In this document: positions 1 to 40,724 of the stretch, in pieces
Layout of the letters: every line of letters begins with the position of its first letter
How positions within the stretch are numbered: the first letter of the stretch is position 1
IMG/VR virus record: IMGVR_UViG_2565956726_000012
Location: 1-40,724 of that record
Length of the DNA stretch: 40,724 nucleotides
Source of the DNA: a virus
Taxonomy: Duplodnaviria; Heunggongvirae; Uroviricota; Caudoviricetes
Reading direction: 5' to 3' (one strand)
The notes under the pieces: model-generated
Databases searched by the model: none
What the model was told of the DNA's origin: nothing
What the model saw: only the letters and a program-made list of their open reading frames with translations
Position numbers and translations under genes: made by a program

Positions 1-516
1 ATGAAATTTAAAAAATGTCTTCTGCCTGTGGTAATGTTAGCGTCATTCACTCTGGCAGGATGCCAGTCAAATGCTGATGATCATGCCGCCGATGTTTATC
101 AAACCGATCAACTGAATACCAAACAAGAAACTAAAACCGTTAATATTATTTCCATTCTTCCCGCAAAAGTTGCCGTAGACAACTCCCAAAATAAACGAAA
201 CGCACAAGCCTTCGGCGCGCTTATTGGTGCAGTCGCTGGCGGTGTTATTGGCCACAACGTCGGGTCTGGCAGCAATTCCGGAACGACGGCAGGTGCAGTT
301 GGCGGCGGAGCTGTTGGCGCGGCAGCGGGTTCTATGGTGAATGATAAAACCTTAGTGGAAGGTGTTTCTCTAACGTATAAGGAAGGCACCAAAGTGTATA
401 CCTCCACCCAGGTGGGTAAAGAGTGCCAGTTTACGACAGGTTTAGCCGTTGTTATTACCACGACGTATAACGAAACGCGTATTCAGCCAAATACCAAATG
501 TCCTGAAAAGAGCTAA
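1..516 (+). CDS. Outer-membrane lipoprotein with glycine-zipper (SlyB/YcfJ-like) segment; probable host flank
   Basis: Signal peptide with lipobox LAGC; Gly/Ala-rich stretch GALIGAVAGGVIGHNVG; ATG sits exactly at the window edge so the true start could lie upstream. Confidence 0.6.
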   Translation: MKFKKCLLPVVMLASFTLAGCQSNADDHAADVYQTDQLNTKQETKTVNIISILPAKVAVDNSQNKRNAQAFGALIGAVAGGVIGHNVGSGSNSGTTAGAVGGGAVGAAAGSMVNDKTLVEGVSLTYKEGTKVYTSTQVGKECQFTTGLAVVITTTYNETRIQPNTKCPEKS

Positions 517-531
517 TAATCAGGAGGAGTC

Positions 532-1071
532 ATGAAGAAAGTTTTTCTTTGCGCCATCTTAGCTTCCTTAAGCTATCCGGCTATCGCCTCATCATTGCAG
601 GATCAACTCTCTGCTGTCGCAGAAGCGGAACAGCAAGGTAAAAATGAAGAGCAAAGGCAGCATGACGAATGGGTCGCGGAGCGCAACAGGGAAATCCAGC
701 AAGAGAAGCAACGTCGCGCAAACGCCCAGGCCGCCGCTAACAAAAGAGCGACAACGGCAGCGGCAAATAAGAAAGCTCGTCAGGATAAACTGGACGCCGA
801 AGCCTCTGCGGACAAAAAACGCGATCAAAGTTATCAAGATGAGCTACGCAGCTTAGAGATTCAGAAACAAAAACTGGCGCTGGCGAAAGAAGAAGCCCGC
901 GTTAAGCGAGAAAACGAATTTATCGATCAGGAACTGAAGCACAAAGCTGCGCAAACCGATGTGGTGCAATCTGAAGCTGACGCAAACAGGAATATGACTG
1001 AGGGCGGTCGAGATCTGATGAAAAGCGTGGGCAAAGCAGAAGAGAACAAATCGGACAGCTGGTTTAATTAA
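532..1071 (+). CDS. Secreted charged coiled-coil protein (hypothetical); probable host flank
   Basis: AGGAGG RBS 5 nt upstream of ATG 532; N-terminal signal peptide; K/E/Q/A-rich low-complexity body. Confidence 0.5.
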   Translation: MKKVFLCAILASLSYPAIASSLQDQLSAVAEAEQQGKNEEQRQHDEWVAERNREIQQEKQRRANAQAAANKRATTAAANKKARQDKLDAEASADKKRDQSYQDELRSLEIQKQKLALAKEEARVKRENEFIDQELKHKAAQTDVVQSEADANRNMTEGGRDLMKSVGKAEENKSDSWFN

Positions 1072-1115
1072 TCGATGTAAGTAACTTCAAGCCTATAATT
1101 CTTGAAGATAAAAAA

Positions 1116-1143
1116 CCCTCTGTAGTAACAGAGGGTTTTGTTC
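1116..1143. terminator. Bidirectional rho-independent terminator between host-like genes and the prophage lysis cassette
   Basis: Stem CCCTCTGT/ACAGAGGG with 4-nt loop; T-runs on both strands (TTTTGTTC on plus, TTTTTATC on minus). Confidence 0.6.
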
Positions 1144-1290
1144 ATTCATAGTGCAGGGATCAAAATCATTCCCACTCAATTATTTACGACAATCATAACC
1201 AATTGAGTGATAACATTTTTCCAAAACTTCATTTTTCTAGTACCGTTTTATATACCGTCACCGGAAATCAGTACCATGAAAAATGCCATG

Positions 1291-1773
1291 CTATCTGGTC
1301 AGGGTGTCGTATTGTTTTTCGCAGACTCTTCCGGCTTCGGCTGCCCGGTCAGCATACTCTGCCAGTTGTCTGTTTCTCTCGAGAGATTTGCTGAGCACGT
1401 CGGCAAGCAAAACTCCGGTGTCTGCGGCTGACGTCCCAGCGCCGACAATGGCGTTATACTGCCTGAGCTGCTCACGGATGGCAAAGAGTTGTTGCTGCAA
1501 CCGGCCAGCGCGAGCGGCAGCATCAAGAGCATCATTGCGCGCCTGGTCGATCCTCTGCTGCGCTTCACGTTCATTGATCGATTTCTCCTGTTCGTAGTGC
1601 TGACGAACTATCTCATCTTCAGCTTTGCGGTCTTCCTTCGCCTGCGCATACCCGGCATCGTACTGACGACTGCCGTGTGCATTCCAGGCTACAACTCCTG
1701 ATATGACCAGAACAGCAAGCACCGCCATGATAATCAACTGTTTCCGGTATGCTTTTACGAATGCCCAGATCAT
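1291..1773 (-). CDS. Spanin inner-membrane subunit (Rz-like i-spanin)
   Basis: N-terminal transmembrane segment then long charged coiled-coil; last gene of lysis cassette; start overlaps endolysin stop (ATGA); contains embedded lipoprotein ORF. Confidence 0.75.
1299..1574 (-). CDS. Spanin outer-membrane lipoprotein subunit (Rz1-like o-spanin), fully embedded in Rz in another frame
   Basis: Lipobox LALAGC after hydrophobic signal; Pro/Ser-rich mature part; entirely inside the Rz gene; exact start (M1 or downstream MML) uncertain. Confidence 0.65.
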   Translation of the reverse strand: MNVKRSRGSTRRAMMLLMLPLALAGCSNNSLPSVSSSGSITPLSALGRQPQTPEFCLPTCSANLSRETDNWQSMLTGQPKPEESAKNNTTP

Positions 1774-2399
1774 ACCGCCAGCACCTTACTGGCATTGATG
1801 TATCGCGCGCGCCGGTCGTCGATGCCGTTCCGGCCACCATTGATAATCAGAGTTACACGTGCAATATCGCCGGTATACTTCATGCATCCTTTGCTGGCAA
1901 AGAACCACGCCGCGCTACGAGCCGCGTATTCGTCCTGCGCCAGCAGTTCAGGACTCTCCAGCAGGTCAACCTTAAGACCGTTTCCACAGTCACGATAGTT
2001 ATTCAAACCGGTAACCTGGATAAGCCCGCGCCCACGGTAGTTCCAGCCATCACCAGGGGCATTGTTCCCCATGCGTTTGCTGTACACCAGATTGGCAATC
2101 GCTCTCTGGCGCTCAAGTGGCAATGGTGGTTCGCCTGCACGTCGCCCCAATGCGTTGGCCTGTCCCTGAGTGAGACGCCCAGCCCGAACAAAGTTAGCCA
2201 GTCCGGTGACGCTGTAGTTGAAATTTTCCTGCAACCGGTTGAAGCCACCAGACTCATGCCCGACCTGAGCAATAAACATTGCCTGATCTTCGGGTTTGCT
2301 GATACCAAACTCTTTCATCGCAGAAGTTATATGCGAGAACCAGCGTGCGGCCAGCGCCTCGCTAATACCAGCAGCTCGCTGGAATTGTTTAATCTCCAT
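1770..2399 (-). CDS. Endolysin, glycoside hydrolase family 19 (chitinase-like lysozyme)
   Basis: Motifs [29 protein letters not shown] typical of GH19 phage endolysins; GAGGT RBS 8 nt before ATG 2399; the longer track ORF to 2630 is an untranslated upstream extension. Confidence 0.85.
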
Positions 2400-2697
2400 G
2401 TTTAGACCTCGATATTTTGAAAATATGAACAACGTTACCGCGTGTTTTAATAACCGCGGCAAGCATGACAGCGTTGATAATGACCTCAGATAAATCCACA
2501 GCCATTGGCGTGCGTAACCAGATTGCATAGACGACACGAACAGGAATACTTGCCGCAGCAACAATAAGGAAATAAGCAAGCCACCCTCCCCATCTTCGAT
2601 GTTGAGAGCCGTTACGCCGGAATGTGACAACGCGAATTGCTATGCCAGTACAAATAACTGCATTGGTGATAAGCAAAAAAAACTCATGCGTTACCAT
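2389..2697 (-). CDS. Small lysis-cassette membrane protein (holin or antiholin-like)
   Basis: About three predicted transmembrane segments; overlaps holin stop and endolysin start. Confidence 0.5.
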
Positions 2698-3088
2698 CGT
2701 CTTTTCTCCCCGGAATTAACTCGCGTGGATTATCGGAACGGTGATAGAGCCAGATGCCAATACGCACGGCGACAATTGCTGACACGAATGCGCCTGCAGA
2801 GAAAACAATCCCTTTTTCAAAAGAGTCCTGCGTGATGGTAGGGATCAGGCTGGCTATGCCGATAAGAATTGATGCTGCTGGTTTGTAAAAGAGAAGGCCG
2901 CAAAGAAAGCTGAGCATCGACAGGAGCACCCGGCGACGGATGGGGTACTCTACTGCAGAGGTAACAAAAATTACCGCCCCAGCCAAAGCCCCTAAAGCAA
3001 CCTCCGGAGGGACACCTGCAATAACCGCAGCAAGAGAACTAACACTAAGCCACTGATTTGAAGTTTCATTGGTTAGTTGGAATGACAT
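2684..3088 (-). CDS. Putative holin
   Basis: 134 aa, multiple hydrophobic helices, charged C-terminus; first gene of lysis cassette immediately after tailspike. Confidence 0.55.
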   Translation of the reverse strand: MSFQLTNETSNQWLSVSSLAAVIAGVPPEVALGALAGAVIFVTSAVEYPIRRRVLLSMLSFLCGLLFYKPAASILIGIASLIPTITQDSFEKGIVFSAGAFVSAIVAVRIGIWLYHRSDNPRELIPGRKDDGNA

Positions 3089-3160
3089 AACGAAACCCGT
3101 TTATTTGCAAACACCCTGCTTCAGGAAAAGTATACCGCGCAACAACACACCATTTACGGT

Positions 3161-5623
3161 TCAATTCCCTGTTAATTGCAAAACTTGCTCTTCCAGCTTT
3201 TTAACCCTGCGTCTCATCATCGCAGATTCCAGAATCAGAGCCTCTTCATAACGGATACCGTAACATTCACCAGCCTCGACGGCTTCGCGTACCAGAACCT
3301 TTGTCTGTATAAGTGGGTAAACTCCTGCAGAATGCTCTTCTTCCGTCACATCCCTGTATTCTGCCGGGGCCTCATTCCACTTGTCATAACAGATAAATGC
3401 CAGTCGTGACACATCTATGCCTTCATTCTGAAATACACTGATAACATGCTGCGCAACTGCACCAAAGTGCCATCTTGCTCCGTCTTTACCTTTCACTTCG
3501 ATCCTGTCAAGGTACTGGTATGAAACCCATTCCACTCTTTCCCATGCGTCCAGTATTTTCTCATCAATAACCTCTGGAGCAGTCTTGAAACGCGCATCGG
3601 ACAGCACCGTAAACGCTGACTGGGTAAATCCCCCCGACCATGCACGACCAGCCAACCCAAGAGAATAAGTATTCGTTGTCGATGGTGTCATGGCTGAATC
3701 AGAAAACTGTATATATTCTGAATTTCCAGTAGATATTCGAATATTTCCATTTATTAGCGACATAGTGCCTTTAGTATTATCACTATTGAATAATTTCAAT
3801 TGCGAACTTATACCGCCTCCCACAGCCAGAGATACATCGCCTTCAGCAAGCATTCTGAATTTATCTGCAGAAACAAGCGTCTGGTTAGCAAGGTTAAAAT
3901 ATTTAACCCACCATTCAAAACGCCCTGACATAGTCCCAACGTACTGACCAAGCGCAGGGACGTGAACAACATTGCTATTTGTAGTGCCGTCTATACTGGA
4001 AATACCAGTCACCGCTGATGCAGAACTCAGAATATTATTTCTGTCACCCGGATGTTTAATTTCAACAAAGTTCCTGATACACCCTTCCTCGAAGGTAACC
4101 ACGCCGGAAGAACTATACATGGGGAATATTGACGCATAATTACTGCGTGCAGCATCTAAGAAACGAATGGTTGTAGATGTCTGCAGATCTCCTGATTCAT
4201 TTTTCCCATCACACCCAGTCATTAGAATATTACTGGCAATATTATTATTTCCCTGAACGGTGACGCCGTGCGCCTGCTTTGCGTCCGATTCAGAGTAATC
4301 AACCAGCACATCCGAAATCAGGTTACCAGTCCCCTTGCCAACAACTACTGCGGCGTATTTTGGGTTGTTAGCCATTACACTGCTAATGATATTATTCGTT
4401 GGGGCAGTTTCCGTCTCAGTTCCATTGTAAACAACGTGCTGACACTCTTCACCAATAACATTGCTGACAATGTTATATTTTGCTGCTGTTTTAAGTTCCA
4501 CTGCACCAAACTGAGGATAATTTCTGGCTATCACACCATCAATTAGCGTATTTTGCGATGAATCAAAAAGCACACAACCTGCTTTTTTATTATTTGCGAA
4601 CCCTAAATACTCTCCTCTTATATCTCTAACAATGTAACCTGACGGAATACCATTATCCGGATAAGCGATCAAGCTAAATCCTGGTCCTCGCGTATTTGTA
4701 AATCTGATATTTTTAACCGATACATCATGGCCACCTGAAAATGACACCTGGTGTCCCTGCACACTATCATCTGATTTATTTCCCATAATTGTTAGCGTAC
4801 TAAGCATGCCACCATCGGGCATGTTAAAAACCAGATGATTACCATCTCTGTCATACTGTTTTATCGTTCCCCCACCTGTTCCGTACAAGCCACAACGTGA
4901 AAGAGAAACTAAAGATGTATTGAATACCCCTTCCGGAACAAAAACACTGCTAAACGAATGTAATGATTTTGTAAAAGCATCCTTGTTATCATTTAAGATT
5001 CCATTTTGAGCTCCAAAATCCTTAATGCTGACACCATCACGCATCTTATCCTGGAACGTTCTGTATACCGCTCCAGAACCATACTGAATAAACCAACCAA
5101 AACCACCAATAACTCCGGCGATTGCAGCATCGACATAATTACGCATTGAGCGATTATTTACAGCGTCCTGCTCAAGTGATGGATCGGCAAGGTTAGATAT
5201 TCTGTTTTGCTTTGCATCGTAATATTTTGCAAGCAAAGATGGTTTCATCAATGCACGTCTGAACCACCCAAAACATCGCTGGATCAGCATCGTCAGGTAG
5301 TCAAATGCATCCTCATGAACTTCGGGGAAAAATTTTCCCTGATTGCGAAGATCAGTCTCCTGCACCACATCAAGCACACGCTCTATCGTGATTCGCCAGC
5401 CAGCAGCAAGCGGCGACGGAAGAACCACTGCACCGCCACTATAAGTTCCCGCCCCTGTTACCGTATAACCAGCATCCAGCACTAGTTTTGTAACGTTACC
5501 GTTAAGGTCAGACACCTGAACAACCAGGTCGGATTTTTTGAAAATACGGAAGGTATACGGAAATGATGTCGTAACGCCGTTACCTGTGTATTCGTTGTGG
5601 TCAACTTCGGTTGAGACCGTCAT
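3161..5623 (-). CDS. Tailspike/tail fiber with T7 gp17-like N-terminal adaptor domain, central beta-helix-type region and C-terminal intramolecular chaperone (peptidase S74) domain
   Basis: N-terminus NEYTGNGVTTSFPYTFRIFKKSDLVVQV resembles T7-type fiber N-termini; C-terminal SDARFK motif followed by a coiled-coil tail typical of self-cleaving chaperone domains; GGAG RBS. Confidence 0.8.
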   Translation of the reverse strand: MTVSTEVDHNEYTGNGVTTSFPYTFRIFKKSDLVVQVSDLNGNVTKLVLDAGYTVTGAGTYSGGAVVLPSPLAAGWRITIERVLDVVQETDLRNQGKFFPEVHEDAFDYLTMLIQRCFGWFRRALMKPSLLAKYYDAKQNRISNLADPSLEQDAVNNRSMRNYVDAAIAGVIGGFGWFIQYGSGAVYRTFQDKMRDGVSIKDFGAQNGILNDNKDAFTKSLHSFSSVFVPEGVFNTSLVSLSRCGLYGTGGGTIKQYDRDGNHLVFNMPDGGMLSTLTIMGNKSDDSVQGHQVSFSGGHDVSVKNIRFTNTRGPGFSLIAYPDNGIPSGYIVRDIRGEYLGFANNKKAGCVLFDSSQNTLIDGVIARNYPQFGAVELKTAAKYNIVSNVIGEECQHVVYNGTETETAPTNNIISSVMANNPKYAAVVVGKGTGNLISDVLVDYSESDAKQAHGVTVQGNNNIASNILMTGCDGKNESGDLQTSTTIRFLDAARSNYASIFPMYSSSGVVTFEEGCIRNFVEIKHPGDRNNILSSASAVTGISSIDGTTNSNVVHVPALGQYVGTMSGRFEWWVKYFNLANQTLVSADKFRMLAEGDVSLAVGGGISSQLKLFNSDNTKGTMSLINGNIRISTGNSEYIQFSDSAMTPSTTNTYSLGLAGRAWSGGFTQSAFTVLSDARFKTAPEVIDEKILDAWERVEWVSYQYLDRIEVKGKDGARWHFGAVAQHVISVFQNEGIDVSRLAFICYDKWNEAPAEYRDVTEEEHSAGVYPLIQTKVLVREAVEAGECYGIRYEEALILESAMMRRRVKKLEEQVLQLTGN

Positions 5624-5727
5624 GTTAAATCTCCAGATAGTCGCAGCACCCGTTGCGCCGCATATCTGGTTATTCTATTACCCAAAAAACCATATATGGA
5701 TAGAAAGACTGTGAATATGAATAGATA

Positions 5728-5742
5728 TTACCTTTCAGGTAA
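5728..5742. promoter_or_regulatory. Operator copy A (TTACCTTTCAGGTAA) of the ATTACC-N5-GGTAAT family
   Basis: Perfect 17-bp palindrome ATTACCTTTCAGGTAAT; lies between minus-strand TTGAAA -35-like hexamer and the tailspike gene, and upstream of the plus-strand island. Confidence 0.6.
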
Positions 5743-5779
5743 TTTTCAAAACGTGCTGGATAGCAAACAAATTATTTGA

Positions 5780-5799
5780 TACTGTATAAATATACAGTT
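5780..5799. promoter_or_regulatory. LexA (SOS) box TACTGTATAAATATACAGTT
   Basis: CTGT-N8-ACAG with AT-rich spacer and TA flanks, near-consensus; 20 bp upstream of ATG 5820. Confidence 0.7.
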
Positions 5800-5819
5800 A
5801 TTGCATGGAGAAGATTAAG

Positions 5820-6077
5820 ATGCAGCAGTATCACTATCCACTGGAAGAGGGATTTACCGAAAGGATTCACACGCCGGGAGGCGTCAGGTCACTGGTGGAG
5901 GGATCGCACTTGATGAAATTACTCCGGGATCTCGATAAGGATGGATTTAATGTCGATGGCCCACTTGCCGAACTGACTGCACTGATTAACTACGTCACCA
6001 GCTCACAGATGTCTATGCAGGATCTGCAAACACATCTCGACTATTGTGCCGAACAATTACGAAAACAAACCAGATAA
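5820..6077 (+). CDS. Small standalone antirepressor C-terminal (ANT/KilAC-like) domain protein; candidate SOS-inducible antirepressor
   Basis: 85 aa; clearly alignable to the C-terminus of the downstream Bro-N antirepressor (GVRSLVEGSHLMKLLRDLDKDGFNVDG..AELT vs GVLGLTENSLLMNLLNQLQDDGHDVSG..AELT); GGAG RBS before ATG 5820; LexA box upstream. Confidence 0.55.
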   Translation: MQQYHYPLEEGFTERIHTPGGVRSLVEGSHLMKLLRDLDKDGFNVDGPLAELTALINYVTSSQMSMQDLQTHLDYCAEQLRKQTR

Positions 6078-6080
6078 GGT

Positions 6081-6123
6081 TTGCAATTACCAAGTGAAGT
6101 GCTTATATTTACCTTTGCGGTAA
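6081..6123 (+). promoter_or_regulatory. Sigma70-like promoter (TTGCAA-17-TATATT) with operator copy B (TTACCTTTGCGGTAA) abutting the -10
   Basis: Near-consensus -35/-10 with 17-bp spacer; operator starts at last base of -10. Confidence 0.6.
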
Positions 6124-6236
6124 ATTTACATCGCACTCCTCTTGTGCCATAGTAATCGGGCACTGGCAAAATCCAGTGCCGGGATTGGCGTCCCGAGTTA
6201 CTAAGTGGCGCATACCACGCCAGACGTGGTTTTTTT
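6116..6236 (+). ncRNA. Putative structured small RNA or leader element (c4/sar-like antirepressor control RNA) ending in an intrinsic terminator
   Basis: No ORF; hairpins GGCACTGG/CCAGTGCC (6159-6180) and CGGGA/TCCCG (6180-6195); terminator at 6214-6236; lies between a strong promoter and the ant gene. Confidence 0.35.
6214..6236 (+). terminator. Rho-independent terminator upstream of ant
   Basis: Stem ACCACG/CGTGGT, loop CCAGA, followed by 7 T. Confidence 0.65.
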
Positions 6237-6392
6237 ATGCGTTAAGCACAGCTATATCCGAATTATGGTGGGCTGGGCAGGGGTCCGAAAGGACGCCGGT
6301 ACCACTTAGGCCGGTACGCCAACCTTGTCCAGTTCACCACCAGTAATTGGCGTTGCGGTGGTGATTAAAATCACTAAGTGGAGATAACCACC

Positions 6393-7103
6393 ATGGCTAA
6401 TGCTCAAACTGCCATCTTCAAATTTGAATCTGTTAACCCTATCCGTTCCATCATTATCGATGGCCAACCATGGTTTGTAGCCCAAGACGTTTGTAGTGCG
6501 CTGCGCATCCAAAACGTCACCCAAGCACTTGAAAAACTGGATGATGATGAAAGGTCTATGTTCAACATAGGGCATGAATATCGTGCAATTTTTGACAGCC
6601 GAGTAAAAGAGATCAACATCATCTCCGAGTCAGGCCTCTACACACTGATCCTCCGCTGCCGCGACGCAGTGACACCGGGCACTATCCCCTACCGCTTTCG
6701 TAAATGGGTTACAGGTGAGGTTCTTCCTCAGATCCGCCGCACCGGAAGTTACATTAAAAACTCGCTCCCGCAGGAAGAACGCATAAAGATGGTTGCCGAC
6801 CAGGTTGCAAACGCCACAGCATCAGCAGTGATGCAGGCAATGAAGATAGAGAACAAAACCTACAGCGCCCCGCTGAAGCCCGGCTACCGCAGCCTGATTC
6901 ATTCTCCGTCTGGTGTTCTCGGCCTGACGGAGAACTCATTGCTGATGAATCTGCTGAATCAGTTGCAGGACGACGGGCATGATGTATCGGGCGCGGCGGC
7001 GGAGCTGACCACCATGTTTTGCTACATCGTTGGTGTGAGCAAATGCCTGCGTGATATCCAGACGCACGCGGAGTACATCAACGACAAGGCAGGGTTCTTC
7101 TGA
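6393..7103 (+). CDS. ant: Antirepressor, Bro-N N-terminal domain plus ANT-like C-terminal domain
   Basis: Bro-N-like N-terminus (FKFESVNPIRSIIIDGQPWFVAQDVCSALRI); GGAG RBS 9 nt before ATG 6393; the GTG at 6378 in the track is an unlikely start. Confidence 0.8.
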   Translation: MANAQTAIFKFESVNPIRSIIIDGQPWFVAQDVCSALRIQNVTQALEKLDDDERSMFNIGHEYRAIFDSRVKEINIISESGLYTLILRCRDAVTPGTIPYRFRKWVTGEVLPQIRRTGSYIKNSLPQEERIKMVADQVANATASAVMQAMKIENKTYSAPLKPGYRSLIHSPSGVLGLTENSLLMNLLNQLQDDGHDVSGAAAELTTMFCYIVGVSKCLRDIQTHAEYINDKAGFF

Positions 7104-7148
7104 CAGAACGGCGGCACAGGGATGTGCCTTTAAATAATTCTGTACAGA

Positions 7149-7191
7149 TTGCAGACCGGGGGTGAATAGCGTACTATTACCTCAAGGGTAA
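7149..7191 (+). promoter_or_regulatory. Sigma70-like promoter (TTGCAG-17-TACTAT) with operator copy I (TTACCTCAAGGGTAA)
   Basis: Same -10-abutting operator architecture as copy B. Confidence 0.55.
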
Positions 7192-7251
7192 ACGGATTGG
7201 TTTCATTTTTATTAATCCGTGTAATGAACTTATGAGATATGAGGTAATGTC

Positions 7252-7431
7252 ATGCGAAACGAAAAATTGCAGATGCGTAGAGCGCAAGCTGCCGCAAGAC
7301 GTTCTTTCAATGGAAGCGTAGAGTACGTAAAAGTTACTATGGCAAAAGATCACGCAAGTCGCGTATCCCGCGCTTTCTTTGATTCTCGTAACAATAAGGA
7401 AAATTATGAGTTCGTCTGCGTCGCAGAATGA
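7252..7431 (+). CDS. Small basic protein (59 aa), candidate antitoxin-like partner
   Basis: GAGGTAA RBS 5 nt before ATG 7252; Arg/Lys-rich; 3-prime end overlaps start of next gene by 26 nt; below the 60-aa cut-off of the ORF track. Confidence 0.35.
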   Translation: MRNEKLQMRRAQAAARRSFNGSVEYVKVTMAKDHASRVSRAFFDSRNNKENYEFVCVAE

Positions 7432-7951
7432 TAAAAATCAAATTGTCAGATATAAGGGTCGAGTATTGCATACGCAAAATTTCTCGGCCCTTTGTGCATC
7501 TGATCTTGAGCTGAAGAAAGTATCTGATGCCTTTGCCCAGTATTGGAAAACGGGATACCATCCATCTCTTGGTAAAGATGCTGCATTTGCTCGTCCGACA
7601 GAAATGCTTAAACTAAATGTCAGGCATGCTCATGTCGATAACCAAGACTATATTCCAGAAGATAGTGATAAAAAACACACTGGTAAAAAATCATCTTGGG
7701 ATGCATGGAAAAATATAGCGTCTGTACAAGTAAAATGCATACCAACAAGTGATTGCTTTTTAGTTTATTCGGTAAATCACAATCGTGATGCGCTGGTTAT
7801 GTTTTTTGTTGACGCAGATGCCCACAACATAACTGAGCAAGAAGAGTTTAAAGAGGCAGCAATCACTATCAGTTATCAATTCTTTGAGAAAACAAAAACA
7901 GAACCAATGCCTTTAGAAGAAGATCTTTTTTCTGATAAATGGAAGGAATAA
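7406..7951 (+). CDS. Hypothetical protein with possible YafO-like toxin N-terminal region plus acidic C-terminal extension
   Basis: AAGGAAA RBS before ATG 7406; segment GKDAAFARPTEMLKLNVRHAHVD recalls a YafO-family motif from memory only; AT-rich codon usage; own promoter and terminator. Confidence 0.45.
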   Translation: MSSSASQNDKNQIVRYKGRVLHTQNFSALCASDLELKKVSDAFAQYWKTGYHPSLGKDAAFARPTEMLKLNVRHAHVDNQDYIPEDSDKKHTGKKSSWDAWKNIASVQVKCIPTSDCFLVYSVNHNRDALVMFFVDADAHNITEQEEFKEAAITISYQFFEKTKTEPMPLEEDLFSDKWKE

Positions 7952-7973
7952 GCCCGCGTTGCGGGCTTTTTTT
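7952..7973 (+). terminator. Rho-independent terminator
   Basis: Stem GCCCGC/GCGGGC followed by 7 T immediately after stop at 7951. Confidence 0.7.
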
Positions 7974-8045
7974 ATGGACGAAACAAAAGTCAGTGCTACA
8001 CTCATTGACGCCACATTGAGGTGGCTTATAGATGGAAATTTCACA

Positions 8046-8207
8046 ATGAAAAAAGCATTTGCTGCACTGTTCGTTTTGTTGTCTCTGGTAGCTTCAACTC
8101 AGGCCTTTGCCGGTCGTTGTCAACACGACAGCGATACTGCCGCTGACGGCTCCCGCTGCGGTGGGCGTTCTGCGGATTCCCGCCCGGGCGGCGGTGGCAT
8201 TCGTTAA
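8046..8207 (+). CDS. Small secreted Gly/Arg-rich protein (53 aa), hypothetical
   Basis: Signal peptide MKKAFAALFVLLSLVASTQAFA; GGAAA 7 nt upstream; the longer track ORF from 7959 would start inside the upstream terminator and is rejected. Confidence 0.4.
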   Translation: MKKAFAALFVLLSLVASTQAFAGRCQHDSDTAADGSRCGGRSADSRPGGGGIR

Positions 8208-8229
8208 AAACAAGGCCGCGAAAGCGGCC
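8204..8229 (-). terminator. Rho-independent terminator for the minus-strand structural operon
   Basis: Stem GGCCGC/GCGGCC with GAAA loop; on minus strand followed by TTGTTTTT. Confidence 0.6.
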
Positions 8230-8243
8230 TGTGACATGTCACA
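8230..8243. repeat. Perfect 14-bp palindrome TGTGACATGTCACA (copy 1 of the GTGACATGTCAC family)
   Basis: Exact self-complementary sequence; same 12-bp core recurs at 25642-25653 and 27907-27918. Confidence 0.8.
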
Positions 8244-8804
8244 CTACATTGATATATGATTCATAAAGTAGCTTAAAGATTTACTTCCCAGAAAAGAAAT
8301 TTCTTTTCCTGGATATGTCGCAATAATTGAGCATGACTTATCCCCGTTAGAGGTAACAAATCCTGAATAACCTACTTGTTCTTTACCATTTTGTTGCTTG
8401 GCTAAAAAGTAGAGGTAGCTTATCTTTTTGCCCTCTGGGTAAAACTCTGCCAAACCAGTATCGGTGATTGAATATTTTATTCTCCCGCCTTGAGTAACGT
8501 TTTCCATCTCAAGTTTAGCTATGTCTTTTCTGTTGTATTCAGCATTGATTTTCCTTTTGAAATCAATGTTGTTTTCAAATGAGTAGGAAGCAACAGTCTG
8601 AATAGATGGGAACACGTTTATCTGGATGCCTCCACAGTCGGCACAGGTATAAAGGTATGAATCAGATGGAATCCCCATAAAAGAAAACTGAGTTACCTTA
8701 AATTTATCGCTATCTCCAAAGTATTGAAGTTCGCATTTAACATTTTTCCCTGCAAAAGAAAATGCAGACATCAATATTGAAACAAAAAATATAATTGCCT
8801 TCAT
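8244..8804 (-). CDS. AT-rich secreted protein (cargo gene), possible superinfection-exclusion or conversion function
   Basis: Signal peptide MKAIIFFVSILMSAFSFAG; markedly lower GC than neighbours; sits after the ejection-protein genes and before the tailspike. Confidence 0.6.
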   Translation of the reverse strand: MKAIIFFVSILMSAFSFAGKNVKCELQYFGDSDKFKVTQFSFMGIPSDSYLYTCADCGGIQINVFPSIQTVASYSFENNIDFKRKINAEYNRKDIAKLEMENVTQGGRIKYSITDTGLAEFYPEGKKISYLYFLAKQQNGKEQVGYSGFVTSNGDKSCSIIATYPGKEISFLGSKSLSYFMNHISM

Positions 8805-8806
8805 TA

Positions 8807-11359
8807 TTATTTACCTAGCATGAACTGCGATGGTGGGATCAGAAAGTCGTTACCCTGCTCACGCTCAACACGGCGCTGATAACGCTCAAGAGAGCCTGGG
8901 TCAAGGGCATCTTGTATCCGGTTCAATATTAAACCATTCATCGCCGTACGAAGCCAGAACACGTTGAGGAATGGCGTATTGTCAAGTGCCGTGCGATACC
9001 AGTCACCCAAATCTGCATCCCCTCTCGTGGTCTGCTGGAGCAGCGTGATAATGCTGTCAGCGTTCGATGCTGCTGGCCCCATTAGCGACGTAACCGGCCC
9101 GGCCCCCATGCGGTTGACCTCGCCAAACATGAAGTCACCCAAGATGCCAAGACCGCCCCCCTGAGATGCGGCTGCGAGAAACGTCTTGGCATCTGCCGGG
9201 CGTGGTGTTTGCCCTTTCAGCATGAGTTTTGACTGCATGGAGATATAACCAAACATAGTCGCCCAGACAAAGAGGTTTGCAGCACCAAGGAAAGCCCCCT
9301 TCCCGTTACGTAGCAGCGCATTCGTCAGCGATCCGGTTTTCGACTCACCAAGCCCAGCAGGAATATAACCACGCCCGAATACTTCGCGTCCTAGTACGTT
9401 CTGCATGAAGCTTGCAGTGAACGATTTGTACTGACCAGCGAATCGTATTGCTTCCCCAGCCACCGTTCCTGGCACCGTGCCCATCTTCATAAACGCCTGC
9501 GTGCGATCGCCAGGCTCTGACATGGCGATATTCAGGCGGTCAAGGATGTAGCCGCGCAACTGCCCTTCCAATTGATCGCGTGCGTCAGCGATAGCGCGCT
9601 GCGTTGGTTTGATCCCCTTACTCTCTACATAACCGGCAATCACTTCGTCAGGCACGCCGCGGATGCCGCTGGTCGTCATGAACTTACGACCTTCGCTATC
9701 GGCCATGTCCATGTTGCGAAAAATTTCCCACTCACGTTCGCCAATACCGTGCAGATCCAGCACGCGTCGCAGGTCTTCCGGTAGCCGCGCATGAGACTGG
9801 TCAGCATTCTTTGCAAGCCAGTTGGTTATCATCATGGCGTTGCTGTTGCGACCGCTCTCGGTCCAGAAGTTCATGAGGTTGTACTTAAAGAAAAGCTGCT
9901 GCGCGCGACCAAGCTTTCCATTCAGCGTGTCATCACCAGATATGCGCCGGATGATTTCCTGCGTCATGGAGTCGGAATAAACTCCGATAGAGGAAAGGAT
10001 CTCTTTCTGCTCCGCGCTGTTGTAACGCGTGAAGCGGCCTCTCATAGCACCAAGCAACGCCTGCATAAAATTCTGCCCTTGGTAGCGCATCTCGGTAGCG
10101 GCGATAGGCACGTCGTTAAACGATGAGATTACCGCGCCACCAAGTTGGCTCATACGCAACCAGCCGCGTACAGCCGCCGACGCATTGGCCCAGCCTACGC
10201 TGCCAGGAATATTTAGCGAGCCGTCAACCTGCGGCATTACGGTACGGTTAATGCGACGCACCTTCGTCATGTAGTCAGCCAACGCTGCCGGTCTTCCGGA
10301 TTTGCTGATATCTTCAGCAATGGCGTCCGTCAGGTACTTAAACATGTTCTGTGGGTTAGTGCCCAGTACGCGCATCATGCCCGTTGTGCGGGCAGCGCTG
10401 TTTAAGCCACCAAACAGCGCTTCTCGCAGGCTGCCGGTGCCGAATTGCTGGTTGTACTCGTGCCACGAGATACCATCTTTGAAGTGCAAAATTCGCTCTT
10501 GGCTGGCGCGTTTAGCTGCGTTCGCCGATCCCTTAAAGCCATTCATCCAATCGGGCTTTTCAGATGTAAGATGCACGCCGGAAGCCAGCCCGTTATAAAT
10601 GTTACGCATGAACTGCTCGCGGTCAGCCACGCCGTCAAAAGTGCGCTCATCAAGGCGCGGGAGAATAGCATTTCGCCATGCTTCATAACCTGCGGCGCGG
10701 ATCTTCATGATGTCGTGTGACTGGCGCACTATATAGCCCGGCTCTTTGCGTATCCATGCCCCGGCGCGGTTCTCATCAATGCGCGCAGTTTCCTGCCATT
10801 TCATGATGATTTGTGCAGCGCTTACGGATTGCTTTGTCATACCGTCAGTTGACTGCCCGCGCCCTATGCGCCACATTGCATCGGCAATTTCCCGGTCATT
10901 GCTGCCGCTGGCGATGAATTGCACCAGCCCGGCACGGTCAAAATCGTAGTTGATACCGGAATGATACTTGCCGCGCAGTTGCGCCACCTCCGAAGATACC
11001 GACCGGCGGGCGCCGGTACGCGCATCGTTGCGGCCAACCAGCATTGCTTCAAGCCCGATATCCGGGCGGTCTTTCCAGATAGTACGAAGCTCTCTAAGTC
11101 GTTGTGCGGCAATACGGGCGTTGATTGCCTTATTGCGAGCCTCAATCTGTTTTGCCAGCATATCGGCATTGCTCAGTTCTTCCGCTGCGCGCATCGCGGC
11201 CTCTTCCAGAGACAGCGCCTCATTGGTCGCCAGAATTCGCCTAGTGGTGTCGTTCATGTCACGCACCAGCGACTCCATCTCATCGGAAGAAAGCTCGCGA
11301 CCAGCGGCAGCATTTACACTGCGCTCGCACTGCGTCAAAAATTCGTTTGCTGCCATCAC
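8807..11359 (-). CDS. Large internal virion/ejection protein
   Basis: 850 aa; in operon after the transglycosylase-domain protein; overlapping start/stop with neighbours. Confidence 0.65.
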   Translation of the reverse strand: MMAANEFLTQCERSVNAAAGRELSSDEMESLVRDMNDTTRRILATNEALSLEEAAMRAAEELSNADMLAKQIEARNKAINARIAAQRLRELRTIWKDRPDIGLEAMLVGRNDARTGARRSVSSEVAQLRGKYHSGINYDFDRAGLVQFIASGSNDREIADAMWRIGRGQSTDGMTKQSVSAAQIIMKWQETARIDENRAGAWIRKEPGYIVRQSHDIMKIRAAGYEAWRNAILPRLDERTFDGVADREQFMRNIYNGLASGVHLTSEKPDWMNGFKGSANAAKRASQERILHFKDGISWHEYNQQFGTGSLREALFGGLNSAARTTGMMRVLGTNPQNMFKYLTDAIAEDISKSGRPAALADYMTKVRRINRTVMPQVDGSLNIPGSVGWANASAAVRGWLRMSQLGGAVISSFNDVPIAATEMRYQGQNFMQALLGAMRGRFTRYNSAEQKEILSSIGVYSDSMTQEIIRRISGDDTLNGKLGRAQQLFFKYNLMNFWTESGRNSNAMMITNWLAKNADQSHARLPEDLRRVLDLHGIGEREWEIFRNMDMADSEGRKFMTTSGIRGVPDEVIAGYVESKGIKPTQRAIADARDQLEGQLRGYILDRLNIAMSEPGDRTQAFMKMGTVPGTVAGEAIRFAGQYKSFTASFMQNVLGREVFGRGYIPAGLGESKTGSLTNALLRNGKGAFLGAANLFVWATMFGYISMQSKLMLKGQTPRPADAKTFLAAASQGGGLGILGDFMFGEVNRMGAGPVTSLMGPAASNADSIITLLQQTTRGDADLGDWYRTALDNTPFLNVFWLRTAMNGLILNRIQDALDPGSLERYQRRVEREQGNDFLIPPSQFMLGK

Positions 11360-13053
11360 ATCCCCCGGTTAATCATACAGGCGGCAAATGCCCGGAAAGC
11401 GTTGCTCATGCTATTGTCGCTGGCGTCGGCACGAATATCATTGAGTTTCTGGCGCAACGTGGTCGCAAGATCAGGGTTATCGACAGCGATATCGTCAAGC
11501 AGGGCGTTACTCAGGTTGAGCTCGTTATCAAGGTCTGCAGCGGCAGCGGTAATTTCATGATCTGCCTTTTGCGTTTCTTGATAAACCCGATCGGCTGTTT
11601 CGCTTGCTGGGCGAGCCGTTTCATCAACCTGCCGTGCCGGGTTCTGTATGCGATGGATGGCGCGTTCACGCAGTGCCGGTTTGTGCAGTTCATAGAAGGG
11701 CTCAACATCTGGGCTACGTCCTTCCATCATGTGTGCCAGCGCAGCGCGATACGCCTGCTGGTTCACGTTCCAGTCAGCATCCCTGATGGCGCTTGCGGCA
11801 GTGCGAACTGCGCCAGCGACCGGCGACATCTGCATGCCGTCCAGGATCTGCTGCGCACGCTCGGAAATGGTGACTTTCAGGTCGTCGGGGATCTCGCCGC
11901 GGGAAATCTGAGACTGGCGCCAGCGCGCCTGCTCTGCTGTCGCGTTCTGCTCCAGCGATGTGTTGATCTCCTGATTGCGTGCAGCGATGGCGTCTTTCTC
12001 GGCCTGAATCTCTTTCAGTGCCCTAGAGCGCGCATCCTTAAACTTCATCCGCTGCCCCTGATACTTTTTGGTGCGCTGCTGCAGCGTCGCATCAAGCGAG
12101 TCAGCATGACGTTGATTAGCCGCAAGCTCGGCACGCAGGTCGGCAACGTTACCGATCTGACCGCTCTGTAATTCCTGCTGGCGCGCCATATAGTCAGGAA
12201 CCACGTCGTCATAAGCCCGGCTGTATGCGTAGCTCTCCGCTTCACTGGAAATGGCCGCCGCCAGATCTGCGTTAGCGCCAACCTCAGGGATATTCACGCC
12301 CGCCGGAATGTTGTCAGGCGTTATCACCGGGGTTGGCTGCGCATCGCCAGAAAACGCCGGGGACTCTCCCGTTGCAGCATCGGGAACGCGACGCGGTCGC
12401 ACGATATCGGCGATAAGGCCGCCGCCGGCATGCATTAGACCGCCAGCCATCGTGTTAAAGAAAGTACTTTCCAACGCGTTGCTATAGGTGAAGTCGTCAC
12501 CTTCCGCCGCCGCTGCCAGCCCGGTAAGCGGCACGGTCACCACCGCCTGCGCTGCCCCCATGCGTGCACCAGCAACAAATCGCTCGCCAAATCGGCCAAG
12601 CACAGAAGCCGCCTTTGCTTCTCCAGCGAACGGAACCAGCGCCAGCGCCACGTTACCAGGATCTGCCATTGAACCAGCTAGGCTGGCTGCGAAATTAAGC
12701 GGCGTGGCTACCCATCCGCTCGGTGCCGACATCGCGATCTGCTGGCGTGCCAGAGAATCTTTGCGTTCGGCAATAACATGATCGAGAAAAGCCTGCGTAA
12801 CGCCAGAATCTGGCACGTTTATGCTCTTTACGCCGTACTGCTTCAGGAGCTCATCCGCTTCCTGCTTGCTGATAACTGTAGAGTTTGGGTCATTCGCCAG
12901 CGAGTCGGCCTGCGCAAAGCGGTAGCCGGACATGACCGGCCCCTCTTCAAATCCCTGCTTAAGGGAAGAAAGCAGCGATTCACCAAGCCCTGCTGGCGCG
13001 TTGCCAATTGGCTGGTTAATTCCCTGTCCCGGATCATCTGTGTAAATTGGCAT
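11356..13053 (-). CDS. Internal virion/ejection protein
   Basis: 565 aa; Ala/Gln-rich predicted coiled regions; operon position between two large internal proteins. Confidence 0.6.
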   Translation of the reverse strand: MPIYTDDPGQGINQPIGNAPAGLGESLLSSLKQGFEEGPVMSGYRFAQADSLANDPNSTVISKQEADELLKQYGVKSINVPDSGVTQAFLDHVIAERKDSLARQQIAMSAPSGWVATPLNFAASLAGSMADPGNVALALVPFAGEAKAASVLGRFGERFVAGARMGAAQAVVTVPLTGLAAAAEGDDFTYSNALESTFFNTMAGGLMHAGGGLIADIVRPRRVPDAATGESPAFSGDAQPTPVITPDNIPAGVNIPEVGANADLAAAISSEAESYAYSRAYDDVVPDYMARQQELQSGQIGNVADLRAELAANQRHADSLDATLQQRTKKYQGQRMKFKDARSRALKEIQAEKDAIAARNQEINTSLEQNATAEQARWRQSQISRGEIPDDLKVTISERAQQILDGMQMSPVAGAVRTAASAIRDADWNVNQQAYRAALAHMMEGRSPDVEPFYELHKPALRERAIHRIQNPARQVDETARPASETADRVYQETQKADHEITAAAADLDNELNLSNALLDDIAVDNPDLATTLRQKLNDIRADASDNSMSNAFRAFAACMINRGM

Positions 13054-13054
13054 G

Positions 13055-15676
13055 TTATCGTCCTGATTGCTGGCCGTTCTGGAAAATGTTAATCAGGTTG
13101 TCGCGCTGACTTTCTGCGCTGTATTCCTTAGACTGTCCGGGAGTATATTTCACCGGAGTATCAATGAACTTGGTAATGCTGTTCCATACTGATCGGTTGG
13201 TTGTTCCCAGTTTCGCCAGATCGTTGAACGGCACCGTAATCGGGTTGCCGTCGGCACCGTTGACGATCAGCCCGTTGAGCATCAGGGTAAGTCCTGTTTC
13301 GTCGCTGTTGGTAACCCACTGCGCATTATCACGAATGCGGGAGATACTCTGCTCACGGTTGACCTCATCAGGTAGCCTTGGGTCACCAATAAGCGGCATA
13401 ATCTGATCTGCTGACAGGTTTTTCAGATACGCATTGGCACCATCGTTAACGTCACGAATATCTATCCCTGCACGATTAGGTAGCCGCCAAGTGCCATTGG
13501 TCTGGTACTGCTCGCCGAGGATGTCCTGATACGCCTGTTTTGCTGCATCAGACGCCGACATTCCGCGCTGCATGTTGATGTAAGTAAGTCGTTTTCCCTG
13601 CTCGTTGAAGTTATTCCACACGGCAGTGCCACCAGGCTGAACAACCATCGTGCCAGCAAAATCTTTCGATTGGTCATTCCATGACGAGTCGGCGCTATCC
13701 GCGTCGGTTTTCTCAAGACTGCCGCGTAAGTCAGCAGTTTTAACGCTACGGTTTTGCCAGAGCGCATTTGCCGCGCGCGGGTTCTCGGTAGCCATGACAA
13801 CCTGCAACGCAGGATAAGCGCTCTTCTGAACCTGCTGCATCACCTGATCCGAGTATTTGCCGAACGACTGCGCCACCGACTGAATGGCCTTAACGCTAGA
13901 TTCCTGCGTGTTGTCAATACGCTGCAGTACATCATTGACCATGGACTCCGGTAAAACTTTTTTGCTCATTATCCCCAGGCGGTCTTTTTCAGACTGTATG
14001 CGAGAAACTAGGTATTCACCAGATGAAGGGTCATTCAGGTACTGCTGGAATGCAGCCTGCACAACCGGAGAGTTTTGTTGCAGCCATGCCCCCGGATCCG
14101 CTTCCCGCGCCTTCAGTACCTGCCCAAGCTTGACCTTTGCCGATGCATAAAGCTCTGCTTTGTATTTAAAGTCAGGGTCGTTTTCCTGCGGTGCCATTGC
14201 CTGCACGGCGGCGGTACCCTGCTGGACGTTGCCCTGCATAATGGTCTGATAAACAGGTTGTAGCGTCATTGCCTGCTGGTATTGCTGGAAGGTTTTTTCC
14301 ATCTGCAGGCGCTCGGCAGGCGCTGCCTGAAGCGGCATAACGGCGGCCCATTCGTGCGCTGAAATAGGCGTCACCTGCTTACCGGCCTCAATTTTGGATA
14401 GGTCGTCCTGCATTCGACTCTGTAGCGCAACGCGACCGGCTGAAGCCTGCATGTCGTACATGCCAGCAACCTTGCTCATCATCTGCGACTTTTTGTCCGG
14501 ACTCATGGCGTTCCAGAATGGCTGTGCGATGAGGTTTTCCATCGTCGCAGATCCAGGAATAGCTCCAGCACTGCCAGTTACTTTTGCCACATAATTGCGC
14601 GTCTCGTCGTATGGGATAGCTGCGGCAAACTGGGCGTTACTGACTTCGCCTGTGCGCGGATCGCCAATCTGTTTAATCCAGCCGTCAACCTTTCCTGGGC
14701 CAGCGTTATAGGCAGCTACTGCCAGAACCGGGTTATTGTCGTATTTCTTCATCTGCGCGCCGAAATAAGCTTGCCCCAAGCGGGCATTATAGCGCGGGTC
14801 ATTCAACCATTTATCGCGGTCCCACGGCACGCCAGCAAGGCGGGAAGCTTCGGGGCCAGTATCTTCCGTCACCTGCGCTACGCCAACAGCGCCTTTTGGC
14901 GACACCAGAGGTGTTCCGTCCTTTCCGTACTGATTTCCGCCACTCTCCTGCCAGATTATTGCAGAGAATAACTGCGCCTCACTCGGTGTATCGGTTACCT
15001 CAATCTTGCCGTTCGGACCCATGATCTGTTGATACATCGGCACATACCACGCCTCCGCCGCACCGTTCGCGGCATTCTCGCGCCACGAAACCCAGTTCTG
15101 TTCGATCTCTTCCTGACTCTGGCCGTGGGCTTCGCCGTAAGCGATGATGCTATGATATGCCTTCAATCCTGCCTGGTTTGCCATTGTCGGGTTACGGAAC
15201 TGCATCGATAGGTTTTTTAGTGTCGCATCCTGCATATCCGCCTCATACTGGCGAACCTGTCCTATTTCGTACCTCCCGGCCTGCGTAGTGAACTGAATGC
15301 GCTGCTGCTGCGCCTGCTGCATGAAAGCATTACGAGCCTGTTCATCCGGCAGCGACACAGCCAGTTGTTCGACCTGAGCATCAAACTGCTGCGTATACTC
15401 CTGACCTTTTCCAATAGCATTTTTCCCTTTCAGGTTAAGCAATCCTGTTTCAGGATTATTCAGCAGATCACTGCTTATCTGACTGAGGTTAAGAGATGCC
15501 TCCTGAGCCAGAGCGATATTGGCACGCTGTTTTGCCTGACCAAAAACATCAATTGCCTCTGCCCCTGCCCGAACAAAAGCATCACCAATACCTGGCTGAG
15601 AAAACGTCTGCAAGCCTGCTGACTGAACTCCACGGCTCTGAACCTGACGGCCGGATACTGTTGGTACGACTGGCAT
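13055..15676 (-). CDS. Internal virion protein with lytic transglycosylase (SLT) domain
   Basis: SLT motifs WQESGGNQ, GVAQV, AAYNAGPG; GGAGG RBS before ATG 15676 (TAATG overlap with upstream stop); track ORF to 15751 is an N-terminal over-extension. Confidence 0.8.
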   Translation of the reverse strand: MPVVPTVSGRQVQSRGVQSAGLQTFSQPGIGDAFVRAGAEAIDVFGQAKQRANIALAQEASLNLSQISSDLLNNPETGLLNLKGKNAIGKGQEYTQQFDAQVEQLAVSLPDEQARNAFMQQAQQQRIQFTTQAGRYEIGQVRQYEADMQDATLKNLSMQFRNPTMANQAGLKAYHSIIAYGEAHGQSQEEIEQNWVSWRENAANGAAEAWYVPMYQQIMGPNGKIEVTDTPSEAQLFSAIIWQESGGNQYGKDGTPLVSPKGAVGVAQVTEDTGPEASRLAGVPWDRDKWLNDPRYNARLGQAYFGAQMKKYDNNPVLAVAAYNAGPGKVDGWIKQIGDPRTGEVSNAQFAAAIPYDETRNYVAKVTGSAGAIPGSATMENLIAQPFWNAMSPDKKSQMMSKVAGMYDMQASAGRVALQSRMQDDLSKIEAGKQVTPISAHEWAAVMPLQAAPAERLQMEKTFQQYQQAMTLQPVYQTIMQGNVQQGTAAVQAMAPQENDPDFKYKAELYASAKVKLGQVLKAREADPGAWLQQNSPVVQAAFQQYLNDPSSGEYLVSRIQSEKDRLGIMSKKVLPESMVNDVLQRIDNTQESSVKAIQSVAQSFGKYSDQVMQQVQKSAYPALQVVMATENPRAANALWQNRSVKTADLRGSLEKTDADSADSSWNDQSKDFAGTMVVQPGGTAVWNNFNEQGKRLTYINMQRGMSASDAAKQAYQDILGEQYQTNGTWRLPNRAGIDIRDVNDGANAYLKNLSADQIMPLIGDPRLPDEVNREQSISRIRDNAQWVTNSDETGLTLMLNGLIVNGADGNPITVPFNDLAKLGTTNRSVWNSITKFIDTPVKYTPGQSKEYSAESQRDNLINIFQNGQQSGR

Positions 15677-16221
15677 TATAATCCTCCGGGTAATCTGGTT
15701 CCTGCTGCTGCCCCGATTGGCGCAGGGGTGCTTTGAGTAAACGGACTCCACGTCCCACCAAACATCTGGTACGCACCGTATGCCTTCAGAGGCGCAGTGA
15801 GCAATGTTGTTGCTGCTCCCACATTCCCCTGTTTACGGGCTGAACTGGCTTCTGCTTTATAGTTGGCAGCCTGAACCTGATAACCGTAAGCCTCGCGTTG
15901 CGCGTTATTCACCGTCGTCAGAGAATCAAGAGCGCCAAACTGGGCAGTGTCGCCAAATATATCCAGCGCGTTACCTGTAGATAAATCAGCGCCGGTAGCC
16001 CCCATTGTCGCCGCCTGTGTACCAAGCCGCTGTCGGGTCTCTCTGCGCCGTTGCTCAGCTTCAGCGTTACCTCTGTTTATTGCATCATTTGCCTGAGCTG
16101 TGGCTATATCTGCGTTCGCTTCTGCAACCTTCGAGGCATACTTTCCCTGTTGGTACTGGGTGTATGCCTGAATGCCACTCATGGCGAGCATTGCGCCACC
16201 AGCAATAACCGGATCGCACAT
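15676..16221 (-). CDS. Internal virion protein (T7 gp14-like position)
   Basis: 181 aa; N-terminal hydrophobic segment then Ala/Gln-rich region; operon position. Confidence 0.5.
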   Translation of the reverse strand: MCDPVIAGGAMLAMSGIQAYTQYQQGKYASKVAEANADIATAQANDAINRGNAEAEQRRRETRQRLGTQAATMGATGADLSTGNALDIFGDTAQFGALDSLTTVNNAQREAYGYQVQAANYKAEASSARKQGNVGAATTLLTAPLKAYGAYQMFGGTWSPFTQSTPAPIGAAAGTRLPGGL

Positions 16222-16685
16222 TATTTTCTCTCCATGTGAAATCTGTGGAAATTAAGACCAAGAGCACCATAAGGCGCGGCTTCTTCAAGCCTGAATCCAA
16301 GCCAGTGCAGCCATGCTTTGGCAACATGGTTTCGCTCGTCGACGTAGTTTTCCAGGCGCGGATAAACTGCCAGCATCTGCTGCAATACAGGGCGGCAGTG
16401 GCGAAGAAATGTCTTCTGATATTTTTCAATACGGCTGGTTCCTACCAGCCAGGGCGTACCATTGCCACCGATCATTGACGCCGGAGATACGCCAAACATG
16501 GTTACCAGTTCTCCGTTCGCAAATCCTGACCAGGCCATAGTCGCAGTACGCAGACCAACACGCAGCGCATCTTCGGTAGTCATCAGTGATACCGCATACA
16601 GTTCGTCAATATCAGCCTGACGAACATCCGGCAAAATCATCTGAAGATGCTCTTCGGTTGCGGGAATAATTTGAACATCGATCAT
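16221..16685 (-). CDS. Internal virion protein (T7 gp13-like position)
   Basis: 154 aa immediately downstream of tail tubular B; coupled start/stop. Confidence 0.45.
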   Translation of the reverse strand: MIDVQIIPATEEHLQMILPDVRQADIDELYAVSLMTTEDALRVGLRTATMAWSGFANGELVTMFGVSPASMIGGNGTPWLVGTSRIEKYQKTFLRHCRPVLQQMLAVYPRLENYVDERNHVAKAWLHWLGFRLEEAAPYGALGLNFHRFHMERK

Positions 16686-19156
16686 CAGAATCCCCCAACA
16701 GTAAGGCGAGGAATAACGGCAAGAACAGACAGCGGCAACGGATCAAGCTGACGGATTTTTACACGCCCGTTTTTGCCCCAGTTACTGTCCAGTTTCACTT
16801 CTACTTTTCCGGTAGCATCATCAACAGGATCATCGTAGAACTCGAATTCACGCTGTGGATATTCGTACCATTTACCGCCGGGCGTAGTCGCCCAGATGCC
16901 GCGACTGGCATTCACAACCAGAGTAACGGAGGGGATCACCTGTTTTTTGTCCAGCAGCGTTTCCTGTCCGTTAATGTTGATATCCAGTGTTTCGAATTCA
17001 GCAGTTATTGGCAGGCCGATGTGCACTACAGCCCCCGGAGATTCCAGCGTGACGGCACCTCCGGAAACCACTTTCTGTGGTTCCACGTTCGCATCAGAGA
17101 GAATGTTTACGGTCTGGCCTTCAAGATGAGACAGGCCTCCAAATGTCCGGCGCGCCATCTGCCAGTTCGTGGTAGCCACATTCCTGAGGGATGGCGGGAC
17201 GTTCCTGTTAGCACGAACCACTACAGCGGTATTGCTGGTTACAGAAATGATGTCGCAACGTAATTCTTTTGACACTTCATCGCCAGTATCAGGATCAGTT
17301 CCGGTATAAGGGAACTGTAGTTGAGCACCGACATCACTACTGGTGAAGTACGCACCACCAGAAACACTGATTGTATATTCCGCGCGGTAATCCCATTCGC
17401 CAGAACCACCAGTGACGATCATCGTTCTGTCAGACGTATTTCTTCCATCATAGCTAAGGCCAGAATCAACAAAGAAAGCATCTTCATCGCTGGTAAATAA
17501 ACGGCTGGACAGTCGCTCTATGTATCTCACTGTTTGCCCGTTAACGGTTCGGTTAACGACGAAATACACCGCATCTTCATTGCCTTCGCTGATACTGCAT
17601 GTGCTTTCATATTTTCCGGTACTGGATTGTGGTGCCCATGCAAAAACCTGCTGATCACGCAAATAGGTCATCACCAGTAATTTACCGTCATCACGAATGC
17701 AGAAGGCGCTGGAGTAAGGGACAATCGAGAAGCACCAGTCAACAATGCTGTGCTTCTGAAAAAGATGATTGGCAAGGATGGTCAGGTCGTTCCCCTGATA
17801 GCCGTCAACATCGAATGAGTAGGCCAGATCACGGACAACACTGCCTTTCTCCTGGACGAACAGAGCAATATTCGCCACGGCAATTGGTGGGACATTGCTC
17901 GAGCCATTTGATCCCTGAGAGCTGAATGCAAATGATGATGGGGTAAGCACTTTGTTCTGGTCGCCAGTGATGACGTACTCACCTCCGGAAGTCAGCGCCA
18001 CCAGCGAACCAACATCAATCAGGTGACGGATCTCATTAACCTGACGCCCGGCATAGGTGTAGATAATTCTGTCGTCATCCTGCGTAGGATTGCTTTTGCC
18101 AAAATCCTTATAATCCCCGGTACGGCTGGCCCAGATAGTCTGAGGGAACGCAGTCGATGCGGCGAAGTAAAGGCGTTGTTGATAATAAACAACAGTGCCA
18201 GGATAACCGTTAATACTGTTCCAGGCATATTTAGCCCATTTATAGCTGGCATTATCCTCGCCAACTACCTGCGAAGGGATATAGGAAATCACCTCGGCAG
18301 TTGCAGTAGTTCCATTTGCAGCAGAGATACGGGCAATGCCAAAACCACTGTGCAGATACTCCCACTCAATGCCGGTATCATCATCACCGGATCCGCCCCA
18401 GCCATCCCATGATGTGCCTTCTGTATGCGAAGGGCGCAAAGTGCCTGTTTTGCCTGCTGTAACGGCGCGATAGTAGTTACTGTCTGCACGGCGAATATCG
18501 CCAATCGACGTACTCTTACTGGTTTCCCATACCGGCACAGAATCCACTGCAGGCTGTTCCAGATAGAACAATTTGCCTACCTGCTCCGCGCCAAAAATTG
18601 AGGCGCTTGCCGTTAACGTAATTGTCCCGGTGCTGGCGCTGGCATAAACCGTCACTGAATCGTCAATATTGATATCTTCAAATGGCCCGTTCTTCGTTAC
18701 CACATCAACCAGTTGCCAGTTGTCATGCGCATAGCGGCGCAACTCTTTCGGCGGGTATGCCGGATGAACCAGCGTAAGCACGTCTGCGCTTTGCGTGAAT
18801 TTAATTCGGTACAGATCGGCTTCAGTATATGGCGTGGCAATTTCATAAATAACATTGCTGCTGTTCAGCACCAACGCACCATCTTTGATAACGCGCATGT
18901 ACTGGTGTCCGAACTCCAGAGCATAGGTCTGAACCGTCGAGAACTGGAACGGGATCAGGCGGCATTTCCGATTTGGGTATTTGGCGGCACCGACAAAACG
19001 CGTACCAGGTCGATTCTCAACGCCGCCATACTGCCGCACGATAAAGTTATCGCACTTGCGCAATGCCACCTGGTACTTCGCCATGTCGATACGACCGTAT
19101 AACGACGGTCCAATCTCACCACCGGCAAAGCTGGGCTGGATCCAACTGATAGCCAT
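16685..19156 (-). CDS. Tail tubular protein B (nozzle, T7 gp12-like)
   Basis: 823 aa; size and operon position after tail tubular A; coupled start/stop with both neighbours. Confidence 0.7.
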   Translation of the reverse strand: MAISWIQPSFAGGEIGPSLYGRIDMAKYQVALRKCDNFIVRQYGGVENRPGTRFVGAAKYPNRKCRLIPFQFSTVQTYALEFGHQYMRVIKDGALVLNSSNVIYEIATPYTEADLYRIKFTQSADVLTLVHPAYPPKELRRYAHDNWQLVDVVTKNGPFEDINIDDSVTVYASASTGTITLTASASIFGAEQVGKLFYLEQPAVDSVPVWETSKSTSIGDIRRADSNYYRAVTAGKTGTLRPSHTEGTSWDGWGGSGDDDTGIEWEYLHSGFGIARISAANGTTATAEVISYIPSQVVGEDNASYKWAKYAWNSINGYPGTVVYYQQRLYFAASTAFPQTIWASRTGDYKDFGKSNPTQDDDRIIYTYAGRQVNEIRHLIDVGSLVALTSGGEYVITGDQNKVLTPSSFAFSSQGSNGSSNVPPIAVANIALFVQEKGSVVRDLAYSFDVDGYQGNDLTILANHLFQKHSIVDWCFSIVPYSSAFCIRDDGKLLVMTYLRDQQVFAWAPQSSTGKYESTCSISEGNEDAVYFVVNRTVNGQTVRYIERLSSRLFTSDEDAFFVDSGLSYDGRNTSDRTMIVTGGSGEWDYRAEYTISVSGGAYFTSSDVGAQLQFPYTGTDPDTGDEVSKELRCDIISVTSNTAVVVRANRNVPPSLRNVATTNWQMARRTFGGLSHLEGQTVNILSDANVEPQKVVSGGAVTLESPGAVVHIGLPITAEFETLDININGQETLLDKKQVIPSVTLVVNASRGIWATTPGGKWYEYPQREFEFYDDPVDDATGKVEVKLDSNWGKNGRVKIRQLDPLPLSVLAVIPRLTVGGF

Positions 19157-19761
19157 CAGGACAACCTCGCAATGGTAAACTCGTCAACCGGTGGCTGTGG
19201 TTCCTGTGATTCATTCTGGCTATGCGAGCCAGCACTAAGAATCACGCGATTGTACATATTGAGGGCAAACGTACCGAGGTCTGCATTCCCAGTCAGCGCC
19301 ATGTTAATAGCTGCCGCAAGACGCCAGGCCAACGCCTCCATAAAAATGGCATCAAACATGTTCACATCTGTAACGCGAGAGACATACTTGAGCCATGCCT
19401 GAGGCTGGTCTGTGTAGATCAACTTTCCTGTTCCGTCGGTGTCTGCACCAACTTCGTACTGAACGCGCATTGCTGCTGTTGGATTGCGTACACCAGGAAG
19501 CATAATTTCAGTAATGCGCAGACAATCGGACGGGTACTGGTATGCGTATTCCCAGTCTGGCGGCGGATTGCTCGTATCTGCAAGCGCCACGCGTTTGGTA
19601 GCAAAGTTCCAGTCAAAATCAGAAAGCACAGCATCACGGCAGGCCTCAAAGTGCAGCGAACATTCCCCCGCTTCCTTGCTGGCTTCCGTCAGGCTGTTAA
19701 TACTGCGGCTGTTGCCAATATTGGACAGCGCACGATTGCAGATCTCTACTACAGAGGCCAT
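19156..19761 (-). CDS. Tail tubular protein A (adaptor, T7 gp11-like)
   Basis: 201 aa; position between head genes and tail tubular B. Confidence 0.65.
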   Translation of the reverse strand: MASVVEICNRALSNIGNSRSINSLTEASKEAGECSLHFEACRDAVLSDFDWNFATKRVALADTSNPPPDWEYAYQYPSDCLRITEIMLPGVRNPTAAMRVQYEVGADTDGTGKLIYTDQPQAWLKYVSRVTDVNMFDAIFMEALAWRLAAAINMALTGNADLGTFALNMYNRVILSAGSHSQNESQEPQPPVDEFTIARLS

Positions 19762-19817
19762 AAGTTTCTATACTCCTGCAATAAAGGGGCCGAAGCCCCT
19801 TGTCTGATTCGCGAGGC

Positions 19818-20153
19818 TTACACGCCCAGTTCTTTACGCTTATCTGCGATCTTCTCGCGGAGCGTTTCTGCTTTGGCGTTATGGTGTGGCTTCTCGTTAA
19901 AGAGCAATTCGTACTCTTCACGGAGCTTATCCAGTTCACCATCATCTGACACATCGTTGATGATTTTGGTGCTGGTTGCTGCCATTGACACCTTTCCCGC
20001 TACCTTTGCTTTTGCCTGTCTGGCTGCATCGTTAACAGGTTCCAGTGCGCTACCAGGCTCACCTTCGTATTCGATTTCTGCCCCCTCCGGCCACAGAGTG
20101 TTATGGATATGAGAGAGGCGCAGAACGCGGTATCTTGGTTTCTCACCTGACAT
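19818..20153 (-). CDS. Hypothetical virion-module protein
   Basis: AAGGTG RBS before ATG 20153; between capsid-region genes and tail tubular A. Confidence 0.45.
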   Translation of the reverse strand: MSGEKPRYRVLRLSHIHNTLWPEGAEIEYEGEPGSALEPVNDAARQAKAKVAGKVSMAATSTKIINDVSDDGELDKLREEYELLFNEKPHHNAKAETLREKIADKRKELGV

Positions 20154-20163
20154 CAATATCACC

Positions 20164-20601
20164 TTAACCAGTTACTTTTGAGCGGATCGGATACGGCGTA
20201 TTGGCATCAACATCAAGATTGATACCCGCAGTGAATTTGCCAGCCGTTAGTGGGCCAGTTGCGACGGAGTAGTTAACACGCAGATATCGCTGAACACCGG
20301 CTGGCACCTTTGCAGAAACAACTCGCTTACCTGCTGTCAGGGTGGCCTTTGCCAGTGCGCCACTATCATAAATAGTGGACCATGAGCTGTTATTCTCACT
20401 CGTCTGCAACTGGATGTTTACAGTTGCCTCACCACTTGCCGTGGCGGCTTCGTTAACCAGCGCCCAAAACTCAAGCGGGTAACCCACACCGATATCGCGA
20501 CGGTTTCCGTCAATTGGACCGAGATCGATTACTTCAGTAGAAGCCGCGGTATCAGTTACCGCCTGTGCTTCGGAGAACATCAACAGTTTGTCGGTGATCA
20601 T
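20164..20601 (-). CDS. Hypothetical structural protein (possible head decoration or accessory)
   Basis: 145 aa immediately downstream of major capsid gene; GGAG RBS after stem-loop. Confidence 0.5.
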   Translation of the reverse strand: MITDKLLMFSEAQAVTDTAASTEVIDLGPIDGNRRDIGVGYPLEFWALVNEAATASGEATVNIQLQTSENNSSWSTIYDSGALAKATLTAGKRVVSAKVPAGVQRYLRVNYSVATGPLTAGKFTAGINLDVDANTPYPIRSKVTG

Positions 20602-20616
20602 CTTCTTTCTCCATTA

Positions 20617-20636
20617 GTGGGTCTGTTACGACCCAC
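20617..20636 (-). other. Stable stem-loop just after the major capsid gene (mRNA stabiliser or attenuator)
   Basis: Stem GTGGGTC/GACCCAC with 6-nt loop, no U-tract. Confidence 0.5.
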
Positions 20637-20652
20637 TGGTTAATAACAGGCG

Positions 20653-21645
20653 TTACACCACACGGGCTTCTGTTTCCAGAAGCGCATCAGTTTCACGGAT
20701 TGGTACACCACGGAATGAAGTCCACCACTCGCCTTCTGTCTCTTTTACGCTGATCGCCAGAGATGTTTTCTCCAGAGATTGCAGATCAAGAGCCTGGCCT
20801 ACAGTGCGGTTCATGTAGAACACCGGGCGACCCATTCCACGGTTTGGAATGCGATGCAGTGCTTTAACCATCAACTTCGCAATATTTGCGGCAGAGGAAG
20901 GTTCTGAAAGATTGCTGACATCGATGTTTGCAATGCGAACAACATAACGCCAGTCACGCAGAGCAAGTCCGTTGTCCCATTTGTAATGGGTGCGATAGCC
21001 TTCGTACTTGCCGCCATTAGCATCTTCCAGTGTCACCTGGCCTTTATCTTCCATCTGGATGCCAGCCTTCTGCCCTTTCGGGAAGATGCCATGCACGGTG
21101 TTTTCGCCCCACACCACTAACCAGATTGAGGTGTTATCTGTACCCGTGCCACCAGCATCAATGATGTTCTGAGCATTACCCGCAGACAGGCTGGAATAGC
21201 GGGAGGACAGTCCCATAAACTGCTGAGGGTTAACGCTGGAATCACCATAAAACAGTGTCTGCGCCATCTGCTGATTCATCGCTTCAATAAATGCGCGGTC
21301 TTCAGACAGGCGGAATTCGGCGGTATTACCGTTCAGATCAGCCAGTGACTTATCGACTTCAGCATAGGTTTCCAGCATGCCAACGGAATCGGTGACCTGC
21401 ACTGTGGTTGATTTGCTTGGCTGTACACCATAGTTCAGCAAACGCCAGGTAGCTGAAGGTAAACCAGAACGAATGGTGGTTCGGTGTCCGGTAGGAAGGT
21501 TCCCTTCGACAAAAGGCATATCCTGAAGGATCGGGTTAGTTTGACCGAGAAGCTCGATAATCTTATCGACTTTCCCGTTTGGATCGACGCGCTTACCCCA
21601 GTCAGCCAGCGTTAGCGCAGTTAAGCCTTTAACAGCCATTGTCAT
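20653..21645 (-). CDS. Major capsid protein
   Basis: 330 aa directly after scaffold gene; position and size; followed by stem-loop. Confidence 0.7.
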   Translation of the reverse strand: MTMAVKGLTALTLADWGKRVDPNGKVDKIIELLGQTNPILQDMPFVEGNLPTGHRTTIRSGLPSATWRLLNYGVQPSKSTTVQVTDSVGMLETYAEVDKSLADLNGNTAEFRLSEDRAFIEAMNQQMAQTLFYGDSSVNPQQFMGLSSRYSSLSAGNAQNIIDAGGTGTDNTSIWLVVWGENTVHGIFPKGQKAGIQMEDKGQVTLEDANGGKYEGYRTHYKWDNGLALRDWRYVVRIANIDVSNLSEPSSAANIAKLMVKALHRIPNRGMGRPVFYMNRTVGQALDLQSLEKTSLAISVKETEGEWWTSFRGVPIRETDALLETEARVV

Positions 21646-21653
21646 TTCCTCTC

Positions 21654-22355
21654 TTATTTGCCATAGAGCACTTCGGCCGCACTACGCTGGCCTTCATTAC
21701 CACCGGTGACCATGCCATCTTCAGACATCGCCTTTCCGATTTTCACGAACGTTTTGACCAGATCAGGGTGATTACCCAGCCCGGTGGTGTTCAGATATTC
21801 TTTGAGTTCAGGTGTCCCGAACTGGTCAAGCGCACGCTGTGCGGCGCTAAGGTTAGAAATCAACTTGTCGCCACCGATTTCTTTGTCAGCTTTTACATCC
21901 GCAGCCCACTGCTCGGTTGTTTTCTGCCAGGCTTCTGCCTGGCGCTGCTGAACACCTGCCAGAATCTTCGGATAAGCATCAACCAGCTTTTGCGCTTGCT
22001 CGTTGGTCAGGTTAAGTTCTCGCGCCACCGGCTCGAATTCCTTCAACGCTTCTGTATCCAGCTCTACGCCTTCGGCAGCCTGAAACTCGTACTTCTCAGG
22101 CGCACCCTCTGGTTTATCGCCGTCCTTTTTTTCATCCTGCTTATCGTTTTCAGGCTTTTTGTCATCAGCAGGTTTATCGCCATCAGCAACAGGTTGTGGC
22201 TTATCACCTTCCTGTTGTGATGGATCACCAACTGGAGCAGGGTTATCACCTGCAGGCGCTGACGGTTCTGACGCAGCCGGAGCTGCTCCACCATCGACTG
22301 GTTGCTCATTGCAAAGACGGCTATACAGCAAACGCTCAAATAAATTCATGATCAC
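21654..22355 (-). CDS. Scaffolding protein
   Basis: Acidic low-complexity N-terminus (D/K/P/E-rich), helical C-terminus; between portal and capsid. Confidence 0.65.
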   Translation of the reverse strand: MIMNLFERLLYSRLCNEQPVDGGAAPAASEPSAPAGDNPAPVGDPSQQEGDKPQPVADGDKPADDKKPENDKQDEKKDGDKPEGAPEKYEFQAAEGVELDTEALKEFEPVARELNLTNEQAQKLVDAYPKILAGVQQRQAEAWQKTTEQWAADVKADKEIGGDKLISNLSAAQRALDQFGTPELKEYLNTTGLGNHPDLVKTFVKIGKAMSEDGMVTGGNEGQRSAAEVLYGK

Positions 22356-22648
22356 TCCTGTTCACTGGCCTCTTTGGCCATCTTCAAATACTGTTCAGGG
22401 CAATGCGCCATAACGCGCTGAAACAGTTCCAGCGCCAGATTGCGTTGCCCCTCATTAAATGCCATTGCCATAGCGTCCATCGGTGAGATAGCGGAAAACA
22501 CACGGCCTTTCTCCAGCACCGACCAGACAACGCGACGCCCCTGTTCACTGCTCATGACAAAGCGAATGTCATCAATTTCACGCTGTGCCATGTCACGTTG
22601 CTTACGGGCGTTTTCTTCTTTCAGTTGATCGTCTTCGTAATCTGTCAT
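22352..22648 (-). CDS. Hypothetical head-module protein
   Basis: 98 aa; translationally coupled to portal (ATGA overlap). Confidence 0.45.
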   Translation of the reverse strand: MTDYEDDQLKEENARKQRDMAQREIDDIRFVMSSEQGRRVVWSVLEKGRVFSAISPMDAMAMAFNEGQRNLALELFQRVMAHCPEQYLKMAKEASEQE

Positions 22649-24324
22649 TGTGATTGCCCACCCTGACCACTAACTGCATTCGCCATAGCTGACAAAACAC
22701 TCGGATCCGAAGTTTTAGCTTCGCTTAGCGTCTTGGCACCCTGTGCCGCCGCCATCCCCATCGCCATCATTTGTTGCTGCTGTTGTTGCTGTGCCCGTTG
22801 CTGGCGAGCCTGCTCAACCTGTTCCTGCGGAACAATGACGGTTGGAGACACTCCGGACATATCAGCGAATGCATCGATCGCCTGATCAACGTTGAGTTTG
22901 TCGAGAGCTTCTGGTTTCGCTTGCGCAAGTTGACCAATGAAGTTAACCGTGGACGCCAGACTGGACAGGCCGATAGACTTCTGCGCCTGAGCCATGACGG
23001 AAATGTATTCGACCTTCAGGGGCATACCTTCCATCGCGTCAGGCGGTGGCGGCAGCATGTTTTTACGCACCATCATCGAGAAAGCGCGGTCAATGAGAGG
23101 GTTAAGACATTCGTCGTTCAGACGCTCCAGAACCGGCCCCAACATCAGAAGTTTTTCTTCTTTCATTTCGATCACCGCTTCAACAGGCATCGAGCGGGTA
23201 TTGATGTTCTGCAACATCATGAACAGATCGACAAAGTAGGCGCTGTTAATGATTTGACGAGTGTCCTGAATGTCTGCTACCAGATCTGCTGTACTGGGGT
23301 TAACCAGATAAGCAGGCCTGAAACCATCCTGACCAGTAATCTGATCGATATACGTGATGTCGCCAGGAAGAAGGGAGGCGCGCTGATTCTTGAGGGAAGT
23401 CGGAGCAACCATCGGCGGATTGGTGGCTTTATCAATCAACTGCGACTTGCGCTTCTGGAGAAGCTGCAATGCCTTAACAGGTCCAAGCGCCAGCATACCC
23501 GGGCATGATGATCCATAAACATCTTCGCCATTAACTTCCCAGCGCGGAGCCATAATTGGAAACTCATCAAATCCGGACTCACGCAACAACTTGTCGTTAT
23601 CGCCACCAACCTCGTAATAAACCGATTTGAATGGCTTGTTCTTGCTATCCAGCTTCGATGTATCGCGGTCAATGTTCGGGTAAACCGAATGCATCACGTC
23701 AATCCACTTCTCGTAGGTGCCGCTTTCCCACATGCTTTTTACGGATTCGCTGACGTTATTTAGCCCGAACTCCTGAACAAGCTGACGAACAGTCATAGAG
23801 AACTTGCGAAAACAGGTGTCCACACTGCCACGAGGTGAGTTAGCCAGGTAGTAACTGCCTATCGGGAATGGCATTGTGCGAATGATGTCCTCGTCATCCT
23901 CCAGCACCGCCATTGCACCAGTGCTGTATGTGCCGAGGCTTCCGTATAACTGCGGAAGAGACTGGTAGAGATTCGACTTATTGAACATATCGTTCATGCG
24001 GTTCTGCACCGCCTCGAGCCACAACTTAACAGGACCATAATCCATCATTTCAGGATCTGGCGTAGCCAGGCGAAACCACGGACGCGCAGGGCTTGTGATG
24101 CCTGACATCATGCCGCTGGCGAGAGTGCGCGCCGCCATAGTCCCGGTCGAATCAATAATGCGTGTATTGCGTCGATCGTTACGGTTGACCTCAGAAGTCA
24201 GAAAGCGGGAACCACGCGGGTTGATGTAATCACTCAACTCGCGCCAGTGCGGCTCGAACGACTGACGCTCGCTTTCAAGTTGTGCGAACTGTTTGTTCAA
24301 TCGCTCTTTAGTTGTTTCCGCCAT
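22645..24324 (-). CDS. Portal protein
   Basis: 559 aa; position after terminase; poly-Q C-terminal tail; GGAG RBS 8 nt upstream. Confidence 0.8.
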   Translation of the reverse strand: MAETTKERLNKQFAQLESERQSFEPHWRELSDYINPRGSRFLTSEVNRNDRRNTRIIDSTGTMAARTLASGMMSGITSPARPWFRLATPDPEMMDYGPVKLWLEAVQNRMNDMFNKSNLYQSLPQLYGSLGTYSTGAMAVLEDDEDIIRTMPFPIGSYYLANSPRGSVDTCFRKFSMTVRQLVQEFGLNNVSESVKSMWESGTYEKWIDVMHSVYPNIDRDTSKLDSKNKPFKSVYYEVGGDNDKLLRESGFDEFPIMAPRWEVNGEDVYGSSCPGMLALGPVKALQLLQKRKSQLIDKATNPPMVAPTSLKNQRASLLPGDITYIDQITGQDGFRPAYLVNPSTADLVADIQDTRQIINSAYFVDLFMMLQNINTRSMPVEAVIEMKEEKLLMLGPVLERLNDECLNPLIDRAFSMMVRKNMLPPPPDAMEGMPLKVEYISVMAQAQKSIGLSSLASTVNFIGQLAQAKPEALDKLNVDQAIDAFADMSGVSPTVIVPQEQVEQARQQRAQQQQQQQMMAMGMAAAQGAKTLSEAKTSDPSVLSAMANAVSGQGGQSQ

Positions 24325-24338
24325 TTCAATGACTCCGG

Positions 24339-24545
24339 TTACTGACCAAGCAGCGTTTTACCGCTGGTATTAGCGGTTGATGTGTCGCCCTGAGAACCGG
24401 TAAGCAGCGTAGAACTACGACCAGCAGCAGCGCGACGGCGACGTGTTTCTTCGTCGCGGGCATCAACAACGGCGGCATCCTGCTCCTGTGGTGCTGCCTG
24501 AACTTCTGGTGTTGCAGGCACTGATGGTGAGCTACCCATGCACAT
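24339..24545 (-). CDS. Small low-complexity ORF upstream of portal (hypothetical)
   Basis: GGAG RBS; its initiation region TCAATGACTCCG is duplicated in front of portal; coding status uncertain. Confidence 0.3.
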   Translation of the reverse strand: MCMGSSPSVPATPEVQAAPQEQDAAVVDARDEETRRRRAAAGRSSTLLTGSQGDTSTANTSGKTLLGQ

Positions 24546-24604
24546 ATCAATGACTCCGTACGCAATTAAATTATTACCAATTTAACCACATATGATTTAT
24601 TTAT

Positions 24605-24641
24605 CGTAGAAGGTTGACATTTAACGCGTGAATTATTACCT
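24605..24641. promoter_or_regulatory. TTGACA -35-like element plus operator copy C (TTACCTTTCAGGTAA)
   Basis: Identical 15-bp core to copy A; lies between portal-side operon and the tRNA island. Confidence 0.5.
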
Positions 24642-24972
24642 TTCAGGTAACTAAAGAGCTCATTCTGGTTACTAACCTGACTGGCTTGTCGTTAAATTAA
24701 ACAGGTGGAGTGAGCTTTTATTTTGAGCAGTACGGCGTATGGCACATGCGCCGATAGCGGTCTGGATACGTTTAAGGGGCACCCTCCCTTGCTCGGGCAA
24801 ACGAACCAGGTAGCCGGAATGTGCAAGTCGAGCGGTTTTATTCCGCGCACGGGGATTCACCATCCCGGCGATTCGGTGTGACGCCTCGGAAGAGACGAGG
24901 GTACAACGATGAGAGCATTTATGGAGCCGCGACAAAGTGTGGCGCCTTAACAGGCTAAGTGCTCTCAGCGTT

Positions 24973-25049
24973 GTGGCATTAGCTCAGTCGGACAGAGCAA
25001 CCGCCTTCTAAGCGGTTGGTCGCAGGTTCGAATCCTGCATGCCACGCCA
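24973..25049 (+). tRNA. tRNA-Arg (anticodon UCU), phage-borne
   Basis: 77 nt cloverleaf: 7-bp acceptor stem GTGGCAT/ATGCCAC, D-arm GCTC..GAGC, anticodon loop CTTCTAA, T-arm GCAGG-TTCGAAT-CCTGC, discriminator G plus CCA; closely resembles argU-type tRNA. Confidence 0.9.
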
Positions 25050-25092
25050 GAATCACGCCTAAGGACCGTGATGCCAGAAGTTCCAGGGGCTT

Positions 25093-25134
25093 GGCGGTGA
25101 TGGTTTCCCTTGAAGAACTATCACCGCCCTTTTT
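25093..25134 (+). terminator. Rho-independent terminator after tRNA
   Basis: Stem GGCGGTGAT/ATCACCGCC followed by CTTTTT. Confidence 0.55.
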
Positions 25135-25179
25135 ACAGCAGGACGCCATTGCGATGACTTCATGCTGTAAACCAGTACA

Positions 25180-25203
25180 GCCCGGTTCGCCGGGCATTTT
25201 TTT
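25180..25203 (+). terminator. Rho-independent terminator
   Basis: Stem GCCCGG/CCGGGC with TTCG loop followed by ATTTTTTT. Confidence 0.7.
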
Positions 25204-25214
25204 AAGGTGAGATC

Positions 25215-25637
25215 ATGAAAACAGCCGACATGCTAGCTAAATATCTAAATGAATGGCCGTGCAAATATGTACGCATTGTTCAGGGTGATGACTCAATTTT
25301 TTATGGTGTTTTTGCAGGAAATGAAATGCTTTGTGAAGCAATTCCAGGTGAGCGACTTGCCGGGTTAACGCTTAGCGATGACCATGGAATAGGAGTTACT
25401 TGCCATGACTGGATTTCAGCGCAGAAAACTGAAATGGAAAAAGGCAATGTGTTTGATATTTCTCGCGCTGTATACGCCAAAGAAAAAAGTGATGATGATT
25501 ACATGCGCGAAAACTTATACAACATGAAGTTACAATGCCTGGCTGAAGTGCTTAGTAAAAGATCTTTACTTGATGTGGTTGGTGCTGAGCAGGACGCCAA
25601 GGCAATCAACGCCGCATTCGATAAAATAACCTTCTAA
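25215..25637 (+). CDS. Hypothetical protein (140 aa) in the plus-strand island between portal and terminase
   Basis: AAGGTGA RBS 5 nt before ATG; convergent with terminase; flanked by terminators. Confidence 0.6.
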   Translation: MKTADMLAKYLNEWPCKYVRIVQGDDSIFYGVFAGNEMLCEAIPGERLAGLTLSDDHGIGVTCHDWISAQKTEMEKGNVFDISRAVYAKEKSDDDYMRENLYNMKLQCLAEVLSKRSLLDVVGAEQDAKAINAAFDKITF

Positions 25638-25641
25638 CACC

Positions 25642-25653
25642 GTGACATGTCAC
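25642..25653. repeat. Palindrome GTGACATGTCAC (copy 2)
   Basis: Exact 12-bp palindrome 5 nt after the stop at 25637. Confidence 0.8.
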
Positions 25654-25657
25654 AAAC

Positions 25658-25686
25658 AGCCAGCCGATGAGCTGGCTTTGTTTTAT
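25658..25686 (+). terminator. Rho-independent terminator in convergent intergenic region
   Basis: Stem AGCCAGC/GCTGGCT, loop CGATGA, followed by TTGTTTTAT. Confidence 0.65.
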
Positions 25687-25727
25687 CCTCATCAGAGGAT
25701 ATCAACGACATTATCCCCACCAGCGGA

Positions 25728-27203
25728 TTAAGCATACGGGTCATAATCTGTGATGGCCTTGCCTTGCTGGTTCTGCTGCCCAGGAATTCGCAGACGCTTC
25801 GACACAGGGAAAGCAAACGTCAGCAGTAGCGCATCGCCTTTACCCGGCGAACGCCCAAGCCGCTCCTTGATATCTTCCTTCGGTTCGATAACGATTTTAC
25901 CGTCCACACGAACTTTGTACTCTGCCGCTGACAGGTCGTCTGCAGTTTCCTGGTCATCCAGCATGCCGCCCAGCCTCAGCCATGTCTTACATGAGTTGAA
26001 CATCTCCCCACGCTTGTTAAGCATCTGCGGGTCAGTGGACGCACCGCCGAACGGAACAAGTTGCCATGTACGTCCCCAGCCATCACCGATTGACTTCAAA
26101 CCGGTTCCGTAACCGAAGTCGATGAACACCGCGTCAGCCTGATACTGGTCTTCAAAGTCAGCGATACGCTTCGCCATAATCAGATCGTCGGTGGTCTTGT
26201 TACCAGTCCATAGCACCTTACTGTGCAGCCCCTGCCGCAGGTATATCACCGCGTCATCAACGCCTGAGTATGCCGGGTCAACGCCGATTATCACCGGAGC
26301 ATGTGCAACCTGCGCAGCGGTTACCACCCGTTTCATTGCCTCATCAGTAAGACCGGTAGGGATAAACTGCAATTCAGATGCATCAGGGAATATGCCGCGC
26401 ACACGGATTTTAACGAAGTCGCTATCTTCCCCGTAGTCATCAACCCATTTCTGCAACTGCTGTTTGTTAGTGCCTTCCACCGTCCGGCTGTCAATCTGCG
26501 CAGTTTTCCAGCGGTGTTTATATTTGCGGAAACATTCGCGGAAACGCCCGGTGTTACGTGTAGGGTTTCCGAACGCTACCCAGATAATCTCAGTGTCTTC
26601 GTCCGTAAGCGCACCCTCAGCAACTTCCCACACCAGATCCGCAATGTTCGACGCTTCATCGAATACCACGATGATGCGTTTGCGCTCGTTGTGTAGTCCG
26701 GCGAACGCCTCAGTGTTGTGCTCAGACCAGGGGATTGCGTCAGCTCGCCACCGCTTGTCGTGCCCAGGGTCATTGCTGTACATCGCGGTAGCGGTACAGG
26801 TAAACCAGTCTTTCGTGATAGCAAGGTTTGACCACTTGATAATTTCCGGCCAGGTCTTCGTTCGTAGCTGGTTGTCGGTGTTGGCGGTCACCACGACCTT
26901 ACAATCCTCGCAAGTGGACATGCCCCAGTTGATCAGCATTGAGATGAATGCGGATTTACCAATACCGTGACCAGAAGCACGTGCCAGCATAAGCGGCTGA
27001 TATCGCGTCTCTGGATTCTGCAGGTGATCACGTATCTCTCGGAACGCATCAGCCTGCCACTGACGTGGGCCGGTAGCATGTGCCAGTTCAGTCCCTTCTT
27101 CCCCCCACGGGAACGCATAGAGGGCATAGCCAAGCGGATCGTGAGTGAACCCTGCAATATCCTCGATCAACTGCTCTTCAGGAGATAACGCTGTATCTGT
27201 CAC
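25728..27203 (-). CDS. terL: Terminase large subunit
   Basis: Walker A-like ARASGHGIGKSAF; ATPase plus nuclease architecture; 4-bp overlap with small subunit. Confidence 0.9.
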   Translation of the reverse strand: MTDTALSPEEQLIEDIAGFTHDPLGYALYAFPWGEEGTELAHATGPRQWQADAFREIRDHLQNPETRYQPLMLARASGHGIGKSAFISMLINWGMSTCEDCKVVVTANTDNQLRTKTWPEIIKWSNLAITKDWFTCTATAMYSNDPGHDKRWRADAIPWSEHNTEAFAGLHNERKRIIVVFDEASNIADLVWEVAEGALTDEDTEIIWVAFGNPTRNTGRFRECFRKYKHRWKTAQIDSRTVEGTNKQQLQKWVDDYGEDSDFVKIRVRGIFPDASELQFIPTGLTDEAMKRVVTAAQVAHAPVIIGVDPAYSGVDDAVIYLRQGLHSKVLWTGNKTTDDLIMAKRIADFEDQYQADAVFIDFGYGTGLKSIGDGWGRTWQLVPFGGASTDPQMLNKRGEMFNSCKTWLRLGGMLDDQETADDLSAAEYKVRVDGKIVIEPKEDIKERLGRSPGKGDALLLTFAFPVSKRLRIPGQQNQQGKAITDYDPYA

Positions 27204-27796
27204 TGATTGCCATCCTGACGTTCTTTCAGTCTCTTCCTGGCTGCCGCTATGCGATCAGCAATTGTCACATTCACATTAACATCCAGGCGTTCTTTGAACG
27301 CGTTGACATCAACATGCTTACCAATCAGCTCAAGGTTCTTCACCTTGTCAGGCCATTTAATTTTTTTGAGGATTGTCTCTATCGAATCCTCGTTCATGTT
27401 CATGATGGTCGATGACAGATCAAAGCCGCTAAGCGTAGTGCGCCAGATTTTCGGCCACTCGCGGATTGGTTTAAGGCTCCCATCGTCGTTGAGGATGTCG
27501 ATCACGTCCATCTGGTCGATCTCCACCAGGCGCATGAGAACGTAATCAGCACTGACGCGCATTCGTTTGTTGCGCTCCTCCATCAACTCGGCAATCCGTT
27601 TTTGAATGCGTTCATCGCGCATCATGACACTGGCTTTAACTGCCGCTGTATTTGGGGAGAATCCTGCGTTAATCGCTGCCTGAGTCTGGTTTTCAGGCGT
27701 TTTGATGTATGACTGGCAATAAGCCTCCTGCATTGCTGTTAGTGGCTTAAATTGCGTTGATTTGCGTTTATAGGTTTTAGGTTCAGCAGGCATCAT
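27200..27796 (-). CDS. terS: Terminase small subunit
   Basis: Conserved LTAMQEAYCQSYIKTPENQTQAAINAGFSP region; start at ATGATG 27796/27793; track extension to 27874 crosses a terminator hairpin. Confidence 0.8.
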   Translation of the reverse strand: MMPAEPKTYKRKSTQFKPLTAMQEAYCQSYIKTPENQTQAAINAGFSPNTAAVKASVMMRDERIQKRIAELMEERNKRMRVSADYVLMRLVEIDQMDVIDILNDDGSLKPIREWPKIWRTTLSGFDLSSTIMNMNEDSIETILKKIKWPDKVKNLELIGKHVDVNAFKERLDVNVNVTIADRIAAARKRLKERQDGNQ

Positions 27797-27813
27797 AACC
27801 ACCGTGGTAATTG

Positions 27814-27828
27814 TTACCGTTGTGGTAA
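27814..27828. promoter_or_regulatory. Operator copy J (TTACCGTTGTGGTAA) in the terminase upstream region
   Basis: On the minus strand preceded by TATTAT, the same -10-abutting arrangement as other copies. Confidence 0.5.
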
Positions 27829-27840
27829 TAATACCATGCA

Positions 27841-27866
27841 AAATAAAGCCGCCATAGTTGGCGGCA
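27841..27866 (-). terminator. Rho-independent terminator just upstream of terminase genes (tR-prime-like)
   Basis: Stem GCCGCC/GGCGGC with 6-nt loop; on minus strand followed by CTTTATTT. Confidence 0.5.
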
Positions 27867-27906
27867 GTATTCAAAATCCATCAAATTCATCATGCATAAT
27901 CTACTC

Positions 27907-27918
27907 GTGACATGTCAC
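27907..27918. repeat. Palindrome GTGACATGTCAC (copy 3)
   Basis: Exact 12-bp palindrome overlapping the stop codon of the zinc-ribbon protein gene. Confidence 0.8.
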
Positions 27919-28253
27919 ACTATTAATTTCGTTTCATGCCAGCCTTTAGTCACCCAGCATTGCGAGTCACCATTACACGGGCATGAATTAACTGGAACTC
28001 TCTCGCCGCACTTACCGCAACGTTTTCTGCTGATCGATTTTATACGCCCGCGCACACGTGCATCATCCTGGCGGATCAGTAACGCTATATACTCACCAAA
28101 TTCGTAAGGCGCACGCCCGGGGCGACGCGTGGCACAGTTACGCTCCAGCATTTCAATTTCCTGAGCATCAAGCACAATTTCCAGCTTACGCACACCAGAT
28201 GCAGCTTGTCTGGCTCTCTGAGCGGCTTTGCGCTCTGCTGCTGATTTAGCCAT
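27915..28253 (-). CDS. Small protein with C-terminal zinc-ribbon (candidate late-gene regulator)
   Basis: C-terminal CGKCG...CPC...C cysteine cluster; AAGGT RBS; immediately upstream of terminator and terminase. Confidence 0.5.
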   Translation of the reverse strand: MAKSAAERKAAQRARQAASGVRKLEIVLDAQEIEMLERNCATRRPGRAPYEFGEYIALLIRQDDARVRGRIKSISRKRCGKCGERVPVNSCPCNGDSQCWVTKGWHETKLIV

Positions 28254-28288
28254 CAATATTTACCTTTATCGCGAACACCTTTACCGGT

Positions 28289-28531
28289 TTATCTCCTTTG
28301 CATGGCACGTAATTTTTTCAGATGGTTCTCCTGTTCTGTTTCAGCCAGGATCTGGTGATATTCTCTGTGATCAATGTGTTCGAATAAATTATTGAATTTT
28401 CTGATGCACACCCTTCCAGGATAGCCATCCATCCTCTTGAAGAACACTGAGTGATCAGTACTACGAATGATTTTTACTGGATAGCCAGCACTATCGGTGT
28501 ATATCTGCCCGCGTTGAATCAAAGCGAACAT
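28289..28531 (-). CDS. Hypothetical protein
   Basis: GGGGA RBS before internal ATG 28531; track ORF begins with TTG at 28567. Confidence 0.4.
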   Translation of the reverse strand: MFALIQRGQIYTDSAGYPVKIIRSTDHSVFFKRMDGYPGRVCIRKFNNLFEHIDHREYHQILAETEQENHLKKLRAMQRR

Positions 28532-28615
28532 GTGGTTATCCCCATCGACAAATCGAGTACACAACAAACGCTACTGCGAATACCATCCCCAGAGTTACGA
28601 TTGCATCAGGCCAGC

Positions 28616-29359
28616 TCATTGATTCACCTCCTGCGGCGGTTCTGGCAGCGGCATCCAGTGGGTTGCCTGCTCAATACCATTACCCGGCTTAATCGTTGCT
28701 TGTCCTCGCCGAAAGGTACTTCCGGTATAGCGTGCGGAGCATATTAGCGGCTCAACCAGATCACTATCGAAATTCACCGAAATAAGTACGTTCTGATTCT
28801 TTTTCGGCATTCGCTCACTACAGCTTATCCAACCATCCGGAGTTACCGGATAGTTGCCAGCCAGTCTACGCAAAACAGCCTTAATTGCATCAATACGGTC
28901 ATCATCAACTTTTTCTACAATATTGGAATTTAAATACTTCGAAGCCTTGCTATGCCAATCGCTGGTTTTAGGGTCTTGTCCATCCATCAAACGCCAAGCT
29001 TCAGCGATTAACTCATAGCCAGTAACAGTGGCTTCCTGCGCATCACCAATCAGTTGTGTGATCTCTCTTTCAAGCATGCTTAGAGCGTTAGGCATTGGTT
29101 TTTCTTCCGGTACTACTGGAACGGGGGGAGCGGCGTAGACCTCAATAATTCCATTATCAATAGGCCATTCTCCATCCTTGAGGTAGTCACTTGTGCCGTC
29201 AACTTGCTGTTCTGCAATGTGGAATGCACCTATTGGTTTTGCTTCCAGCGATGCCAGAGCAATTTCATAAGCACGGCGCTCAATATTGTCTCTCACATCC
29301 AGGCTACCTATGCGCTCTTTGATTTCTTTAATCAGTTCTTTGTCGGTTAAAGTGGTCAT
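28616..29359 (-). CDS. DUF551-like phage protein
   Basis: C-terminal HWMPLPEPP motif characteristic of DUF551 proteins of enterobacterial prophages (from memory). Confidence 0.6.
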   Translation of the reverse strand: MTTLTDKELIKEIKERIGSLDVRDNIERRAYEIALASLEAKPIGAFHIAEQQVDGTSDYLKDGEWPIDNGIIEVYAAPPVPVVPEEKPMPNALSMLEREITQLIGDAQEATVTGYELIAEAWRLMDGQDPKTSDWHSKASKYLNSNIVEKVDDDRIDAIKAVLRRLAGNYPVTPDGWISCSERMPKKNQNVLISVNFDSDLVEPLICSARYTGSTFRRGQATIKPGNGIEQATHWMPLPEPPQEVNQ

Positions 29360-29565
29360 TTGTTAATCCTCAAAACTTTATGCCCGGGCGCAAAAGCACG
29401 CGTTTTGTCTTTGCTTATTCGCCAGCCATCCTTGCGCGCCTCTTTTGCACAGCCAGCCCATGACGTACCTATATACTCACCGAAGTCTGGCGACTTATAT
29501 TTGCCATCTGTACACTGGAGGCAATCACAATAGAGATGCATGGTGTAACTTGCAGCGATAGCCAT
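29356..29565 (-). CDS. Hypothetical small Cys-rich protein
   Basis: AGGAG RBS 8 nt before ATG 29565; coupled to downstream gene. Confidence 0.4.
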   Translation of the reverse strand: MAIAASYTMHLYCDCLQCTDGKYKSPDFGEYIGTSWAGCAKEARKDGWRISKDKTRAFAPGHKVLRINK

Positions 29566-29566
29566 A

Positions 29567-29755
29567 TCACTCTCCTTTAGTGCGCAAGTGGTTTTTCCAG
29601 CGGTTTTGCGCCGCGCTGGGCTTTTTGCAAAAACCACAATCCATCATCCCGTAATATTTCATCAACCCCATCCGTCGGTTGCTGAGTCTCACCCACTGCC
29701 AGACGCCAGGAGCGTTTCTACGAACTAACAGAATCTTTGCTTTACGGTTTTTCAT
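29567..29755 (-). CDS. Hypothetical small basic protein
   Basis: AGGAG RBS; overlaps stop of upstream Ea22-like gene; coding status uncertain. Confidence 0.3.
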   Translation of the reverse strand: MKNRKAKILLVRRNAPGVWQWVRLSNRRMGLMKYYGMMDCGFCKKPSAAQNRWKNHLRTKGE

Positions 29756-30473
29756 CGCTTTGCTCTCCTGCATCTCCTTTGGTGCGAATTCCAGCGGCGC
29801 GTGGCACATTAACTTCCACGATGCGCACAGTTGGTTTGTACATCTCAATCGCAGTCAGCCAGTCAGCGCCAGTCATGCGCTTTTCTGCATCGCCATTAGT
29901 CCACTTAACCGGTACACCAATAGCCTTCATCGCGATTTCTATTTCCCCGGCAATGGCGCTTTTTCCGCAACCAGTAAAACCAGATACAACGACCAGAACT
30001 TCACCTTTGGCTGGTTTTATTTCCCGCGCTTCCAGTTCTGCTATGCGCTTACTTCCATCCGAGATAACACCTTCGTAATACTCGCGCTGCTCGTTGAGTT
30101 TTGATTTTGCTGCTTCAAGCTCAACGCGCAGCTTCCCAACCGTAAGCGCAATATCCTCGTTCTCCTGGTCACGGCGTTTGATGTATTGCTGGTTTCTTTC
30201 CCTTTCATCCAGTAGTGCCAGCACGGTAGCTGGATTGGCTGCGGCGATGAATTCAGCATTGGCCTGCTGTTCCATTTGGAAATCTTCATAGAAACGGCTT
30301 TCTGGATGCGCTCCTTCAATTCTGCAAATAGGAATATATCCAGCAACCTCGCGATGAATTAGTGCATCATCACCATCAAATCGTCCCTCTCCATATTCGA
30401 GCGACCACACACCACACGTTGCTTTCTCTGCCTTTTCACGCAGTGCCTGATAGTCAATTGTCATTCTCGCCAT
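29742..30473 (-). CDS. Ead/Ea22-like protein
   Basis: N-terminal MTIDYQALREKAEKAT..WS and central coiled-coil resemble the Ea22 family of lambdoid prophages. Confidence 0.65.
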   Translation of the reverse strand: MARMTIDYQALREKAEKATCGVWSLEYGEGRFDGDDALIHREVAGYIPICRIEGAHPESRFYEDFQMEQQANAEFIAAANPATVLALLDERERNQQYIKRRDQENEDIALTVGKLRVELEAAKSKLNEQREYYEGVISDGSKRIAELEAREIKPAKGEVLVVVSGFTGCGKSAIAGEIEIAMKAIGVPVKWTNGDAEKRMTGADWLTAIEMYKPTVRIVEVNVPRAAGIRTKGDAGEQSDEKP

Positions 30474-31105
30474 CCTTCACAGTTGTAATCACTACAGCCT
30501 TCAAAATCATATGGGCTGTACTGCCAGGTTATTTTTCCGCAATGCGGACAATTCCAACGCACCTTCCCGCTTCGCGACTTCTTTCTTCTGTTCTGCTCTT
30601 TCAACCAGTCAGGCATGACCAAACCTGCGCCCTGAACCATTGTTCTGCGGTTAAAGTTATTGATATTGAACGTCCGGCGCTTTGCTGCATCAGCAATGGA
30701 AAATGGCAACCAAACTATTCCTGGTTCGTTTTTGTTGGCGACGCTAAAGATGGTCGCTTTACTGAAGTCATCTGTTGGCAATCCACCGTGTTGAAGCCAG
30801 TAAACATCGTTGCCGTTCCAGCTGCCTTTTTTGTAGGCCACATACGCAGTGCAATCTGACTCAATCAGGCTTTCTGTAGGGATGTACTGGCAATCAACGT
30901 GCCACACAGCCATTGCATCCACACTATCGGCACAAACAGGCTGATCGATATCTCGCCCACAATTCCAGGCTTTTTGGGCTTCTTCCAGCGTGTAAACATG
31001 AGCGCGATCGATATCAGAACTGTAACCATTGCCGTTATGGCAATGGAATGAAGCGTTATTACCCACAGTTTCACGCAAGCACATCATGTAAAAGCGGTTA
31101 TTCAC
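30461..31105 (-). CDS. Hypothetical protein with C-terminal CPHC zinc-ribbon
   Basis: 214 aa, operon context among lambdoid accessory genes. Confidence 0.5.
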   Translation of the reverse strand: MNNRFYMMCLRETVGNNASFHCHNGNGYSSDIDRAHVYTLEEAQKAWNCGRDIDQPVCADSVDAMAVWHVDCQYIPTESLIESDCTAYVAYKKGSWNGNDVYWLQHGGLPTDDFSKATIFSVANKNEPGIVWLPFSIADAAKRRTFNINNFNRRTMVQGAGLVMPDWLKEQNRRKKSRSGKVRWNCPHCGKITWQYSPYDFEGCSDYNCEGWRE

Positions 31106-31409
31106 TGGCTGCCTCCTTTGCTGGGCTTTCTAACTTCTGAGTGGTTGTATCAAACTCAAACAACTTAACCACGTCATCAAACAGGACATAATCGCCATCA
31201 GAATCTTCAGTCATGTCAGCGCCACAATCCTGACCGAACGAGTCACAACCATCCATATCAAGCTCGTATCGCTTGAGTTTTGCGATATTTGATAAATTCA
31301 GCGCCAGTACAGCAAGGTCATAAACCTCATCAGCGGTATACCCGGCACCATGCCCATACATTTCAATACGGGATATGATTTCTTCTACACGTTGTTTTGT
31401 GATCGTCAT
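31098..31409 (-). CDS. Hypothetical acidic protein
   Basis: 103 aa, overlapping neighbours. Confidence 0.5.
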   Translation of the reverse strand: MTITKQRVEEIISRIEMYGHGAGYTADEVYDLAVLALNLSNIAKLKRYELDMDGCDSFGQDCGADMTEDSDGDYVLFDDVVKLFEFDTTTQKLESPAKEAASE

Positions 31410-31411
31410 TT

Positions 31412-31936
31412 TTACTCACCTTCCTGTTCTTCCAGAAAAATACGCATAGCCTCAAGCATCTCTTCGGTGTCATACGGTGACAACTTGTCACGCAGGATGT
31501 GTTCAATGCTGTTAATGAACTTGCGGATTGCTTTGCGTTCAATTTCAGCCAGAAAAGCATCGGTGGCTGGAGTTTCGCTGTGGTGCAGGGCATCGTTGAT
31601 AATCATTGCAGCAACTCCGGCCTGCCCTGCATCCGTGACCGACACATGCTCAAGAGTTACAGCCATTGCATGTTTCAGCCCCGCATTCTCCGCTGCCAGC
31701 GCCGAAAACTTCTCGTGTGCCAACTTAACAGCTGCATCAGCCTGCTTAATTGACTCAATCGCTTTCTGCTGGTCTTCGGCCAGCGCATTAGCACGCACCA
31801 GTTGCACTTCCAGTTGCGTTGCCAAATCGCTGATCAGCTTTGCCACACTGCGCATATCAACGGCACCACATTCTGCTTTCAGTTCCGAAGCCATCTCATG
31901 CCCGGCGGCAACTAACCCTTTGATATTACTTTCCAT
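31412..31936 (-). CDS. Hypothetical coiled-coil protein
   Basis: 174 aa, Ala-rich helical. Confidence 0.5.
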   Translation of the reverse strand: MESNIKGLVAAGHEMASELKAECGAVDMRSVAKLISDLATQLEVQLVRANALAEDQQKAIESIKQADAAVKLAHEKFSALAAENAGLKHAMAVTLEHVSVTDAGQAGVAAMIINDALHHSETPATDAFLAEIERKAIRKFINSIEHILRDKLSPYDTEEMLEAMRIFLEEQEGE

Positions 31937-31997
31937 CTTTACCCTCGCTTATCCACATAACTTATTGATAACATTGATAACTAAAAAGATCGTCGAT

Positions 31998-32342
31998 TCA
32001 GAACTCTTCGATGATCCAGCCACCACCTGCTTTCTTTGGTTTAACCGTTACCCCGATGATTCGGAACGGATACTGATCTGCGGCGACTTTGGTTTTCACC
32101 CTGGCGTCGTCGGTCCAGAAACCTTTCACTTCGTGCAGTTCCATCTCGCCGGTGGCGAGCATCACAGCAAAATCGGGCGTATAGAACGTGTTGTCAGCTA
32201 ACCGCAGCTTGATACCCTCAAATCGATACCAGACGATTTCTCCTGCACGTTTACGCAGCTCAAGGTGCTGGCAATACGCAGATTCTGTTTTGTTCATCTG
32301 ACCTGTTTTGAGTCGACCAAGAGCCTGTATCTGTTTTCTCAT
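31998..32342 (-). CDS. DUF1064-type PD-(D/E)xK nuclease (possible resolvase-like)
   Basis: Motif YTPDF ...(x)... LHEVKG consistent with a PD-(D/E)xK catalytic core. Confidence 0.55.
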   Translation of the reverse strand: MRKQIQALGRLKTGQMNKTESAYCQHLELRKRAGEIVWYRFEGIKLRLADNTFYTPDFAVMLATGEMELHEVKGFWTDDARVKTKVAADQYPFRIIGVTVKPKKAGGGWIIEEF

Positions 32343-32345
32343 GAT

Positions 32346-32429
32346 TTACCTCTGAGGTAATTAAAAACCACATAAGACACGAAATCAATAGATTTTAGAA
32401 TATTTTATTACCTAACAGGTAATTGTCGA
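32346..32429 (-). promoter_or_regulatory. Minus-strand promoter (TCGACA-16-TAAAAT) with operator copies D (32346-32360) and E (32408-32422)
   Basis: Copy E lies in the spacer, copy D in the 5-prime UTR 4 bp before ATG 32342. Confidence 0.55.
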
Positions 32430-32459
32430 GACGTAAAAAAATGCGCTATCGCGCTGGTA

Positions 32460-33260
32460 TTACTTGATAAATCCTGCCGCCTTTCCCCGCCTGTATTCCT
32501 CCATCAGCCACTGCGCCGGTGTTATTCCCCCAAGGGTGGCGGCGTTAGGCATGCACCCGAAACTTCGCCCTGGTGGATGGTAAACGTCTCTCCCTGTGTC
32601 CGGAGGCGTACTCATGGGCTCTGGCTTTGCCTGTATGCTGATCACCGGATCGGGTATCTGCTGTCCGGAAGCCACCTTTTTCGCCCAATCATCGAGCAGC
32701 CTGCGTGCGTGTTTCTCAACCTCAATCTCGCTAAGCTGGCGCTGATACATTGCACGGCGGGTATCACATACGACCCAGTACATAACCGGATGTCGCCACG
32801 GGAATCTTTCGGGACCACCAGGATATAAACTTTTTTCCTTGCTGTACCGGTGAAACTCCGCCATCACATCGTCAATGGTGACGCCAAGAACCATCTTGCT
32901 GTCTTTGCACCACTTGATAAATTGCCCTGGAGACGGCCAGAACGGAGATTCACTGGCGCGGGCGTGGCGCATACCAGCAGAAACCTGTTCACGGGTTCGG
33001 ATCCCCCCTTCGGCAAACGCAGCAATCCACTGCTGTTTTGCAGCAACTTCCTGCTCTGGCGTCTTCAGGTTGGTTACCACTGCCGCCGGAAACAGTTGTT
33101 TCAGCTGTTTAAAAAGGGCATCAACAAGCCTCTCTGCTGACATGTTCACCACATTGTCATTGTTGACGTACTGATGCTCATAACCTGACATGCGAGAAAG
33201 GGCTTCTCCGTCACGGTTTTGTATCGCGGTAAAAACGTTGTTCACAAGAAATCCTCCCAT
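32460..33260 (-). CDS. Replication protein P-like helicase loader
   Basis: Region QQWIAAFAEGGIRTREQVSAGMRHARASESPFWPSPGQFIKWCK aligns with lambda P as recalled. Confidence 0.75.
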   Translation of the reverse strand: MGGFLVNNVFTAIQNRDGEALSRMSGYEHQYVNNDNVVNMSAERLVDALFKQLKQLFPAAVVTNLKTPEQEVAAKQQWIAAFAEGGIRTREQVSAGMRHARASESPFWPSPGQFIKWCKDSKMVLGVTIDDVMAEFHRYSKEKSLYPGGPERFPWRHPVMYWVVCDTRRAMYQRQLSEIEVEKHARRLLDDWAKKVASGQQIPDPVISIQAKPEPMSTPPDTGRDVYHPPGRSFGCMPNAATLGGITPAQWLMEEYRRGKAAGFIK

Positions 33261-34057
33261 GCTTCAGGGCTGTTCCAGTGCGGAACGTTGTTATCAGGTA
33301 ATGTTGATTGCTTCTGTCTGCTAATCTGCAGCCGCCTTGCCAGCTTCTGCTCCCACTGTGCCTGATGGTATGCCTTACCCTCAGCCATCCAGTAAATTCT
33401 GAACTCTGCAAGTTCCTGTGCCGTTGGCAGACTGTCCAGGTAGATTCCCTGCAATGAGCTTTTCCGAAGAAAGTCATCTGATGGCTGCCATTGTTCATGC
33501 ATGACAAATTTACCTAATTGCCCTGGCCCACCAGGAGGAACAAAGTTATTCATCACGGCGTTGTTTGCGCCGGGGTCATGAGGAACAGAATCCCCGGTTT
33601 TTGTCCTGCTCTCCCTCTCTTGGTTAAATGACTGGTTATATGACTGGTTCTGGATCCCGTTTTTGGGATCATTCAACATCCCGTTTTTGGGATCATTCAA
33701 CATCCCGTTTTTGGGTATATTCCCGTTTTCGGTAACATTACCGTTTTCGGGTTCATTGCCCCCCTCCCGGTTGCCTTTAATGTTCCCGTTTTTGGTTATA
33801 TTAAGAGAGAAAACCCGCACTCTTTTTGTCGCTCCCTTTCTCTCTCCGGTATCTGAAATAAGCCCCATTTTCATGAGCGATATAAGCCCGGCCTGCACGG
33901 TTTTTTTATTCAGGCAAGTGTCTTTAACGAGGCGTTCTATGCTGGGGTAGCAGAGGTTATATTCATCGGCTCTGTCAGCCATCGAGAGCAGTATGAGCTT
34001 TAATGATGAGCTACCTGGATCTGTCTCCCAGGCCCAATCTGTTGCATGTCTGCTCAT
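33242..34057 (-). CDS. Replication initiator O-like protein containing the iteron origin
   Basis: N-terminal winged-helix-like region; central Asn/Gly-rich amino-acid repeats encoded by DNA iterons. Confidence 0.7.
   Translation of the reverse strand: MSRHATDWAWETDPGSSSLKLILLSMADRADEYNLCYPSIERLVKDTCLNKKTVQAGLISLMKMGLISDTGERKGATKRVRVFSLNITKNGNIKGNREGGNEPENGNVTENGNIPKNGMLNDPKNGMLNDPKNGIQNQSYNQSFNQERESRTKTGDSVPHDPGANNAVMNNFVPPGGPGQLGKFVMHEQWQPSDDFLRKSSLQGIYLDSLPTAQELAEFRIYWMAEGKAYHQAQWEQKLARRLQISRQKQSTLPDNNVPHWNSPEAWEDFL
33653..33800. repeat. Replication origin iterons (about 6 copies of TCCCGTTTTTGGGAT-like repeat)
   Basis: Two exact 24-bp tandem units CATCCCGTTTTTGGGATCATTCAA plus degenerate copies at 18-24 bp period, inside the O-like gene. 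Confidence 0.75.
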
Positions 34058-34072
34058 GATTAATCTCCGCTA

Positions 34073-34273
34073 TCAGCTTGAGTGTTGTGGGGAGGAATTA
34101 ATCATGATCTGCTTAATCTCTGCCCTGATGCGACGGTTTGATTCCATGGTGCACTCAACACAGTGTCCGTTGTAAACCCAGCGTTCACTGTCATGTCCGT
34201 GCTTACATGGTTTTCCGGTGTAGTAGCGTTTAAGTCCGCGCTTTGCGGCATCAATACGTGTAATGATTTCCAT
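34073..34273 (-). CDS. Small zinc-finger protein at the CII-equivalent position
   Basis: C-x-H-x-H...C-x2-C cluster; between Cro-like and O-like genes; start chosen at ATG 34273. Confidence 0.4.
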   Translation of the reverse strand: MEIITRIDAAKRGLKRYYTGKPCKHGHDSERWVYNGHCVECTMESNRRIRAEIKQIMINSSPQHSS

Positions 34274-34353
34274 GGTAAGCCCTGTTATTAGTATTGGGAT
34301 TACGGTCATTTTGTGCTGACACAAAAAAAAGATCAACCAGATTTGGTTATTTA

Positions 34354-34368
34354 TTACCTTTGAGGTAC
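34354..34368. promoter_or_regulatory. Operator copy F (TTACCTTTGAGGTAC)
   Basis: One mismatch in the right half-site; between tR1-like terminator and the CII-position gene. Confidence 0.45.
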
Positions 34369-34375
34369 GAATAGA

Positions 34376-34401
34376 TATGAAAAGACCGCCGGGTGGCGGT
34401 C
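34376..34401 (-). terminator. tR1-like terminator after the Cro-like gene
   Basis: Stem GACCGCC/GGCGGTC with 4-nt loop, short U-tract on minus strand. Confidence 0.45.
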
Positions 34402-34423
34402 TACAGAGGGTTGTAGCTGGATA

Positions 34424-34654
34424 TCATGAGTAGAAGAAGTATGCCAGTTCTGCTTTTGAGCGCAGCCATTGTCTTGTTTTACAGGCTTTAAAAAGCCCAT
34501 TCATCAATACTTTACCTGGCATTTTGCGCTTACCTGTTAAGTGAGTCTGGATATAGTGACTCGTCGTTCCGGCTTCCTGTGCGAAGGCTTCACGCTCATC
34601 CGGAGTAAGTGCAAGCCAGTGCTTTTTGAAATCGAAATGTCCGTTATCGCTCAT
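34424..34654 (-). CDS. Cro-like HTH regulator
   Basis: 76 aa; HTH-like LTPDEREAFAQEAGTTSHYIQTHLTG; divergent from repressor across the operator cluster. Confidence 0.55.
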   Translation of the reverse strand: MSDNGHFDFKKHWLALTPDEREAFAQEAGTTSHYIQTHLTGKRKMPGKVLMNGLFKACKTRQWLRSKAELAYFFYS

Positions 34655-34666
34655 AGCTATTGCCTG

Positions 34667-34690
34667 ATATTTATTTCAGATAATAAATAT
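34667..34690. repeat. AT-rich 24-bp palindrome ATATTTATT-TCAGAT-AATAAATAT at the Cro-side promoter
   Basis: 9-bp arms, exact reverse complements. Confidence 0.7.
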
Positions 34691-34753
34691 TCACCCATAA
34701 GGTAACAAAAATCAAGGATAGTTACCTATGAGGTGCATTTACCTGTTGGGTAA
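34691..34753. promoter_or_regulatory. Immunity-region operator cluster: three adjacent copies (34691-34705 imperfect, 34722-34736, 34739-34753)
   Basis: TCACCCATAAGGTAA, TTACCTATGAGGTGC, TTACCTGTTGGGTAA between divergent cro-like and repressor genes. Confidence 0.65.
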
Positions 34754-34808
34754 TATTGCTTTAAATTGAATCATCTACTGATTCATATATGAGGCGATTT
34801 TCCAGAAA

Positions 34809-35393
34809 ATGAAAAGTATCCAGGACGTCCGCAGGCAAAATCTCAACGACTTGATCGACCGTGAATTCAATGGTGTTCAGACGCGGATGGCAGAAAAACT
34901 TGGAACTCAGGCAAATCTGGTAAACCGCTGGGCTCTTGGCAAGAAGGTTATCGGCGACCAGGTTGCGCGAAAAATTGAAGCTGCCGCCAATAAACCCCGT
35001 AACTGGCTTGATATCGATCGCTCGCTTTCTCAGGAAGGTTTTCAGCCTGTCGGCCCAAGCGACATTGGTCAGCTGGCGGCTCACAACCTGGAACGCTGGA
35101 TGAGCGAAAGCCGCGACCTTTCAACGCAGGGAAAACTTCACCGCGCATCCGGCGTCGCCCAGGTGACAATCAGCCGCCTGTTAAACAATGAGGTCAGCGT
35201 TTCCATTTCCACCCTGGAGAATGTTGCATCCGCATTCGGGCGTCACGGATATGAACTACTGATTCACCCGCACGACCCTGCGACTATCAACTATGACCGC
35301 TCACGCTACGCATTGTTACCCGAAACCGAGAAAGCAAAGATCGAAAGTTACATTGAATTTGTCATCAACCAGAACGAAAAAAGCAAACAATAA
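34809..35393 (+). CDS. Prophage repressor with two tandem XRE-type HTH domains, no S24 peptidase domain
   Basis: Two HTH motifs (QTRMAEKLGTQANLVNRWALGKK and QGKLHRASGVAQVTISRLLNNE); no Ala-Gly/Ser-Lys autocleavage module; divergent from cro-like gene. Confidence 0.75.
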   Translation: MKSIQDVRRQNLNDLIDREFNGVQTRMAEKLGTQANLVNRWALGKKVIGDQVARKIEAAANKPRNWLDIDRSLSQEGFQPVGPSDIGQLAAHNLERWMSESRDLSTQGKLHRASGVAQVTISRLLNNEVSVSISTLENVASAFGRHGYELLIHPHDPATINYDRSRYALLPETEKAKIESYIEFVINQNEKSKQ

Positions 35394-35415
35394 AACTATA
35401 GTTTTCAGTAAGTAA

Positions 35416-35437
35416 GCCGCCTCATGGCGGCTTTTTT
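35416..35437 (+). terminator. Rho-independent terminator after repressor gene
   Basis: Stem GCCGCC/GGCGGC, loop TCAT, 6 T. Confidence 0.75.
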
Positions 35438-35450
35438 ATTGCCAGATAGA

Positions 35451-35465
35451 TTACCTTACGGGTAA
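35451..35465. promoter_or_regulatory. Operator copy H1 (TTACCTTACGGGTAA)
   Basis: Perfect half-sites, 20 bp upstream of the early-left -35. Confidence 0.55.
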
Positions 35466-35484
35466 TTTTTTTAACTCATATCTA

Positions 35485-35527
35485 TTGACACCAAACCAAA
35501 TAAGCATAATTATTACCCCAACGGTAA
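35485..35527 (+). promoter_or_regulatory. Early-left promoter (TTGACA -35, AT-rich -10) with operator copy H2 (TTACCCCAACGGTAA)
   Basis: Consensus TTGACA at 35485-35490; operator at 35513-35527 abutting the -10 region. Confidence 0.6.
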
Positions 35528-35546
35528 CAGACCGAGGTAACAAGTT

Positions 35547-35699
35547 ATGCAGTGGAAAATCATCAACGGTTGGTACTGCGTTACTGCATGCGGATTCATG
35601 AGCTGGAAGTTCCGCACCTTACAGGAAGGCATTAAGTGGGCTTTCGTCAGCAAAGAAGCTCGCGATGTAGCCAACGATAACGAGATATGGGAGGGCTGA
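35547..35699 (+). CDS. Small ORF (50 aa), first gene of early-left operon
   Basis: GAGG RBS 9 nt before ATG; Trp/Cys-rich; below track cut-off. Confidence 0.3.
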   Translation: MQWKIINGWYCVTACGFMSWKFRTLQEGIKWAFVSKEARDVANDNEIWEG

Positions 35700-35701
35700 T
35701 A

Positions 35702-36001
35702 ATGAACGTTAATCAGCAGAAAAATCTTCAAAAAATCATGCTGGCATTCGACAAGGACTACCGCCTGTCAGAACAGCTATATGACCGACAAGTTGAACTG
35801 ATTGAGAGCATCCGACTTCATCAACTGTCCTCAACTTTCGACGTTGTAACAGGCAAAGGCGTTCGTCAGGAAGTGCTGGAGGCTGCTAAAGACAGCCCTG
35901 AGTTCGAAGAACTGGTGGATGCCTACCGGCGCGAGGCAATGGCAATTATAGCGCGCTGGGATCTGGCGGATCAGCTTGATGGGCAGAGGGACGCGGCATG
36001 A
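35702..36001 (+). CDS. Hypothetical early protein
   Basis: GAGGG RBS; immediately upstream of exonuclease gene. Confidence 0.5.
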   Translation: MNVNQQKNLQKIMLAFDKDYRLSEQLYDRQVELIESIRLHQLSSTFDVVTGKGVRQEVLEAAKDSPEFEELVDAYRREAMAIIARWDLADQLDGQRDAA

Positions 36002-36897
36002 TGCGGAACGCTGGAATCATGGATAGAACAAAATACATCGGAGGAAGCGATGTTGCAGGGATTCTTGGAATTAGCCCATGGCGCACCCCGCTTGAGGTTT
36101 ATCTGGATAAGGTCCAGCCACGTGTCAAACCAGTAGACCCAAGCAAGCAGAAAGTTTTCACGCGTGGCCAGCGTATGGAGCCATACGTAATAGACCTGCT
36201 TTCTGAGGAAACAGGGATGGAAATCGTTCATCGCGGAAACCGCTATATCCACCGTGATTACGATTTTATTGCAGCTGAGATCGATGCAGAAGCAGCGTCA
36301 GGCGAGAACATTGAGATCAAAACAGTTAGTCCGTTCAAAGCCAAAGAATGGGGAGAAATCCAGACAGATGCAATTCCTGTGCATTACACGGCCCAGGCCA
36401 TGCACGGGTTGATGGTTACAAACAAACAGGTATGCGTTTTCGGTGTGCTTATCGGTGGCGACGACTTCCGAATCTATCGGGTTGAGCGTGATGAAGAAAC
36501 TATCCAGGCGATCTTAGAAAAAGAAATCGCTTTCTGGGACCGAGTGAAAAATCTTAACCCGCCGGAAGCTACCAGCGTAAGCGATGTATCGCTGATGTTT
36601 GAGAAAGATGCCGGGACAAGTATCGAGGCTGACGGAAAGGCACTCGCACTATTCAACAATCTACGAGACATGAAATCACGCAGAAAATCACTGGAAGAAG
36701 AAATAGCTATATCAGAAGAGAAGCTGAAGATGTACATGCAAGAGCACTCAGTCCTGACCCTGGACGGAAAGCCGCTCTGCACATGGAAATCTCAGATCAG
36801 CAACAGATTCGACCAGAAGCTATTCCAGTCAGTACACCCTGAGTTATTCGAAAAATTCAAAACAACAACGACACAACGCGTCTTCAGAATGAAGTAA
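35998..36897 (+). CDS. YqaJ-type viral recombinase exonuclease (lambda Exo-like)
   Basis: N-terminal GGSDVAGILGISPWRTPLEVYLDK signature of YqaJ/Exo PD-(D/E)xK nucleases; paired with recT. Confidence 0.85.
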   Translation: MMRNAGIMDRTKYIGGSDVAGILGISPWRTPLEVYLDKVQPRVKPVDPSKQKVFTRGQRMEPYVIDLLSEETGMEIVHRGNRYIHRDYDFIAAEIDAEAASGENIEIKTVSPFKAKEWGEIQTDAIPVHYTAQAMHGLMVTNKQVCVFGVLIGGDDFRIYRVERDEETIQAILEKEIAFWDRVKNLNPPEATSVSDVSLMFEKDAGTSIEADGKALALFNNLRDMKSRRKSLEEEIAISEEKLKMYMQEHSVLTLDGKPLCTWKSQISNRFDQKLFQSVHPELFEKFKTTTTQRVFRMK

Positions 36898-36906
36898 GGA
36901 GAAAAA

Positions 36907-37929
36907 ATGTCTATCAATGCACTTAAGGCAGCGGCTACCGGTAACCAAGTTGCACATCATAATGAGAAACCAACAACTCTGGCCGGACTTCTGGCAGACC
37001 CAAAAATTAAAGCTCAGATGGCTTTGGCACTTCCAAAGCACATGACAGCAGACCGTCTGGCGCGCATAGCAACCACAGAGATCAGAAAGGTTCCAAAACT
37101 TGCATCATGCGACCAAGCCAGCTTCCTGGGGGCAATTATGCAATGTGCCCAATTGGGTCTTGAACCAGGCGGAGCTCTTGGACACGCTTACCTGATACCG
37201 TTCGACAAACGCCAGAAAGTAAATGGAAGATGGGAAACCGTATCTACAGAAGCACAGCTGATTATCGGCTATCGCGGAATGATTGACCTTGCCCGCCGCT
37301 CTGGGCAGATCCTGAGTATCTCGGCTCGTACCGTACATACAAACGACAAATTCAGCTACTCATACGGCCTGGAAGAAACGCTCGAGCATTTACCTTGCGA
37401 AACAGGTGACAGCGGAGAATTAACGCACGTTTACGCCGTTGCACGACTGAAAGATGGCGGAGTCCAATTTGAAGTTATGAGCCGGGCAGACGTTGAGAAA
37501 GTTCGTGCACTGAGCAAAGCCGGTAGCAGTGGCCCATGGGTTGATCACTTCGATGAGATGGCTAAAAAAACAGTAATTCGCCGACTGTTCAAATATCTTC
37601 CTGTTTCTATTGAAATGCAGAAGGCTGTTGTTATGGATGAGCGCGCTGAAGCTGGACTTAGCCAAGATAACGCAGCTGTTATCACTGGTGAATATTCCGT
37701 AGTTGACGATGAGCGTCAACACCTGTCGCCAATTTCAGATTCAGAACGAGAAGAAGCTCGAGAATATATCATCGCGATACTTAATAGCCTGGATCCATCT
37801 GCTGAAGATGCAAAAACGATGTTCAAGCGCGCTGAAAATGAAATTAACACCATGGCTGAAAAGCTCGGTGATGAATATCACCAAAAATTCATGATGACGC
37901 TTAACGATATGCGTCCAGAATTCGAGTAA
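36907..37929 (+). CDS. recT: RecT single-strand annealing recombinase
   Basis: RecT family core (ASCDQASFLGAIMQCAQLGLEPG ... HAYLIPF); directly downstream of exonuclease. Confidence 0.9.
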   Translation: MSINALKAAATGNQVAHHNEKPTTLAGLLADPKIKAQMALALPKHMTADRLARIATTEIRKVPKLASCDQASFLGAIMQCAQLGLEPGGALGHAYLIPFDKRQKVNGRWETVSTEAQLIIGYRGMIDLARRSGQILSISARTVHTNDKFSYSYGLEETLEHLPCETGDSGELTHVYAVARLKDGGVQFEVMSRADVEKVRALSKAGSSGPWVDHFDEMAKKTVIRRLFKYLPVSIEMQKAVVMDERAEAGLSQDNAAVITGEYSVVDDERQHLSPISDSEREEAREYIIAILNSLDPSAEDAKTMFKRAENEINTMAEKLGDEYHQKFMMTLNDMRPEFE

Positions 37930-37978
37930 CCACCACCGCGGCGCCACGTGCGCCGCACTGCAACCAAGAGAGGTATTC

Positions 37979-38227
37979 ATGAAAGGTGCATTAGGTAAGA
38001 AAGAACTCCTGGCGGTGGTGCCACTGTCATGGAGCACTATCGACCGTATGGAGCGCGCAGGGGAATTTCCTAAACGCTGGTATATCACCGATAAACGCTG
38101 CGCATGGAACCGTGATGAAGTTGAGCGTTGGCTTGATGAACGTCAGGCAGCAAGCCCGGCAGAGTTCCAGGGTAAAAAGCCTCCTGTTCAGCAACGTGTA
38201 TATCGTCCCGTGAGCAACGCTGCATGA
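37979..38227 (+). CDS. AlpA-family DNA-binding protein (excisionase/regulator candidate)
   Basis: 82 aa; HTH region SWSTIDRMERAGEFPKRWYITDKRCAWNRDEVERWL resembles AlpA-type proteins. Confidence 0.65.
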   Translation: MKGALGKKELLAVVPLSWSTIDRMERAGEFPKRWYITDKRCAWNRDEVERWLDERQAASPAEFQGKKPPVQQRVYRPVSNAA

Positions 38228-38336
38228 GTGCGCTGCTAAGGCACTGGAGCAAATGGTCAGGATGGTACTTATTCCTGGCCTCTGTTTCAGCATGGCTTTA
38301 TCTGCTGGCATTAATTTTCAGAGAGGGTTGGATTAA

Positions 38337-38636
38337 GTGAGAAAGTTAAGCCGACTTGAAAAATATCACATGAATAAGGTTTCAATGCGCAGTCCGTCAA
38401 AGATTGTCGCCGTTACTCCTGCGGCGATAGAGATCGAAAAACGCGCGATTGAAAGAGAGAAAAAAGGGCAATTCCGCATTGCCGCTCACCTTTGGCTTCA
38501 GTGTATGGATGTTGCTTCTGGTGATGTTGAACGTGCAAGGATCGCGGTTCGCAGGGACCAATGTATCACAAAAGGTAACGGCCTTCGCCGTGGCGACTAT
38601 AGCGGCATAGGATGTTGTGGGGTGGTTTATGACTAA
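38337..38636 (+). CDS. PerC-like transcriptional activator candidate
   Basis: Segment AIEIEKRAIEREKKGQFRIAAHLWLQCMD resembles the PerC/Pch family as recalled; start codon ambiguous (GTG 38337, ATG 38370 or 38385). Confidence 0.4.
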   Translation: MRKLSRLEKYHMNKVSMRSPSKIVAVTPAAIEIEKRAIEREKKGQFRIAAHLWLQCMDVASGDVERARIAVRRDQCITKGNGLRRGDYSGIGCCGVVYD

Positions 38637-39279
38637 GAAATACACACTAATCTATGCAGATCCACCCTGGGTATACCGGGACAAAGCCGCAGATGGTAAT
38701 CGCGGTGCCGGTTTTAAATATCCGGTTATGAGTGTGCTGGATATCTGCCGCCTTCCTGTGTGGGATTTGGCCGATGAAAACTGTCTGTTGGCCATGTGGT
38801 GGGTGCCAACACAACCACTCGAAGCACTAAAAGTTGTTGAAGCCTGGGGATTCCGTCTGATGACGATGAAGGGCTTCACGTGGATAAAATGTGGTAGTCG
38901 ACAACCAGATAAACTGGTTATGGGTATGGGACACATGACTCGCGCCAATAGTGAAGATTGCCTGTTTGCGGTAAAGGGAAAACTACCTACGCGCATTAAT
39001 GCAGGGATCGTTCAGTCATTTACCGCACCGCGGCTTGAGCATTCAAGAAAGCCAGATATCGTTCGTGAAAAACTTGTGCAATTATTAGGCGATGTTTCTC
39101 GCATTGAACTGTTCGCCCGCCAGACGTCTCATGGCTTTGATGTTTGGGGTAATCAGTGCGAAGACCCGGCAGTGCAACTACACCCTGGATACGCGTTGGA
39201 TATTGGCGGATTAACAAATGCATTCAGCAATGCTCCGCTGTCACCAACAGACATCCAGGGGCGGGAGCGTGCTGCATGA
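38629..39279 (+). CDS. MT-A70 family DNA N6-adenine methyltransferase
   Basis: Catalytic motif IYADPPWVY (DPPW) near N-terminus. Confidence 0.8.
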   Translation: MTKKYTLIYADPPWVYRDKAADGNRGAGFKYPVMSVLDICRLPVWDLADENCLLAMWWVPTQPLEALKVVEAWGFRLMTMKGFTWIKCGSRQPDKLVMGMGHMTRANSEDCLFAVKGKLPTRINAGIVQSFTAPRLEHSRKPDIVREKLVQLLGDVSRIELFARQTSHGFDVWGNQCEDPAVQLHPGYALDIGGLTNAFSNAPLSPTDIQGRERAA

Positions 39280-39470
39280 ACAGGGCATCACCAGCAGATT
39301 TAAGAAAATGCCTTGAAACTGCAAACATGCTTGCACACAGCGGGATCAGGTTTGTTCCAATTCCCGCTGTCACTGATGCTGAATTTGCAACACTGTCAGC
39401 AATATTCGAAAACAAAATTGAATCACTGGCAGCAGAAGCAGAGATGGAAGAAAATCAGCAGAACTATTAA
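39276..39470 (+). CDS. Hypothetical small protein
   Basis: ATGA overlap with methyltransferase stop; 64 aa. Confidence 0.45.
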   Translation: MNRASPADLRKCLETANMLAHSGIRFVPIPAVTDAEFATLSAIFENKIESLAAEAEMEENQQNY

Positions 39471-39473
39471 ACG

Positions 39474-40724
39474 TTATTCCCCCGCCATCCACTTCTCAAA
39501 CTTCGACGGGGAGAACGGAATCAGATCCGTATGCTCCCCGTCAATCCATGAATCAATCATATCGGCCCACTGCTGCAACATGTAGGCGCGCTGTCTGGCG
39601 TATTCCGCTTTGTTATATACGGCGCGCACACCTTTCTGCTCATGTGCCAGAGCCTTTTCAATCCAGTCTGAAGGATAACCAGCCTCATGCAACAACGTAC
39701 TGGCTGTACGGCGCATATCATGTACAGTGAAGTCCTGAATATGCTCACCATCTTCATTTATTATTTTCACCGTTCTGTCGATCAGAGAGTTCAGCGCGGC
39801 ATTAGATAATGGCTTCCGGAAATTGTAACGACCAGGAACCAGATATTCACTTCCACCAGCGCACATCTGCAACCCGACCAATATATCCTGTGCCTGTTTA
39901 GGCAGGTAAATAACGTGCGCCCGGCTTCCCTTCATGCGGTCTGGAGGAATTGTCCATGTCCATTTTTTAAAATCTATTTCATCCCACGTTGCATTGGTGA
40001 ATTCGCCCTTACGAACCATAGTGATAAGCACCAGTTTTAAAGCCATTTTCATAGTGCCCATAGCACCAATGGCATCCAGCGTGCGGAAGAACAGGCCAAT
40101 TTCTTCTGGTGTCAGTGTTCGCTCTCGTGGTTTAAATATGGCGATAGACGAAGGTTTAATGTCAGCCGCAGGATTAAACAAACCATGACCACGGTCATTG
40201 GCGTGACGGTATACGCTACTGATGATCTCCCTGGCCTGCACTGCTGTTGCCCGGCCACCGCGTTCGACAATCCGGTCACACAAATCACGAACCATCGATG
40301 TGGTAATTTCAGCCATCATTTTATTGCCAAGAACCGGAAGTATGTCACGGTCGATCACCGCCTGTTTCATTGCGCGGGTACTGTCAGCCAGGATGACGTG
40401 TTTCATATAACTGTCGGTATGTACCGCAAACGTCTCGGCACCACGAATCTTTTTGATACCGTCACGTTTAGCCGCAGCCGGTGACTGGCCTGCTTTAAGC
40501 AGCTTCTTTGCAGCAATCAGTTCTTCTCGCGCTTCTGCCAGGCTGATACCGTCACGCCCATACTGCCCGATTACCAGTGTTTCGCGGCGACCGTTGATAC
40601 GGTAGTCATAGCGAAACGAGACCGTGCCTGACGTAAGCACAGCTACATACAGCCCGTCACGATCGGAGACCTTGTACAGTTTGTCCTGCGGCTTGAGGTT
40701 TTTTAATTTTGTATCGGTAAGCAC
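39474..40724 (-). CDS. int: Tyrosine integrase (P4-like family), 5-prime end at window edge
   Basis: N-terminal LTDTKLKNLKP...DGLYVAVLTSG...FRYDYR typical of P4-like integrase arm-binding domain; C-terminal catalytic region with HxxR and terminal Tyr region; GTG at the very last window codon so the true start may lie outside. Confidence 0.85.
   Translation of the reverse strand: MLTDTKLKNLKPQDKLYKVSDRDGLYVAVLTSGTVSFRYDYRINGRRETLVIGQYGRDGISLAEAREELIAAKKLLKAGQSPAAAKRDGIKKIRGAETFAVHTDSYMKHVILADSTRAMKQAVIDRDILPVLGNKMMAEITTSMVRDLCDRIVERGGRATAVQAREIISSVYRHANDRGHGLFNPAADIKPSSIAIFKPRERTLTPEEIGLFFRTLDAIGAMGTMKMALKLVLITMVRKGEFTNATWDEIDFKKWTWTIPPDRMKGSRAHVIYLPKQAQDILVGLQMCAGGSEYLVPGRYNFRKPLSNAALNSLIDRTVKIINEDGEHIQDFTVHDMRRTASTLLHEAGYPSDWIEKALAHEQKGVRAVYNKAEYARQRAYMLQQWADMIDSWIDGEHTDLIPFSPSKFEKWMAGE

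Follow-up and report, generated by a model that had tools for sequence, protein, structure and literature searches.

An AT-rich accessory gene for a predicted periplasmic protein closes the ejection-protein operon of an epsilon15-like Escherichia coli prophage

Phage exclusion proteins whose mechanism is understood form a small set, namely SieA, Spackle, Imm, Llp and Cor. Llp of T5 and Cor of phi80 and T1 are phage-encoded lipoproteins that are exported and confer exclusion. SieA of phage P22 targets ejection proteins (PMC10883804). [quoted passage not shown] T4 Spackle (gp61.3) is a small periplasmic protein that neutralises the lysozyme domain of gp5 from a superinfecting phage (PMC7677548).

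Here we analyse ORF186, a gene in a stretch of 40,724 nt of viral DNA (IMG/VR record IMGVR_UViG_2565956726_000012, positions 1 to 40,724; hereafter, the window). Like P22 sieA, ORF186 is accessory, follows the last ejection-protein gene and precedes the tailspike, and is represented by deeply diverged alleles in a fixed slot. A first-pass annotation, made from the sequence of the window alone, had described this as the sieA-equivalent position. As a statement about an accessory slot between the last ejection gene and the tailspike, the comparison is apt, but it does not carry over to the protein, which is not a SieA homologue and is predicted to be soluble, nor to its expression, since ORF186 lacks a promoter of its own. 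Scans of PHROG, Pfam and NCBIfam detected no sequence kinship with SieA, the only match being to phrog_11983. SieA crosses the inner membrane several times, and its gene is preceded by an 85-bp region that contains a dedicated promoter. In ORF186, the one hydrophobic segment is N-terminal and predicted to be cleaved, the mature protein would be soluble in the periplasm, and only 2 nt separate the gene from its upstream neighbour. The phage that carries it also differs from P22, being epsilon15-like with T7-like gp14/SLT core proteins. ORF186 is unrelated in sequence and fold to both SieA and Spackle, although the action of Spackle is the mode that we propose for it below. Compared with T5 Llp and phi80/T1 Cor, it is likewise of the exported envelope type, but it has no lipobox and is three times larger than Llp.

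Gene order, transcription and base composition

Judged by its sequence, the window phage is an epsilon15/phiV10-like (Uetakevirus) prophage of E. coli. The insertion site adjoins yfgG, yfgH and yfgI in E. coli, and the part of the window from 15261 to ~36000 is 97-98.5% identical to isolated Uetakeviruses (PAS61, phiv142-3, ZX5 and the O157 typing phages). Its virion core is T7-type, with genes for a gp14-family protein and an SLT-domain protein. Thus, the P22-like phage type assumed in the first-pass annotation does not apply. The features on which our analysis draws are as follows:

~1291-3088: lysis cassette (holins, GH19 endolysin, DUF2514 protein), apart from ORF186
3161..5623, minus strand: tailspike; N-terminus of the epsilon15 gp20 type, beta-helix, S74 chaperone domain at the C-terminus
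8213..8230, bidirectional: intrinsic terminator, closing both the late/ejection operon after ORF186 and a convergent plus-strand gene
8244..8804, minus strand: ORF186, ATG start, 186-aa precursor, predicted to be secreted and to have a Mog1/PsbP-like fold; phrog_11983
8751..8804, minus strand: predicted signal peptide (Sec/signal peptidase I), codons 1-18, cleavage after S-F-A
8805..8817, minus strand: upstream junction of ORF186, with a 2-nt gap from the TAA of the 850-aa gene to the ATG of ORF186
8807..11359, minus strand: 850-aa internal virion (ejection) protein; phrog_684 'virion structural protein', E 6e-272
11356..13053, minus strand: 565-aa internal virion protein; phrog_3003, with a weak match to phrog_342 'internal virion protein'
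13055..15751, minus strand: 898-aa internal virion protein with an SLT (lytic transglycosylase) domain; NCBIfam transglycosylase matches, RefSeq annotation
15676-16221, minus strand: gp14-like gene (T7 gp14-like)

This gene order, together with the annotation, bears out the earlier placement of ORF186 after the internal/ejection genes and before the tailspike. The annotation given to relatives of the 850-aa protein is internal virion protein or virion structural protein, and the 565-aa and 850-aa genes diverge together. The block from 8244 to ~15260, which holds ORF186, the 850-aa and 565-aa genes and most of the SLT gene, had no near match in any isolated phage, and near-identity to isolated Uetakeviruses starts only at ~15261; we therefore regard this 7-kb ejection module as a swapped mosaic block. 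The closest relatives of the 850-aa protein in isolated phages come from Stenotrophomonas phage BUCT708 (49%) and Pseudomonas phage Ab31 (45%).

ORF186 is tightly joined to the gene upstream. Its Shine-Dalgarno core, AGG, lies inside the 3' end of the 850-aa gene, and at all phage loci the gap upstream of the homologues measures 2-23 nt, which leaves no room for an intergenic promoter. A promoter scan of positions 7000-9500 called none on the minus strand upstream of ORF186. By eye, an extended -10-like sequence, TGGTTTAAT, can be seen on the minus strand at 8936-8928, within the 850-aa gene; a credible -35 is absent and we did not rely on it, though the 850-aa gene may contain a weak internal promoter. 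Based upon the 2-nt gap, the ribosome-binding core within the 850-aa gene and the lack of a called minus-strand promoter, we consider ORF186 to be the last cistron of the late/ejection operon, which ends at the terminator at 8213..8230, the counterpart of an annotated phiV10 terminator. Expression of ORF186 in lysogens is something that we infer, and the gene may be expressed only late in the lytic cycle. The sole sigma-70-like match in positions 7000-9500 lies on the plus strand at 8231-8260 (GTGACA, 18-nt spacer, TATGAT), just past the terminator, and would read into ORF186 from its 3' end, in antisense; we take it as probably fortuitous.

Between the terminator and the tailspike are convergent plus-strand accessory genes for a 53-aa secreted protein, a YafO-like toxin and a Bro-N/Ant protein. 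The gene at 8046-8207 (plus strand), which converges on the terminator shared with ORF186, encodes the 53-aa Cys/Gly-rich secreted protein (MKKAFAALFVLLSLVASTQAFA/GRCQHDS...; phrog_14503 'membrane associated protein'). This protein is conserved in ~500 E. coli genomes and has a homologue in a Pantoea prophage (L021, 6074-6262). The window has a second strongly AT-rich gene at 7379-7951 (plus strand; GC content 0.372), which encodes the YafO-like toxin (PF13957, barely over threshold). In the reference genome, the counterpart of this gene has no annotated antitoxin gene next to it, and sibling prophages carry DUF2335, DUF4760 or other genes in place of it.

The GC content of ORF186 is 0.351 (GC3 0.342); that of the 850-aa gene next to it is 0.552 (GC3 0.61), and the window averages 0.496. 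Of all 561-bp windows, ORF186 is in the lowest 0.06% (z = -3.4). The change is abrupt at both edges: GC is 0.57 at 8044-8243 vs 0.345 at 8244-8443 on the downstream side, and 0.355 at 8605-8804 vs 0.615 at 9005-9204 on the other. Sliding-window GC thus reproduced the AT-rich dip reported in the first pass, but not the recent acquisition that had been read from it. All homologues down to ~33% identity are AT-rich relative to their flanks, with a GC of 0.31-0.43 against 0.48-0.57 for the neighbours at every locus. AT-richness is therefore a trait of the family as a whole, and low GC alone is no proof of a recent arrival here.

ORF186 is a real gene under purifying selection, as indicated by a dN/dS of 0.14 against the Salmonella allele, by 15-19 residues, including four cysteines, that are invariant among members down to 27% identity, and by a confident AlphaFold2 model (see below). 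On the opposite strand there is no rival open reading frame of at least 40 aa, except one of 50 aa that overlaps the terminator. The product is identical or near-identical to a RefSeq 'hypothetical protein' of the WP_000643933 type.

Signal peptide and predicted fold

The ORF186 precursor begins with MKAIIFFVSILMSAFSFA/GKN, in which a basic n-region and a hydrophobic core are followed by an S-F-A site consistent with the -3/-1 rule, and A-x-A-type cleavage sites are kept across the family. The only hydrophobic 19-residue windows begin at residues 1-5, and the mature part has none in 15 of 15 members. These features agree with the cleavable signal peptide proposed in the first pass, the cleavage itself being predicted from sequence features and hydropathy. 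A lipobox, sought as [LVI][ASTVIGC][GAS]C in the first 35 residues, is absent in all 15 members. The product is predicted to be a soluble protein of the periplasm.

The same annotation had found no recognisable domain, and at the sequence level this is borne out: Pfam, NCBIfam and PADLOC scans of ORF186 gave no meaningful match, and 20 family members showed no Pfam match to PsbP, DcrB/DUF1795 or similar families, even at E values up to 10. The sole match for ORF186 is phrog_11983, 'unknown function', over the full length (E 5e-130). AlphaFold2, when given mature ORF186 with 20 diverse homologues, yielded a model with a pLDDT of 89.9 and a pTM of 0.87; a run on the full precursor with 14 close homologues gave a pLDDT of 42 and was not used. 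The predicted structure has the Mog1/PsbP fold, an alpha-beta-alpha sandwich with a central antiparallel sheet. This fold is common to PsbP, DcrB/DUF1795 (SciW, EagT6), LpqN and the immunity proteins Tsi3, TplEi, Tli4 and Smlt3025, and the sequence identity of ORF186 to proteins of the fold is 4-13%. In contrast to PsbP, DcrB/DUF1795, Tsi3, TplEi, Tli4 and LpqN, ORF186 has its own four-cysteine pattern and its own genomic niche. Given the four invariant cysteines (C24, C54, C57 and C158 of the precursor), the fold is probably stabilised by disulfides. As modelled, the Mog1/PsbP fold is a generic binding scaffold, and it names no partner.

Distribution, exchange and other cargo of the slot

The ORF186 family is small. 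At 90% identity, 5.8 billion proteins yield 17-21 clusters; at 50% identity, 1.84 billion yield 8 representatives that we consider credible; and 241 million metagenome records contain 6 loci. One further candidate, a 569-aa repeat protein (P0024, E 4e-6), was rejected as a spurious, repeat-driven match over a short stretch. Members come from Escherichia, Salmonella, Citrobacter, Cronobacter, Enterobacter, Klebsiella and Hafnia, and a tblastn search of 50,697 phage records (INPHARED) returned no ORF186 match in isolated phages. In our literature search, WP_000643933 was mentioned in no paper, and no paper tied Uetakevirus or DcrB to the ORF186 protein. PMC3573123 was considered as a source on ORF186 and set aside, as its moron is a different one, neaT.

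Where the gene occurs in a phage, its position is constant. The homologue directly follows an ejection gene of 845-855 aa in 24 of 24 phage contexts, even at ~33-36% identity of the ORF; these contexts comprise 9 diverse loci and 15 IMG/VR loci, the latter checked only for an upstream 850-type gene. At a Klebsiella locus (L034), the homologue is flanked immediately by the 848-aa gene and the tailspike. Among complete E. coli genomes, 56 of 5426 (~1%) carry ORF186, from human, pig and chicken sources. It is present in all 56 of the E. coli genomes that match the end of the 850-aa gene, and that end was never matched alone. A further ~440 E. coli genomes share only the flank beyond the terminator, with homology ending at the ORF186 stop codon (8242-8246), so that ORF186 is found in 56 of the ~500 that have the adjacent flank.

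Of 12 species-representative genomes with an 850-type gene (44-92% identity), none had an ORF186 homologue. Because of this, and because no isolated phage in INPHARED has a match, we regard ORF186 as accessory rather than core. The possibility that its homologues are conserved core virion genes, which the first-pass annotation had raised against its own proposal, was checked and is rejected by this distribution. Among the traits of morons as Hendrix and Juhala use the term, ORF186 shows variable presence with atypical composition (GC 0.35 vs 0.55); of the promoter and terminator that morons have as their own, the terminator (8213-8230) is present, with no minus-strand promoter called and a gap of 2 nt.

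The gene and its neighbours have not always travelled together. Between the window and a Salmonella locus (L030), dS is 0.30 for ORF186 and ~2 for the 850-aa gene, and nucleotide identity climbs from ~75% to >90% on going from 9200 to 8300. In another pair of loci (L008 and L027), the 850-aa proteins are 95% identical, while the ORFs are only 46% identical. These comparisons indicate that the cassette has been exchanged independently of its neighbours. Across pairs of loci, ORF divergence follows that of the neighbours, with a Spearman coefficient of 0.79-0.83, for which p-values are not meaningful because the pairs are non-independent. Faster evolution than the ejection genes combined with independent exchange would, on these sequence comparisons, be typical of arms-race cassettes.

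Two members of the family are not carried by phages: one has TraI_2 and ArdC-like genes of a conjugative element nearby, and the other adjoins a SymE toxin gene. These non-phage members (L009, 1263-1829, and L010, 861-1421) are stand-alone genes and the most divergent of the family (27-29% identity), and they have alike AT-rich upstream regions and a strong AAGGA ribosome-binding site. At two other loci (L026 and L027, 1-14709), a 44%-identical homologue accompanies ejection genes for an 848-aa, a 562-aa and a truncated SLT protein, in a block between a tyrosine integrase and an AlpA/DUF927-primase block. These loci could represent what is left of a prophage after fusion with a P4-like element, or else a satellite-like element that bears ejection genes.

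Other phages hold different cargo in the same slot. In two Klebsiella species and in Leclercia, the slot encodes a homologue of Rap1a immunity proteins with a signal peptide (Klebsiella sp. I138 and R390 and Leclercia sp. EMC7; L014 6047-6430, L015 6056-6412 and L017 6047-6430). The L014 copy, the one that was scanned, is AT-rich and scores 48.8 bits against PF18602 (threshold 27.7; E 1e-12), and the L015 and L017 proteins have N-termini near-identical to it. By this match, the L014-type gene is a putative orphan T6SS immunity gene borne by a prophage in its ejection operon. The Rap1a-type protein resembles ORF186 in its slot and strand, its signal peptide, its AT-richness relative to the flanks and its predicted character as a periplasmic binder, but the two families are unrelated, as ORF186 has no Rap1a match in Pfam. 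The slot holds a 136-aa lipoprotein in Serratia, a 67-aa protein with two TM segments in P. vulneris, and a 46-aa 2-TM or 98-aa multi-TM protein in E. coli prophages with a phiV10-type module; it is empty in four Pseudomonas prophages. As the alternative occupants are all envelope proteins, the slot after the ejection genes appears to be a hotspot for envelope-targeted cargo.

A possible exclusion factor and competing explanations

Based upon sequence features and analogy, we propose, with somewhat less than even confidence, that ORF186 may be a periplasmic immunity-like binder that confers superinfection exclusion by acting on the ejection proteins of incoming phages. ORF186 would be moron-like, exchangeable cargo carried as the last cistron of the ejection-protein operon. 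Its precursor would be exported by Sec and lose the 18-residue signal peptide, presumably placing the mature protein in the periplasm, where it would fold into a non-enzymatic alpha-beta-alpha sandwich of the Mog1/PsbP type. There, it would capture or block part of the trans-periplasmic DNA-delivery conduit that related podophages make from their ejected proteins, with the 850-aa, 565-aa and SLT-domain proteins as candidate targets. The outcome would be superinfection exclusion after adsorption. We favour exclusion because the gene is deeply and almost exclusively linked to one type of ejection module and has no association with toxin genes, and because of the arms-race pattern, the envelope nature of the alternative cargo, the parallel with P22 sieA and the precedent of Spackle. 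Several observations weaken the proposal: ORF186 has no promoter of its own and abuts a late gene, so that it may not be expressed in lysogens; the fold is generic and specifies no partner; two members lie outside phages; and the Rap1a homologue in the sibling slot points equally to immunity against T6SS.

Eag chaperones cradle the TM helices of T6SS effectors. By analogy, ORF186 and the ejection proteins could form an effector-immunity-like pair, in which the soluble PsbP/Eag-fold protein would capture hydrophobic or TM segments of the ejection proteins of superinfecting podophages and abort assembly of the trans-envelope channel; we consider this mechanism unlikely. If true, it would represent a mechanistically new, soluble class of superinfection-exclusion protein, and the slot would serve epsilon15-like phages generally as a periplasmic immunity locus, where Rap1a-type proteins are alternative cargo.

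Another role would not involve blocking phages. ORF186 could be an orphan periplasmic immunity protein that benefits the lysogen, as lysogenic conversion does, by neutralising periplasm-acting antibacterial toxins of competitors, for instance bacteriocins or T6SS effectors with peptidoglycan hydrolase or phospholipase activity. Its predicted periplasmic location, its four conserved cysteines, the fold that it shares with Tsi3, TplEi, Tli4 and Smlt3025, and the sibling slot protein of Klebsiella and Leclercia that passes the Pfam Rap1a threshold are all consistent with such a function. No T6SS or effector genes are annotated in the gene tables of 11 contexts of ORF186 homologues, which sets the family apart from T6SS effector-immunity pairs. 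We regard this explanation as rather unlikely. We are more doubtful that ORF186 masks a receptor or host factor by binding an outer-membrane protein from the periplasmic side, or a DNA-entry factor, for example as a soluble DcrB-like decoy; entry would then be closed off as it is by T5 Llp or phi80/T1 Cor. The apparent similarity to T5 Llp (E 0.035 over residues 1-41) was rejected: with a broader profile the E value rises to 0.27, the signal peptide accounts for part of the match, and the fold searches did not return Llp; furthermore, Llp, like Cor, is a lipoprotein, whereas ORF186 has no lipobox. To our knowledge, there is no established secondary protein receptor for epsilon15-like phages.

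The place of ORF186 in the late operon also bears on its function. As the last cistron before the terminator, with a 2-nt gap and no detectable promoter of its own, it could serve as a late lytic helper, a periplasmic factor that tunes lysis or protects infected cells or progeny, for example from lysis from without or wasteful ejection, and P22 sieA is likewise up-regulated upon induction (PMC10883804). Yet ORF186 is dispensable for most relatives and lies apart from the lysis cassette, and a purely late helper role seems very unlikely to us, though this model and the exclusion model overlap and are not mutually exclusive. Finally, it is highly improbable that ORF186 is a cytoplasmic Eag-like chaperone, or a minor virion or assembly factor, for the TM segments of the neighbouring ejection proteins. 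The Sec-type signal peptide and the four invariant cysteines argue for export, and the ORF186 alleles swap independently of the supposed client. Moreover, ORF186 cannot be an essential assembly factor, as it is missing from most phages with the same ejection genes.

To return to exclusion, if ORF186 does act on incoming phages, a soluble periplasmic class with a PsbP/DcrB fold would join SieA, Spackle, Imm, Llp and Cor, and would provide a handle on how the ejection proteins of epsilon15/T7-like phages cross the periplasm. As it is carried by ~1% of complete E. coli genomes, ORF186 may shape their susceptibility to phages. The family is rare and uncharacterised, while exclusion or conversion cargo after ejection genes is of an already known kind, and the slot should be useful for mining new defence or conversion genes.

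In a metagenomic epsilon15-like lineage, a second AT-rich cargo gene follows the ORF186 homologue (L005, 8636-9049, and L006, 1768-2181). It has no Pfam match and encodes a 137-aa lipoprotein with the lipobox LFGC.

Follow-up and report, generated by a model that had tools for sequence, protein, structure and literature searches.

The window, meaning the whole 40,724-nt stretch of DNA analysed here, belongs to a phage of the epsilon15/phiV10 type (Uetakevirus). It contains a short island on the + strand, bordered on one side by a gp3-like gene of 68 aa (24339-24545) and the portal/head-to-tail connector gene (22645-24324), and on the other by terL (25728-27203). All three flanking genes lie on the - strand, so that the island is antisense to the late genes, as the original prediction had it. 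Over positions 24300-25800, Escherichia phage PAS61 is 99.9% identical to the window, and the same layout is found in the virion-derived genomes of PAS61, phiV10, and the O157 typing phages 9 and 10, which confirms that the island lies inside the phage and not in flanking host DNA. The island appears to be ordered as promoter/operator, modular structured RNA, tRNA-Arg(UCU), terminators T1 and T2, a swappable cargo gene, and terminator T3. In epsilon15, most of the RNA element and the tRNA have been lost, while T2 and the open reading frame are retained. As the best explanation of this arrangement, we propose an accessory operon that is expressed early and controlled by a repressor.

The promoter at the head of the island (24614-24642, + strand) is a sigma-70 promoter predicted by reading the sequence, with TTGACA (24614-24619) separated by 17 nt from TACCTT (24637-24642). 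Its -10 hexamer is weak and its score fell under the threshold of a consensus scan, which listed no promoter; epsilon15 shows the same arrangement. Overlapping the -10 is the operator palindrome TTACCTTTCAGGTAA (24636-24650), which represents a motif repeated in the window: TTACC-N5-GGTAA, with at most one mismatch, occurs 15 times against 0.68 expected, a number reached in none of 100 shuffles. In the epsilon15 record a repressor site is annotated at the equivalent position. Of the operator-associated promoter region that had been proposed here, the operator is genuine and the promoter is a predicted one.

At the other end of the island, a terminator scan identified three terminators, all on the + strand (called at 25093-25128, 25180-25195, and 25658-25677). 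T1 (25093-25134 with its T-run), a 14-bp stem followed by CTTTTT, is found at a fixed offset in 19 of the Uetakevirus-type rows. T2 (25180-25203), also evident from the sequence as GCCCGG-TTCG-CCGGGC with seven T, is conserved ahead of differing cargo genes and in epsilon15. The T-run of T2 ends 11 nt 5' of the cargo ATG, and therefore any cargo transcript must pass T2. The two terminators and the 140-aa gene expected 3' of the tRNA are thus present, together with an additional terminator, T3 (25658-25677), which closes the island and whose hairpin is annotated in the phiV10 record as the terminator after terL on the opposite strand. The 140-aa gene (25215-25637, + strand) is not a fixed part of the island, as its slot holds differing cargo genes among relatives. 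This slot is swappable in Uetakeviruses, with T1 and T2 ahead of every cargo gene, and in some relatives it is occupied by Tad2-like proteins, which belong to an anti-defence family. The 140-aa protein matched only phrog_4846, with homologues in Enterobacteriaceae only; it gave no match in Pfam or PADLOC, and its AlphaFold2 model (pLDDT 80) no informative fold match. A weak LexA-like box had also been suggested just upstream of this gene. Its CTGT-N8-ACAG core is present (CTGTAAACCAGTACAG, 25165-25180), but the window contains two such sites against 0.57 expected (at least two in 13 of 100 shuffles), the spacer AAACCAGT is not AT-rich, and in epsilon15 the second half-site is lost and the motif not kept. 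Judged by these sequence criteria, the box is probably a chance match.

A conserved structured RNA ahead of the tRNA

The region between the promoter and the tRNA had been described as a leader of roughly 330 nt. It is not a passive one, but contains a conserved folded RNA, supported by covariation, that is common to unrelated phages. Positions 24727-24973 (+ strand) represent a member of a conserved structured RNA family that had so far gone unannotated. Its 5' domain of about 175 nt (24727-24900), defined from alignments A1 and A2, pair counts, and the covariance model R1, comprises four helices and a pseudoknot. The helices are P1 (24733-24753), P2 (24757-24765 with 24806-24814), P4 (24852-24866), and P5 (24884-24900; loop GAAGAGA), whereas the pseudoknot joins 24858-24861 with 24875-24878. 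The domain also contains an invariant strand, GGTAGCCGGAATGTGCAAG (24809-24827), and a possible alternative pairing of GGCACAT (24741-24747) with ATGTGC (24819-24824) that rivals the top of P1. Across the 29 pairs of the domain, 96.5% of cells are paired, compared with 27-50% in slid controls; both-sided changes occur at 11 pairs, and the observed covariation was reached in none of 500 shuffles. In the window, R1 matched 24727-24916 with 158 bits (E 3e-48). Neither the leader of the window (24500-24972) nor that of mEp460 had an Rfam 15 match at E<=10.

Directly behind the 5' domain is a long helix, P6 (24904-24973), in which 24904-24919 pairs with 24957-24973 around a hypervariable insert. 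P6 was judged by folding each variant, as its two registers could not be aligned by MAFFT, and it is kept as a helix of 13-16 bp in all 16 folded sequence variants, 26 distinct variants having been found. The insert ranges from about 30 to more than 250 nt among members. No reading frame is held open across members, and in five of 26 every one of the six frames is interrupted by stops. Where records annotate reading frames across the element, we therefore regard these as spurious, and such "hypothetical proteins", e.g., gp37 of mEp460 and very small ORFs of phages Magnus and nithesis, could be corrected.

Conservation of this kind might also have its cause in the DNA itself, e.g., in a site for recombination or for single-strand initiation, or in a miniature mobile element. 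In favour of this, the element moves between unrelated phages like a cassette whose borders are sharp at about 80% identity. However, compensatory changes keep strand-specific helices that tolerate G-U pairs, the + strand folds better than the - strand (fold z -4.7 vs -2.9), the element always points the same way with respect to promoters and downstream genes, and no terminal repeats were seen. We consider this explanation very improbable.

Distribution of the element and the tRNA slot

Among complete E. coli genomes, 1064 of 5426 contain the 5' domain, and the element is, as far as found, confined to Enterobacterales. Its carriers include P1-like, Uetakevirus, lambdoid, and Lastavirus phages, and its orientation is always that of the downstream genes. 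Apart from the Uetakeviruses, the 5' domain lies just 3' of the predicted PL in lambdoid phages that have no annotated N gene, and between trnI and ban in phage P1. In the lambdoid phages cdtI and mEp460, it begins roughly 15-30 nt past a predicted operator-bearing promoter, which itself follows the cI terminator, with one or two terminator hairpins ahead of the first ORF. Long-loop terminators in the lambdoid loci were missed by a simple terminator finder and were read by eye. In phage P1 there is no terminator between the element and ban.

The tRNA of the window is genuine and phage-borne, in agreement with the original prediction. ARAGORN called a tRNA-Arg with anticodon UCU at 24973-25049 (+ strand), and the Rfam tRNA model (RF00005) aligned over model positions 1-71 with 73.3 bits, the gathering threshold being 29. 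The sequence shows an acceptor stem GTGGCAT/ATGCCAC, a G discriminator, and an encoded CCA. The gene is not new, as relatives annotate the same tRNA-Arg (KP869107/8, MN187550, JQ691610, KC911856/7, and MK422448). Behind it is a conserved hairpin, ATCACG..CGTGAT (25052-25072, + strand), which recurs in members with a non-tRNA module in the tRNA slot (L049, L090, and L129). In every Uetakevirus-type locus the 5' base of the tRNA is the last base of P6, while in P1-type loci the 3' end of a tRNA-Ile lies about 15 nt before the element.

The tRNA fills a module slot of a larger RNA. In the Uetakevirus Tyrion and other members, this slot is occupied by a separate, widespread tRNA-like module, here called P7. 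Its acceptor-like closing helix of 9 bp runs directly into a hairpin, as in the stack of acceptor and T-arm, and it has D-arm-like and T-arm-like hairpins with complementary loops. ARAGORN and Rfam made no call on P7-type modules, and their likeness to tRNA was judged by eye. The P7 module also occurs inside tRNA arrays and in virulent phages that have no 5' domain, and some P6 inserts carry GGTTCGATTCC T-arm-like hairpins.

AGA accounts for 6.65 per 1000 codons in the ORFs of the window, about three times the E. coli K-12 figure of about 2 per 1000, and this is compatible with codon supplementation by the tRNA. However, the AGA codons are located in early genes and in one 820-aa ORF (3161-5623), and not in the portal gene or in a 330-aa ORF (20653-21645).

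One may ask whether the conserved RNA is only a precursor or processing scaffold of this tRNA, serving its folding, processing, or stability but having no role of its own, with the island acting simply as a codon-supplementation module, which was the view taken in the original prediction. The authenticity of the tRNA, the enrichment of AGA in early genes, and the direct junction of the element with the tRNA are all consistent with such a role. However, in about two-thirds of the 5'-domain loci a tRNA is lacking within 1.2 kb, lambdoid phages have the element at the head of the PL operon with no tRNA at all, and Tyrion carries a non-tRNA module in the slot. Moreover, tRNA maturation would not explain why the 5' domain is so strongly conserved, and covaries, in its various contexts. 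A mere scaffold is therefore improbable.

Possible functions of the element

Our analysis leads us to consider, tentatively, that the element could quite plausibly be a cis-acting, put-like antitermination leader. The nascent RNA would fold and act in cis on the host RNA polymerase that is transcribing it, as put does in HK022 and HK639, and the polymerase would then pass T1 and T2 into the cargo gene. In lambdoid phages without N, the same action would carry the polymerase past the terminators between PL and the early-left genes. Cleavage by RNase P at the 5' end of the tRNA would free the leader, giving it a defined 3' end at P6, and the tRNA would serve to decode AGA in the early genes, which are rich in this codon. 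The position of the element in cdtI and mEp460 is that of putL in HK022 and HK639. No N-like protein was found downstream of the element: the first PL-side ORF is acidic and not N-like, the first ORFs being acidic or of no known family, without Pfam hits, and the annotation of mEp460 includes a Q-like protein and no N. The P1-like, Uetakevirus, lambdoid, and Lastavirus carriers have no obvious phage protein in common, which points to a target in the host. The constant orientation of the element and the terminators that come ahead of promoterless genes are further points in favour. The presence of Tad2-like cargo in relatives fits this function, as it agrees with a need for early expression.

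Several observations speak against an antiterminator. The inserts, the tRNA-like modules, and the tight link to the tRNA would be needless for it, and a processed stable RNA fits them equally well. Terminators directly behind the RNA are also to be expected of a stand-alone RNA gene, no terminator precedes ban in phage P1, and epsilon15 keeps T2 and the ORF despite the loss of most of the element. The element may instead give rise to stable non-coding RNAs, one or several, with a function in trans. In this case RNase P, along with other enzymes of tRNA processing, would cut at the tRNA or the tRNA-like modules and set free the 5' domain and the module RNAs, which would bind a host factor, e.g., as a decoy for tRNA-targeting defence nucleases or as a sponge for an RNA-binding protein. 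The abutment of a tRNA, which has two independent forms (tRNA-Arg joined to the last base of P6 and tRNA-Ile before the element in P1-type loci), agrees with this explanation, as do the tRNA-like fold of the P7 module, its occurrence in tRNA arrays and away from the 5' domain, the T-arm-like hairpins in some inserts, the terminators that follow directly, and the anti-defence family among the neighbouring cargo. A precedent is the C4 RNA of phages P1 and P7, which arises from a precursor processed by RNase P and has a homologue in the window. On the other hand, the hypervariable inserts show no obvious theme of complementarity, action in trans would not need a strict site right after early promoters and before promoterless genes, and the tRNA-likeness of the modules is a by-eye judgement that neither ARAGORN nor Rfam reproduced. 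A trans-acting RNA is possible, but we consider it somewhat less likely than an antitermination leader.

The terminators downstream are also what one would look for behind a ligand- or tRNA-sensing riboswitch or attenuator that sets their read-through, and the compact pseudoknotted 5' domain, with its invariant single-stranded segments and its potential alternative pairing against the top of helix P1, is reminiscent of such regulators. However, 200-300 nt of other modules separate the 5' domain from the terminators, and no overlapping expression platform is visible. In addition, there is no terminator after the element in phage P1, and the gene contexts have no common metabolic theme. A sensing RNA appears a little more doubtful than a tRNA scaffold.

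What is new is that the leader is a conserved folded RNA without an Rfam entry, found at the head of early operons in many enterobacterial phages that are not related to each other. It may help RNA polymerase to read through the terminators behind it. In its most far-reaching form, the put-like reading would make 24727-24973 a member of a new, widespread, modular phage RNA family, which about one-fifth of the complete genomes of E. coli contain. The 5' domain, novel in structure, would reprogram the host RNA polymerase without the help of a protein and so constitute a second and unrelated class of put-type antiterminators, and the 3' slots would take tRNAs or tRNA-mimicking modules processed by the tRNA maturation machinery. 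We regard this full proposal as possible, though on the unlikely side. To our knowledge, very few systems of RNA-only processive antitermination have been described (put of HK022/HK639 and EAR in Bacillus), and the expression of the early-left operon in lambdoid phages without N is largely unexplored. The element provides a ready test case, as it is absent from Rfam, occurs in about 20% of complete E. coli genomes, and heads PL operons, the ban gene of P1, and the tRNA island of phages of the epsilon15 type. The presence of a true tRNA or a tRNA-like module at one and the same slot also gives a handle on why phages keep such RNAs beside early and anti-defence genes.

Comparison with known RNA systems

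The put RNAs, putL and putR of HK022 and a putL-like RNA of HK639, suppress termination without any protein, through the zinc-binding domain of the β' subunit. Like put, the element lies shortly 3' of a predicted early promoter and ahead of terminators in phages without an annotated N gene (cdtI and mEp460, with a similar layout in the window), and its carriers have no other common feature, which points to the host polymerase as the partner. By eye, there is a likeness between P1 of the element (ACGGCGUAUGGCACAUGCGCCG) and the first hairpin of put (ACGGCGCG..CAUGCGUCGG), and GGAAGAG of the P5 loop recurs in HK639. However, the by-eye pattern ACGGCG..CATGCGYCG had many unrelated matches in viral contigs and is not specific. 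Homology to put was rejected at the level of covariance models, as R1 did not match the put regions of HK022 and HK639 (at most 1.2 bits with filters off); these regions also contained no near-matches to the conserved motifs of the element. In HK022 and HK639, put is a nascent, factor-independent RNA just 3' of the early promoter PL of phages without N, ahead of terminators and early genes (PMC9378689; HK639 record), and it consists of about 70 nt forming two stem-loops (PMC9378689). In contrast, the 5' domain of the element measures about 175 nt and is made up of four helices plus a pseudoknot, P6 and the module slot come after it, and each phage has a single copy.

A further comparison can be made with the boxA sequences of rrn operons and phage lambda. 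The 3' strand of P6 is GTGCTCT(C/T).. in most members, and the largely untranslated transcripts are reminiscent of rRNA and tRNA operons. One phage, L170, has a perfect rrn boxA (TGCTCTTTAACAA) between a promoter and the P7 module. Compared with the single-stranded boxA consensus (C/T)GCTCTT(T)A, the window has TGCTCTCA where other members have TGCTCTTT, but this strand is variable and paired in P6, and in some members it covaries off the boxA consensus. In contrast to a lambda-type nut site, neither boxB nor an N gene is present.

C4, of which the window has a homologue (RF01695, 6261-6344), is a phage regulatory RNA cut from an operon leader, as the element may be. However, C4 is an antisense RNA whose pairing controls the ant operon, and it has no similarity to 24727-24973 in sequence or model. 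GOLLD and ROOL are large structured phage-encoded RNAs of unknown function that are often found beside tRNA genes. The element differs from them in that it has no Rfam match, is smaller and modular, and is restricted to Enterobacterales as far as found. Two other RNAs were set aside: svsR, which is 77 nt long and corresponds to the 3' end of cI (PMC12803456), is not the element, and the Pas sRNA of a preprint is unrelated to it. In the papers searched, conserved sequence strings of the element gave only primer-like chance matches.

Lastly, phage tRNA genes supplement codons or replace tRNAs hit by host defences, and the island resembles them in having a canonical tRNA-Arg(UCU) inside a phage genome whose use of AGA exceeds that of the host. 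It differs from them in that the tRNA forms part of a larger conserved RNA, as a module that can be exchanged, and is placed, together with a slot for cargo genes, behind a predicted operator-controlled early promoter.

The tRNA island and its control region

In a comparison with phage records, the stretch 24300-25800 is 99.9% identical over its whole length to Escherichia phage vB_EcoP_PAS61. Its identity to phiV10, the O157 typing phages 9 and 10, and TL-2011b is 97%, with 70% of the stretch covered. All of these phages are Uetakeviruses of the epsilon15 type. The island has the same layout in annotated virion genomes. On the minus strand lie the terS ORF (27200-27874), terL (25728-27203), a gp3-like gene of 68 aa (24339-24545), and the portal/connector gene (22645-24324), and the plus strand between terL and the gp3-like gene carries the tRNA with its leader, one small gene, and the terminators. 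Because these virion genomes share the layout, the tRNA is internal cargo of the phage, as originally predicted. Three plus-strand terminators (T1, 25093-25128; T2, 25180-25195; T3, 25658-25677) and an ORF of 140 aa (25215-25637) were found downstream of it.

The tRNA-Arg itself (24973-25049, plus strand, anticodon tct) is as well formed as had been claimed: it is the only tRNA that ARAGORN calls in the window, and it scores 73.3 bits with the Rfam tRNA model against a threshold of 29. It is ordinary and already annotated in several GenBank records. The ORFs of the window use AGA and AGG at 6.65 and 3.37 per 1000 codons, compared with about 2 and 1 in E. coli K-12. AGA codons cluster in ORFs of the early region (27915-34057) and in one ORF of 820 aa (3161-5623), with none in the portal ORF or a 330-aa ORF (20653-21645), a distribution that suits a tRNA of an early promoter better than support of bulk late protein synthesis. 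The query 24300-25800 also matched 65 Synechococcus phage records, apparently through its tRNA part and most likely in the 90-95% identity band, which suggests that the body of phage tRNA-Arg(UCU) may be unusually conserved across very distant hosts.

The promoter predicted for the island, read from the sequence on the plus strand, consists of TTGACA (24614-24619), 17 nt, and a weak -10, TACCTT (24637-24642); a consensus promoter scan reported none for the island. The -10 is overlapped by the palindrome TTACCTTTCAGGTAA (24636-24650), one of 15 sites in the window that match TTACC-N5-GGTAA with at most one mismatch (0.68 expected, and shuffles never came near 15). To judge from these counts, the motif is a genuine multi-copy operator. 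Since it is over-represented and the epsilon15 record annotates a repressor site at the place equivalent to TTACCTTTCAGGTAA, the claim of an operator-associated promoter region is supported, the promoter itself being a prediction. The copies, about 20-fold over-represented and dispersed through the window (for example at 5728, 6109, 7177, 24636, 27814, 32346, 32408, 34739, 35451, and 35513), are scattered genome-wide in the manner of the C1 operators of phage P1, and would imply a P1-like regime with many operators. Those at 27796 and 27814 overlap the 5' end of the terS ORF.

The weak LexA-like box proposed at 25165-25180 (CTGT-N8-ACAG) is present, but we take it as a chance match. It is one of two matches in the window against 0.57 expected, at least two occur in 13% of shuffles, its spacer AAACCAGT is not AT-rich, and the aligned epsilon15 sequence is CTGTAAACCCGTAAGC, so that the second half-site is lost there. 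The other match, CTGTATAAATATACAG (5782-5797), is near-consensus, has operator copies around it (5496, 5728, 6109), and is closely followed by isrK and C4 RNA genes, an arrangement that suggests possible SOS control of an immI-like (C4/antirepressor) region. The isrK RNA (6160-6236; Rfam, 67 bits) and the C4 antisense RNA (6261-6344; Rfam, 66 bits), both on the plus strand and followed by a 236-aa ORF (6393-7103), point to a putative immI module, of the type of phages P1 and P7, in an epsilon15-like phage.

A conserved structured RNA in the leader

The main interest of the island lies upstream of the tRNA, where the original prediction saw a leader of roughly 330 nt. The leader at 24727-24973 is a conserved structured RNA, unannotated, widespread, and modular. 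Its 5' domain comprises helices P1 (24733-24753), P2 (24757-24765 with 24806-24814), P4 (24852-24866), and P5 (24884-24900), and a pseudoknot (24858-24861 with 24875-24878). In a MAFFT alignment of 26 diverse members, these four helices and the pseudoknot have standard pairs in 96.5% of cells, compared with 27-50% after a shift of the 3' partners by 1-3 columns; both sides change in 11 of the 29 pairs, the covariation score is 0.282 (0.03-0.08 in the shifted versions), and none of 500 shuffles reaches the observed pairing or covariation values. Clean pair switching is seen among 116 unique sequences, as at 24737-24749 (G-C 84, A-T 30), 24763-24808 (T-A 68, C-G 48), 24853-24865 (G-C 30, C-G 83), and, within the pseudoknot, 24858-24878 (C-G 79, A-T 37). 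The folding z of the region is -4.7 on the plus strand and -2.9 on the minus strand, and no open reading frame is kept across the members. RNAalifold further proposes pairing of two segments that never vary, GGCACAT (24741-24747) and ATGTGC (24819-24824).

Sensitive BLAST found 24560-24975 as about 77-83% identical DNA in non-coding regions of phages otherwise unlike Uetakeviruses. In lambdoid carriers (cdtI, mEp460, Stx2c-converting phages, 1720a-02, Stx2a_WGPS2, mEp390, and a Stenotrophomonas phage) the element lies about 150 nt downstream of a cI-type repressor gene, on the same strand; in phages P1, P7, D6, and SJ46 it lies between trnI and ban, and in Klebsiella phage SopranoGao after the lysis genes. 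A covariance model of the 5' domain finds a single copy in the window (24727-24916, 158 bits), and full copies in all of these contexts. In epsilon15 the copy is reduced, and two divergent members have the P4-pseudoknot-P5 core only. At least 119 IMG/VR contigs contain the invariant 19-mer GGTAGCCGGAATGTGCAAG, as do 24 GTDB species genomes, 22 of them Enterobacterales and two MAGs labelled Bacillota. The stretch 24727-24972 was found in 1064 of 5426 complete E. coli genomes, at 965 chromosomal and 276 plasmid places, and is never annotated there. No Rfam family matched the element at E<=10 in the window or in mEp460, and its conserved strings did not occur in the literature searched.

Protein-coding genes annotated over the structured RNA in mEp460 (gp37, L005 2443-2811), mEp390 (mEp390_036, L013 2011-2253), and a third locus (L012 1823-2113) are probably spurious. 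In epsilon15 (L006 2796-2913), a natural deletion of most of the 5' domain, P6, the tRNA, and T1 leaves the promoter/operator, T2, and the ORF, and could provide a natural control strain.

The module slot and the cargo genes

The 5' domain is followed by helix P6 (CAACGATGAGAGCATT, 24904-24919, with AAGTGCTCTCAGCGTTG, 24957-24973, plus strand), which forms 13-16 bp in all 16 sequence variants folded and encloses an insert of about 30 to more than 250 nt, in some with a T-arm-like GGTTCGATTCC hairpin. P6 and the tRNA share one base, the last of the helix and the first of the tRNA, and in every Uetakevirus-type locus the tRNA begins exactly at this point. The lambdoid members and the Uetakevirus Tyrion carry in this slot a different module, P7, which is closed by a helix of 9 bp (GTTGTGGTG with CACCACAAC). 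Within it, two conserved hairpins, the first TGCGC-AGGCTGA-TGCGC and the last GCCGG-AGATCAGCA-CCGGC, flank a variable part, and the last one is directly continuous with the closing strand. Its loops GCUGA and UCAGC are complementary, and by analogy its topology would resemble the acceptor/T-arm stack and the D-loop/T-loop elbow of a tRNA; P7 modules are called by neither ARAGORN nor Rfam. A hairpin after the slot (25052-25072) is common to tRNA-bearing and P7-bearing members. The tRNA slot is thus part of a modular structured RNA.

P7 forms a separate family of RNA modules. At least 120 additional IMG/VR contigs carry its 25-nt core, and most of them lack the 5' domain. Conservation of P7 is about 90% in virulent phages, among them Magnus (Ackermannviridae) and nithesis (Schitoviridae), where it occupies ORF-poor regions; in some phages, P1-like ones included, P7 lies within tRNA arrays. 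The signature GTTGTGGTGAATGCGCAGGCTGATGCGC ... GCCGGAGATCAGCACCGGCCACCACAAC was seen in compared loci L005 (2724-2870), L136 (1500-1750), L137, L138 (1501-1649), and L163-L262. The enterobacterial phages concerned are both temperate and virulent, and the module is often placed within a tRNA array or where ORFs are sparse. P7 modules are overlain by tiny annotated "hypothetical proteins", and Rfam gave no match to the P7 of one member (mEp460). In L165, L175, and L176 and in L137, L173, and L193, the place of the 5' domain ahead of P6 and P7 is taken by other conserved domains (two examples are GGGTAACAACGGGCATATCGCC...CCACGAAACGGAG and GGCGCACTGGCCCGGTGTGATTAATAATGGGC), so several alternative head domains may exist. 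One viral contig (L170, ~3000-3160) has a perfect rrn-type boxA, TGCTCTTTAACAA, with a promoter-like sequence on one side and P7 on the other.

Behind the slot, Uetakevirus-type loci keep a constant order of tRNA, hairpin, T1, T2, one ORF, and T3, with the ORF starting at most about 25 nt after T2. In the window, the T-run of T2 ends 11 nt before the cargo ATG, so any transcript of the cargo gene must cross a strong terminator. The ORF differs between loci: besides the 140-aa family of the window, it encodes Phage_gp49_66 (PF13876), Tad2-like proteins of a Thoeris anti-defence family (PF11195, two different lineages), coiled-coil proteins of 262-292 aa, or further types. Tad2-like cargo lies behind the tRNA in Klebsiella and other relatives (L014 2691-3212, L099 2998-3294, L110 6079-6375). 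The 140-aa protein has 111 homologues, all hypothetical proteins of Enterobacteriaceae; its ORF has no Pfam or PADLOC match and belongs to phrog_4846, a PHROG without known function. Its AlphaFold2 model (pLDDT 80, pTM 0.51) matched nothing in the PDB at E<=0.001, and the top hits to predicted structures of viral proteins (best E 1.0e-03) are uncharacterised throughout. The slot-mates suggest that the gene may have an accessory or anti-defence role.

Possible function and comparison with put

In cdtI, the cI stop and a terminator are followed by TTGACA, 16 nt, and CATAAT with a palindromic operator, and about 30 nt later by the element with its 5' domain, P6, and P7; then come a long terminator hairpin with a T-run, a second long hairpin, and the first ORF. 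The arrangement in mEp460, which has OL-like operator repeats, is the same. The first ORF behind the element is acidic and not N-like, with no Pfam family, and mEp460 has a Q-like protein annotated and no N.

The element is a conserved structured RNA that is co-oriented with the downstream genes, lies just after predicted operator-bearing early promoters or inside the C1-controlled ban operon, has terminators and promoterless genes behind it, and is common to phages without a shared protein. We tentatively propose, at somewhat less than even odds, that it is a put-like RNA acting in cis on the host transcription machinery. It would let transcription pass T1 and T2 in the window, and likewise the PL-proximal terminators of N-less lambdoid phages, and RNase P would separate the leader from the tRNA. 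As put remains active when not tethered to the transcript (PMC9378689), such cleavage is compatible with a put-like mechanism. Against antitermination, phage P1 has no terminator between the element and ban, epsilon15 has lost most of the element, the tRNA, and T1, yet kept T2 and the ORF, and homology of the element to put is not detectable. The main rival, which we consider only somewhat less likely, is a processed stable RNA acting in trans; it is favoured by the likeness of modules to tRNA, the close linkage to tRNAs, the hypervariable inserts, and the occurrence of P7 on its own in tRNA arrays. Weaker explanations are that the element serves purely as a scaffold of the tRNA precursor, that it is a riboswitch, or that it works at the level of DNA.

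As for known systems, the annotations of the HK639 record include a "putL-like antiterminator RNA" shortly after pL and an "M3-like RNA" after a cII-like gene (L265 37910-37969). Helix P1 resembles the first put hairpin, and the P5 loop GGAAGAG recurs in HK639; these likenesses are leads only, since the pattern proved unspecific in a large database. Because in cdtI and mEp460 the element stands behind an operator-bearing promoter and before terminators and the first ORF, its position is that of lambda nutL and of HK022/HK639 putL: it is placed like a put-type antiterminator and structurally unrelated to put.

Follow-up and report, generated by a model that had tools for sequence, protein, structure and literature searches.

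A candidate DNA-binding protein and palindrome pair beside a putative repressor-controlled promoter at the early–late junction of an ε15/phiV10-like phage

The packaging operon of the phage studied here most likely has its own repressor-controlled promoter, with the intrinsic terminator upstream of it merely closing the early operon. The window, by which we mean the whole 40,724-nucleotide stretch of DNA that was analysed, is the genome of a Uetakevirus (an ε15/phiV10-like temperate phage), and the junction is the seam between its early-right operon and its packaging (late) operon. Gene order is the same as in the ε15 GenBank record AY150271.2 (gp49, rho-independent terminator, repressor binding site, terS); the layout was hence largely annotated already and is not new, and it is not a switch of the lambda Q type. 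A protein of 112 amino acids and a 12-bp palindrome, GTGAC-N2-GTCAC, form a pair at this seam that had not been described before and that is shared among many unrelated temperate phages. The best explanation for the whole, which we hold tentatively and at slightly less than an even chance, combines an early-operon terminator, a repressor-controlled late promoter, the DNA-binding protein with its palindrome, and a role for this pair at operon boundaries.

A preliminary description of this DNA had proposed a regulatory junction ahead of the late (packaging) operon. This proposal is supported, and the elements listed there (the ORF, palindrome, terminator, operators and terS start) are present where it had placed them and are non-random as judged by sequence and scans. 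The last gene of the early-right operon is the ORF of the 112-aa protein (27915..28253, minus strand, ATG at 28253). Its TGA stop (27915-27917) lies inside a palindrome, GTGACATGTCAC (27907..27918), referred to below as the E site and probably the cognate site of the protein. The terminator scan places the intrinsic terminator that ends the operon at 27838..27867 on the minus strand, where the hairpin GCCGCCA-ACTA-TGGCGGC (27865..27848; stem GCCGCCA/TGGCGGC, loop ACTA) is followed by the tail TTTATTTT. The 91-nt region around it folds as RNA with z = -2.2, and the terminator is kept in ε15, where it is annotated as rho-independent, and in PAT1.

Downstream of the terminator lies a putative extended -10 element of the packaging/late operon, TGgTATTAT (27828..27836, minus strand), without a -35 box and with a predicted start near 27821. 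In the pattern TGnTAYTAT, the TG and the TAYTAT are constant in 80 relatives and in ε15 and PAT1, while the base between them varies (G, T or A). The operator TTACCACAACGGTAA (27814..27828), a perfect TTACC-N5-GGTAA, has the final T of the -10 hexamer as its first base, and a second operator with one mismatch, TTACCACGGTGGTTA (27796..27810; ε15 equivalent TTACTTCGGTGGTAA), covers the Shine-Dalgarno sequence and abuts the terS ATG. Both are conserved in the same 80 relatives and in ε15 and PAT1. The gene that follows, for the small terminase (terS; 27200..27796, minus strand), was identified by Pfam Terminase_2 (E = 1e-29) and by annotated relatives; it is the first late/packaging gene and starts at the ATG at 27796, or at 27793 according to the alignment with ε15 and TL-2011b. 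An extended -10 element that abuts two repressor operators downstream of a terminator makes it most likely that the packaging operon has a promoter of its own. We infer this promoter from sequence, conservation and the ε15 annotation; lacking a -35 box, it could need an activator.

The identity of the operator is consistent across the genome. The window has 15 TTACC-N5-GGTAA sites where 0.68 would be expected; none of 100 shuffles reached 15, and the sites include the PL/PR region next to the homologous repressor gene. A -10 hexamer also abuts an operator at PL (AATTAT/TACC) and at 7177 (TACTAT/TACC). The window repressor is 43% identical to the annotated ε15 repressor, and the orthologous operator is annotated 'repressor' in ε15. 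What had been listed earlier as 'operator copy J' is thus present and is the operator of the prophage repressor, as annotated in the ε15 record. That record also has repressor sites ahead of the portal and tailspike units. Multi-operator networks such as those of ε15/SPC32H Rep and the mycobacteriophage 'stoperators' are comparable: in the window, a single repressor operator recurs about 15 times throughout the genome, where early, accessory and late units begin. Unlike stoperators, the operators of the window are palindromic and lie on promoters (-10 to +15) rather than acting as orientation-dependent blocks of elongation. This comparison concerns the repressor operator and not the zinc protein.

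In lambda, Q is followed by a promoter, a terminator and then the late genes. The junction does share with the lambda Q/PR'/tR' region a small zinc protein gene just before the late genes, an intrinsic terminator in between, and late genes co-oriented with the early-right operon, and the preliminary description had read it as a layout of that kind. This reading does not hold, as the order here is gene, palindrome, terminator, extended -10, two operators and terS, with no terminator between the promoter element and the late genes. In contrast to lambda, the terminator comes before the promoter element, the late promoter carries repressor operators, the palindrome lies outside the promoter, and homology to Q is lacking. 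No constitutive promoter with a factor site inside it and a terminator behind it, ahead of the late genes, was found at the junction; the sole promoter-like match over the palindrome (GTGACA-18-CATGAT, 9/12) is not conserved. The earlier statement that no Q-family protein is present elsewhere was borne out: neither the 112-aa protein nor any other window ORF scanned against Pfam, PHROG and NCBIfam matched a Q or N family, and among the matches listed for 59 members of the protein family none is to a Q family of the Q-lambda, Q82 or Q21 type. The profile search against antiterminator and late-activator families that had been suggested as a check (Pfam, PHROG, NCBIfam, hhalign) gave the 112-aa protein no Q, N or Ogr identity.

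The protein itself belongs to the family of ε15 gp49 and N15 gp46 (PHROG 536; profile match phrog_536, E = 1.6e-54, residues 1-111), with tblastn identities of 77% to ε15 gp49 and 35% to N15 gp46. Phages carrying this family infect Enterobacterales, Vibrio and Aeromonas. Annotations of the gene elsewhere go no further than hypothetical or a generic 'transcriptional regulator'. The ε15 record calls gp49 hypothetical and 'similar to N15 gp46' and annotates neither the palindrome nor a promoter, and the paper on vB_EcoP_ZX5 does not cover this gene. The protein comprises a basic N-terminal helix, a ribbon-helix-helix (RHH)-like beta-alpha-alpha unit at about residues 20-74, which shows the beta-strand, helix, helix succession of that fold, and a Cys-rich zinc finger (C79, C82, C91/C93, C99); its cysteines are C79, C82, C91, C93, C99 and also C40. 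RHH proteins such as CopG/Arc/MetJ, P22 Arc/Mnt, AmrZ, TacA and E. coli YbfE differ from it in that the 112-aa protein adds a C-terminal zinc finger and that its candidate site is a single 12-bp palindrome, which has three scattered copies and is associated with the 3' end of the gene instead of its promoter.

For the finger, the nearest class is TraR/YbiI, short DksA-family proteins of the RNA polymerase secondary channel with phage homologues such as lambda Orf73. TraR/YbiI-type proteins are the top three PDB profile matches (E = 0.02), and hhalign probabilities are 71% for TraR, 52% for YbiI and 1% for DksA. Shared features are a long helix, a CxxCGxxhP...FxGxxxC finger and a C-terminal helix, and C79-x2-C82-x16-C99 aligns with the CxxC-x17-CxxC finger. 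Unlike these proteins, the 112-aa protein has a 46-residue N-terminal extension, its fourth cysteine is displaced to C91/C93, and the DxxDxA tip motif, which TraR needs for activity (PMC9239242), is absent, with R44, R47 and P49 at the aligned positions. The finger has no Pfam match; zf-dskA_traR is not among the 25 most widely matched of the 44 families listed at E <= 1 when 59 family members were scanned. With the motif missing and no Pfam match, full TraR identity is ruled out, and Foldseek gave no significant match in the PDB. The protein combines an RHH-like N-terminal part with a zinc finger distantly like that of TraR/YbiI. The earlier idea of a small zinc protein acting as a regulator is accordingly plausible in the sense of a nucleic-acid binder with an RHH-like fold and a finger of borderline similarity to TraR and YbiI, both of which bind RNA polymerase, and we regard the protein as a candidate site-specific DNA-binding protein.

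The palindrome is far more frequent than chance. The window has its exact 12-mer 3 times, where composition predicts about 0.04, and GTGAC is the only half-site of a 5+2+5 palindrome with at least 3 copies there. Of ten phage genomes or contigs with a member of the family that were examined, every one has GTGAC-N2-GTCAC, although about 0.04 copies each would be expected; it is present in exactly three copies in eight of them, which span five lineages: the window, ε15, PAT1, ZF40, N15, phiKO2, Vibrio K233 and the IMG/VR contig L095. No copy occurs in 146 kb of family-negative controls; PY54 (Yersinia enterocolitica), the family-negative sister of N15 and phiKO2, and CMS-2020a (E. coli, 100 kb) have none. 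The enrichment is confined to the 2-nt spacing of the GTGAC/GTCAC half-sites. The same scan recovered CGACC-N2-GGTCG in four copies each in N15 and phiKO2, the number of annotated phiKO2 partitioning sites, and we take these to be the SopB centromeres, by count and not by coordinates; the method thus looks able to detect real sites. With the SopB sites assigned in this way to a separate family, GTGAC-N2-GTCAC as the N15 SopB centromere is ruled out. Strict co-occurrence together with linkage to the gene argues that GTGAC-N2-GTCAC is probably the binding site of the 112-aa protein. A literature search found no paper containing GTGACATGTCAC. The pair also occurs in N15, phiKO2, ZF40 and many Vibrio, Aeromonas and Klebsiella phages.

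The gene linkage is seen in the position of the palindrome at or adjoining the stop codon of the homologue in ε15, PAT1, TL-2011b, ZF40, N15 and phiKO2. Across four lineages it overlaps or abuts the stop of the family gene, with proteins just 35-100% identical, and at the E site it is unaltered in 75 of 80 close relatives (mutated or missing in 5). Alternatively, the palindrome may not be bound by a phage protein at all, and could be a host-factor site (MatP- or SlmA-like), a recombination or mosaic boundary, or a coding constraint at the stop codon. Its half-sites resemble matS, the outer GTGA/TCAC matches the SlmA site, the sequence of relatives diverges right after the palindrome at the E site and at a second site described below, and half of the E-site palindrome overlaps Val-stop codons. 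Yet in ZF40 it lies 2 nt past the TAA stop, in Aeromonas 59.1 within the gene and in Vibrio-type phages 140-230 nt downstream of the gene, so that a coding constraint cannot account for it. In each genome, two of the three copies are distant from the gene, and the family-negative PY54 and CMS-2020a, whose hosts are of the same family, have no copies. We consider this alternative very unlikely. In other lineages, the palindrome precedes a start codon by 9-19 nt (N15 gene 47; terS in two Vibrio-type phages) or lies inside repA, gp08, a cII-like gene or the homologue itself, and neighbouring palindromes are often 2.3-2.7 kb apart.

Within the window, the two further copies also lie at the ends of transcription units. 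The T site (25642..25653) separates the stop of the large terminase gene from a convergent accessory cassette (tRNA-Arg and a 140-aa ORF), and the plus strand there reads stop, palindrome, hairpin and T-run in sequence. It is unaltered in 45 of 52 relatives though the flanks and even the hairpin stem vary, and is mutated or missing in the remaining 7. The S site (8231..8242) lies 1 nt past the stop of the last gene of the structural operon (8244..8804, minus strand) and 1 nt ahead of the terminator hairpin of that operon; orthologues are found in ε15 (19517) and PAT1 (3438). Among Uetakevirus palindromes, eight of nine have a terminator-like hairpin within 40 nt, against 6.8% of random positions, with the invariable polarity stop, palindrome, hairpin, T-run. 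In relatives, the palindrome is kept while the adjoining hairpin stems and flanks are swapped. As altered sites occur (5/80 E sites, 7/52 T sites), the palindromes may be non-essential. Outside Uetakevirus a terminator-like hairpin is near just 1 of 17 palindromes, which indicates that a terminator-linked role is not the general function of the family; a universal partnership of palindrome and terminator is ruled out, the pairing being restricted to Uetakevirus.

Between E site and terminator, the window has a 41-nt spacer that contains an eight-codon remnant ORF, MHDEFDGF* (ATG CAT GAT GAA TTT GAT GGA TTT TGA; 27871..27897, minus strand), recognised by comparison with IMG/VR relatives, e.g. 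L056. The ORF is intact at 70 aa in about a third of close relatives. By this comparison, the spacer is a deletion remnant, filler with no dedicated control element. The distance from palindrome to terminator or promoter is 22 nt in ε15, 41 nt in the window and about 235 nt in relatives. The ε15 junction otherwise matches as an orthologous locus, with GTGACATGTCAC at the stop of the gp49 gene, a terminator, and paired TTACC-N5-GGTAA operators before terS. A structured RNA in the intergenic region is ruled out, with rseX as the only match (28.6 bits, below the gathering score of 50).

A varying distance between palindrome and terminator would fit a factor that rides on RNA polymerase. In such an antitermination mechanism, a generalised form of what the preliminary description had suggested, the 112-aa protein would dock at the palindrome by its N-terminal domain and its TraR-like zinc module would engage RNA polymerase coming from the upstream unit, leading to read-through of the next terminator into terS-terL and delayed late expression without Q. 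The gene is the last early one, directly upstream of the late genes, in a genome without Q or N; TraR-type proteins are likewise encoded late in phage early operons (PMC9239242). A terminator follows the palindrome at all three Uetakevirus sites, each late-unit boundary has a single palindrome, and N15 and phiKO2 each have one palindrome 108-113 nt ahead of an annotated terminator in the leader of the antirepressor operon. The protein would moreover be made in lytic growth only, when disabling terminators makes sense, and its finger resembles that of TraR/YbiI and not Ogr or DksA. However, polymerases initiating at the conserved promoter element, which lies with the operators beyond the E-site terminator, would never encounter the E site, and no conserved promoter overlaps the palindrome. 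Polarity at the T site serves the reverse-oriented accessory gene and not late transcription; read-through would send antisense transcripts into terL. N15, phiKO2 and ZF40 have both a homologue and a genuine Q-like gene, and there the homologue is not beside the late genes; the missing DxxDxA motif and displaced fourth cysteine weaken the parallel with TraR. Antitermination therefore appears unlikely, though it deserves more weight than the alternative of an unbound palindrome.

The same variation in distance bears on a late activator of the Ogr/Delta or Mu C kind, by which the protein on the palindrome would recruit RNA polymerase to the weak extended -10 element. The lack of a -35 box at the terS promoter, the location of the gene in the usual place of late activators, the palindrome upstream of this promoter and the Vibrio-type phages with a palindrome just before terS would all suit such a role. 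Among close relatives, however, the distance from palindrome centre to -10 ranges from about 70 to about 285 bp, and an activator site at fixed distance is ruled out. From the T and S sites it is 0.4-2.5 kb to the next operator of a late unit. In Vibrio-type phages and N15, the site is followed by the ribosome-binding site and any possible promoter would lie before it; such a location suits a repressor or roadblock, not an activator. Similarity to Ogr is also lacking: hhalign gave 0.3%, and no homology to P2 Ogr or P4 Delta was found in the 112-aa protein. We judge an activator very unlikely.

Perhaps the palindromes act largely independently of transcription, with dimers on the three copies bridging or organising phage DNA in the manner of MatP (looping, condensation or exclusion of host factors). 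MatP/matS of the E. coli Ter macrodomain has identical GTGAC/GTCAC half-sites, MatP uses an RHH fold, and sites are few and dispersed per replicon. The clade with MatP/matS matches the host range of the family (Enterobacterales, Vibrio, Aeromonas). Exactly three copies in eight genomes or contigs of five lineages, adjacent sites often 2.3-2.7 kb apart, and lineage-specific positions, even within repA, gp08 or a cII-like gene, would be expected if presence and number alone matter. Unlike the 12-bp palindrome with its N2 spacing, matS is a 13-bp site (GTGACRNYGTCAC); the 13-bp N3 form has no copies in the window, ε15, PAT1, ZF40, N15 or phiKO2 and is missing from eight of nine genomes scanned. 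The phage-encoded protein has no homology to MatP (hhalign probability 0.7%), with neither its four-helix bundle nor its coiled coil, and the precise position of the sites, just 0-5 nt away from hairpins in Uetakevirus but 9-19 nt before starts elsewhere, suggests a coupling to gene expression. An architectural role is thus doubtful.

In the explanation that we prefer, early transcription ends at the intrinsic terminator at 27838-27867. The extended -10 element TGnTAYTAT just downstream, overlapped from its last base by two tandem repressor operators, would drive terS and terL as a promoter of their own, which the repressor would shut directly in the lysogen, without antitermination of the Q type. 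The 112-aa protein, with its RHH-like half and its TraR/YbiI-like finger, would bind GTGAC-N2-GTCAC at the three palindromes that close three units, namely the early operon, the accessory cassette facing terL and the structural operon. Produced only after derepression, it would occupy these unit boundaries in lytic growth. The bound protein may then serve as a gate or roadblock, strengthening the ends of the units and excluding early and convergent transcription from the late operons, so that each late unit, as proposed, fires solely from its own repressor-controlled promoter. This gate or roadblock role at the three palindromes is the less certain part and, taken on its own, somewhat unlikely. 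A lytic-only protein beside terminators could as logically switch them off. More speculatively, and with rather little probability, gp49/gp46 could be a DNA-tethered relative of TraR that sits on boundary palindromes and switches termination on or off as a Q-independent late switch, or else a MatP mimic that bridges three points. As a tethered TraR, the switch would be common to ε15-like, N15-like, ZF40-like and Vibrio phages; the MatP mimic would use the matS-like half-sites.

Phages of the ε15/phiV10 type lack Q and are used for the detection and biocontrol of E. coli O157 and Salmonella. For these phages, our analysis argues for direct repressor control of the late units, and it isolates a testable pair, the 112-aa protein and a 12-bp palindrome at three fixed positions. 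If the protein binds the palindrome, a function would be assigned to a widespread phage gene family. The pair would then define a compact, orthogonal module for DNA binding and perhaps a new kind of transcription control at operon boundaries.

The sequence around the junction shares 93-98% identity with phages of the genus Uetakevirus (ε15-like temperate podophages), among them phiV10, TL-2011b, vB_EcoP_ZX5 and the O157 typing phages 9 and 10. On the minus strand, a cro-like gene, replication genes and accessory genes (DUF551, DUF4222, Ea22-like) are followed by the 112-aa ORF, the small terminase (terS), the large terminase (terL), the portal and onward. This order therefore places the 112-aa gene where the early-right operon meets the packaging/late operon. 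The ORF, Cys cluster, palindrome, hairpin and operator listed in the preliminary description were all found in place. The ORF (27915..28253, minus strand; ATG start; C79, C82, C91, C93, C99) ends with a TGA stop inside the palindrome GTGACATGTCAC (27907-27918). The 41 nt between the palindrome and the terminator are what is left (MHDEFDGF*) of a 70-aa ORF, which roughly one third of close relatives keep whole. The terminator hairpin, GCCGCCA-ACTA-TGGCGGC, is followed by TTTATTTT (27865..27838, minus strand). Immediately past the T-run lie an extended -10 element (TGgTATTAT, 27836..27828, minus strand), a perfect TTACC-N5-GGTAA operator (27814-27828) and a one-mismatch copy (27796-27810) reaching into the terS ATG. 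These features are more than chance, with 15 operator copies in the window against 0.68 expected and three copies of the 12-mer palindrome against ~0.04.

There is nothing new in the layout itself, since the architecture is essentially already annotated at the orthologous locus of ε15 (AY150271.2). There, gp49 carries the description "similar to N15 gp46", and the record further marks a rho-independent terminator at 39646-39672, a site bound by the repressor at 12-27 and the small terminase at 47-643. Additional "repressor" sites are listed in the immunity region and ahead of both the tailspike and the portal unit. Because of this annotation, the 43% identity of the window repressor to the protein annotated as repressor in ε15, and the 15 copies of TTACC-N5-GGTAA also present in ε15, the site previously termed operator copy J is the prophage-repressor operator.

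While a late-control junction was indeed found, its proposed likeness to the Q/PR'/tR' arrangement was not supported. In lambda the terminator lies between late promoter and late genes, whereas here the terminator comes first, followed by the conserved -10 element and then the late genes. The TG and TAYTAT hexamer of this element are kept in 80 IMG/VR relatives, ε15 and PAT1, with G, T or A as the intervening base. The first base of the terS operator is the last T of the -10 hexamer; the same abutment occurs at 7177 (TACTAT|TACC) and at PL (AATTAT|TACC), the latter with a consensus TTGACA -35. In the simplest reading of the sequence, terS and terL would be driven from their own promoter, which the repressor would block directly in the lysogen, and the hairpin would terminate the early operon. 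Profile checks against antiterminators and late activators found no Q-, N- or Ogr-like proteins across the window, matching the earlier statement that no recognisable Q-family protein is present elsewhere. Homologues of the 112-aa protein occur alongside Q-like genes in N15 (gp46; Q = gp40), phiKO2 and ZF40 (gp22; gp25), and in these phages they do not adjoin the late genes. The spacing between palindrome and terminator ranges from 22 nt in ε15 through 41 nt in the window to ~235 nt in relatives, which counts against a fixed-geometry activator site. A lambda Q-type module at the junction is thus not supported, given the lack of a Q protein, the terminator preceding the conserved promoter element and the coexistence of homologues with Q.

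The 112-aa protein is covered end to end by the PHROG 536 profile (E = 1.6e-54) and matched no Pfam family. Clustering at 90% left 726 homologues, every one of them bearing the name "hypothetical" or "phage protein", and an exhaustive search gave only 154 clusters at 50% identity. They derive from Escherichia, Salmonella, Klebsiella, Enterobacter, Pectobacterium, Yersinia (P2-like), Aeromonas and Vibrio, with Vibrio phages as the most numerous source. Aligning 59 diverse members reveals a basic RK..QR.R segment and a strand-like GxxxxExxL in the N-terminal part, two helices in the middle (…LxxxC, PYxxxEYxxxLI) and a C-terminal C-x2-C-G-x2-L-P…G-D-x2-C-W, in which C79 and C82 never vary and C99 is almost invariant. 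The AlphaFold2 model is confident (mean pLDDT 93). Weak matches to YbfE, RHH_5, RepB-RCR_reg and RHH_1 agree with an RHH-like part, and a search of PDB sequences with the family profile gave two TraR entries and YbiI as its best hits (E = 0.02-0.04 over residues 48-111), with hhalign probabilities of 71% for TraR and 52% for YbiI, and of only 1% for DksA, 0.3% for Ogr and 0.7% for MatP. The DxxDxA motif with which TraR contacts the active-site region of polymerase (PMC9239242) aligns to R44, R47 and P49, and the fourth zinc-finger cysteine is displaced. Based on these matches, the missing motif and the displaced cysteine, the protein can be described as an RHH-like domain with a degenerate TraR/YbiI-type zinc finger, although strictly speaking it belongs to neither family.

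The palindrome GTGAC-N2-GTCAC, expected ~0.04 times per genome, is present in exactly three copies in the window (8231, 25642, 27907), ε15 (2142, 19517, 39612), PAT1 (3438, 23124, 26302), ZF40 (5125, 7622, 14944), N15 (28550, 33237, 39269), phiKO2 (32783, 37663, 43540), Vibrio phage K233 (21342, 33227, 35942) and the IMG/VR contig L095 (2401, 10501, 13026), whose homologue is 38% identical. Aeromonas phage 59.1 has one copy, within the homologue's own coding sequence, and a P2-like Yersinia phage also has one. The half-sites are enriched at the 2-nt spacing only, and in shuffled genomes any half-site reached three copies in just 0-3% of trials. In Uetakevirus, ZF40, N15 and phiKO2, one palindrome overlaps or abuts the stop codon of the family gene (2 nt past the TAA in ZF40), even though proteins of these lineages share as little as 35% identity. 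The palindrome is absent from PY54, the gene-lacking sister of N15 and phiKO2, and from 100 kb of CMS-2020a, an E. coli phage that is family-negative. The E site (27907) is intact in 75 of 80 close relatives and the T site (25642) in 45 of 52, while the DNA just past the palindrome, even the neighbouring hairpin stem, is exchanged among them. Copy number, stop-codon linkage, absence from family-negative controls and persistence in relatives together lead us to infer that the palindrome is probably the cognate DNA site of the 112-aa protein. The 12-mer was not found in the literature searched, and a conserved, gene-linked protein-palindrome pair in at least six phage lineages, with characteristically three copies, is apparently new. 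In relatives L010-L089, similarity breaks right after the palindrome at the E (27905/27906) and T (25654) sites, beyond which downstream genes and hairpin stems differ; the palindromes thus coincide with mosaic module boundaries.

A scan for 5+2+5 palindromes with at least three copies also returned CGACC-N2-GGTCG, four times each in N15 and phiKO2. As the phiKO2 record annotates four partitioning sites, we take these, by copy number alone, to be the SopB centromeres; CCAGC-N2-GCTGG likewise occurs four times in phiKO2. The 13-bp matS of E. coli (GTGACRNYGTCAC) has the same half-site as the phage palindrome, and its binding protein MatP is an RHH protein as the phage protein is RHH-like, but the spacing differs and no homology between the proteins was detectable, so that the likeness is one of analogy only.

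The repressor operator is scattered over the whole genome (5496, 5728, 6109, 7177, 8428, 24636, 27796, 27814, 32346, 32408, 34354, 34691, 34739, 35451, 35513), fronting early, accessory and late units in what looks like a genome-wide single-repressor network. At several promoters in the window, the -10 hexamer ends exactly on the operator's first T. The terminator-then-operator arrangement of terS recurs at 34354-34402 (minus strand), right past the cro-like gene, with a hairpin (34402..34383, minus strand) and an operator GTACC-N5-GGTAA (34354-34368) preceding a 67-aa Cys/His-rich ORF (34074-34276, PHROG 1081). Between the terminase and portal genes lies a reverse-oriented cassette of a tRNA-Arg (anticodon TCT; 24973-25049, plus strand) and a 140-aa ORF (PHROG 4846; 25215-25637, plus strand), with its own TTGACA promoter, which operator 24636 overlaps, and a palindrome plus terminator at its end. 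Two Rfam families scored above their gathering thresholds, isrK (6160-6236, plus strand; 67 bits) and C4 antisense RNA (6261-6344, plus strand; 66 bits); these matches directly precede a Bro-N antirepressor-like gene (6378-7103, plus strand), and for this reason the set looks like a P1/N15-type anti-immunity cassette within an ε15-like phage; its operon also holds a YafO-toxin-like ORF (7379-7951, plus strand). A near-consensus LexA box (AACTGTATATTTATACAGTA, 5780-5799), also conserved in ε15, lies between the tailspike gene and a divergent 90-aa ORF (5805-6077), which fits the LexA-controlled small antirepressor described for the related phage SPC32H. Six direct repeats of ~18-24 nt (ATCCCGTTTTTGGGAT...; 33654-33806) within the DnaT/HTH_36 replication-initiator gene (33242-34057, minus strand) are probably the iterons of the origin, comparable to those in the O gene of lambda. 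The left operon encodes a PerC-like activator domain (38337-38636, plus strand), and the ORF at 30461-31105 (minus strand; PHROG 2457) encodes 214 aa with a CxxC...CxxC cluster at the C-terminal end.

Outside Uetakevirus, only one of 17 palindromes lies near a hairpin. Copies are found 9-19 nt upstream of the start codons of N15 gene 47 and of terS in K233 and L095, the terS copies of these two Vibrio-type lineages being the GTGACACGTCAC palindrome at 11-19 nt (K233, 35918-35953; L095, 13026), and others lie inside repA. In K233, a further inverted half-site stands ahead of the terS palindrome (GTCAC-C-GTGAC-AC-GTCAC). In N15 and phiKO2, a copy sits in the antirepressor-operon leader, ~110 nt before the terminator annotated there; we take this leader to be that of the equivalent anti-immunity operon. 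Such positions would suit a factor that works on polymerase during transcription, as a block or a Q-like loader, or else an architectural protein; they do not suit a classical upstream activator. Of the earlier suggestion of the zinc protein as a candidate antiterminator or activator, it stands that the protein is probably a regulator.

Within three Uetakevirus genomes, eight of nine palindromes have a terminator-like hairpin no more than 40 nt away, as opposed to 6.8% of random positions, in the invariable order of gene stop, palindrome, hairpin and T-run. In the window, the E site ends the early operon, the S site (8231) ends the structural operon with a hairpin 1 nt away, and the T site ends the reverse-oriented accessory cassette facing the large terminase gene. 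Antitermination by the 112-aa protein at these palindromes is a less probable reading, as at the T site it would push antisense transcription into terL. Chiefly because the polarity of the T site serves the accessory gene, we tentatively favour a gate or roadblock; the palindrome positions outside Uetakevirus weaken this reading. The late units each open with a repressor operator (27814, 24636, 5728). Since the protein would be produced only upon derepression, it would sit at the ends of the units in lytic growth, a phase in which derepression extends to the early and accessory promoters, and might there reinforce the boundaries between transcription units.

Follow-up and report, generated by a model that had tools for sequence, protein, structure and literature searches.

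A candidate replication origin of iterons inside the initiator gene of a phiV10-like temperate phage

The window analysed here, a stretch of 40,724 nucleotides from a Caudoviricetes virus (IMG/VR record IMGVR_UViG_2565956726_000012), contains an array of six iterons at 33654-33798 on the minus strand, followed by an element of 12-mer repeats at 33615-33653. Comparison of these sequences with those of relatives indicates that the two together are probably the origin of vegetative replication in this temperate, phiV10-like phage of E. coli, located within the gene of its own initiator. The repeats are real, are conserved at the DNA level, are symmetric, are inherited together with the N-terminal domain of the initiator, and lie in a gene neighborhood that fits such a role.

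Iteron array within the window

The preliminary description of this DNA had reported repeats at 33653-33800, including exact 24-bp tandem units, within a coding sequence where they give rise to Asn/Gly-rich peptide motifs. A weight-matrix scan and a mismatch search recover six ATCCCAAAAACGGGAT-like sites at 33654-33798, all on the coding (minus) strand and spaced by 45, 18, 18, 24 and 24 nt. In the order of transcription these are iteron 1 (TAACCAAAAACGGGAA, 33783-33798, 16.4 bits), which lies 45 nt upstream of iteron 2 (AACCCGAAAACGGTAA, 33738-33753, 15.8 bits), iteron 3 (TTACCGAAAACGGGAA, 33720-33735, 15.3 bits), iteron 4 (TACCCAAAAACGGGAT, 33702-33717, 19.3 bits), and the identical iterons 5 (33678-33693) and 6 (33654-33669), both ATCCCAAAAACGGGAT at 21.8 bits. 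Iteron 5 falls within an exact 24-bp unit (100% identity in Tandem Repeats Finder) and iteron 6 adjoins the 12-mer element. On the plus strand the corresponding copies of TCCCGTTTTTGGGA start at 33655, 33679, 33703, 33721, 33739 and 33784, with 0, 0, 1, 2, 3 and 2 mismatches respectively. The matrix was built from relatives only, the window and its closest relative being left out, and it picks exactly these six sites (15.3-21.8 bits), with no other position of the 40.7-kb window exceeding 12.0 bits. Base-shuffled windows that kept single-base composition may give single matches of up to 19 bits, but reach at most 4 matches of at least 8 bits per 200 bp, as against the 6 observed; an origin of the array by chance is excluded.

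Tandem Repeats Finder resolves the region into a 24-bp unit present in 2.6 exact copies (33654-33715), in agreement with the tandem units reported earlier, and an 18-bp array that has decayed (33703-33757). Two copies among the six duplicate one another exactly over 24 bp, so that recent slippage, and not prolonged selection, accounts for part of the array. The peptide motifs are likewise present: all six iterons lie in the minus-strand open reading frame 33242-34057 and share one reading frame, in which CCC AAA AAC GGG specifies P-K-N-G, and the array-encoded peptide runs ...NGNIKGN...ENGNVTENGNIPKNGMLNDPKNGMLNDPKNGIQN. They occupy nucleotides 260-404 of this gene, that is 32-50% of the way into it, between the parts that encode its HTH_36 (aa 18-67) and DnaT (aa 184-252) domains.

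The initiator gene and its neighborhood

The gene (33242-34057, minus strand) encodes a protein of 271 aa, composed of an HTH_36 N-domain, the iteron-encoded linker and a DnaT-like C-domain, and it belongs to phrog_1032 'replication initiation protein' (E=1.2e-108). The N-terminal winged-helix-type domain (aa 1-87; 33797-34057, minus strand), which is predicted to be the iteron-binding part, is a block conserved across relatives and matches Pfam HTH_36 at aa 18-67 (E=1.8e-10). The C-terminal domain (aa 184-252; 33302-33508, minus strand) matches Pfam DnaT (PF17948, E=1.1e-15) and solved structures of DnaT C-domains such as 4ou6 and 6aep (E about 1e-20). These are the only two Pfam matches of the protein at E up to 0.01; Phage_rep_O (PF04492), the profile that matches lambda O at 5.7e-36, is not among them. 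A model computed by AlphaFold2 from the single initiator sequence was uninformative (mean pLDDT 37.9).

The gene had also been described as O-like, a label that stands in a remote sense only. The N-domains of the window initiator and lambda O both match phrog_678 and phrog_345, in shared profile regions, and this overlap, the sole link between them, suggests no more than remote homology. BLASTP gives no significant alignment between the window initiator and lambda O, the N-domain is of the HTH_36 rather than the Phage_rep_O type, and the lambda-type P-interacting C-domain is absent, the C-domain being DnaT-like. A comparison of the two N-domains by hhalign, with a 5-sequence alignment, returned a probability of 9%, too weak for a claim of homology.

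Equally, the name 'primosomal protein I', that of E. coli DnaT, which many records apply to this gene, describes one domain and not the whole protein. The C-terminal ~70-85 residues of the initiator are homologous to the C-terminal single-strand-binding domain of DnaT, whereas its N-terminal two thirds are unrelated to that protein. The match to a DnaT chain is confined to aa 180-265, which correspond to residues 85-170 of the 179-residue chain 9zbt_D, and similarity over full-length DnaT, including the DnaT N-terminal domain, was not found. Gene context and PHROG family instead point to a phage replication initiator, which corrects a misleading gene name. Of 5,426 complete E. coli genomes, 424 carry the gene, labelled there solely by the DnaT-like domain.

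Immediately downstream lies a gene for a lambda-P-like helicase loader (32460-33260, minus strand), the start of which overlaps the end of the initiator gene. Its product matches Pfam Phage_lambda_P (PF06992, E=1.5e-56) and phrog_109 'P-like helicase loader', and is 31% identical to lambda P (E=2e-35). The operon, which is transcribed through the array, is headed by a gene in the position of cro (34424-34654, minus strand; phrog_35 'transcriptional repressor'), equivalent to PhiV10p41 in an annotated relative. A divergent gene with two HTH motifs (34809-35393, plus strand; Pfam HTH_3), the equivalent of which is a putative repressor in the phiV10 record, places an immunity region upstream of the replication operon. 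The minimum of the cumulative GC skew at ~33-35 kb coincides with the switch in the direction of transcription and is hence not independent support for an origin. Neither a DnaA box (TTATCCACA, up to 1 mismatch, 32400-35500) nor an IHF consensus near the array was detected.

Conservation of the array among relatives

At least three copies of the motif occur at about nucleotides 260-540 of the gene, just past the N-domain, in 73 of 85 relatives. The 64 array-bearing relatives that passed the alignment filter are distant (N-domain identity 40-87%) and carry 3-11 copies at the corresponding position of the gene. In 54 of these 64 loci the copies lie in more than one reading frame, with spacings of 17, 22 and 25 nt, and the counts per frame are 183, 87 and 66. 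It is thus the DNA, and not the peptide, that is conserved. The two arms of the site also vary in concert: positions 4 and 19 are complementary in 131 of 246 distinct copies, compared with 79 ± 6.6 after shuffling, with GC, CG, AT and TA pairs all represented, and the pairs (5,18) and (9,14) are enriched for complementarity as well. Such symmetric co-variation is as expected of a site that would be bound by a dimer.

The motif is found in phages of hosts ranging from Acinetobacter to Desulfovibrionaceae. Across the genera Uetakevirus, Gofduovirus and Obolenskvirus the array always accompanies the initiator N-domain, which is the sole part common to all 64 array-bearing loci, and the N-domain, iterons and 12-mers precede C-terminal parts of at least 15 types between which BLAST finds no link. 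The combination of this N-domain, at least three CCnAAAAnnGG-type sites and a following CRGAAYC/12-mer element delimits by comparison a widespread class, the HTH_36-type phage initiators with CC-N6-GG iterons; all three features are present in the window, which on sequence grounds is a member.

Among closer relatives the number of copies changes by whole 18- or 24-bp units, with 4-9 copies (strict pattern) in 81 near-identical relatives. Variants of the protein range in length from 271 to 311 aa, mostly in steps of 8 aa, and the longest implies 11 copies. Lambda and the Stx phages differ comparably, with 4 and 6 iterons respectively (PMC7466680).

A second conserved element after the array

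The 12-mer element at 33615-33653, a candidate unwinding region, reads CCAGAACCAGTCATAT AACCAGTCATTT AACCAAGAGAG on the coding (minus) strand, and Tandem Repeats Finder detects in it a 12-bp period of 2.4 copies (33621-33649). Its GC content is 37%, compared with 48% across the initiator gene. Of the 40-bp duplex windows in the gene it belongs to the three of lowest stability, but its stability is lower than the local mean by a modest ~1.3 SD (92nd percentile of the window), and nearby intergenic regions are less stable. In 54 of the 64 loci of relatives, C-R-G-A-A-Y-C and GAAYCnnYCA repeats occur at the corresponding place. Averaged over the 64 loci, GC falls by 11-12 points (SE 1.2) at 10-50 nt past the last iteron, the deepest dip within ±330 nt.

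The element accompanies the N-domain in front of at least 12 unrelated C-terminal types, and it persists in loci where its reading frame differs. DnaA reads DnaA-trios, and plasmid Rep proteins read the 13-mers of unwinding elements, in a sequence-specific manner. In lambda-type phage origins the AT-rich region has been treated as acting via low stability alone (PMC7466680). It is conceivable, if rather doubtful, that the invariant C-R-G-A-A-Y-C and the two to three GAAYCnnYCA 12-mers represent a second sequence-specific origin element, read by the N-terminal module or a host factor, perhaps as single-stranded DNA. Should this hold, prophages in several bacterial lineages, including Gammaproteobacteria, Sphingomonadales, Desulfovibrionaceae and others, would share a portable 'origin cassette' composed of the N-domain, iterons and 12-mers.

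Comparison with lambda and other known systems

The overall layout resembles that of the lambda origin, as the preliminary description had proposed and as the conservation of this DNA in 64 distant relatives supports. In both phages the repeats lie between the DNA-binding and the loader-interacting parts of the initiator (32-50% into the gene in the window, 39-48% in lambda) and are followed by a stretch of lower stability, only modestly lower in the window, and then by the gene for a P-type helicase loader, in an operon preceded by a cro-position gene and a divergent repressor. The resemblance of the iterons themselves, also noted earlier, holds for their theme and not for their detail. The lambda site, ATCCCTCAAAACGAGGGA, and that of the window, ATCCCAAAAACGGGAT, are both dyad-symmetric and carry, on the coding strand, TCCC...GGGA arms around an A-tract. 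However, the window site spans 14-16 bp with a CC-N6-GG core, whereas that of lambda spans 18-19 bp (TCCCTC-N5-GAGGGA) with longer arms; the window has six copies at spacings of 18, 24 and 45 nt, whereas lambda has four. The family matrix gives the lambda iterons at most 2.2 bits, and the window iterons are of a different specificity class. The proteins differ correspondingly, with HTH_36 and DnaT-like domains in the window in place of the Phage_rep_O and lambda-O C-domains of lambda. The AT-rich element of the window, at 37% GC, is much weaker than lambda's visibly more A+T-rich tract and is made of 12-mer repeats.

Initiator genes that contain their own iterons are known from earlier work: in lambda O, P22 gp18 and L gp18 these lie within the coding region (PMC8022706). 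Gene 18 of the Salmonella phages P22 and L encodes an initiator in the position of O and contains iterons of its own type, with an AT-rich run behind them, and in the phage L record the array, six TGTCCAACGGA repeats, is annotated as rep_origin, an assignment likewise made from sequence alone. In contrast to the window, the partner of L gp18 is a DnaB-type helicase rather than a P-type loader, and the iteron sequence differs. L gp18 falls in phrog_345, and its best BLASTP match to the window initiator is not significant (E = 0.93).

The 'O' protein of Edwardsiella phage GF-2 is especially informative with respect to module boundaries. Its N-domain is 50% identical to that of the window initiator, and its gene has a matching 12-mer element and iterons of the window type (ATCCCAAAATTGGGAT), three of them at 24 nt spacing plus others. 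Unlike the window initiator, it has a true lambda-O C-domain as its C-terminal half (62% identical to lambda O aa 156-299), and the P protein of GF-2 is 55% identical to lambda P. The junction lies directly past the 12-mers, where lambda's own ori ends. GF-2 'O' is a natural hybrid that marks where the modules meet.

There are also parallels with iteron plasmid origins of the RK2, pPS10 and P1 type, in which direct repeats bound by a winged-helix initiator adjoin an unwinding element of 13-mer-like units. The window origin would differ from these in its location inside the initiator coding sequence, in the lack of DnaA boxes nearby, and in having its helicase brought by a phage P-type loader.

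Proposed mechanism and alternative explanations

From this arrangement, and by analogy with lambda, we infer that a protein binds the array, that DNA is unwound beside it and that replication starts there. Dimers of the HTH_36 N-domain would bind the six dyad-symmetric sites, with their CC-N6-GG core and A-tract spacer, to form an O-some-like complex, which might strain and open the adjoining, less stable 12-mer region. The DnaT-like C-domain could then recruit the lambda-P-like loader with host DnaB, and possibly hold the opened single strand. Loading of the helicase would lead to theta replication, with transcription of the cro-initiator-P operon crossing the site.

Plasmid iterons have control roles besides initiation. 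The sites might accordingly bind the initiator for autoregulation, titration, handcuffing-type copy control or as a transcription roadblock, with opening and initiation elsewhere in the genome. We consider this unlikely. Such control roles of plasmid iterons and the weak AT-rich flank in the window would be compatible with it, as would the more AT-rich stretches at 34666-34790 in the immunity region, but the latter lie where the immunity genes have their divergent promoters. Moreover, 54-64 relatives retain the GC dip and 12-mer element directly past the last iteron, the array in the GF-2 hybrid protein sits exactly where lambda has its ori, and neither Tandem Repeats Finder nor the matrix scan finds a second repeat cluster anywhere in the 40.7-kb window.

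A different explanation would place the feature at the level of the peptide, as a flexible Asn/Gly/Pro/Lys-rich linker that varies by replication slippage while the DNA motif is functionless. The window taken by itself could be read in this way, as all six copies share one frame and encode xPKNGxxN-like units, two of these units are exact duplicates, copy number is polymorphic by whole in-frame units, and, as is usual for linkers, the segment is hard to align and differs in length among relatives. However, the occurrence of the DNA motif in two or three frames per array in 54 of 64 relatives largely refutes this proposal, and dyad symmetry with symmetric co-variation would be meaningless for a peptide. 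The choice of codons is also telling: Pro is encoded by CCC in 4 of 4 cases inside the iterons (7% genome-wide) and Gly by GGG in 5 of 6 (17% genome-wide), these being the phage's rarest codons for the two residues. With the motif also kept in hosts from Acinetobacter to Desulfovibrionaceae, we regard a mere linker as very improbable.

Least probable of all is some other cis-acting signal, such as a packaging site, a recombination hotspot, a structured RNA or antisense terminators, for although two weak hairpin-plus-T-run sites occur on the plus (antisense) strand at 33664-33707, these form from GGGAT...ATCCC of adjacent units, are a by-product of neighboring iteron halves with only 6 pairs (3 of them G-C), and need the 24-bp spacing, which relatives do not conserve, while promoter and terminator matches are no commoner than in shuffles, an Rfam scan of 32400-35500 (E up to 1) finds nothing in the array, and in Uetakevirus, Gofduovirus and Obolenskvirus phages the array is tied to the initiator N-domain.

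Implications

The array is unannotated in Uetakevirus records. No replication origin is annotated in the phiV10 record or under the match in the other matched records, nor is one mentioned in the phage literature examined. The array and 12-mers offer a concrete, testable origin candidate for the phiV10/epsilon15-like phages, of which phiV10 serves as a reporter phage for E. coli O157:H7. They leave the general understanding of phage replication unchanged, and provide a clean natural case of a coding sequence that is dictated by a predicted DNA-binding site and not by the encoded protein.

A circular plasmid record of 8,461 bp from E. coli, pZ1323HEC0067-2 (NZ_CP148379.1), to which PLSDB assigns no plasmid replicon type, carries the gene of an initiator of 35% identity together with its iterons, as well as a P gene and immunity genes. 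This record, which derives from a single-cell assembly, may hint at a natural mini-replicon, or may instead be a circle that was excised and does not replicate stably.

The initiator gene and its neighborhood

The window derives from a phiV10/TL-2011b-like (Uetakevirus) phage or prophage of E. coli. Its initiator is encoded on the minus strand (33242-34057; 271 aa), and combines an N-terminal HTH_36 domain with a C-terminal DnaT-type domain. The protein is a member of phrog_1032 ('replication initiation protein'), and its residues 180-265 match solved DnaT C-terminal domains with E about 1e-20. Homologues carry public names such as 'primosomal protein I', 'DnaT', 'DnaT-like ssDNA-binding domain-containing protein', 'helix-turn-helix domain-containing protein' and 'pyocin large subunit'; among the records listed, only the RefSeq phiV10 record names the gene a replication initiator. 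The next gene (32460-33260, minus strand) codes for a helicase loader of the lambda P family (PF06992, E=1.5e-56; 31% identity to lambda P). The initiator is preceded by a gene in the cro position and by a divergently transcribed repressor with two HTH motifs, matching the phiV10 annotation. The resulting order, namely repressor, cro-like gene, small ORF, initiator and P, is thus that of the lambda early-right layout. A DUF1064/phrog_190 'Holliday junction resolvase'-type gene (31998-32342, minus strand) follows P in the same early region, past the terminator annotated in phiV10. The cumulative GC skew has its minimum at ~33-35 kb, where the direction of transcription also switches at the immunity region, and the two causes are inseparable. 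The phiV10 record examined has no origin annotation, none is listed under the other phage matches, and the Uetakevirus literature searched mentions neither an origin nor iterons.

The iteron array

Three independent tools detected six TCCCGTTTTTGGGA-like iterons (0-3 mismatches) within the initiator gene, starting at plus-strand positions 33655, 33679, 33703, 33721, 33739 and 33784. A 24-bp unit is present in 2.6 exact copies at 33654-33715, and an 18-bp array, now decayed, spans 33703-33757. On the coding strand the site reads (A/T)nCC(A/G)AAAACGG(G/T)A, with spacings of 45, 18, 18, 24 and 24 nt. All six copies share one frame, in which CCC AAA AAC GGG specifies P-K-N-G, and the encoded peptide is NGNIKGN...ENGNVTENGNIPKNGMLNDPKNGMLNDPKNGIQN. 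The preliminary description had placed four to six copies, two of them in exact 24-bp tandem units, inside the coding sequence at 33653-33800 and had noted a repeated Asn/Gly-rich peptide; it was right about the repeats on every point. On the coding strand, the array is followed at once by a 12-bp tandem repeat (AACCAGTCATAT/AACCAGTCATTT; 33621-33649).

A 16-position weight matrix trained on relatives only, with the window and its 87%-identical relative excluded, recovered these six sites and none besides at 15.3-21.8 bits; no position in the rest of the 40.7-kb window exceeded 12.0 bits on either strand. Isolated matches of up to 19 bits occur in base-shuffled windows (single-base composition kept), which never contained more than four matches of at least 8 bits inside 200 bp.

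In the three iterons closest to the 12-mer element, the right arms (GGGATC) are overlapped by Dam sites (GATC) at 33653, 33667 and 33691, so methylation or SeqA could affect the array; GATC is absent at this position in many relatives. The iteron/12-mer junction itself carries GGATCC (33652-33657). On the antisense (plus) strand at 33664-33707, a terminator scan reported hairpins (GGGAT-loop-ATCCC) with a TTTTT run after them; adjacent 24-bp units make these hairpins, which are probably just a side effect of how the iterons are arranged.

Conservation of the DNA site

As all six copies in the window lie in one frame, the key question is whether the DNA or the peptide is conserved. Relatives, with N-domain identities of 40-87%, were gathered by tblastn of phage records and by a pattern search of one genome per species; their hosts include Vibrio, Acinetobacter, Pseudoalteromonas, Marinomonas, Providencia, Edwardsiella, Arsenophonus, Desulfovibrionaceae, Sphingomonadales and others. 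A CCCAAAAACGG-like motif is the most frequent 12-mer of the gene in 73 of 85 loci, where at least three copies lie at about nt 260-540, immediately past the N-domain. Spacings in the relatives include 17, 22 and 25 nt, so that a single array comes to be read in two or three frames, as happens in 54 of the 64 loci that passed the alignment filter and on which our statistics are based (frame counts 183, 87 and 66; e.g. the 11 copies of locus L106 fall in frames 1,0,1,0,2,0,1,0,2,0,0). Such arrays can be explained by a conserved DNA site but not by a conserved peptide. Codon usage in the window sites is also unusual: Pro is CCC in 4 of 4 cases, a codon that the large genes of the phage use least for Pro (7%), and Gly is GGG in 5 of 6, versus 17% in those genes. 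In a GC-rich Desulfovibrionaceae MAG (L139; gene nt 268-364) the repeat is CCCCCGCCGGAAACG, in five copies with 18-22 nt spacing and in three frames; here the site is strongly diverged, with the array and its position retained.

The 246 distinct copies have a hardly varying CC (positions 7-8) and GG (15-16) on either side of an A-rich 6-nt spacer. The arm positions vary and yet remain complementary: ATCCC..GGGAT (as in the window), GTCCC..GGGAC, GTACC..GGTAC, CACCC..GGGTG and ACCCCC..GGGGGT. Positions 4 and 19 are complementary in 131 of these copies versus 79 ± 6.6 after column shuffling, which ignores shared ancestry and overstates the significance; all four pair types are present, and pairs (5,18) and (9,14) are likewise enriched. 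The real evidence for symmetry lies in the several distinct compensated arm types, and the iteron looks like a dimer-binding site.

The 12-mer element

In flank profiles anchored at the end of the last site, GC content falls 11-12 points under the gene mean (SE 1.2) 10-50 nt past that site, the deepest dip within ±330 nt. In 54 of the 64 loci, C-R-G-A-A-Y-C stands straight after the last site, followed by GAAYCnnYCA every ~12 nt and often by an A-run. The heptamer is invariant in all 48 distinct sequences, eight of which carry the element in a different frame, and the element is retained across at least 12 C-terminal domain types. The window's version is a AACCAGTCAT(A/T)T repeat within 33615-33653. 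Its destabilization is modest: GC content is 37% vs 48%, only two 40-bp stretches of the gene are less stable, the element ranks at the 92nd percentile over the whole window, and nearby intergenic promoter regions are less stable. The element may act as a sequence-specific site of unwinding or bind a further protein, and its family-wide occurrence is the most novel loose end.

Modular C-termini

Behind the common N-domain, iterons and 12-mers we found 15 C-terminal groups unlinked by BLAST, of which Pfam recognizes only DnaT and Phg_2220_C. The most informative case is the 'O' protein of the Edwardsiella phage GF-2. Its N-domain (50% identity), sites and 12-mers are all of the window type; its C-terminal half shares 62% identity with lambda O aa 156-299, and the GF-2 P protein is 55% identical to lambda P. 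The junction falls just past the 12-mers, the counterpart of the end of the lambda AT-rich region; in this natural hybrid, the array therefore stands exactly where ori-lambda would be. Lambdoid O proteins are classically modular, with an origin-specific N-terminal part and a P-specific C-terminal part, and the GF-2 arrangement mirrors this modularity.

Comparison with lambda and phage L

The annotated lambda iterons (lambda ori record L007, 535-619) are ATCCCTCAAAACGAGGGA-like and precede a very A+T-rich tract. Lambda and the window share TCCC/GGGA arms, an A-tract on the coding strand, an AT-rich region thereafter and a mid-gene position. However, the family matrix gives the lambda iterons at most 2.2 bits, indicating that the sites are not interchangeable. 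The preliminary description had labelled the gene 'O-like'. BLASTP of the window initiator against lambda O gave nothing significant, Pfam assigns the two to different families and hhalign is weak, whereas both N-domains match overlapping regions of phrog_678 (window 1-85 to profile 59-134; lambda 1-172 to profile 4-216) and likewise of phrog_345. The label is therefore fair for function and remote homology, but not for family membership. Lambda O, P22 gp18 and L gp18 each have iterons of their own within the coding sequence (PMC8022706). In the Salmonella phage L record an TGTCCAACGGA array is annotated as a putative rep_origin, and BLASTP found no significant similarity between its gp18 and the window protein (best E = 0.93). 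Origins within initiator genes are thus a known kind of feature; we did not find this iteron class, or its assignment to phiV10-like phages, in the literature searched.

A predicted replication origin

Taken together, the array and the 12-mer region probably constitute a lambda-type replication origin. N-domain dimers would bind all six sites, the resulting nucleoprotein complex would open the adjoining 12-mer region, and the C-domain would bring in P-DnaB, with operon transcription running through the site. Possible roles of the DnaT-like C-domain are contact with the loader and capture of single-stranded DNA, singly or in combination. That the array is instead a regulatory sink, with the origin elsewhere, we regard as improbable. 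A peptide linker, as the single frame in the window might suggest, is much less credible given the multi-frame arrays of the relatives, and some other cis signal is slightly less credible still. The feature is well supported.

Copy-number variation and unusual records

Counted with a strict pattern, the arrays of 81 relatives whose N-domains are near-identical hold 4-9 sites each, and the window architecture is the mode (44 of 81). Protein-database variants of 279, 287 and 311 aa exceed the 271 aa of the window protein by extra DPKNGMLN units, the maximum implying 11 sites, while those of 291 and 292 aa have duplicated other parts of the array. Iteron number differs in the same manner between lambda and Stx phages (4 vs 6, with 13 extra residues in O; PMC7466680).

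Two E. coli records from duck isolates, deposited as circular 41,027-bp 'plasmids' (NZ_CP079771.1, L171; NZ_CP079768.1), are complete phiV10-like genomes whose initiator shows 99.3% protein identity; pHL15EC-2, the one of the two examined, has no plasmid replicon type in PLSDB. These records could represent replicating phage DNA in culture or an episomal state. The circular 8,461-bp E. coli record pZ1323HEC0067-2 (NZ_CP148379.1, L170), also with no replicon type in PLSDB, encodes a 35%-identical initiator with four matrix matches inside the gene (iterons 6628-6798), together with a short P gene, immunity genes, dicA- and dicC-like regulators, YdaT, rem and hokD. Derived from a single-cell assembly, this record resembles a lambda-dv-type mini-replicon of a Qin/PPompW-like prophage and is no more than a hint. 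A 138-kb Vequintavirus-classified record (phage BP9; PP488543.1, 133437-137228, L002) carries at its end an immunity and replication region of the phiV10 type that is one 24-bp unit shorter, and such a region also occurs in the unannotated 115-kb record of phage PH444 (PP350014.1); the presence of a temperate-phage module in a record of a large lytic phage points to chimeric assembly or contamination.

Follow-up and report, generated by a model that had tools for sequence, protein, structure and literature searches.

Two kinds of described protein are closest to the gene pair studied here. PerC, the founding member of its Pfam family, is encoded on the EAF plasmid of EPEC, and PchA, PchB and PchC are encoded by EHEC prophages; all are small, borne on mobile elements, and activate LEE1 against H-NS as part of a virulence regulon. 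The known target of PerC and Pch is the LEE1 promoter, which Pch group 1 alone activates, while groups 2 and 3 do not (PMC6265319), so membership in the family does not predict LEE activation. Pch works by lowering H-NS occupancy (PMC4764244). In the same study, Fukui et al. saw no co-precipitation of Pch with H-NS and favored competitive DNA binding, and a purely protein-binding mechanism is thus not established even for Pch. A second group of small proteins, the ANR family (Aar and Rnr), comprises anti-activators built of three helices; they work by protein-protein binding, with AraC-type regulators and H-NS as their partners (PMC4983702).

For the methylase, the characterized relatives are M.EcoPA8orf6770P, gp5 of the Stx2a phage phiPA8, and M.EcoGV, from an O104:H4 Stx2a phage, which have the MT-A70 fold and DPPW motif in common with the enzyme described below. 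M.EcoPA8orf6770P is biochemically active, and changing its DPPW to APPA abolishes the activity (PMC10810198). For M.EcoGV, the REBASE assignment cited in PMC6602927 is GATC in DNA. Other prophage methylases are silent in lysogens (PMC5778455, PMC4659465), among them M.EcoGI and M.EcoGII, which are non-specific orphan beta-class adenine methylases of E. coli prophages (PMC5778455).

Both kinds of gene occur together in temperate podoviruses. In phiV10 they are p34 ("transcriptional activator," PF06069) and p33 ("DNA methyltransferase"), and in epsilon15 the equivalent pair is gp31 and a methyltransferase. We analyzed a stretch of 40,724 nucleotides (IMG/VR record IMGVR_UViG_2565956726_000012; here called the window) and found that it is a phiV10-like (Uetakevirus) temperate podovirus prophage adjoining guaA, with the phage type, gene order, and guaA site of phiV10. 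The window gives 98 to 100% nucleotide matches to phiV10-like phages and complete E. coli genomes, and the module that contains the pair is present in 559 of 5,426 complete E. coli genomes. In the matching genomes, guaA lies past the integrase (just beyond it in NZ_CP138217), and the existing annotations read "PerC family transcriptional regulator" and "MT-A70 family methyltransferase." The two proteins are 98 to 100% identical to phiV10 proteins with the same annotations, and there is essentially no difference from phiV10, with 98% identity for the methylase and 100% for the PerC-like protein over the 83 aa that were compared. Both genes are already known and bear these names in the records of phiV10 and epsilon15, as well as in hundreds of E. 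coli genomes annotated by PGAP. As a discovery the pair matters little; some residual interest lies in the disputed substrate of the methylase and in the use that a phage has for a PerC/ANR-like helical protein.

The early-left operon

The pair lies near the end of a plus-strand operon that begins past the repressor gene (34809-35393). An intrinsic terminator (35414-35433, plus strand), with an 8-pair stem of which 6 pairs are G-C, followed by a T run, lies between the two and separates the lysogenic transcript from the early-left operon; phiV10 has an annotated terminator at the same place. Our consensus scan detected only one sigma-70-like plus-strand site upstream of the module, a predicted pL-like early-left promoter at 35485-35513 (plus strand; TTGACA, 17-nt spacer, AATTAT) that matches 10 of 12 consensus positions. 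The corresponding epsilon15 promoter is arranged in the same way (TTGACA, 18 nt, ATTATT) and overlaps an annotated repressor site. Operator-like palindromes are found on either side of the predicted promoter. One, TTACCTTACGGGTAA (35451-35465), lies 5' of the -35 hexamer, is tied by inverted repeats I1, I3, and I6 to palindromes at 34689-34753 in the divergent immunity region, and has the form TTACC-N5-GGTAA of the sites that the epsilon15 RefSeq record labels "repressor, lysogeny." The other, TTACCCCAACGGTAA (35513-35527), abuts the -10 hexamer and is shared with the immunity region; its epsilon15 counterpart, TTACCCAAAAGGTAA, is annotated as a repressor-binding site. These promoter, terminator, and operator calls combine consensus scans with analogy to the epsilon15 annotation, and by that analogy the palindromes on both sides of the promoter are of the kind that the repressor binds in phages of this group. 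With a single, operator-flanked promoter, both genes of the pair should stay silent in a stable lysogen and be expressed early once the prophage is induced or a new cell infected. Read-through of the repressor transcript or a weak internal promoter may also feed the operon; for the Stx-phage homologue of the methylase, transcription in lysogens close to stationary phase has been reported (PMC10810198).

From this promoter to position 39470 there are nine close-packed ORFs, mostly with overlapping start and stop codons, and the consensus scan detected no plus-strand promoter or terminator between 35513 and 39470. The operon includes two recombination genes (35998-37929), encoding a YqaJ/lambda-exo-type exonuclease (35998-36897, plus strand; Pfam YqaJ, 83 bits; phrog_434) and RecT (36907-37929, plus strand; Pfam RecT, 193 bits; phrog_148). 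Downstream are genes for an 82-aa AlpA-family protein (37979-38227, plus strand; Pfam Phage_AlpA, 24.2 bits against 21), which falls in phrog_66, "excisionase and transcriptional regulator," and shares that annotation with epsilon15 gp33, and for a 38-aa membrane protein (38224-38340, plus strand; phrog_17484, E = 2.6e-27), whose counterparts phiV10 p35 and epsilon15 gp32 are annotated "membrane protein." The stop codon of the 38-aa ORF overlaps the GTG start of the PerC-like ORF (GTGA), the methylase ATG sits in the last codons of the PerC-like ORF (ATGACTAA; 8-nt overlap), and the start of the final operon gene, which encodes a 64-aa DUF1382 protein (39276-39470, plus strand; Pfam DUF1382, 105 bits), overlaps the methylase stop (ATGA). 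Convergent with the operon is the gene for a P4-type tyrosine integrase of 416 aa (39474-40724, minus strand; Pfam Arm-DNA-bind_3, Phage_int_M, and Phage_integrase), which has the length of the phiV10 integrase and whose start codon forms the window end. An earlier sequence-only reading of this DNA had placed the pair next to the integrase; the pair does adjoin it, with the one DUF1382 gene in between.

Conservation of the pair and the question of virulence cargo

The same reading had described the two genes as cargo through which the prophage could influence host virulence regulation. The corresponding account is that of lysogenic conversion: the PerC-like protein would be made in the lysogen and there, like PerC and PchABC, switch on virulence promoters of the host (LEE1/ler), and the methylase would alter the host methylome and host expression. 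In its favor are the genuine PerC homology, the infection of LEE-positive O157:H7 by phiV10, and the Stx-phage methylase homologue, which raises virulence-related phenotypes through higher spontaneous induction (PMC10810198). We nevertheless judge this account to be very improbable, since the genes have overlapping codons within a repressor-controlled operon whose promoter is bracketed by operators, and their placement and conservation are those of phage genes. The marks of a moron were not found: the consensus scan detected no promoter or terminator belonging to the pair itself, and patchy presence together with atypical composition was not seen, the GC content of the module (0.495) being phage-like next to 0.47 to 0.50 in adjoining sequence. 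The pair is kept at the same position in phages or prophages of four host genera, namely, epsilon15 and SPC32H of Salmonella, Tyrion of Enterobacter, a prophage of Klebsiella, and phiV10. Salmonella, Klebsiella, and Enterobacter are not known as carriers of LEE, and several of the best-matching hosts of the window, such as O7:K1 strain CE10, are presumably extraintestinal. Among the Pch groups, LEE activation is limited to group 1, and the likeness of the window protein to PerC and Pch is confined to the core. Phage ZX5 is nearly identical, and its PerC-like protein does not differ from that of the window in the 83 aa compared; a host lysogenized by ZX5 showed no significant change in adhesion, biofilm, or virulence (PMC9782041).

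The pair thus consists of standard early genes and is not autonomous virulence cargo, and the label "PerC family" does not by itself make a prophage a virulence modulator. The account that we prefer, and regard as reasonably likely, is that the early-left (recombination/excision) operon of a phiV10/epsilon15-type prophage by guaA, under repressor control, has these two as its final genes of any substance, with the PerC-like protein acting on host regulators and the methylase acting on phage DNA.

The PerC-like protein

The first ORF of the pair (38337-38636, plus strand) has a GTG start and encodes a PerC-family protein of 99 aa (Pfam PF06069). The weak resemblance to PerC/Pch activators that the sequence-only reading had noted was confirmed by a Pfam profile search, in which the protein scored 30.1 bits with PF06069, where the gathering score is 22.6 (E = 6e-07). 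The match is partial, with aa 35 to 80 (nt 38439-38576) aligned to profile positions 5 to 50 of 90; phrog_868 ("transcriptional activator") matches end to end (E = 5.7e-62). In pairwise comparisons the protein is 40% identical to EPEC pMAR2 PerC over 60 aa (BLASTP, E = 2e-10) and 34% identical over the core to a group-1-like Pch fragment, the C-terminal part of which is unaligned; only the core is shared with PerC and Pch, at 34 to 40% identity over 35 to 60 aa. The phage subfamily alone has an N-terminal KYH helix and a C-terminal GVVYD tail, both outside the PerC/Pch likeness. Other starts have been annotated, at ATG 38385 by PGAP (83 aa) and at ATG 38370 in phiV10 (88 aa), but the 99-aa form is supported by N-terminal residues, H11 among them, that are conserved in 37 homologues. 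All 41 distant relatives that we collected also match PerC, and a profile search of 1.84 billion cluster representatives returned 72 clusters at E ≤ 0.001, all PerC-type, which revealed no new function. The HMM searches that had been proposed for PerC and MT-A70 both gave scores above cut-off, so that the earlier reading is not refuted by want of a PerC-family hit, and profile and pairwise matches far beyond chance indicate that both ORFs are genuine.

An AF2 model of the protein (mean pLDDT 74.8, a moderate value, from a shallow alignment) shows an N-terminal helix and three further helices in a small helical bundle. No helix-turn-helix or other DNA-binding fold is seen in this model, no solved structure was matched by sequence, and a fold search with the model returned only non-significant MIT/TPR-like three-helix matches in the PDB (best E = 0.9). 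The protein does resemble the ANR family, at a level below threshold: NCBIfam NF033650 gives 23.6 bits (E = 3.4e-05; model positions 7 to 49 of 54) against a curated cut-off of 32 bits, and the same likeness is found in PerC itself and in 32 of 41 family representatives. Like ANR proteins it has a three-helix core, here a predicted one, and it may share the pattern A-x3-E-x7-A-x3-W...R-x3-C. When set against the published ANR signature (A10, E14, A22, W26, A29, W43, R47; PMC4983702), residues A37, E41, A49, W53, R72, and C76 align by spacing, while A29 and W43 correspond to C56 and R68, so that the second conserved ANR tryptophan is missing. At 99 aa the window protein is also longer than ANR proteins, which have under about 70, and no AraC-type gene lies near it in the 34.8- to 40.7-kb part of the window.

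By analogy with Pch, PerC, and ANR proteins, the PerC-like protein probably modulates host nucleoid or regulator proteins in lytic growth, and it is probably not a classical sequence-specific activator. It would act on such host proteins as Pch and PerC do in relieving silencing by H-NS, StpA, and Hha, and this action would open silenced promoters, of the phage or of the host, during lytic development. Unlike PerC and PchA/B/C, it would do so from a repressed lytic operon. A broader version of this proposal, which we put forward only tentatively and consider rather unlikely, is that PerC/Pch and ANR form one superfamily whose ancestral home is the conserved early gene of epsilon15-type phages; the phage protein would be a host-takeover factor, binding H-NS- or AraC-type regulators once the prophage is induced, and domestication of copies of it would have given rise to PerC, Pch, and Aar.

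In its extreme form, this broader proposal adds a role as partner subunit of the overlapping MT-A70 methylase, and such a role can also be considered by itself: the PerC-like protein would be the partner or specificity subunit in phiV10-type phages, replacing the winged-helix protein PNB-2 in one heteromeric m6A writer. The 8-nt start/stop overlap suggests translational coupling, MT-A70 enzymes are mostly heteromeric (PMC10810198), some distant PerC-core proteins are fused to winged-helix domains, and ORFs in which PerC and MT-A70 are fused in frame occur in public assemblies (P0187, 297 aa; P0185, 263 aa). The fusions, however, are 97 to 100% identical to the window and can be accounted for by the loss of 1 nt from a T run or by an internal deletion; they may reflect errors or decay, and we judged them weak as "Rosetta stone" evidence. 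In addition, one to three extra small genes (a small ORF, DUF1317, a winged-helix protein, or DndB) part the pair in epsilon15, Tyrion, SPC32H, and the Klebsiella prophage, the methylase of Stx2 phage F004 has no PerC-like gene among its annotated neighbors, and in EPEC the PerC gene accompanies perA and perB and has no methylase gene beside it. We therefore regard a partner-subunit role as highly improbable. A dedicated regulator of phage promoters only (e.g., for integrase/excision or late genes), with no host target, is less remote but still doubtful. It would fit the strictly single position of the gene, beside the AlpA-type excisionase/regulator in every Uetakevirus examined, and the "transcriptional activator" label in PHROGs and RefSeq; against it, the model has no DNA-binding fold, the relatives of known mechanism act via host H-NS-type complexes or AraC-type proteins, and no candidate target site was found. 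Action on host regulators is the reading that we retain for this protein.

The MT-A70 methylase and its substrate

The second ORF encodes an orphan beta-class MT-A70 N6-adenine methyltransferase (Pfam PF05063) of 216 aa at 38629-39279 (plus strand); an earlier listing gave the ORF as 38617-39279, and ATG 38629 is the likeliest start. Its identification as an MT-A70 enzyme with a clear DPPW motif in the sequence-only reading held up, with PF05063 scoring 80 bits against a cut-off of 23.9 over model positions 1 to 172 of 172. The catalytic motif IV DPPW (GAT CCA CCC TGG; aa 11 to 14; 38659-38670, plus strand), read directly from the sequence, is intact, aligns with that of the 7f4r and 7f4l chains, is invariant in five phage orthologues, and lies N-terminal to the AdoMet-binding region, as in beta-class enzymes. 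SRKPD (aa 139 to 143) and ELFAR (aa 160 to 164) align with the SxKP(D/E) and E(L/I)FAR motifs of solved MT-A70 chains. Relatives in the PDB include ciliate-type "MT-a70 family protein" chains (E = 4e-13) and METTL3 (E = 6e-06). As to membership in a defense system, PADLOC matched the methylase to generic MTase_II models only (257 bits) and gave no match to the other four proteins. The enzyme is an orphan and not part of a type II restriction-modification pair; its neighbors are the PerC-like gene, DUF1382, and the integrase, and no cognate restriction endonuclease adjoins it.

Compared with its orthologue from Stx2 phage F004, the window methylase has 83% identity and 90% positives over aa 1 to 187; the alignment ends at residue 187, beyond which the tails are unrelated. 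The N-terminus of the F004 orthologue (TLIYADPPWTFRD) is identical to the mutagenic-primer sequence published for M.EcoPA8orf6770P, apart from the engineered DPPW-to-APPA change (PMC10810198). Given its 83% identity to M.EcoGV and M.EcoPA8orf6770P, we infer that the window methylase is active and carries out AdoMet-dependent N6-adenine methylation. M.EcoGI and M.EcoGII were rejected as characterized relatives because they belong to a different family, being 349-aa enzymes with DPPY and a central recognition domain, in contrast to the 216 aa, DPPW, and MT-A70 domain found here; M.EcoGIX was also rejected, as plasmid-borne and ssDNA-specific.

The substrate of this widespread small enzyme is disputed, GATC in DNA or 16S rRNA, and phiV10-type phages, which naturally have no PNB-2, provide a clean test case. 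Made alone, the methylase would most likely place m6A on DNA, at GATC if it follows M.EcoGV, and its target would be the replicating phage DNA, which it would possibly protect. The main alternative is a role on 16S rRNA: like the phiPA8 holoenzyme, the enzyme would modify 16S rRNA in 30S subunits and so tune translation and the frequency of spontaneous induction. Together with PNB-2, M.EcoPA8orf6770P does show a preference for 16S rRNA and 30S subunits and makes spontaneous induction more frequent (PMC10810198), the window enzyme is 83% identical to the Stx2-phage enzyme over its first 187 residues, and METTL3, an RNA methylase, is among the nearest eukaryotic relatives of solved structure. 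The rRNA preference, however, needed PNB-2, and M.EcoPA8orf6770P without it is weak and non-specific in vitro, the base modified being left unmapped in that study (PMC10810198). The Pfam profiles detected no PNB-2-like winged-helix gene in the module, and the STEC-type C-terminal tail proposed to bind PNB-2 is not present in the window methylase, which differs past residue 187. The GATC assignment of M.EcoGV (PMC6602927) also concerns DNA. We therefore consider an RNA substrate unlikely, if still a serious contender, and favor action on phage DNA.

We rejected the idea that PNB-2 is itself a PerC-like protein: the two could not be aligned even at E ≤ 100, and the one profile match of PNB-2 is a weak one to HTH_11. 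We also dropped GATC avoidance or enrichment as a clue to specificity, as the window contains 158 GATC sites where 159 ± 11 are expected, a count that is uninformative either way. The Stx2-phage locus differs from that of the window in having PNB-2/PNB-1 upstream of the methylase, and the window phage is a podovirus and not a lambdoid Stx phage. Even so, the Stx2-phage enzyme is likewise encoded a few genes from the integrase, and in phage F004 a DUF1382 gene comes next.

Gene layout and predicted operon of the PerC-like/methylase module

Five closely spaced ORFs lie on the + strand at 37.9 to 39.5 kb of the window, with neighboring genes sharing a few bases (38227/38224, 38340/38337, 38636/38629, and 39279/39276). 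They encode AlpA (37979-38227, 82 aa; Pfam AlpA, PHROGs excisionase/regulator), a membrane protein (38224-38340, 38 aa; no Pfam family, PHROGs membrane protein), a PerC-like protein (38337-38636, 99 aa from a GTG start; Pfam PerC, end-to-end match to PHROGs phrog_868, "transcriptional activator," E = 5.7e-62), a methylase (38617/38629-39279, 216 aa from the ATG at 38629; Pfam MT-A70, PHROGs phrog_359, "DNA methyltransferase," E = 3e-120), and a DUF1382 protein (39276-39470, 64 aa; Pfam DUF1382, PHROGs unknown). The integrase gene (39474-40724, - strand, 416 aa; Pfam P4-type integrase, PHROGs integrase) is convergent with the module. The DPPW motif of the methylase is encoded at nt 38659-38670 (+ strand; aa 11-14). 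The HMM search against Pfam matched both the PerC and MT-A70 families, and the coordinates and names that the sequence-only reading gave to the PerC-family ORF and the DPPW-containing methylase are correct.

Upstream of the module are a double-HTH repressor gene (34809-35393), a strong intrinsic terminator downstream of that gene (35414-35433), and a near-consensus + strand promoter (35485-35513; TTGACA, 17 nt, AATTAT). A consensus scan found no further promoter-like or terminator-like site on the + strand from 35513 to 39470. Two palindromes, TTACCTTACGGGTAA (35451-35465) and TTACCCCAACGGTAA (35513-35527), lie on either side of this early-left promoter, and both recur in the divergent immunity region (34689-34753); TTACC-N5-GGTAA-type palindromes occur five times, three in that region and two around the promoter. 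All five match repressor-binding sites annotated in epsilon15, whose curated record has equivalent sites, TTACCCAAAAGGTAA and TTACCAAAATGGTAA, overlapping the same promoter and annotated "repressor; lysogeny." With a sole promoter flanked by such palindromes, the module is predicted to be part of a repressor-controlled early-left operon in the order two small ORFs, exonuclease, RecT, AlpA, membrane peptide, PerC-like protein, methylase, and DUF1382. The GC content of the module (0.495) is in line with that of adjacent sequence. The promoter and terminator calls come from consensus scans plus analogy with epsilon15, and within that limit autonomous expression from a repressed prophage is not supported.

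The PerC-like protein and its similarity to ANR regulators

The PerC-like protein scored 30.1 bits against Pfam PerC (cutoff, 22.6) and is 40% identical to enteropathogenic Escherichia coli (EPEC) PerC over 60 aa (E = 2e-10) and 34% identical to a group-1-like Pch fragment over 35 aa. The alignment covers the core only, with aa 35 to 80 corresponding to profile positions 5 to 50 of 90. The subfamily is small: searched exhaustively with a profile, 1.84 billion cluster representatives yielded 72 clusters at E ≤ 0.001, and Pfam PerC matched each of the 41 sequences scanned (39 distant representatives along with the window protein and EPEC PerC). A few of the 41 also have weak winged-helix Pfam matches (MarR/HTH_24-like), and PerC-core proteins P0136, P0141, P0165, P0175, P0180, P0182, and P0184 are 140 to 160 aa long, with an N-terminal extension of ~70 aa.

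Public annotations place the start codon at the ATG at 38385 (PGAP, 83 aa) or the ATG at 38370 (phiV10, 88 aa), while the epsilon15 record has a 300-nt ORF matching the 99-aa form. The 16 residues upstream of the PGAP start are conserved at the protein level: the residues read from the GTG at 38337 (KL..L.KYH) are kept across genera; in the E. coli, Enterobacter, and Salmonella phages compared, K3, L4, L7, K9, Y10, and H11 never vary, and the last of these shows conservation of 90% or more in 37 homologues. This conservation makes the GTG-initiated form, as in the epsilon15 annotation, the likely product, and the public start codon is probably miscalled.

The AlphaFold2 model (mean pLDDT, 74.8; 84 to 90 across residues 31 to 80) has an N-terminal helix, three more helices (H28-43, H46-59, and H63-82), and a disordered tail, with no helix-turn-helix. 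Foldseek against the PDB gave no significant match to this model, the best nonsignificant ones being MIT and TPR-like helical domains, and a PDB sequence search found no match. Some distant PerC-core proteins have a probable winged-helix domain at the N terminus (Pfam), consistent with DNA being read by a part other than the core, and this suggests that the core may be an effector or partner module.

A further, subthreshold resemblance is to ANR, a family of AraC negative regulators. The PerC-like protein scored 23.6 bits against NCBIfam ANR_neg_reg (NF033650; model positions 7 to 49 of 54) and canonical EPEC PerC scored 18.2 bits, both below the cutoff of 32; such subthreshold similarity, spanning nearly the entire model, was seen in 32 of the 41 PerC-family sequences scanned (best E = 3.3e-9). 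Residues A37, E41, A49, W53, R72, and C76 of the PerC-like protein are spaced as in the published ANR signature, but the second conserved Trp of ANR is missing (PMC4983702). The two families have in common an A-x3-E-x7-A-x3-W...R-x3-C signature, a link that we did not encounter in the PerC/Pch and ANR literature cited here. ANR proteins work by binding AraC-type activators (PMC4983702), and a further paper describes binding to H-NS as well (PMC10148876). Pch activates LEE1 only under silencing by H-NS/StpA/Hha/YdgT and reduces H-NS occupancy; coprecipitation of Pch with H-NS was not seen, and the authors prefer competition on DNA (PMC4764244). The PerC-like phage protein probably targets nucleoid or regulator proteins of the host at an early stage of lytic growth. 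Antagonizing H-NS with a phage-encoded protein is an established strategy (T7 gp5.5 and T4 Arn).

The methylase, its candidate substrates, and the question of a partner

The methylase matches Pfam MT-A70 over its full length, and its DPPW, SRKPD, and ELFAR motifs align with solved ciliate-type MT-A70 chains and METTL3 and are invariant in orthologues of phiV10, Tyrion, SPC32H, and an Stx2 phage. No adjoining endonuclease gene was found with Pfam searches of the module ORFs or defense-system models, so the enzyme is an orphan. It is present in 516 phage records (tblastn), among them ~120 Stx2/Stx2a-converting phages, whose orthologues are 83 to 84% identical over aa 1 to 187. Past residue 187 the C-terminal tails are unrelated, the last 20 to 30 residues being lineage specific. 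A DUF1382 gene follows the methylase in both loci. The occurrence of this gene pair in the podovirus-type prophage (38629-39470) and in lambdoid Stx2 phages (3001-3799 of the locus compared), with 83% methylase identity and a lineage-specific tail, suggests a two-gene cassette that moves between phage types.

The Stx-phage relative is M.EcoPA8orf6770P, gp5 of phiPA8, which increases spontaneous induction in a DPPW-dependent manner (Gong et al., PMC10810198). By itself this enzyme is weak and nonspecific, and in complex with PNB-2, which the upstream gene encodes, it has a preference for 16S rRNA and 30S subunits (PMC10810198). The same paper describes the highly similar M.EcoGV as methylating GATC in vivo on overproduction (PMC10810198), and a second paper lists it as GATC specific (PMC6602927). 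In contrast to the Stx-phage locus, the window lacks PNB-2; no PNB-2-like winged-helix gene was found in the module, and pairwise comparison found no similarity between PNB-2 and the PerC-like ORF. From the MT-A70 match, the motifs, and the Stx-phage results, the window methylase is very probably active, and for an enzyme lacking this partner, DNA at GATC is somewhat more likely as the substrate than rRNA, the main rival. The frequency of GATC in the window (158 observed versus 159 ± 11 expected from shuffles) shows neither avoidance nor enrichment and has no bearing on substrate choice. Directly upstream of the orthologous methylase, Tyrion has a gene for a 75-aa winged-helix protein (2784-3011 of its locus), which may be an analogue of PNB-2, and SPC32H has one for a DndB-family protein (1937-3004 of its locus).

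The PerC-like protein could itself be the partner of the methylase, as their ORFs overlap by 8 nt and public assemblies contain two in-frame PerC-methylase fusion ORFs, P0187 (297 aa) and P0185 (263 aa). However, the fusions, which could be genuine variants or artifacts of assembly, are 97 to 100% identical to the window, and one is accounted for by a missing T in the T run of the GTTTATG overlap and the other by an internal deletion. Moreover, related phages have other genes between the two, and each gene is found elsewhere without the other. This evidence outweighs that in favor, and we consider such a partnership very unlikely.

Conservation of the pair, virulence, and spread of the prophage

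The PerC-like protein is present in 36 phage records (tblastn), with identities of 98 to 100% in all phiV10-type E. coli phages, 78 to 79% in epsilon15, SPN1S, SPC32H, and other Salmonella phages, 71 to 76% in Enterobacter phages Tyrion and BUCT554, and 66 to 68% in Klebsiella phages and prophages. Its gene follows the AlpA gene in the loci inspected in detail, and in epsilon15, a Klebsiella prophage, Tyrion, and SPC32H an MT-A70 gene also lies between it and the integrase gene. In these four, the spacer between the pair is a small ORF, DUF1317, or the 75-aa winged-helix or DndB-family protein; phiV10-type phages lack spacer genes, so the two ORFs abut. Judged from these loci, the pair is a conserved trait of the phage genus across four host genera.

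The sequence-only reading, whose naming and observation were correct, took the two genes for cargo that could influence host virulence regulation, and neither interpretation is supported. Against cargo stand the predicted repressor-controlled operon, in which no promoter of the module's own was found, a GC content like that of the neighbors, and conservation across the genus. As for virulence, Pch groups 2 and 3 are homologous to PerC yet fail to activate the LEE (PMC6265319), so membership in the PerC family alone predicts little. Phage ZX5, 97.6% identical over the module and with an identical PerC-like protein across the 83 aa compared, inserts at guaA, and its lysogeny caused no significant change in host growth, biofilm, stress response, HeLa adhesion, or virulence (PMC9782041). 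Silence in lysogens has been reported for other prophage methylases. A virulence effect is conceivable in LEE-positive hosts following induction, but nothing supports one. The remaining interest lies in which substrate this small MT-A70 clade modifies and what a PerC/ANR-like protein does in phage development.

The 1.6-kb module shows 98 to 99% identity with phiV10 and related phages (O157 typing phages 9 and 10, ZX5, phiv142-3, and TL-2011b), several human E. coli isolates carry prophages 100% identical to it, and it is present in 559 of 5,426 complete E. coli genomes, almost always as a single chromosomal copy. In NZ_CP138217, guaA-guaB lies beyond the integrase, and PGAP names the products "PerC family transcriptional regulator" and "MT-A70 family methyltransferase"; in the RefSeq entry for phiV10, the two genes are supported by PF06069 and an N6-MTase signature. 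Both are already annotated in reference phages and hundreds of genomes. In its left part the window matches phiV10-type lysis and tail genes and is therefore essentially a complete prophage. It starts exactly at an ATG (1-516) and stops exactly at the integrase start codon (40722-40724), which suggests trimming at gene boundaries, and the attachment sites and guaA junction fall outside.
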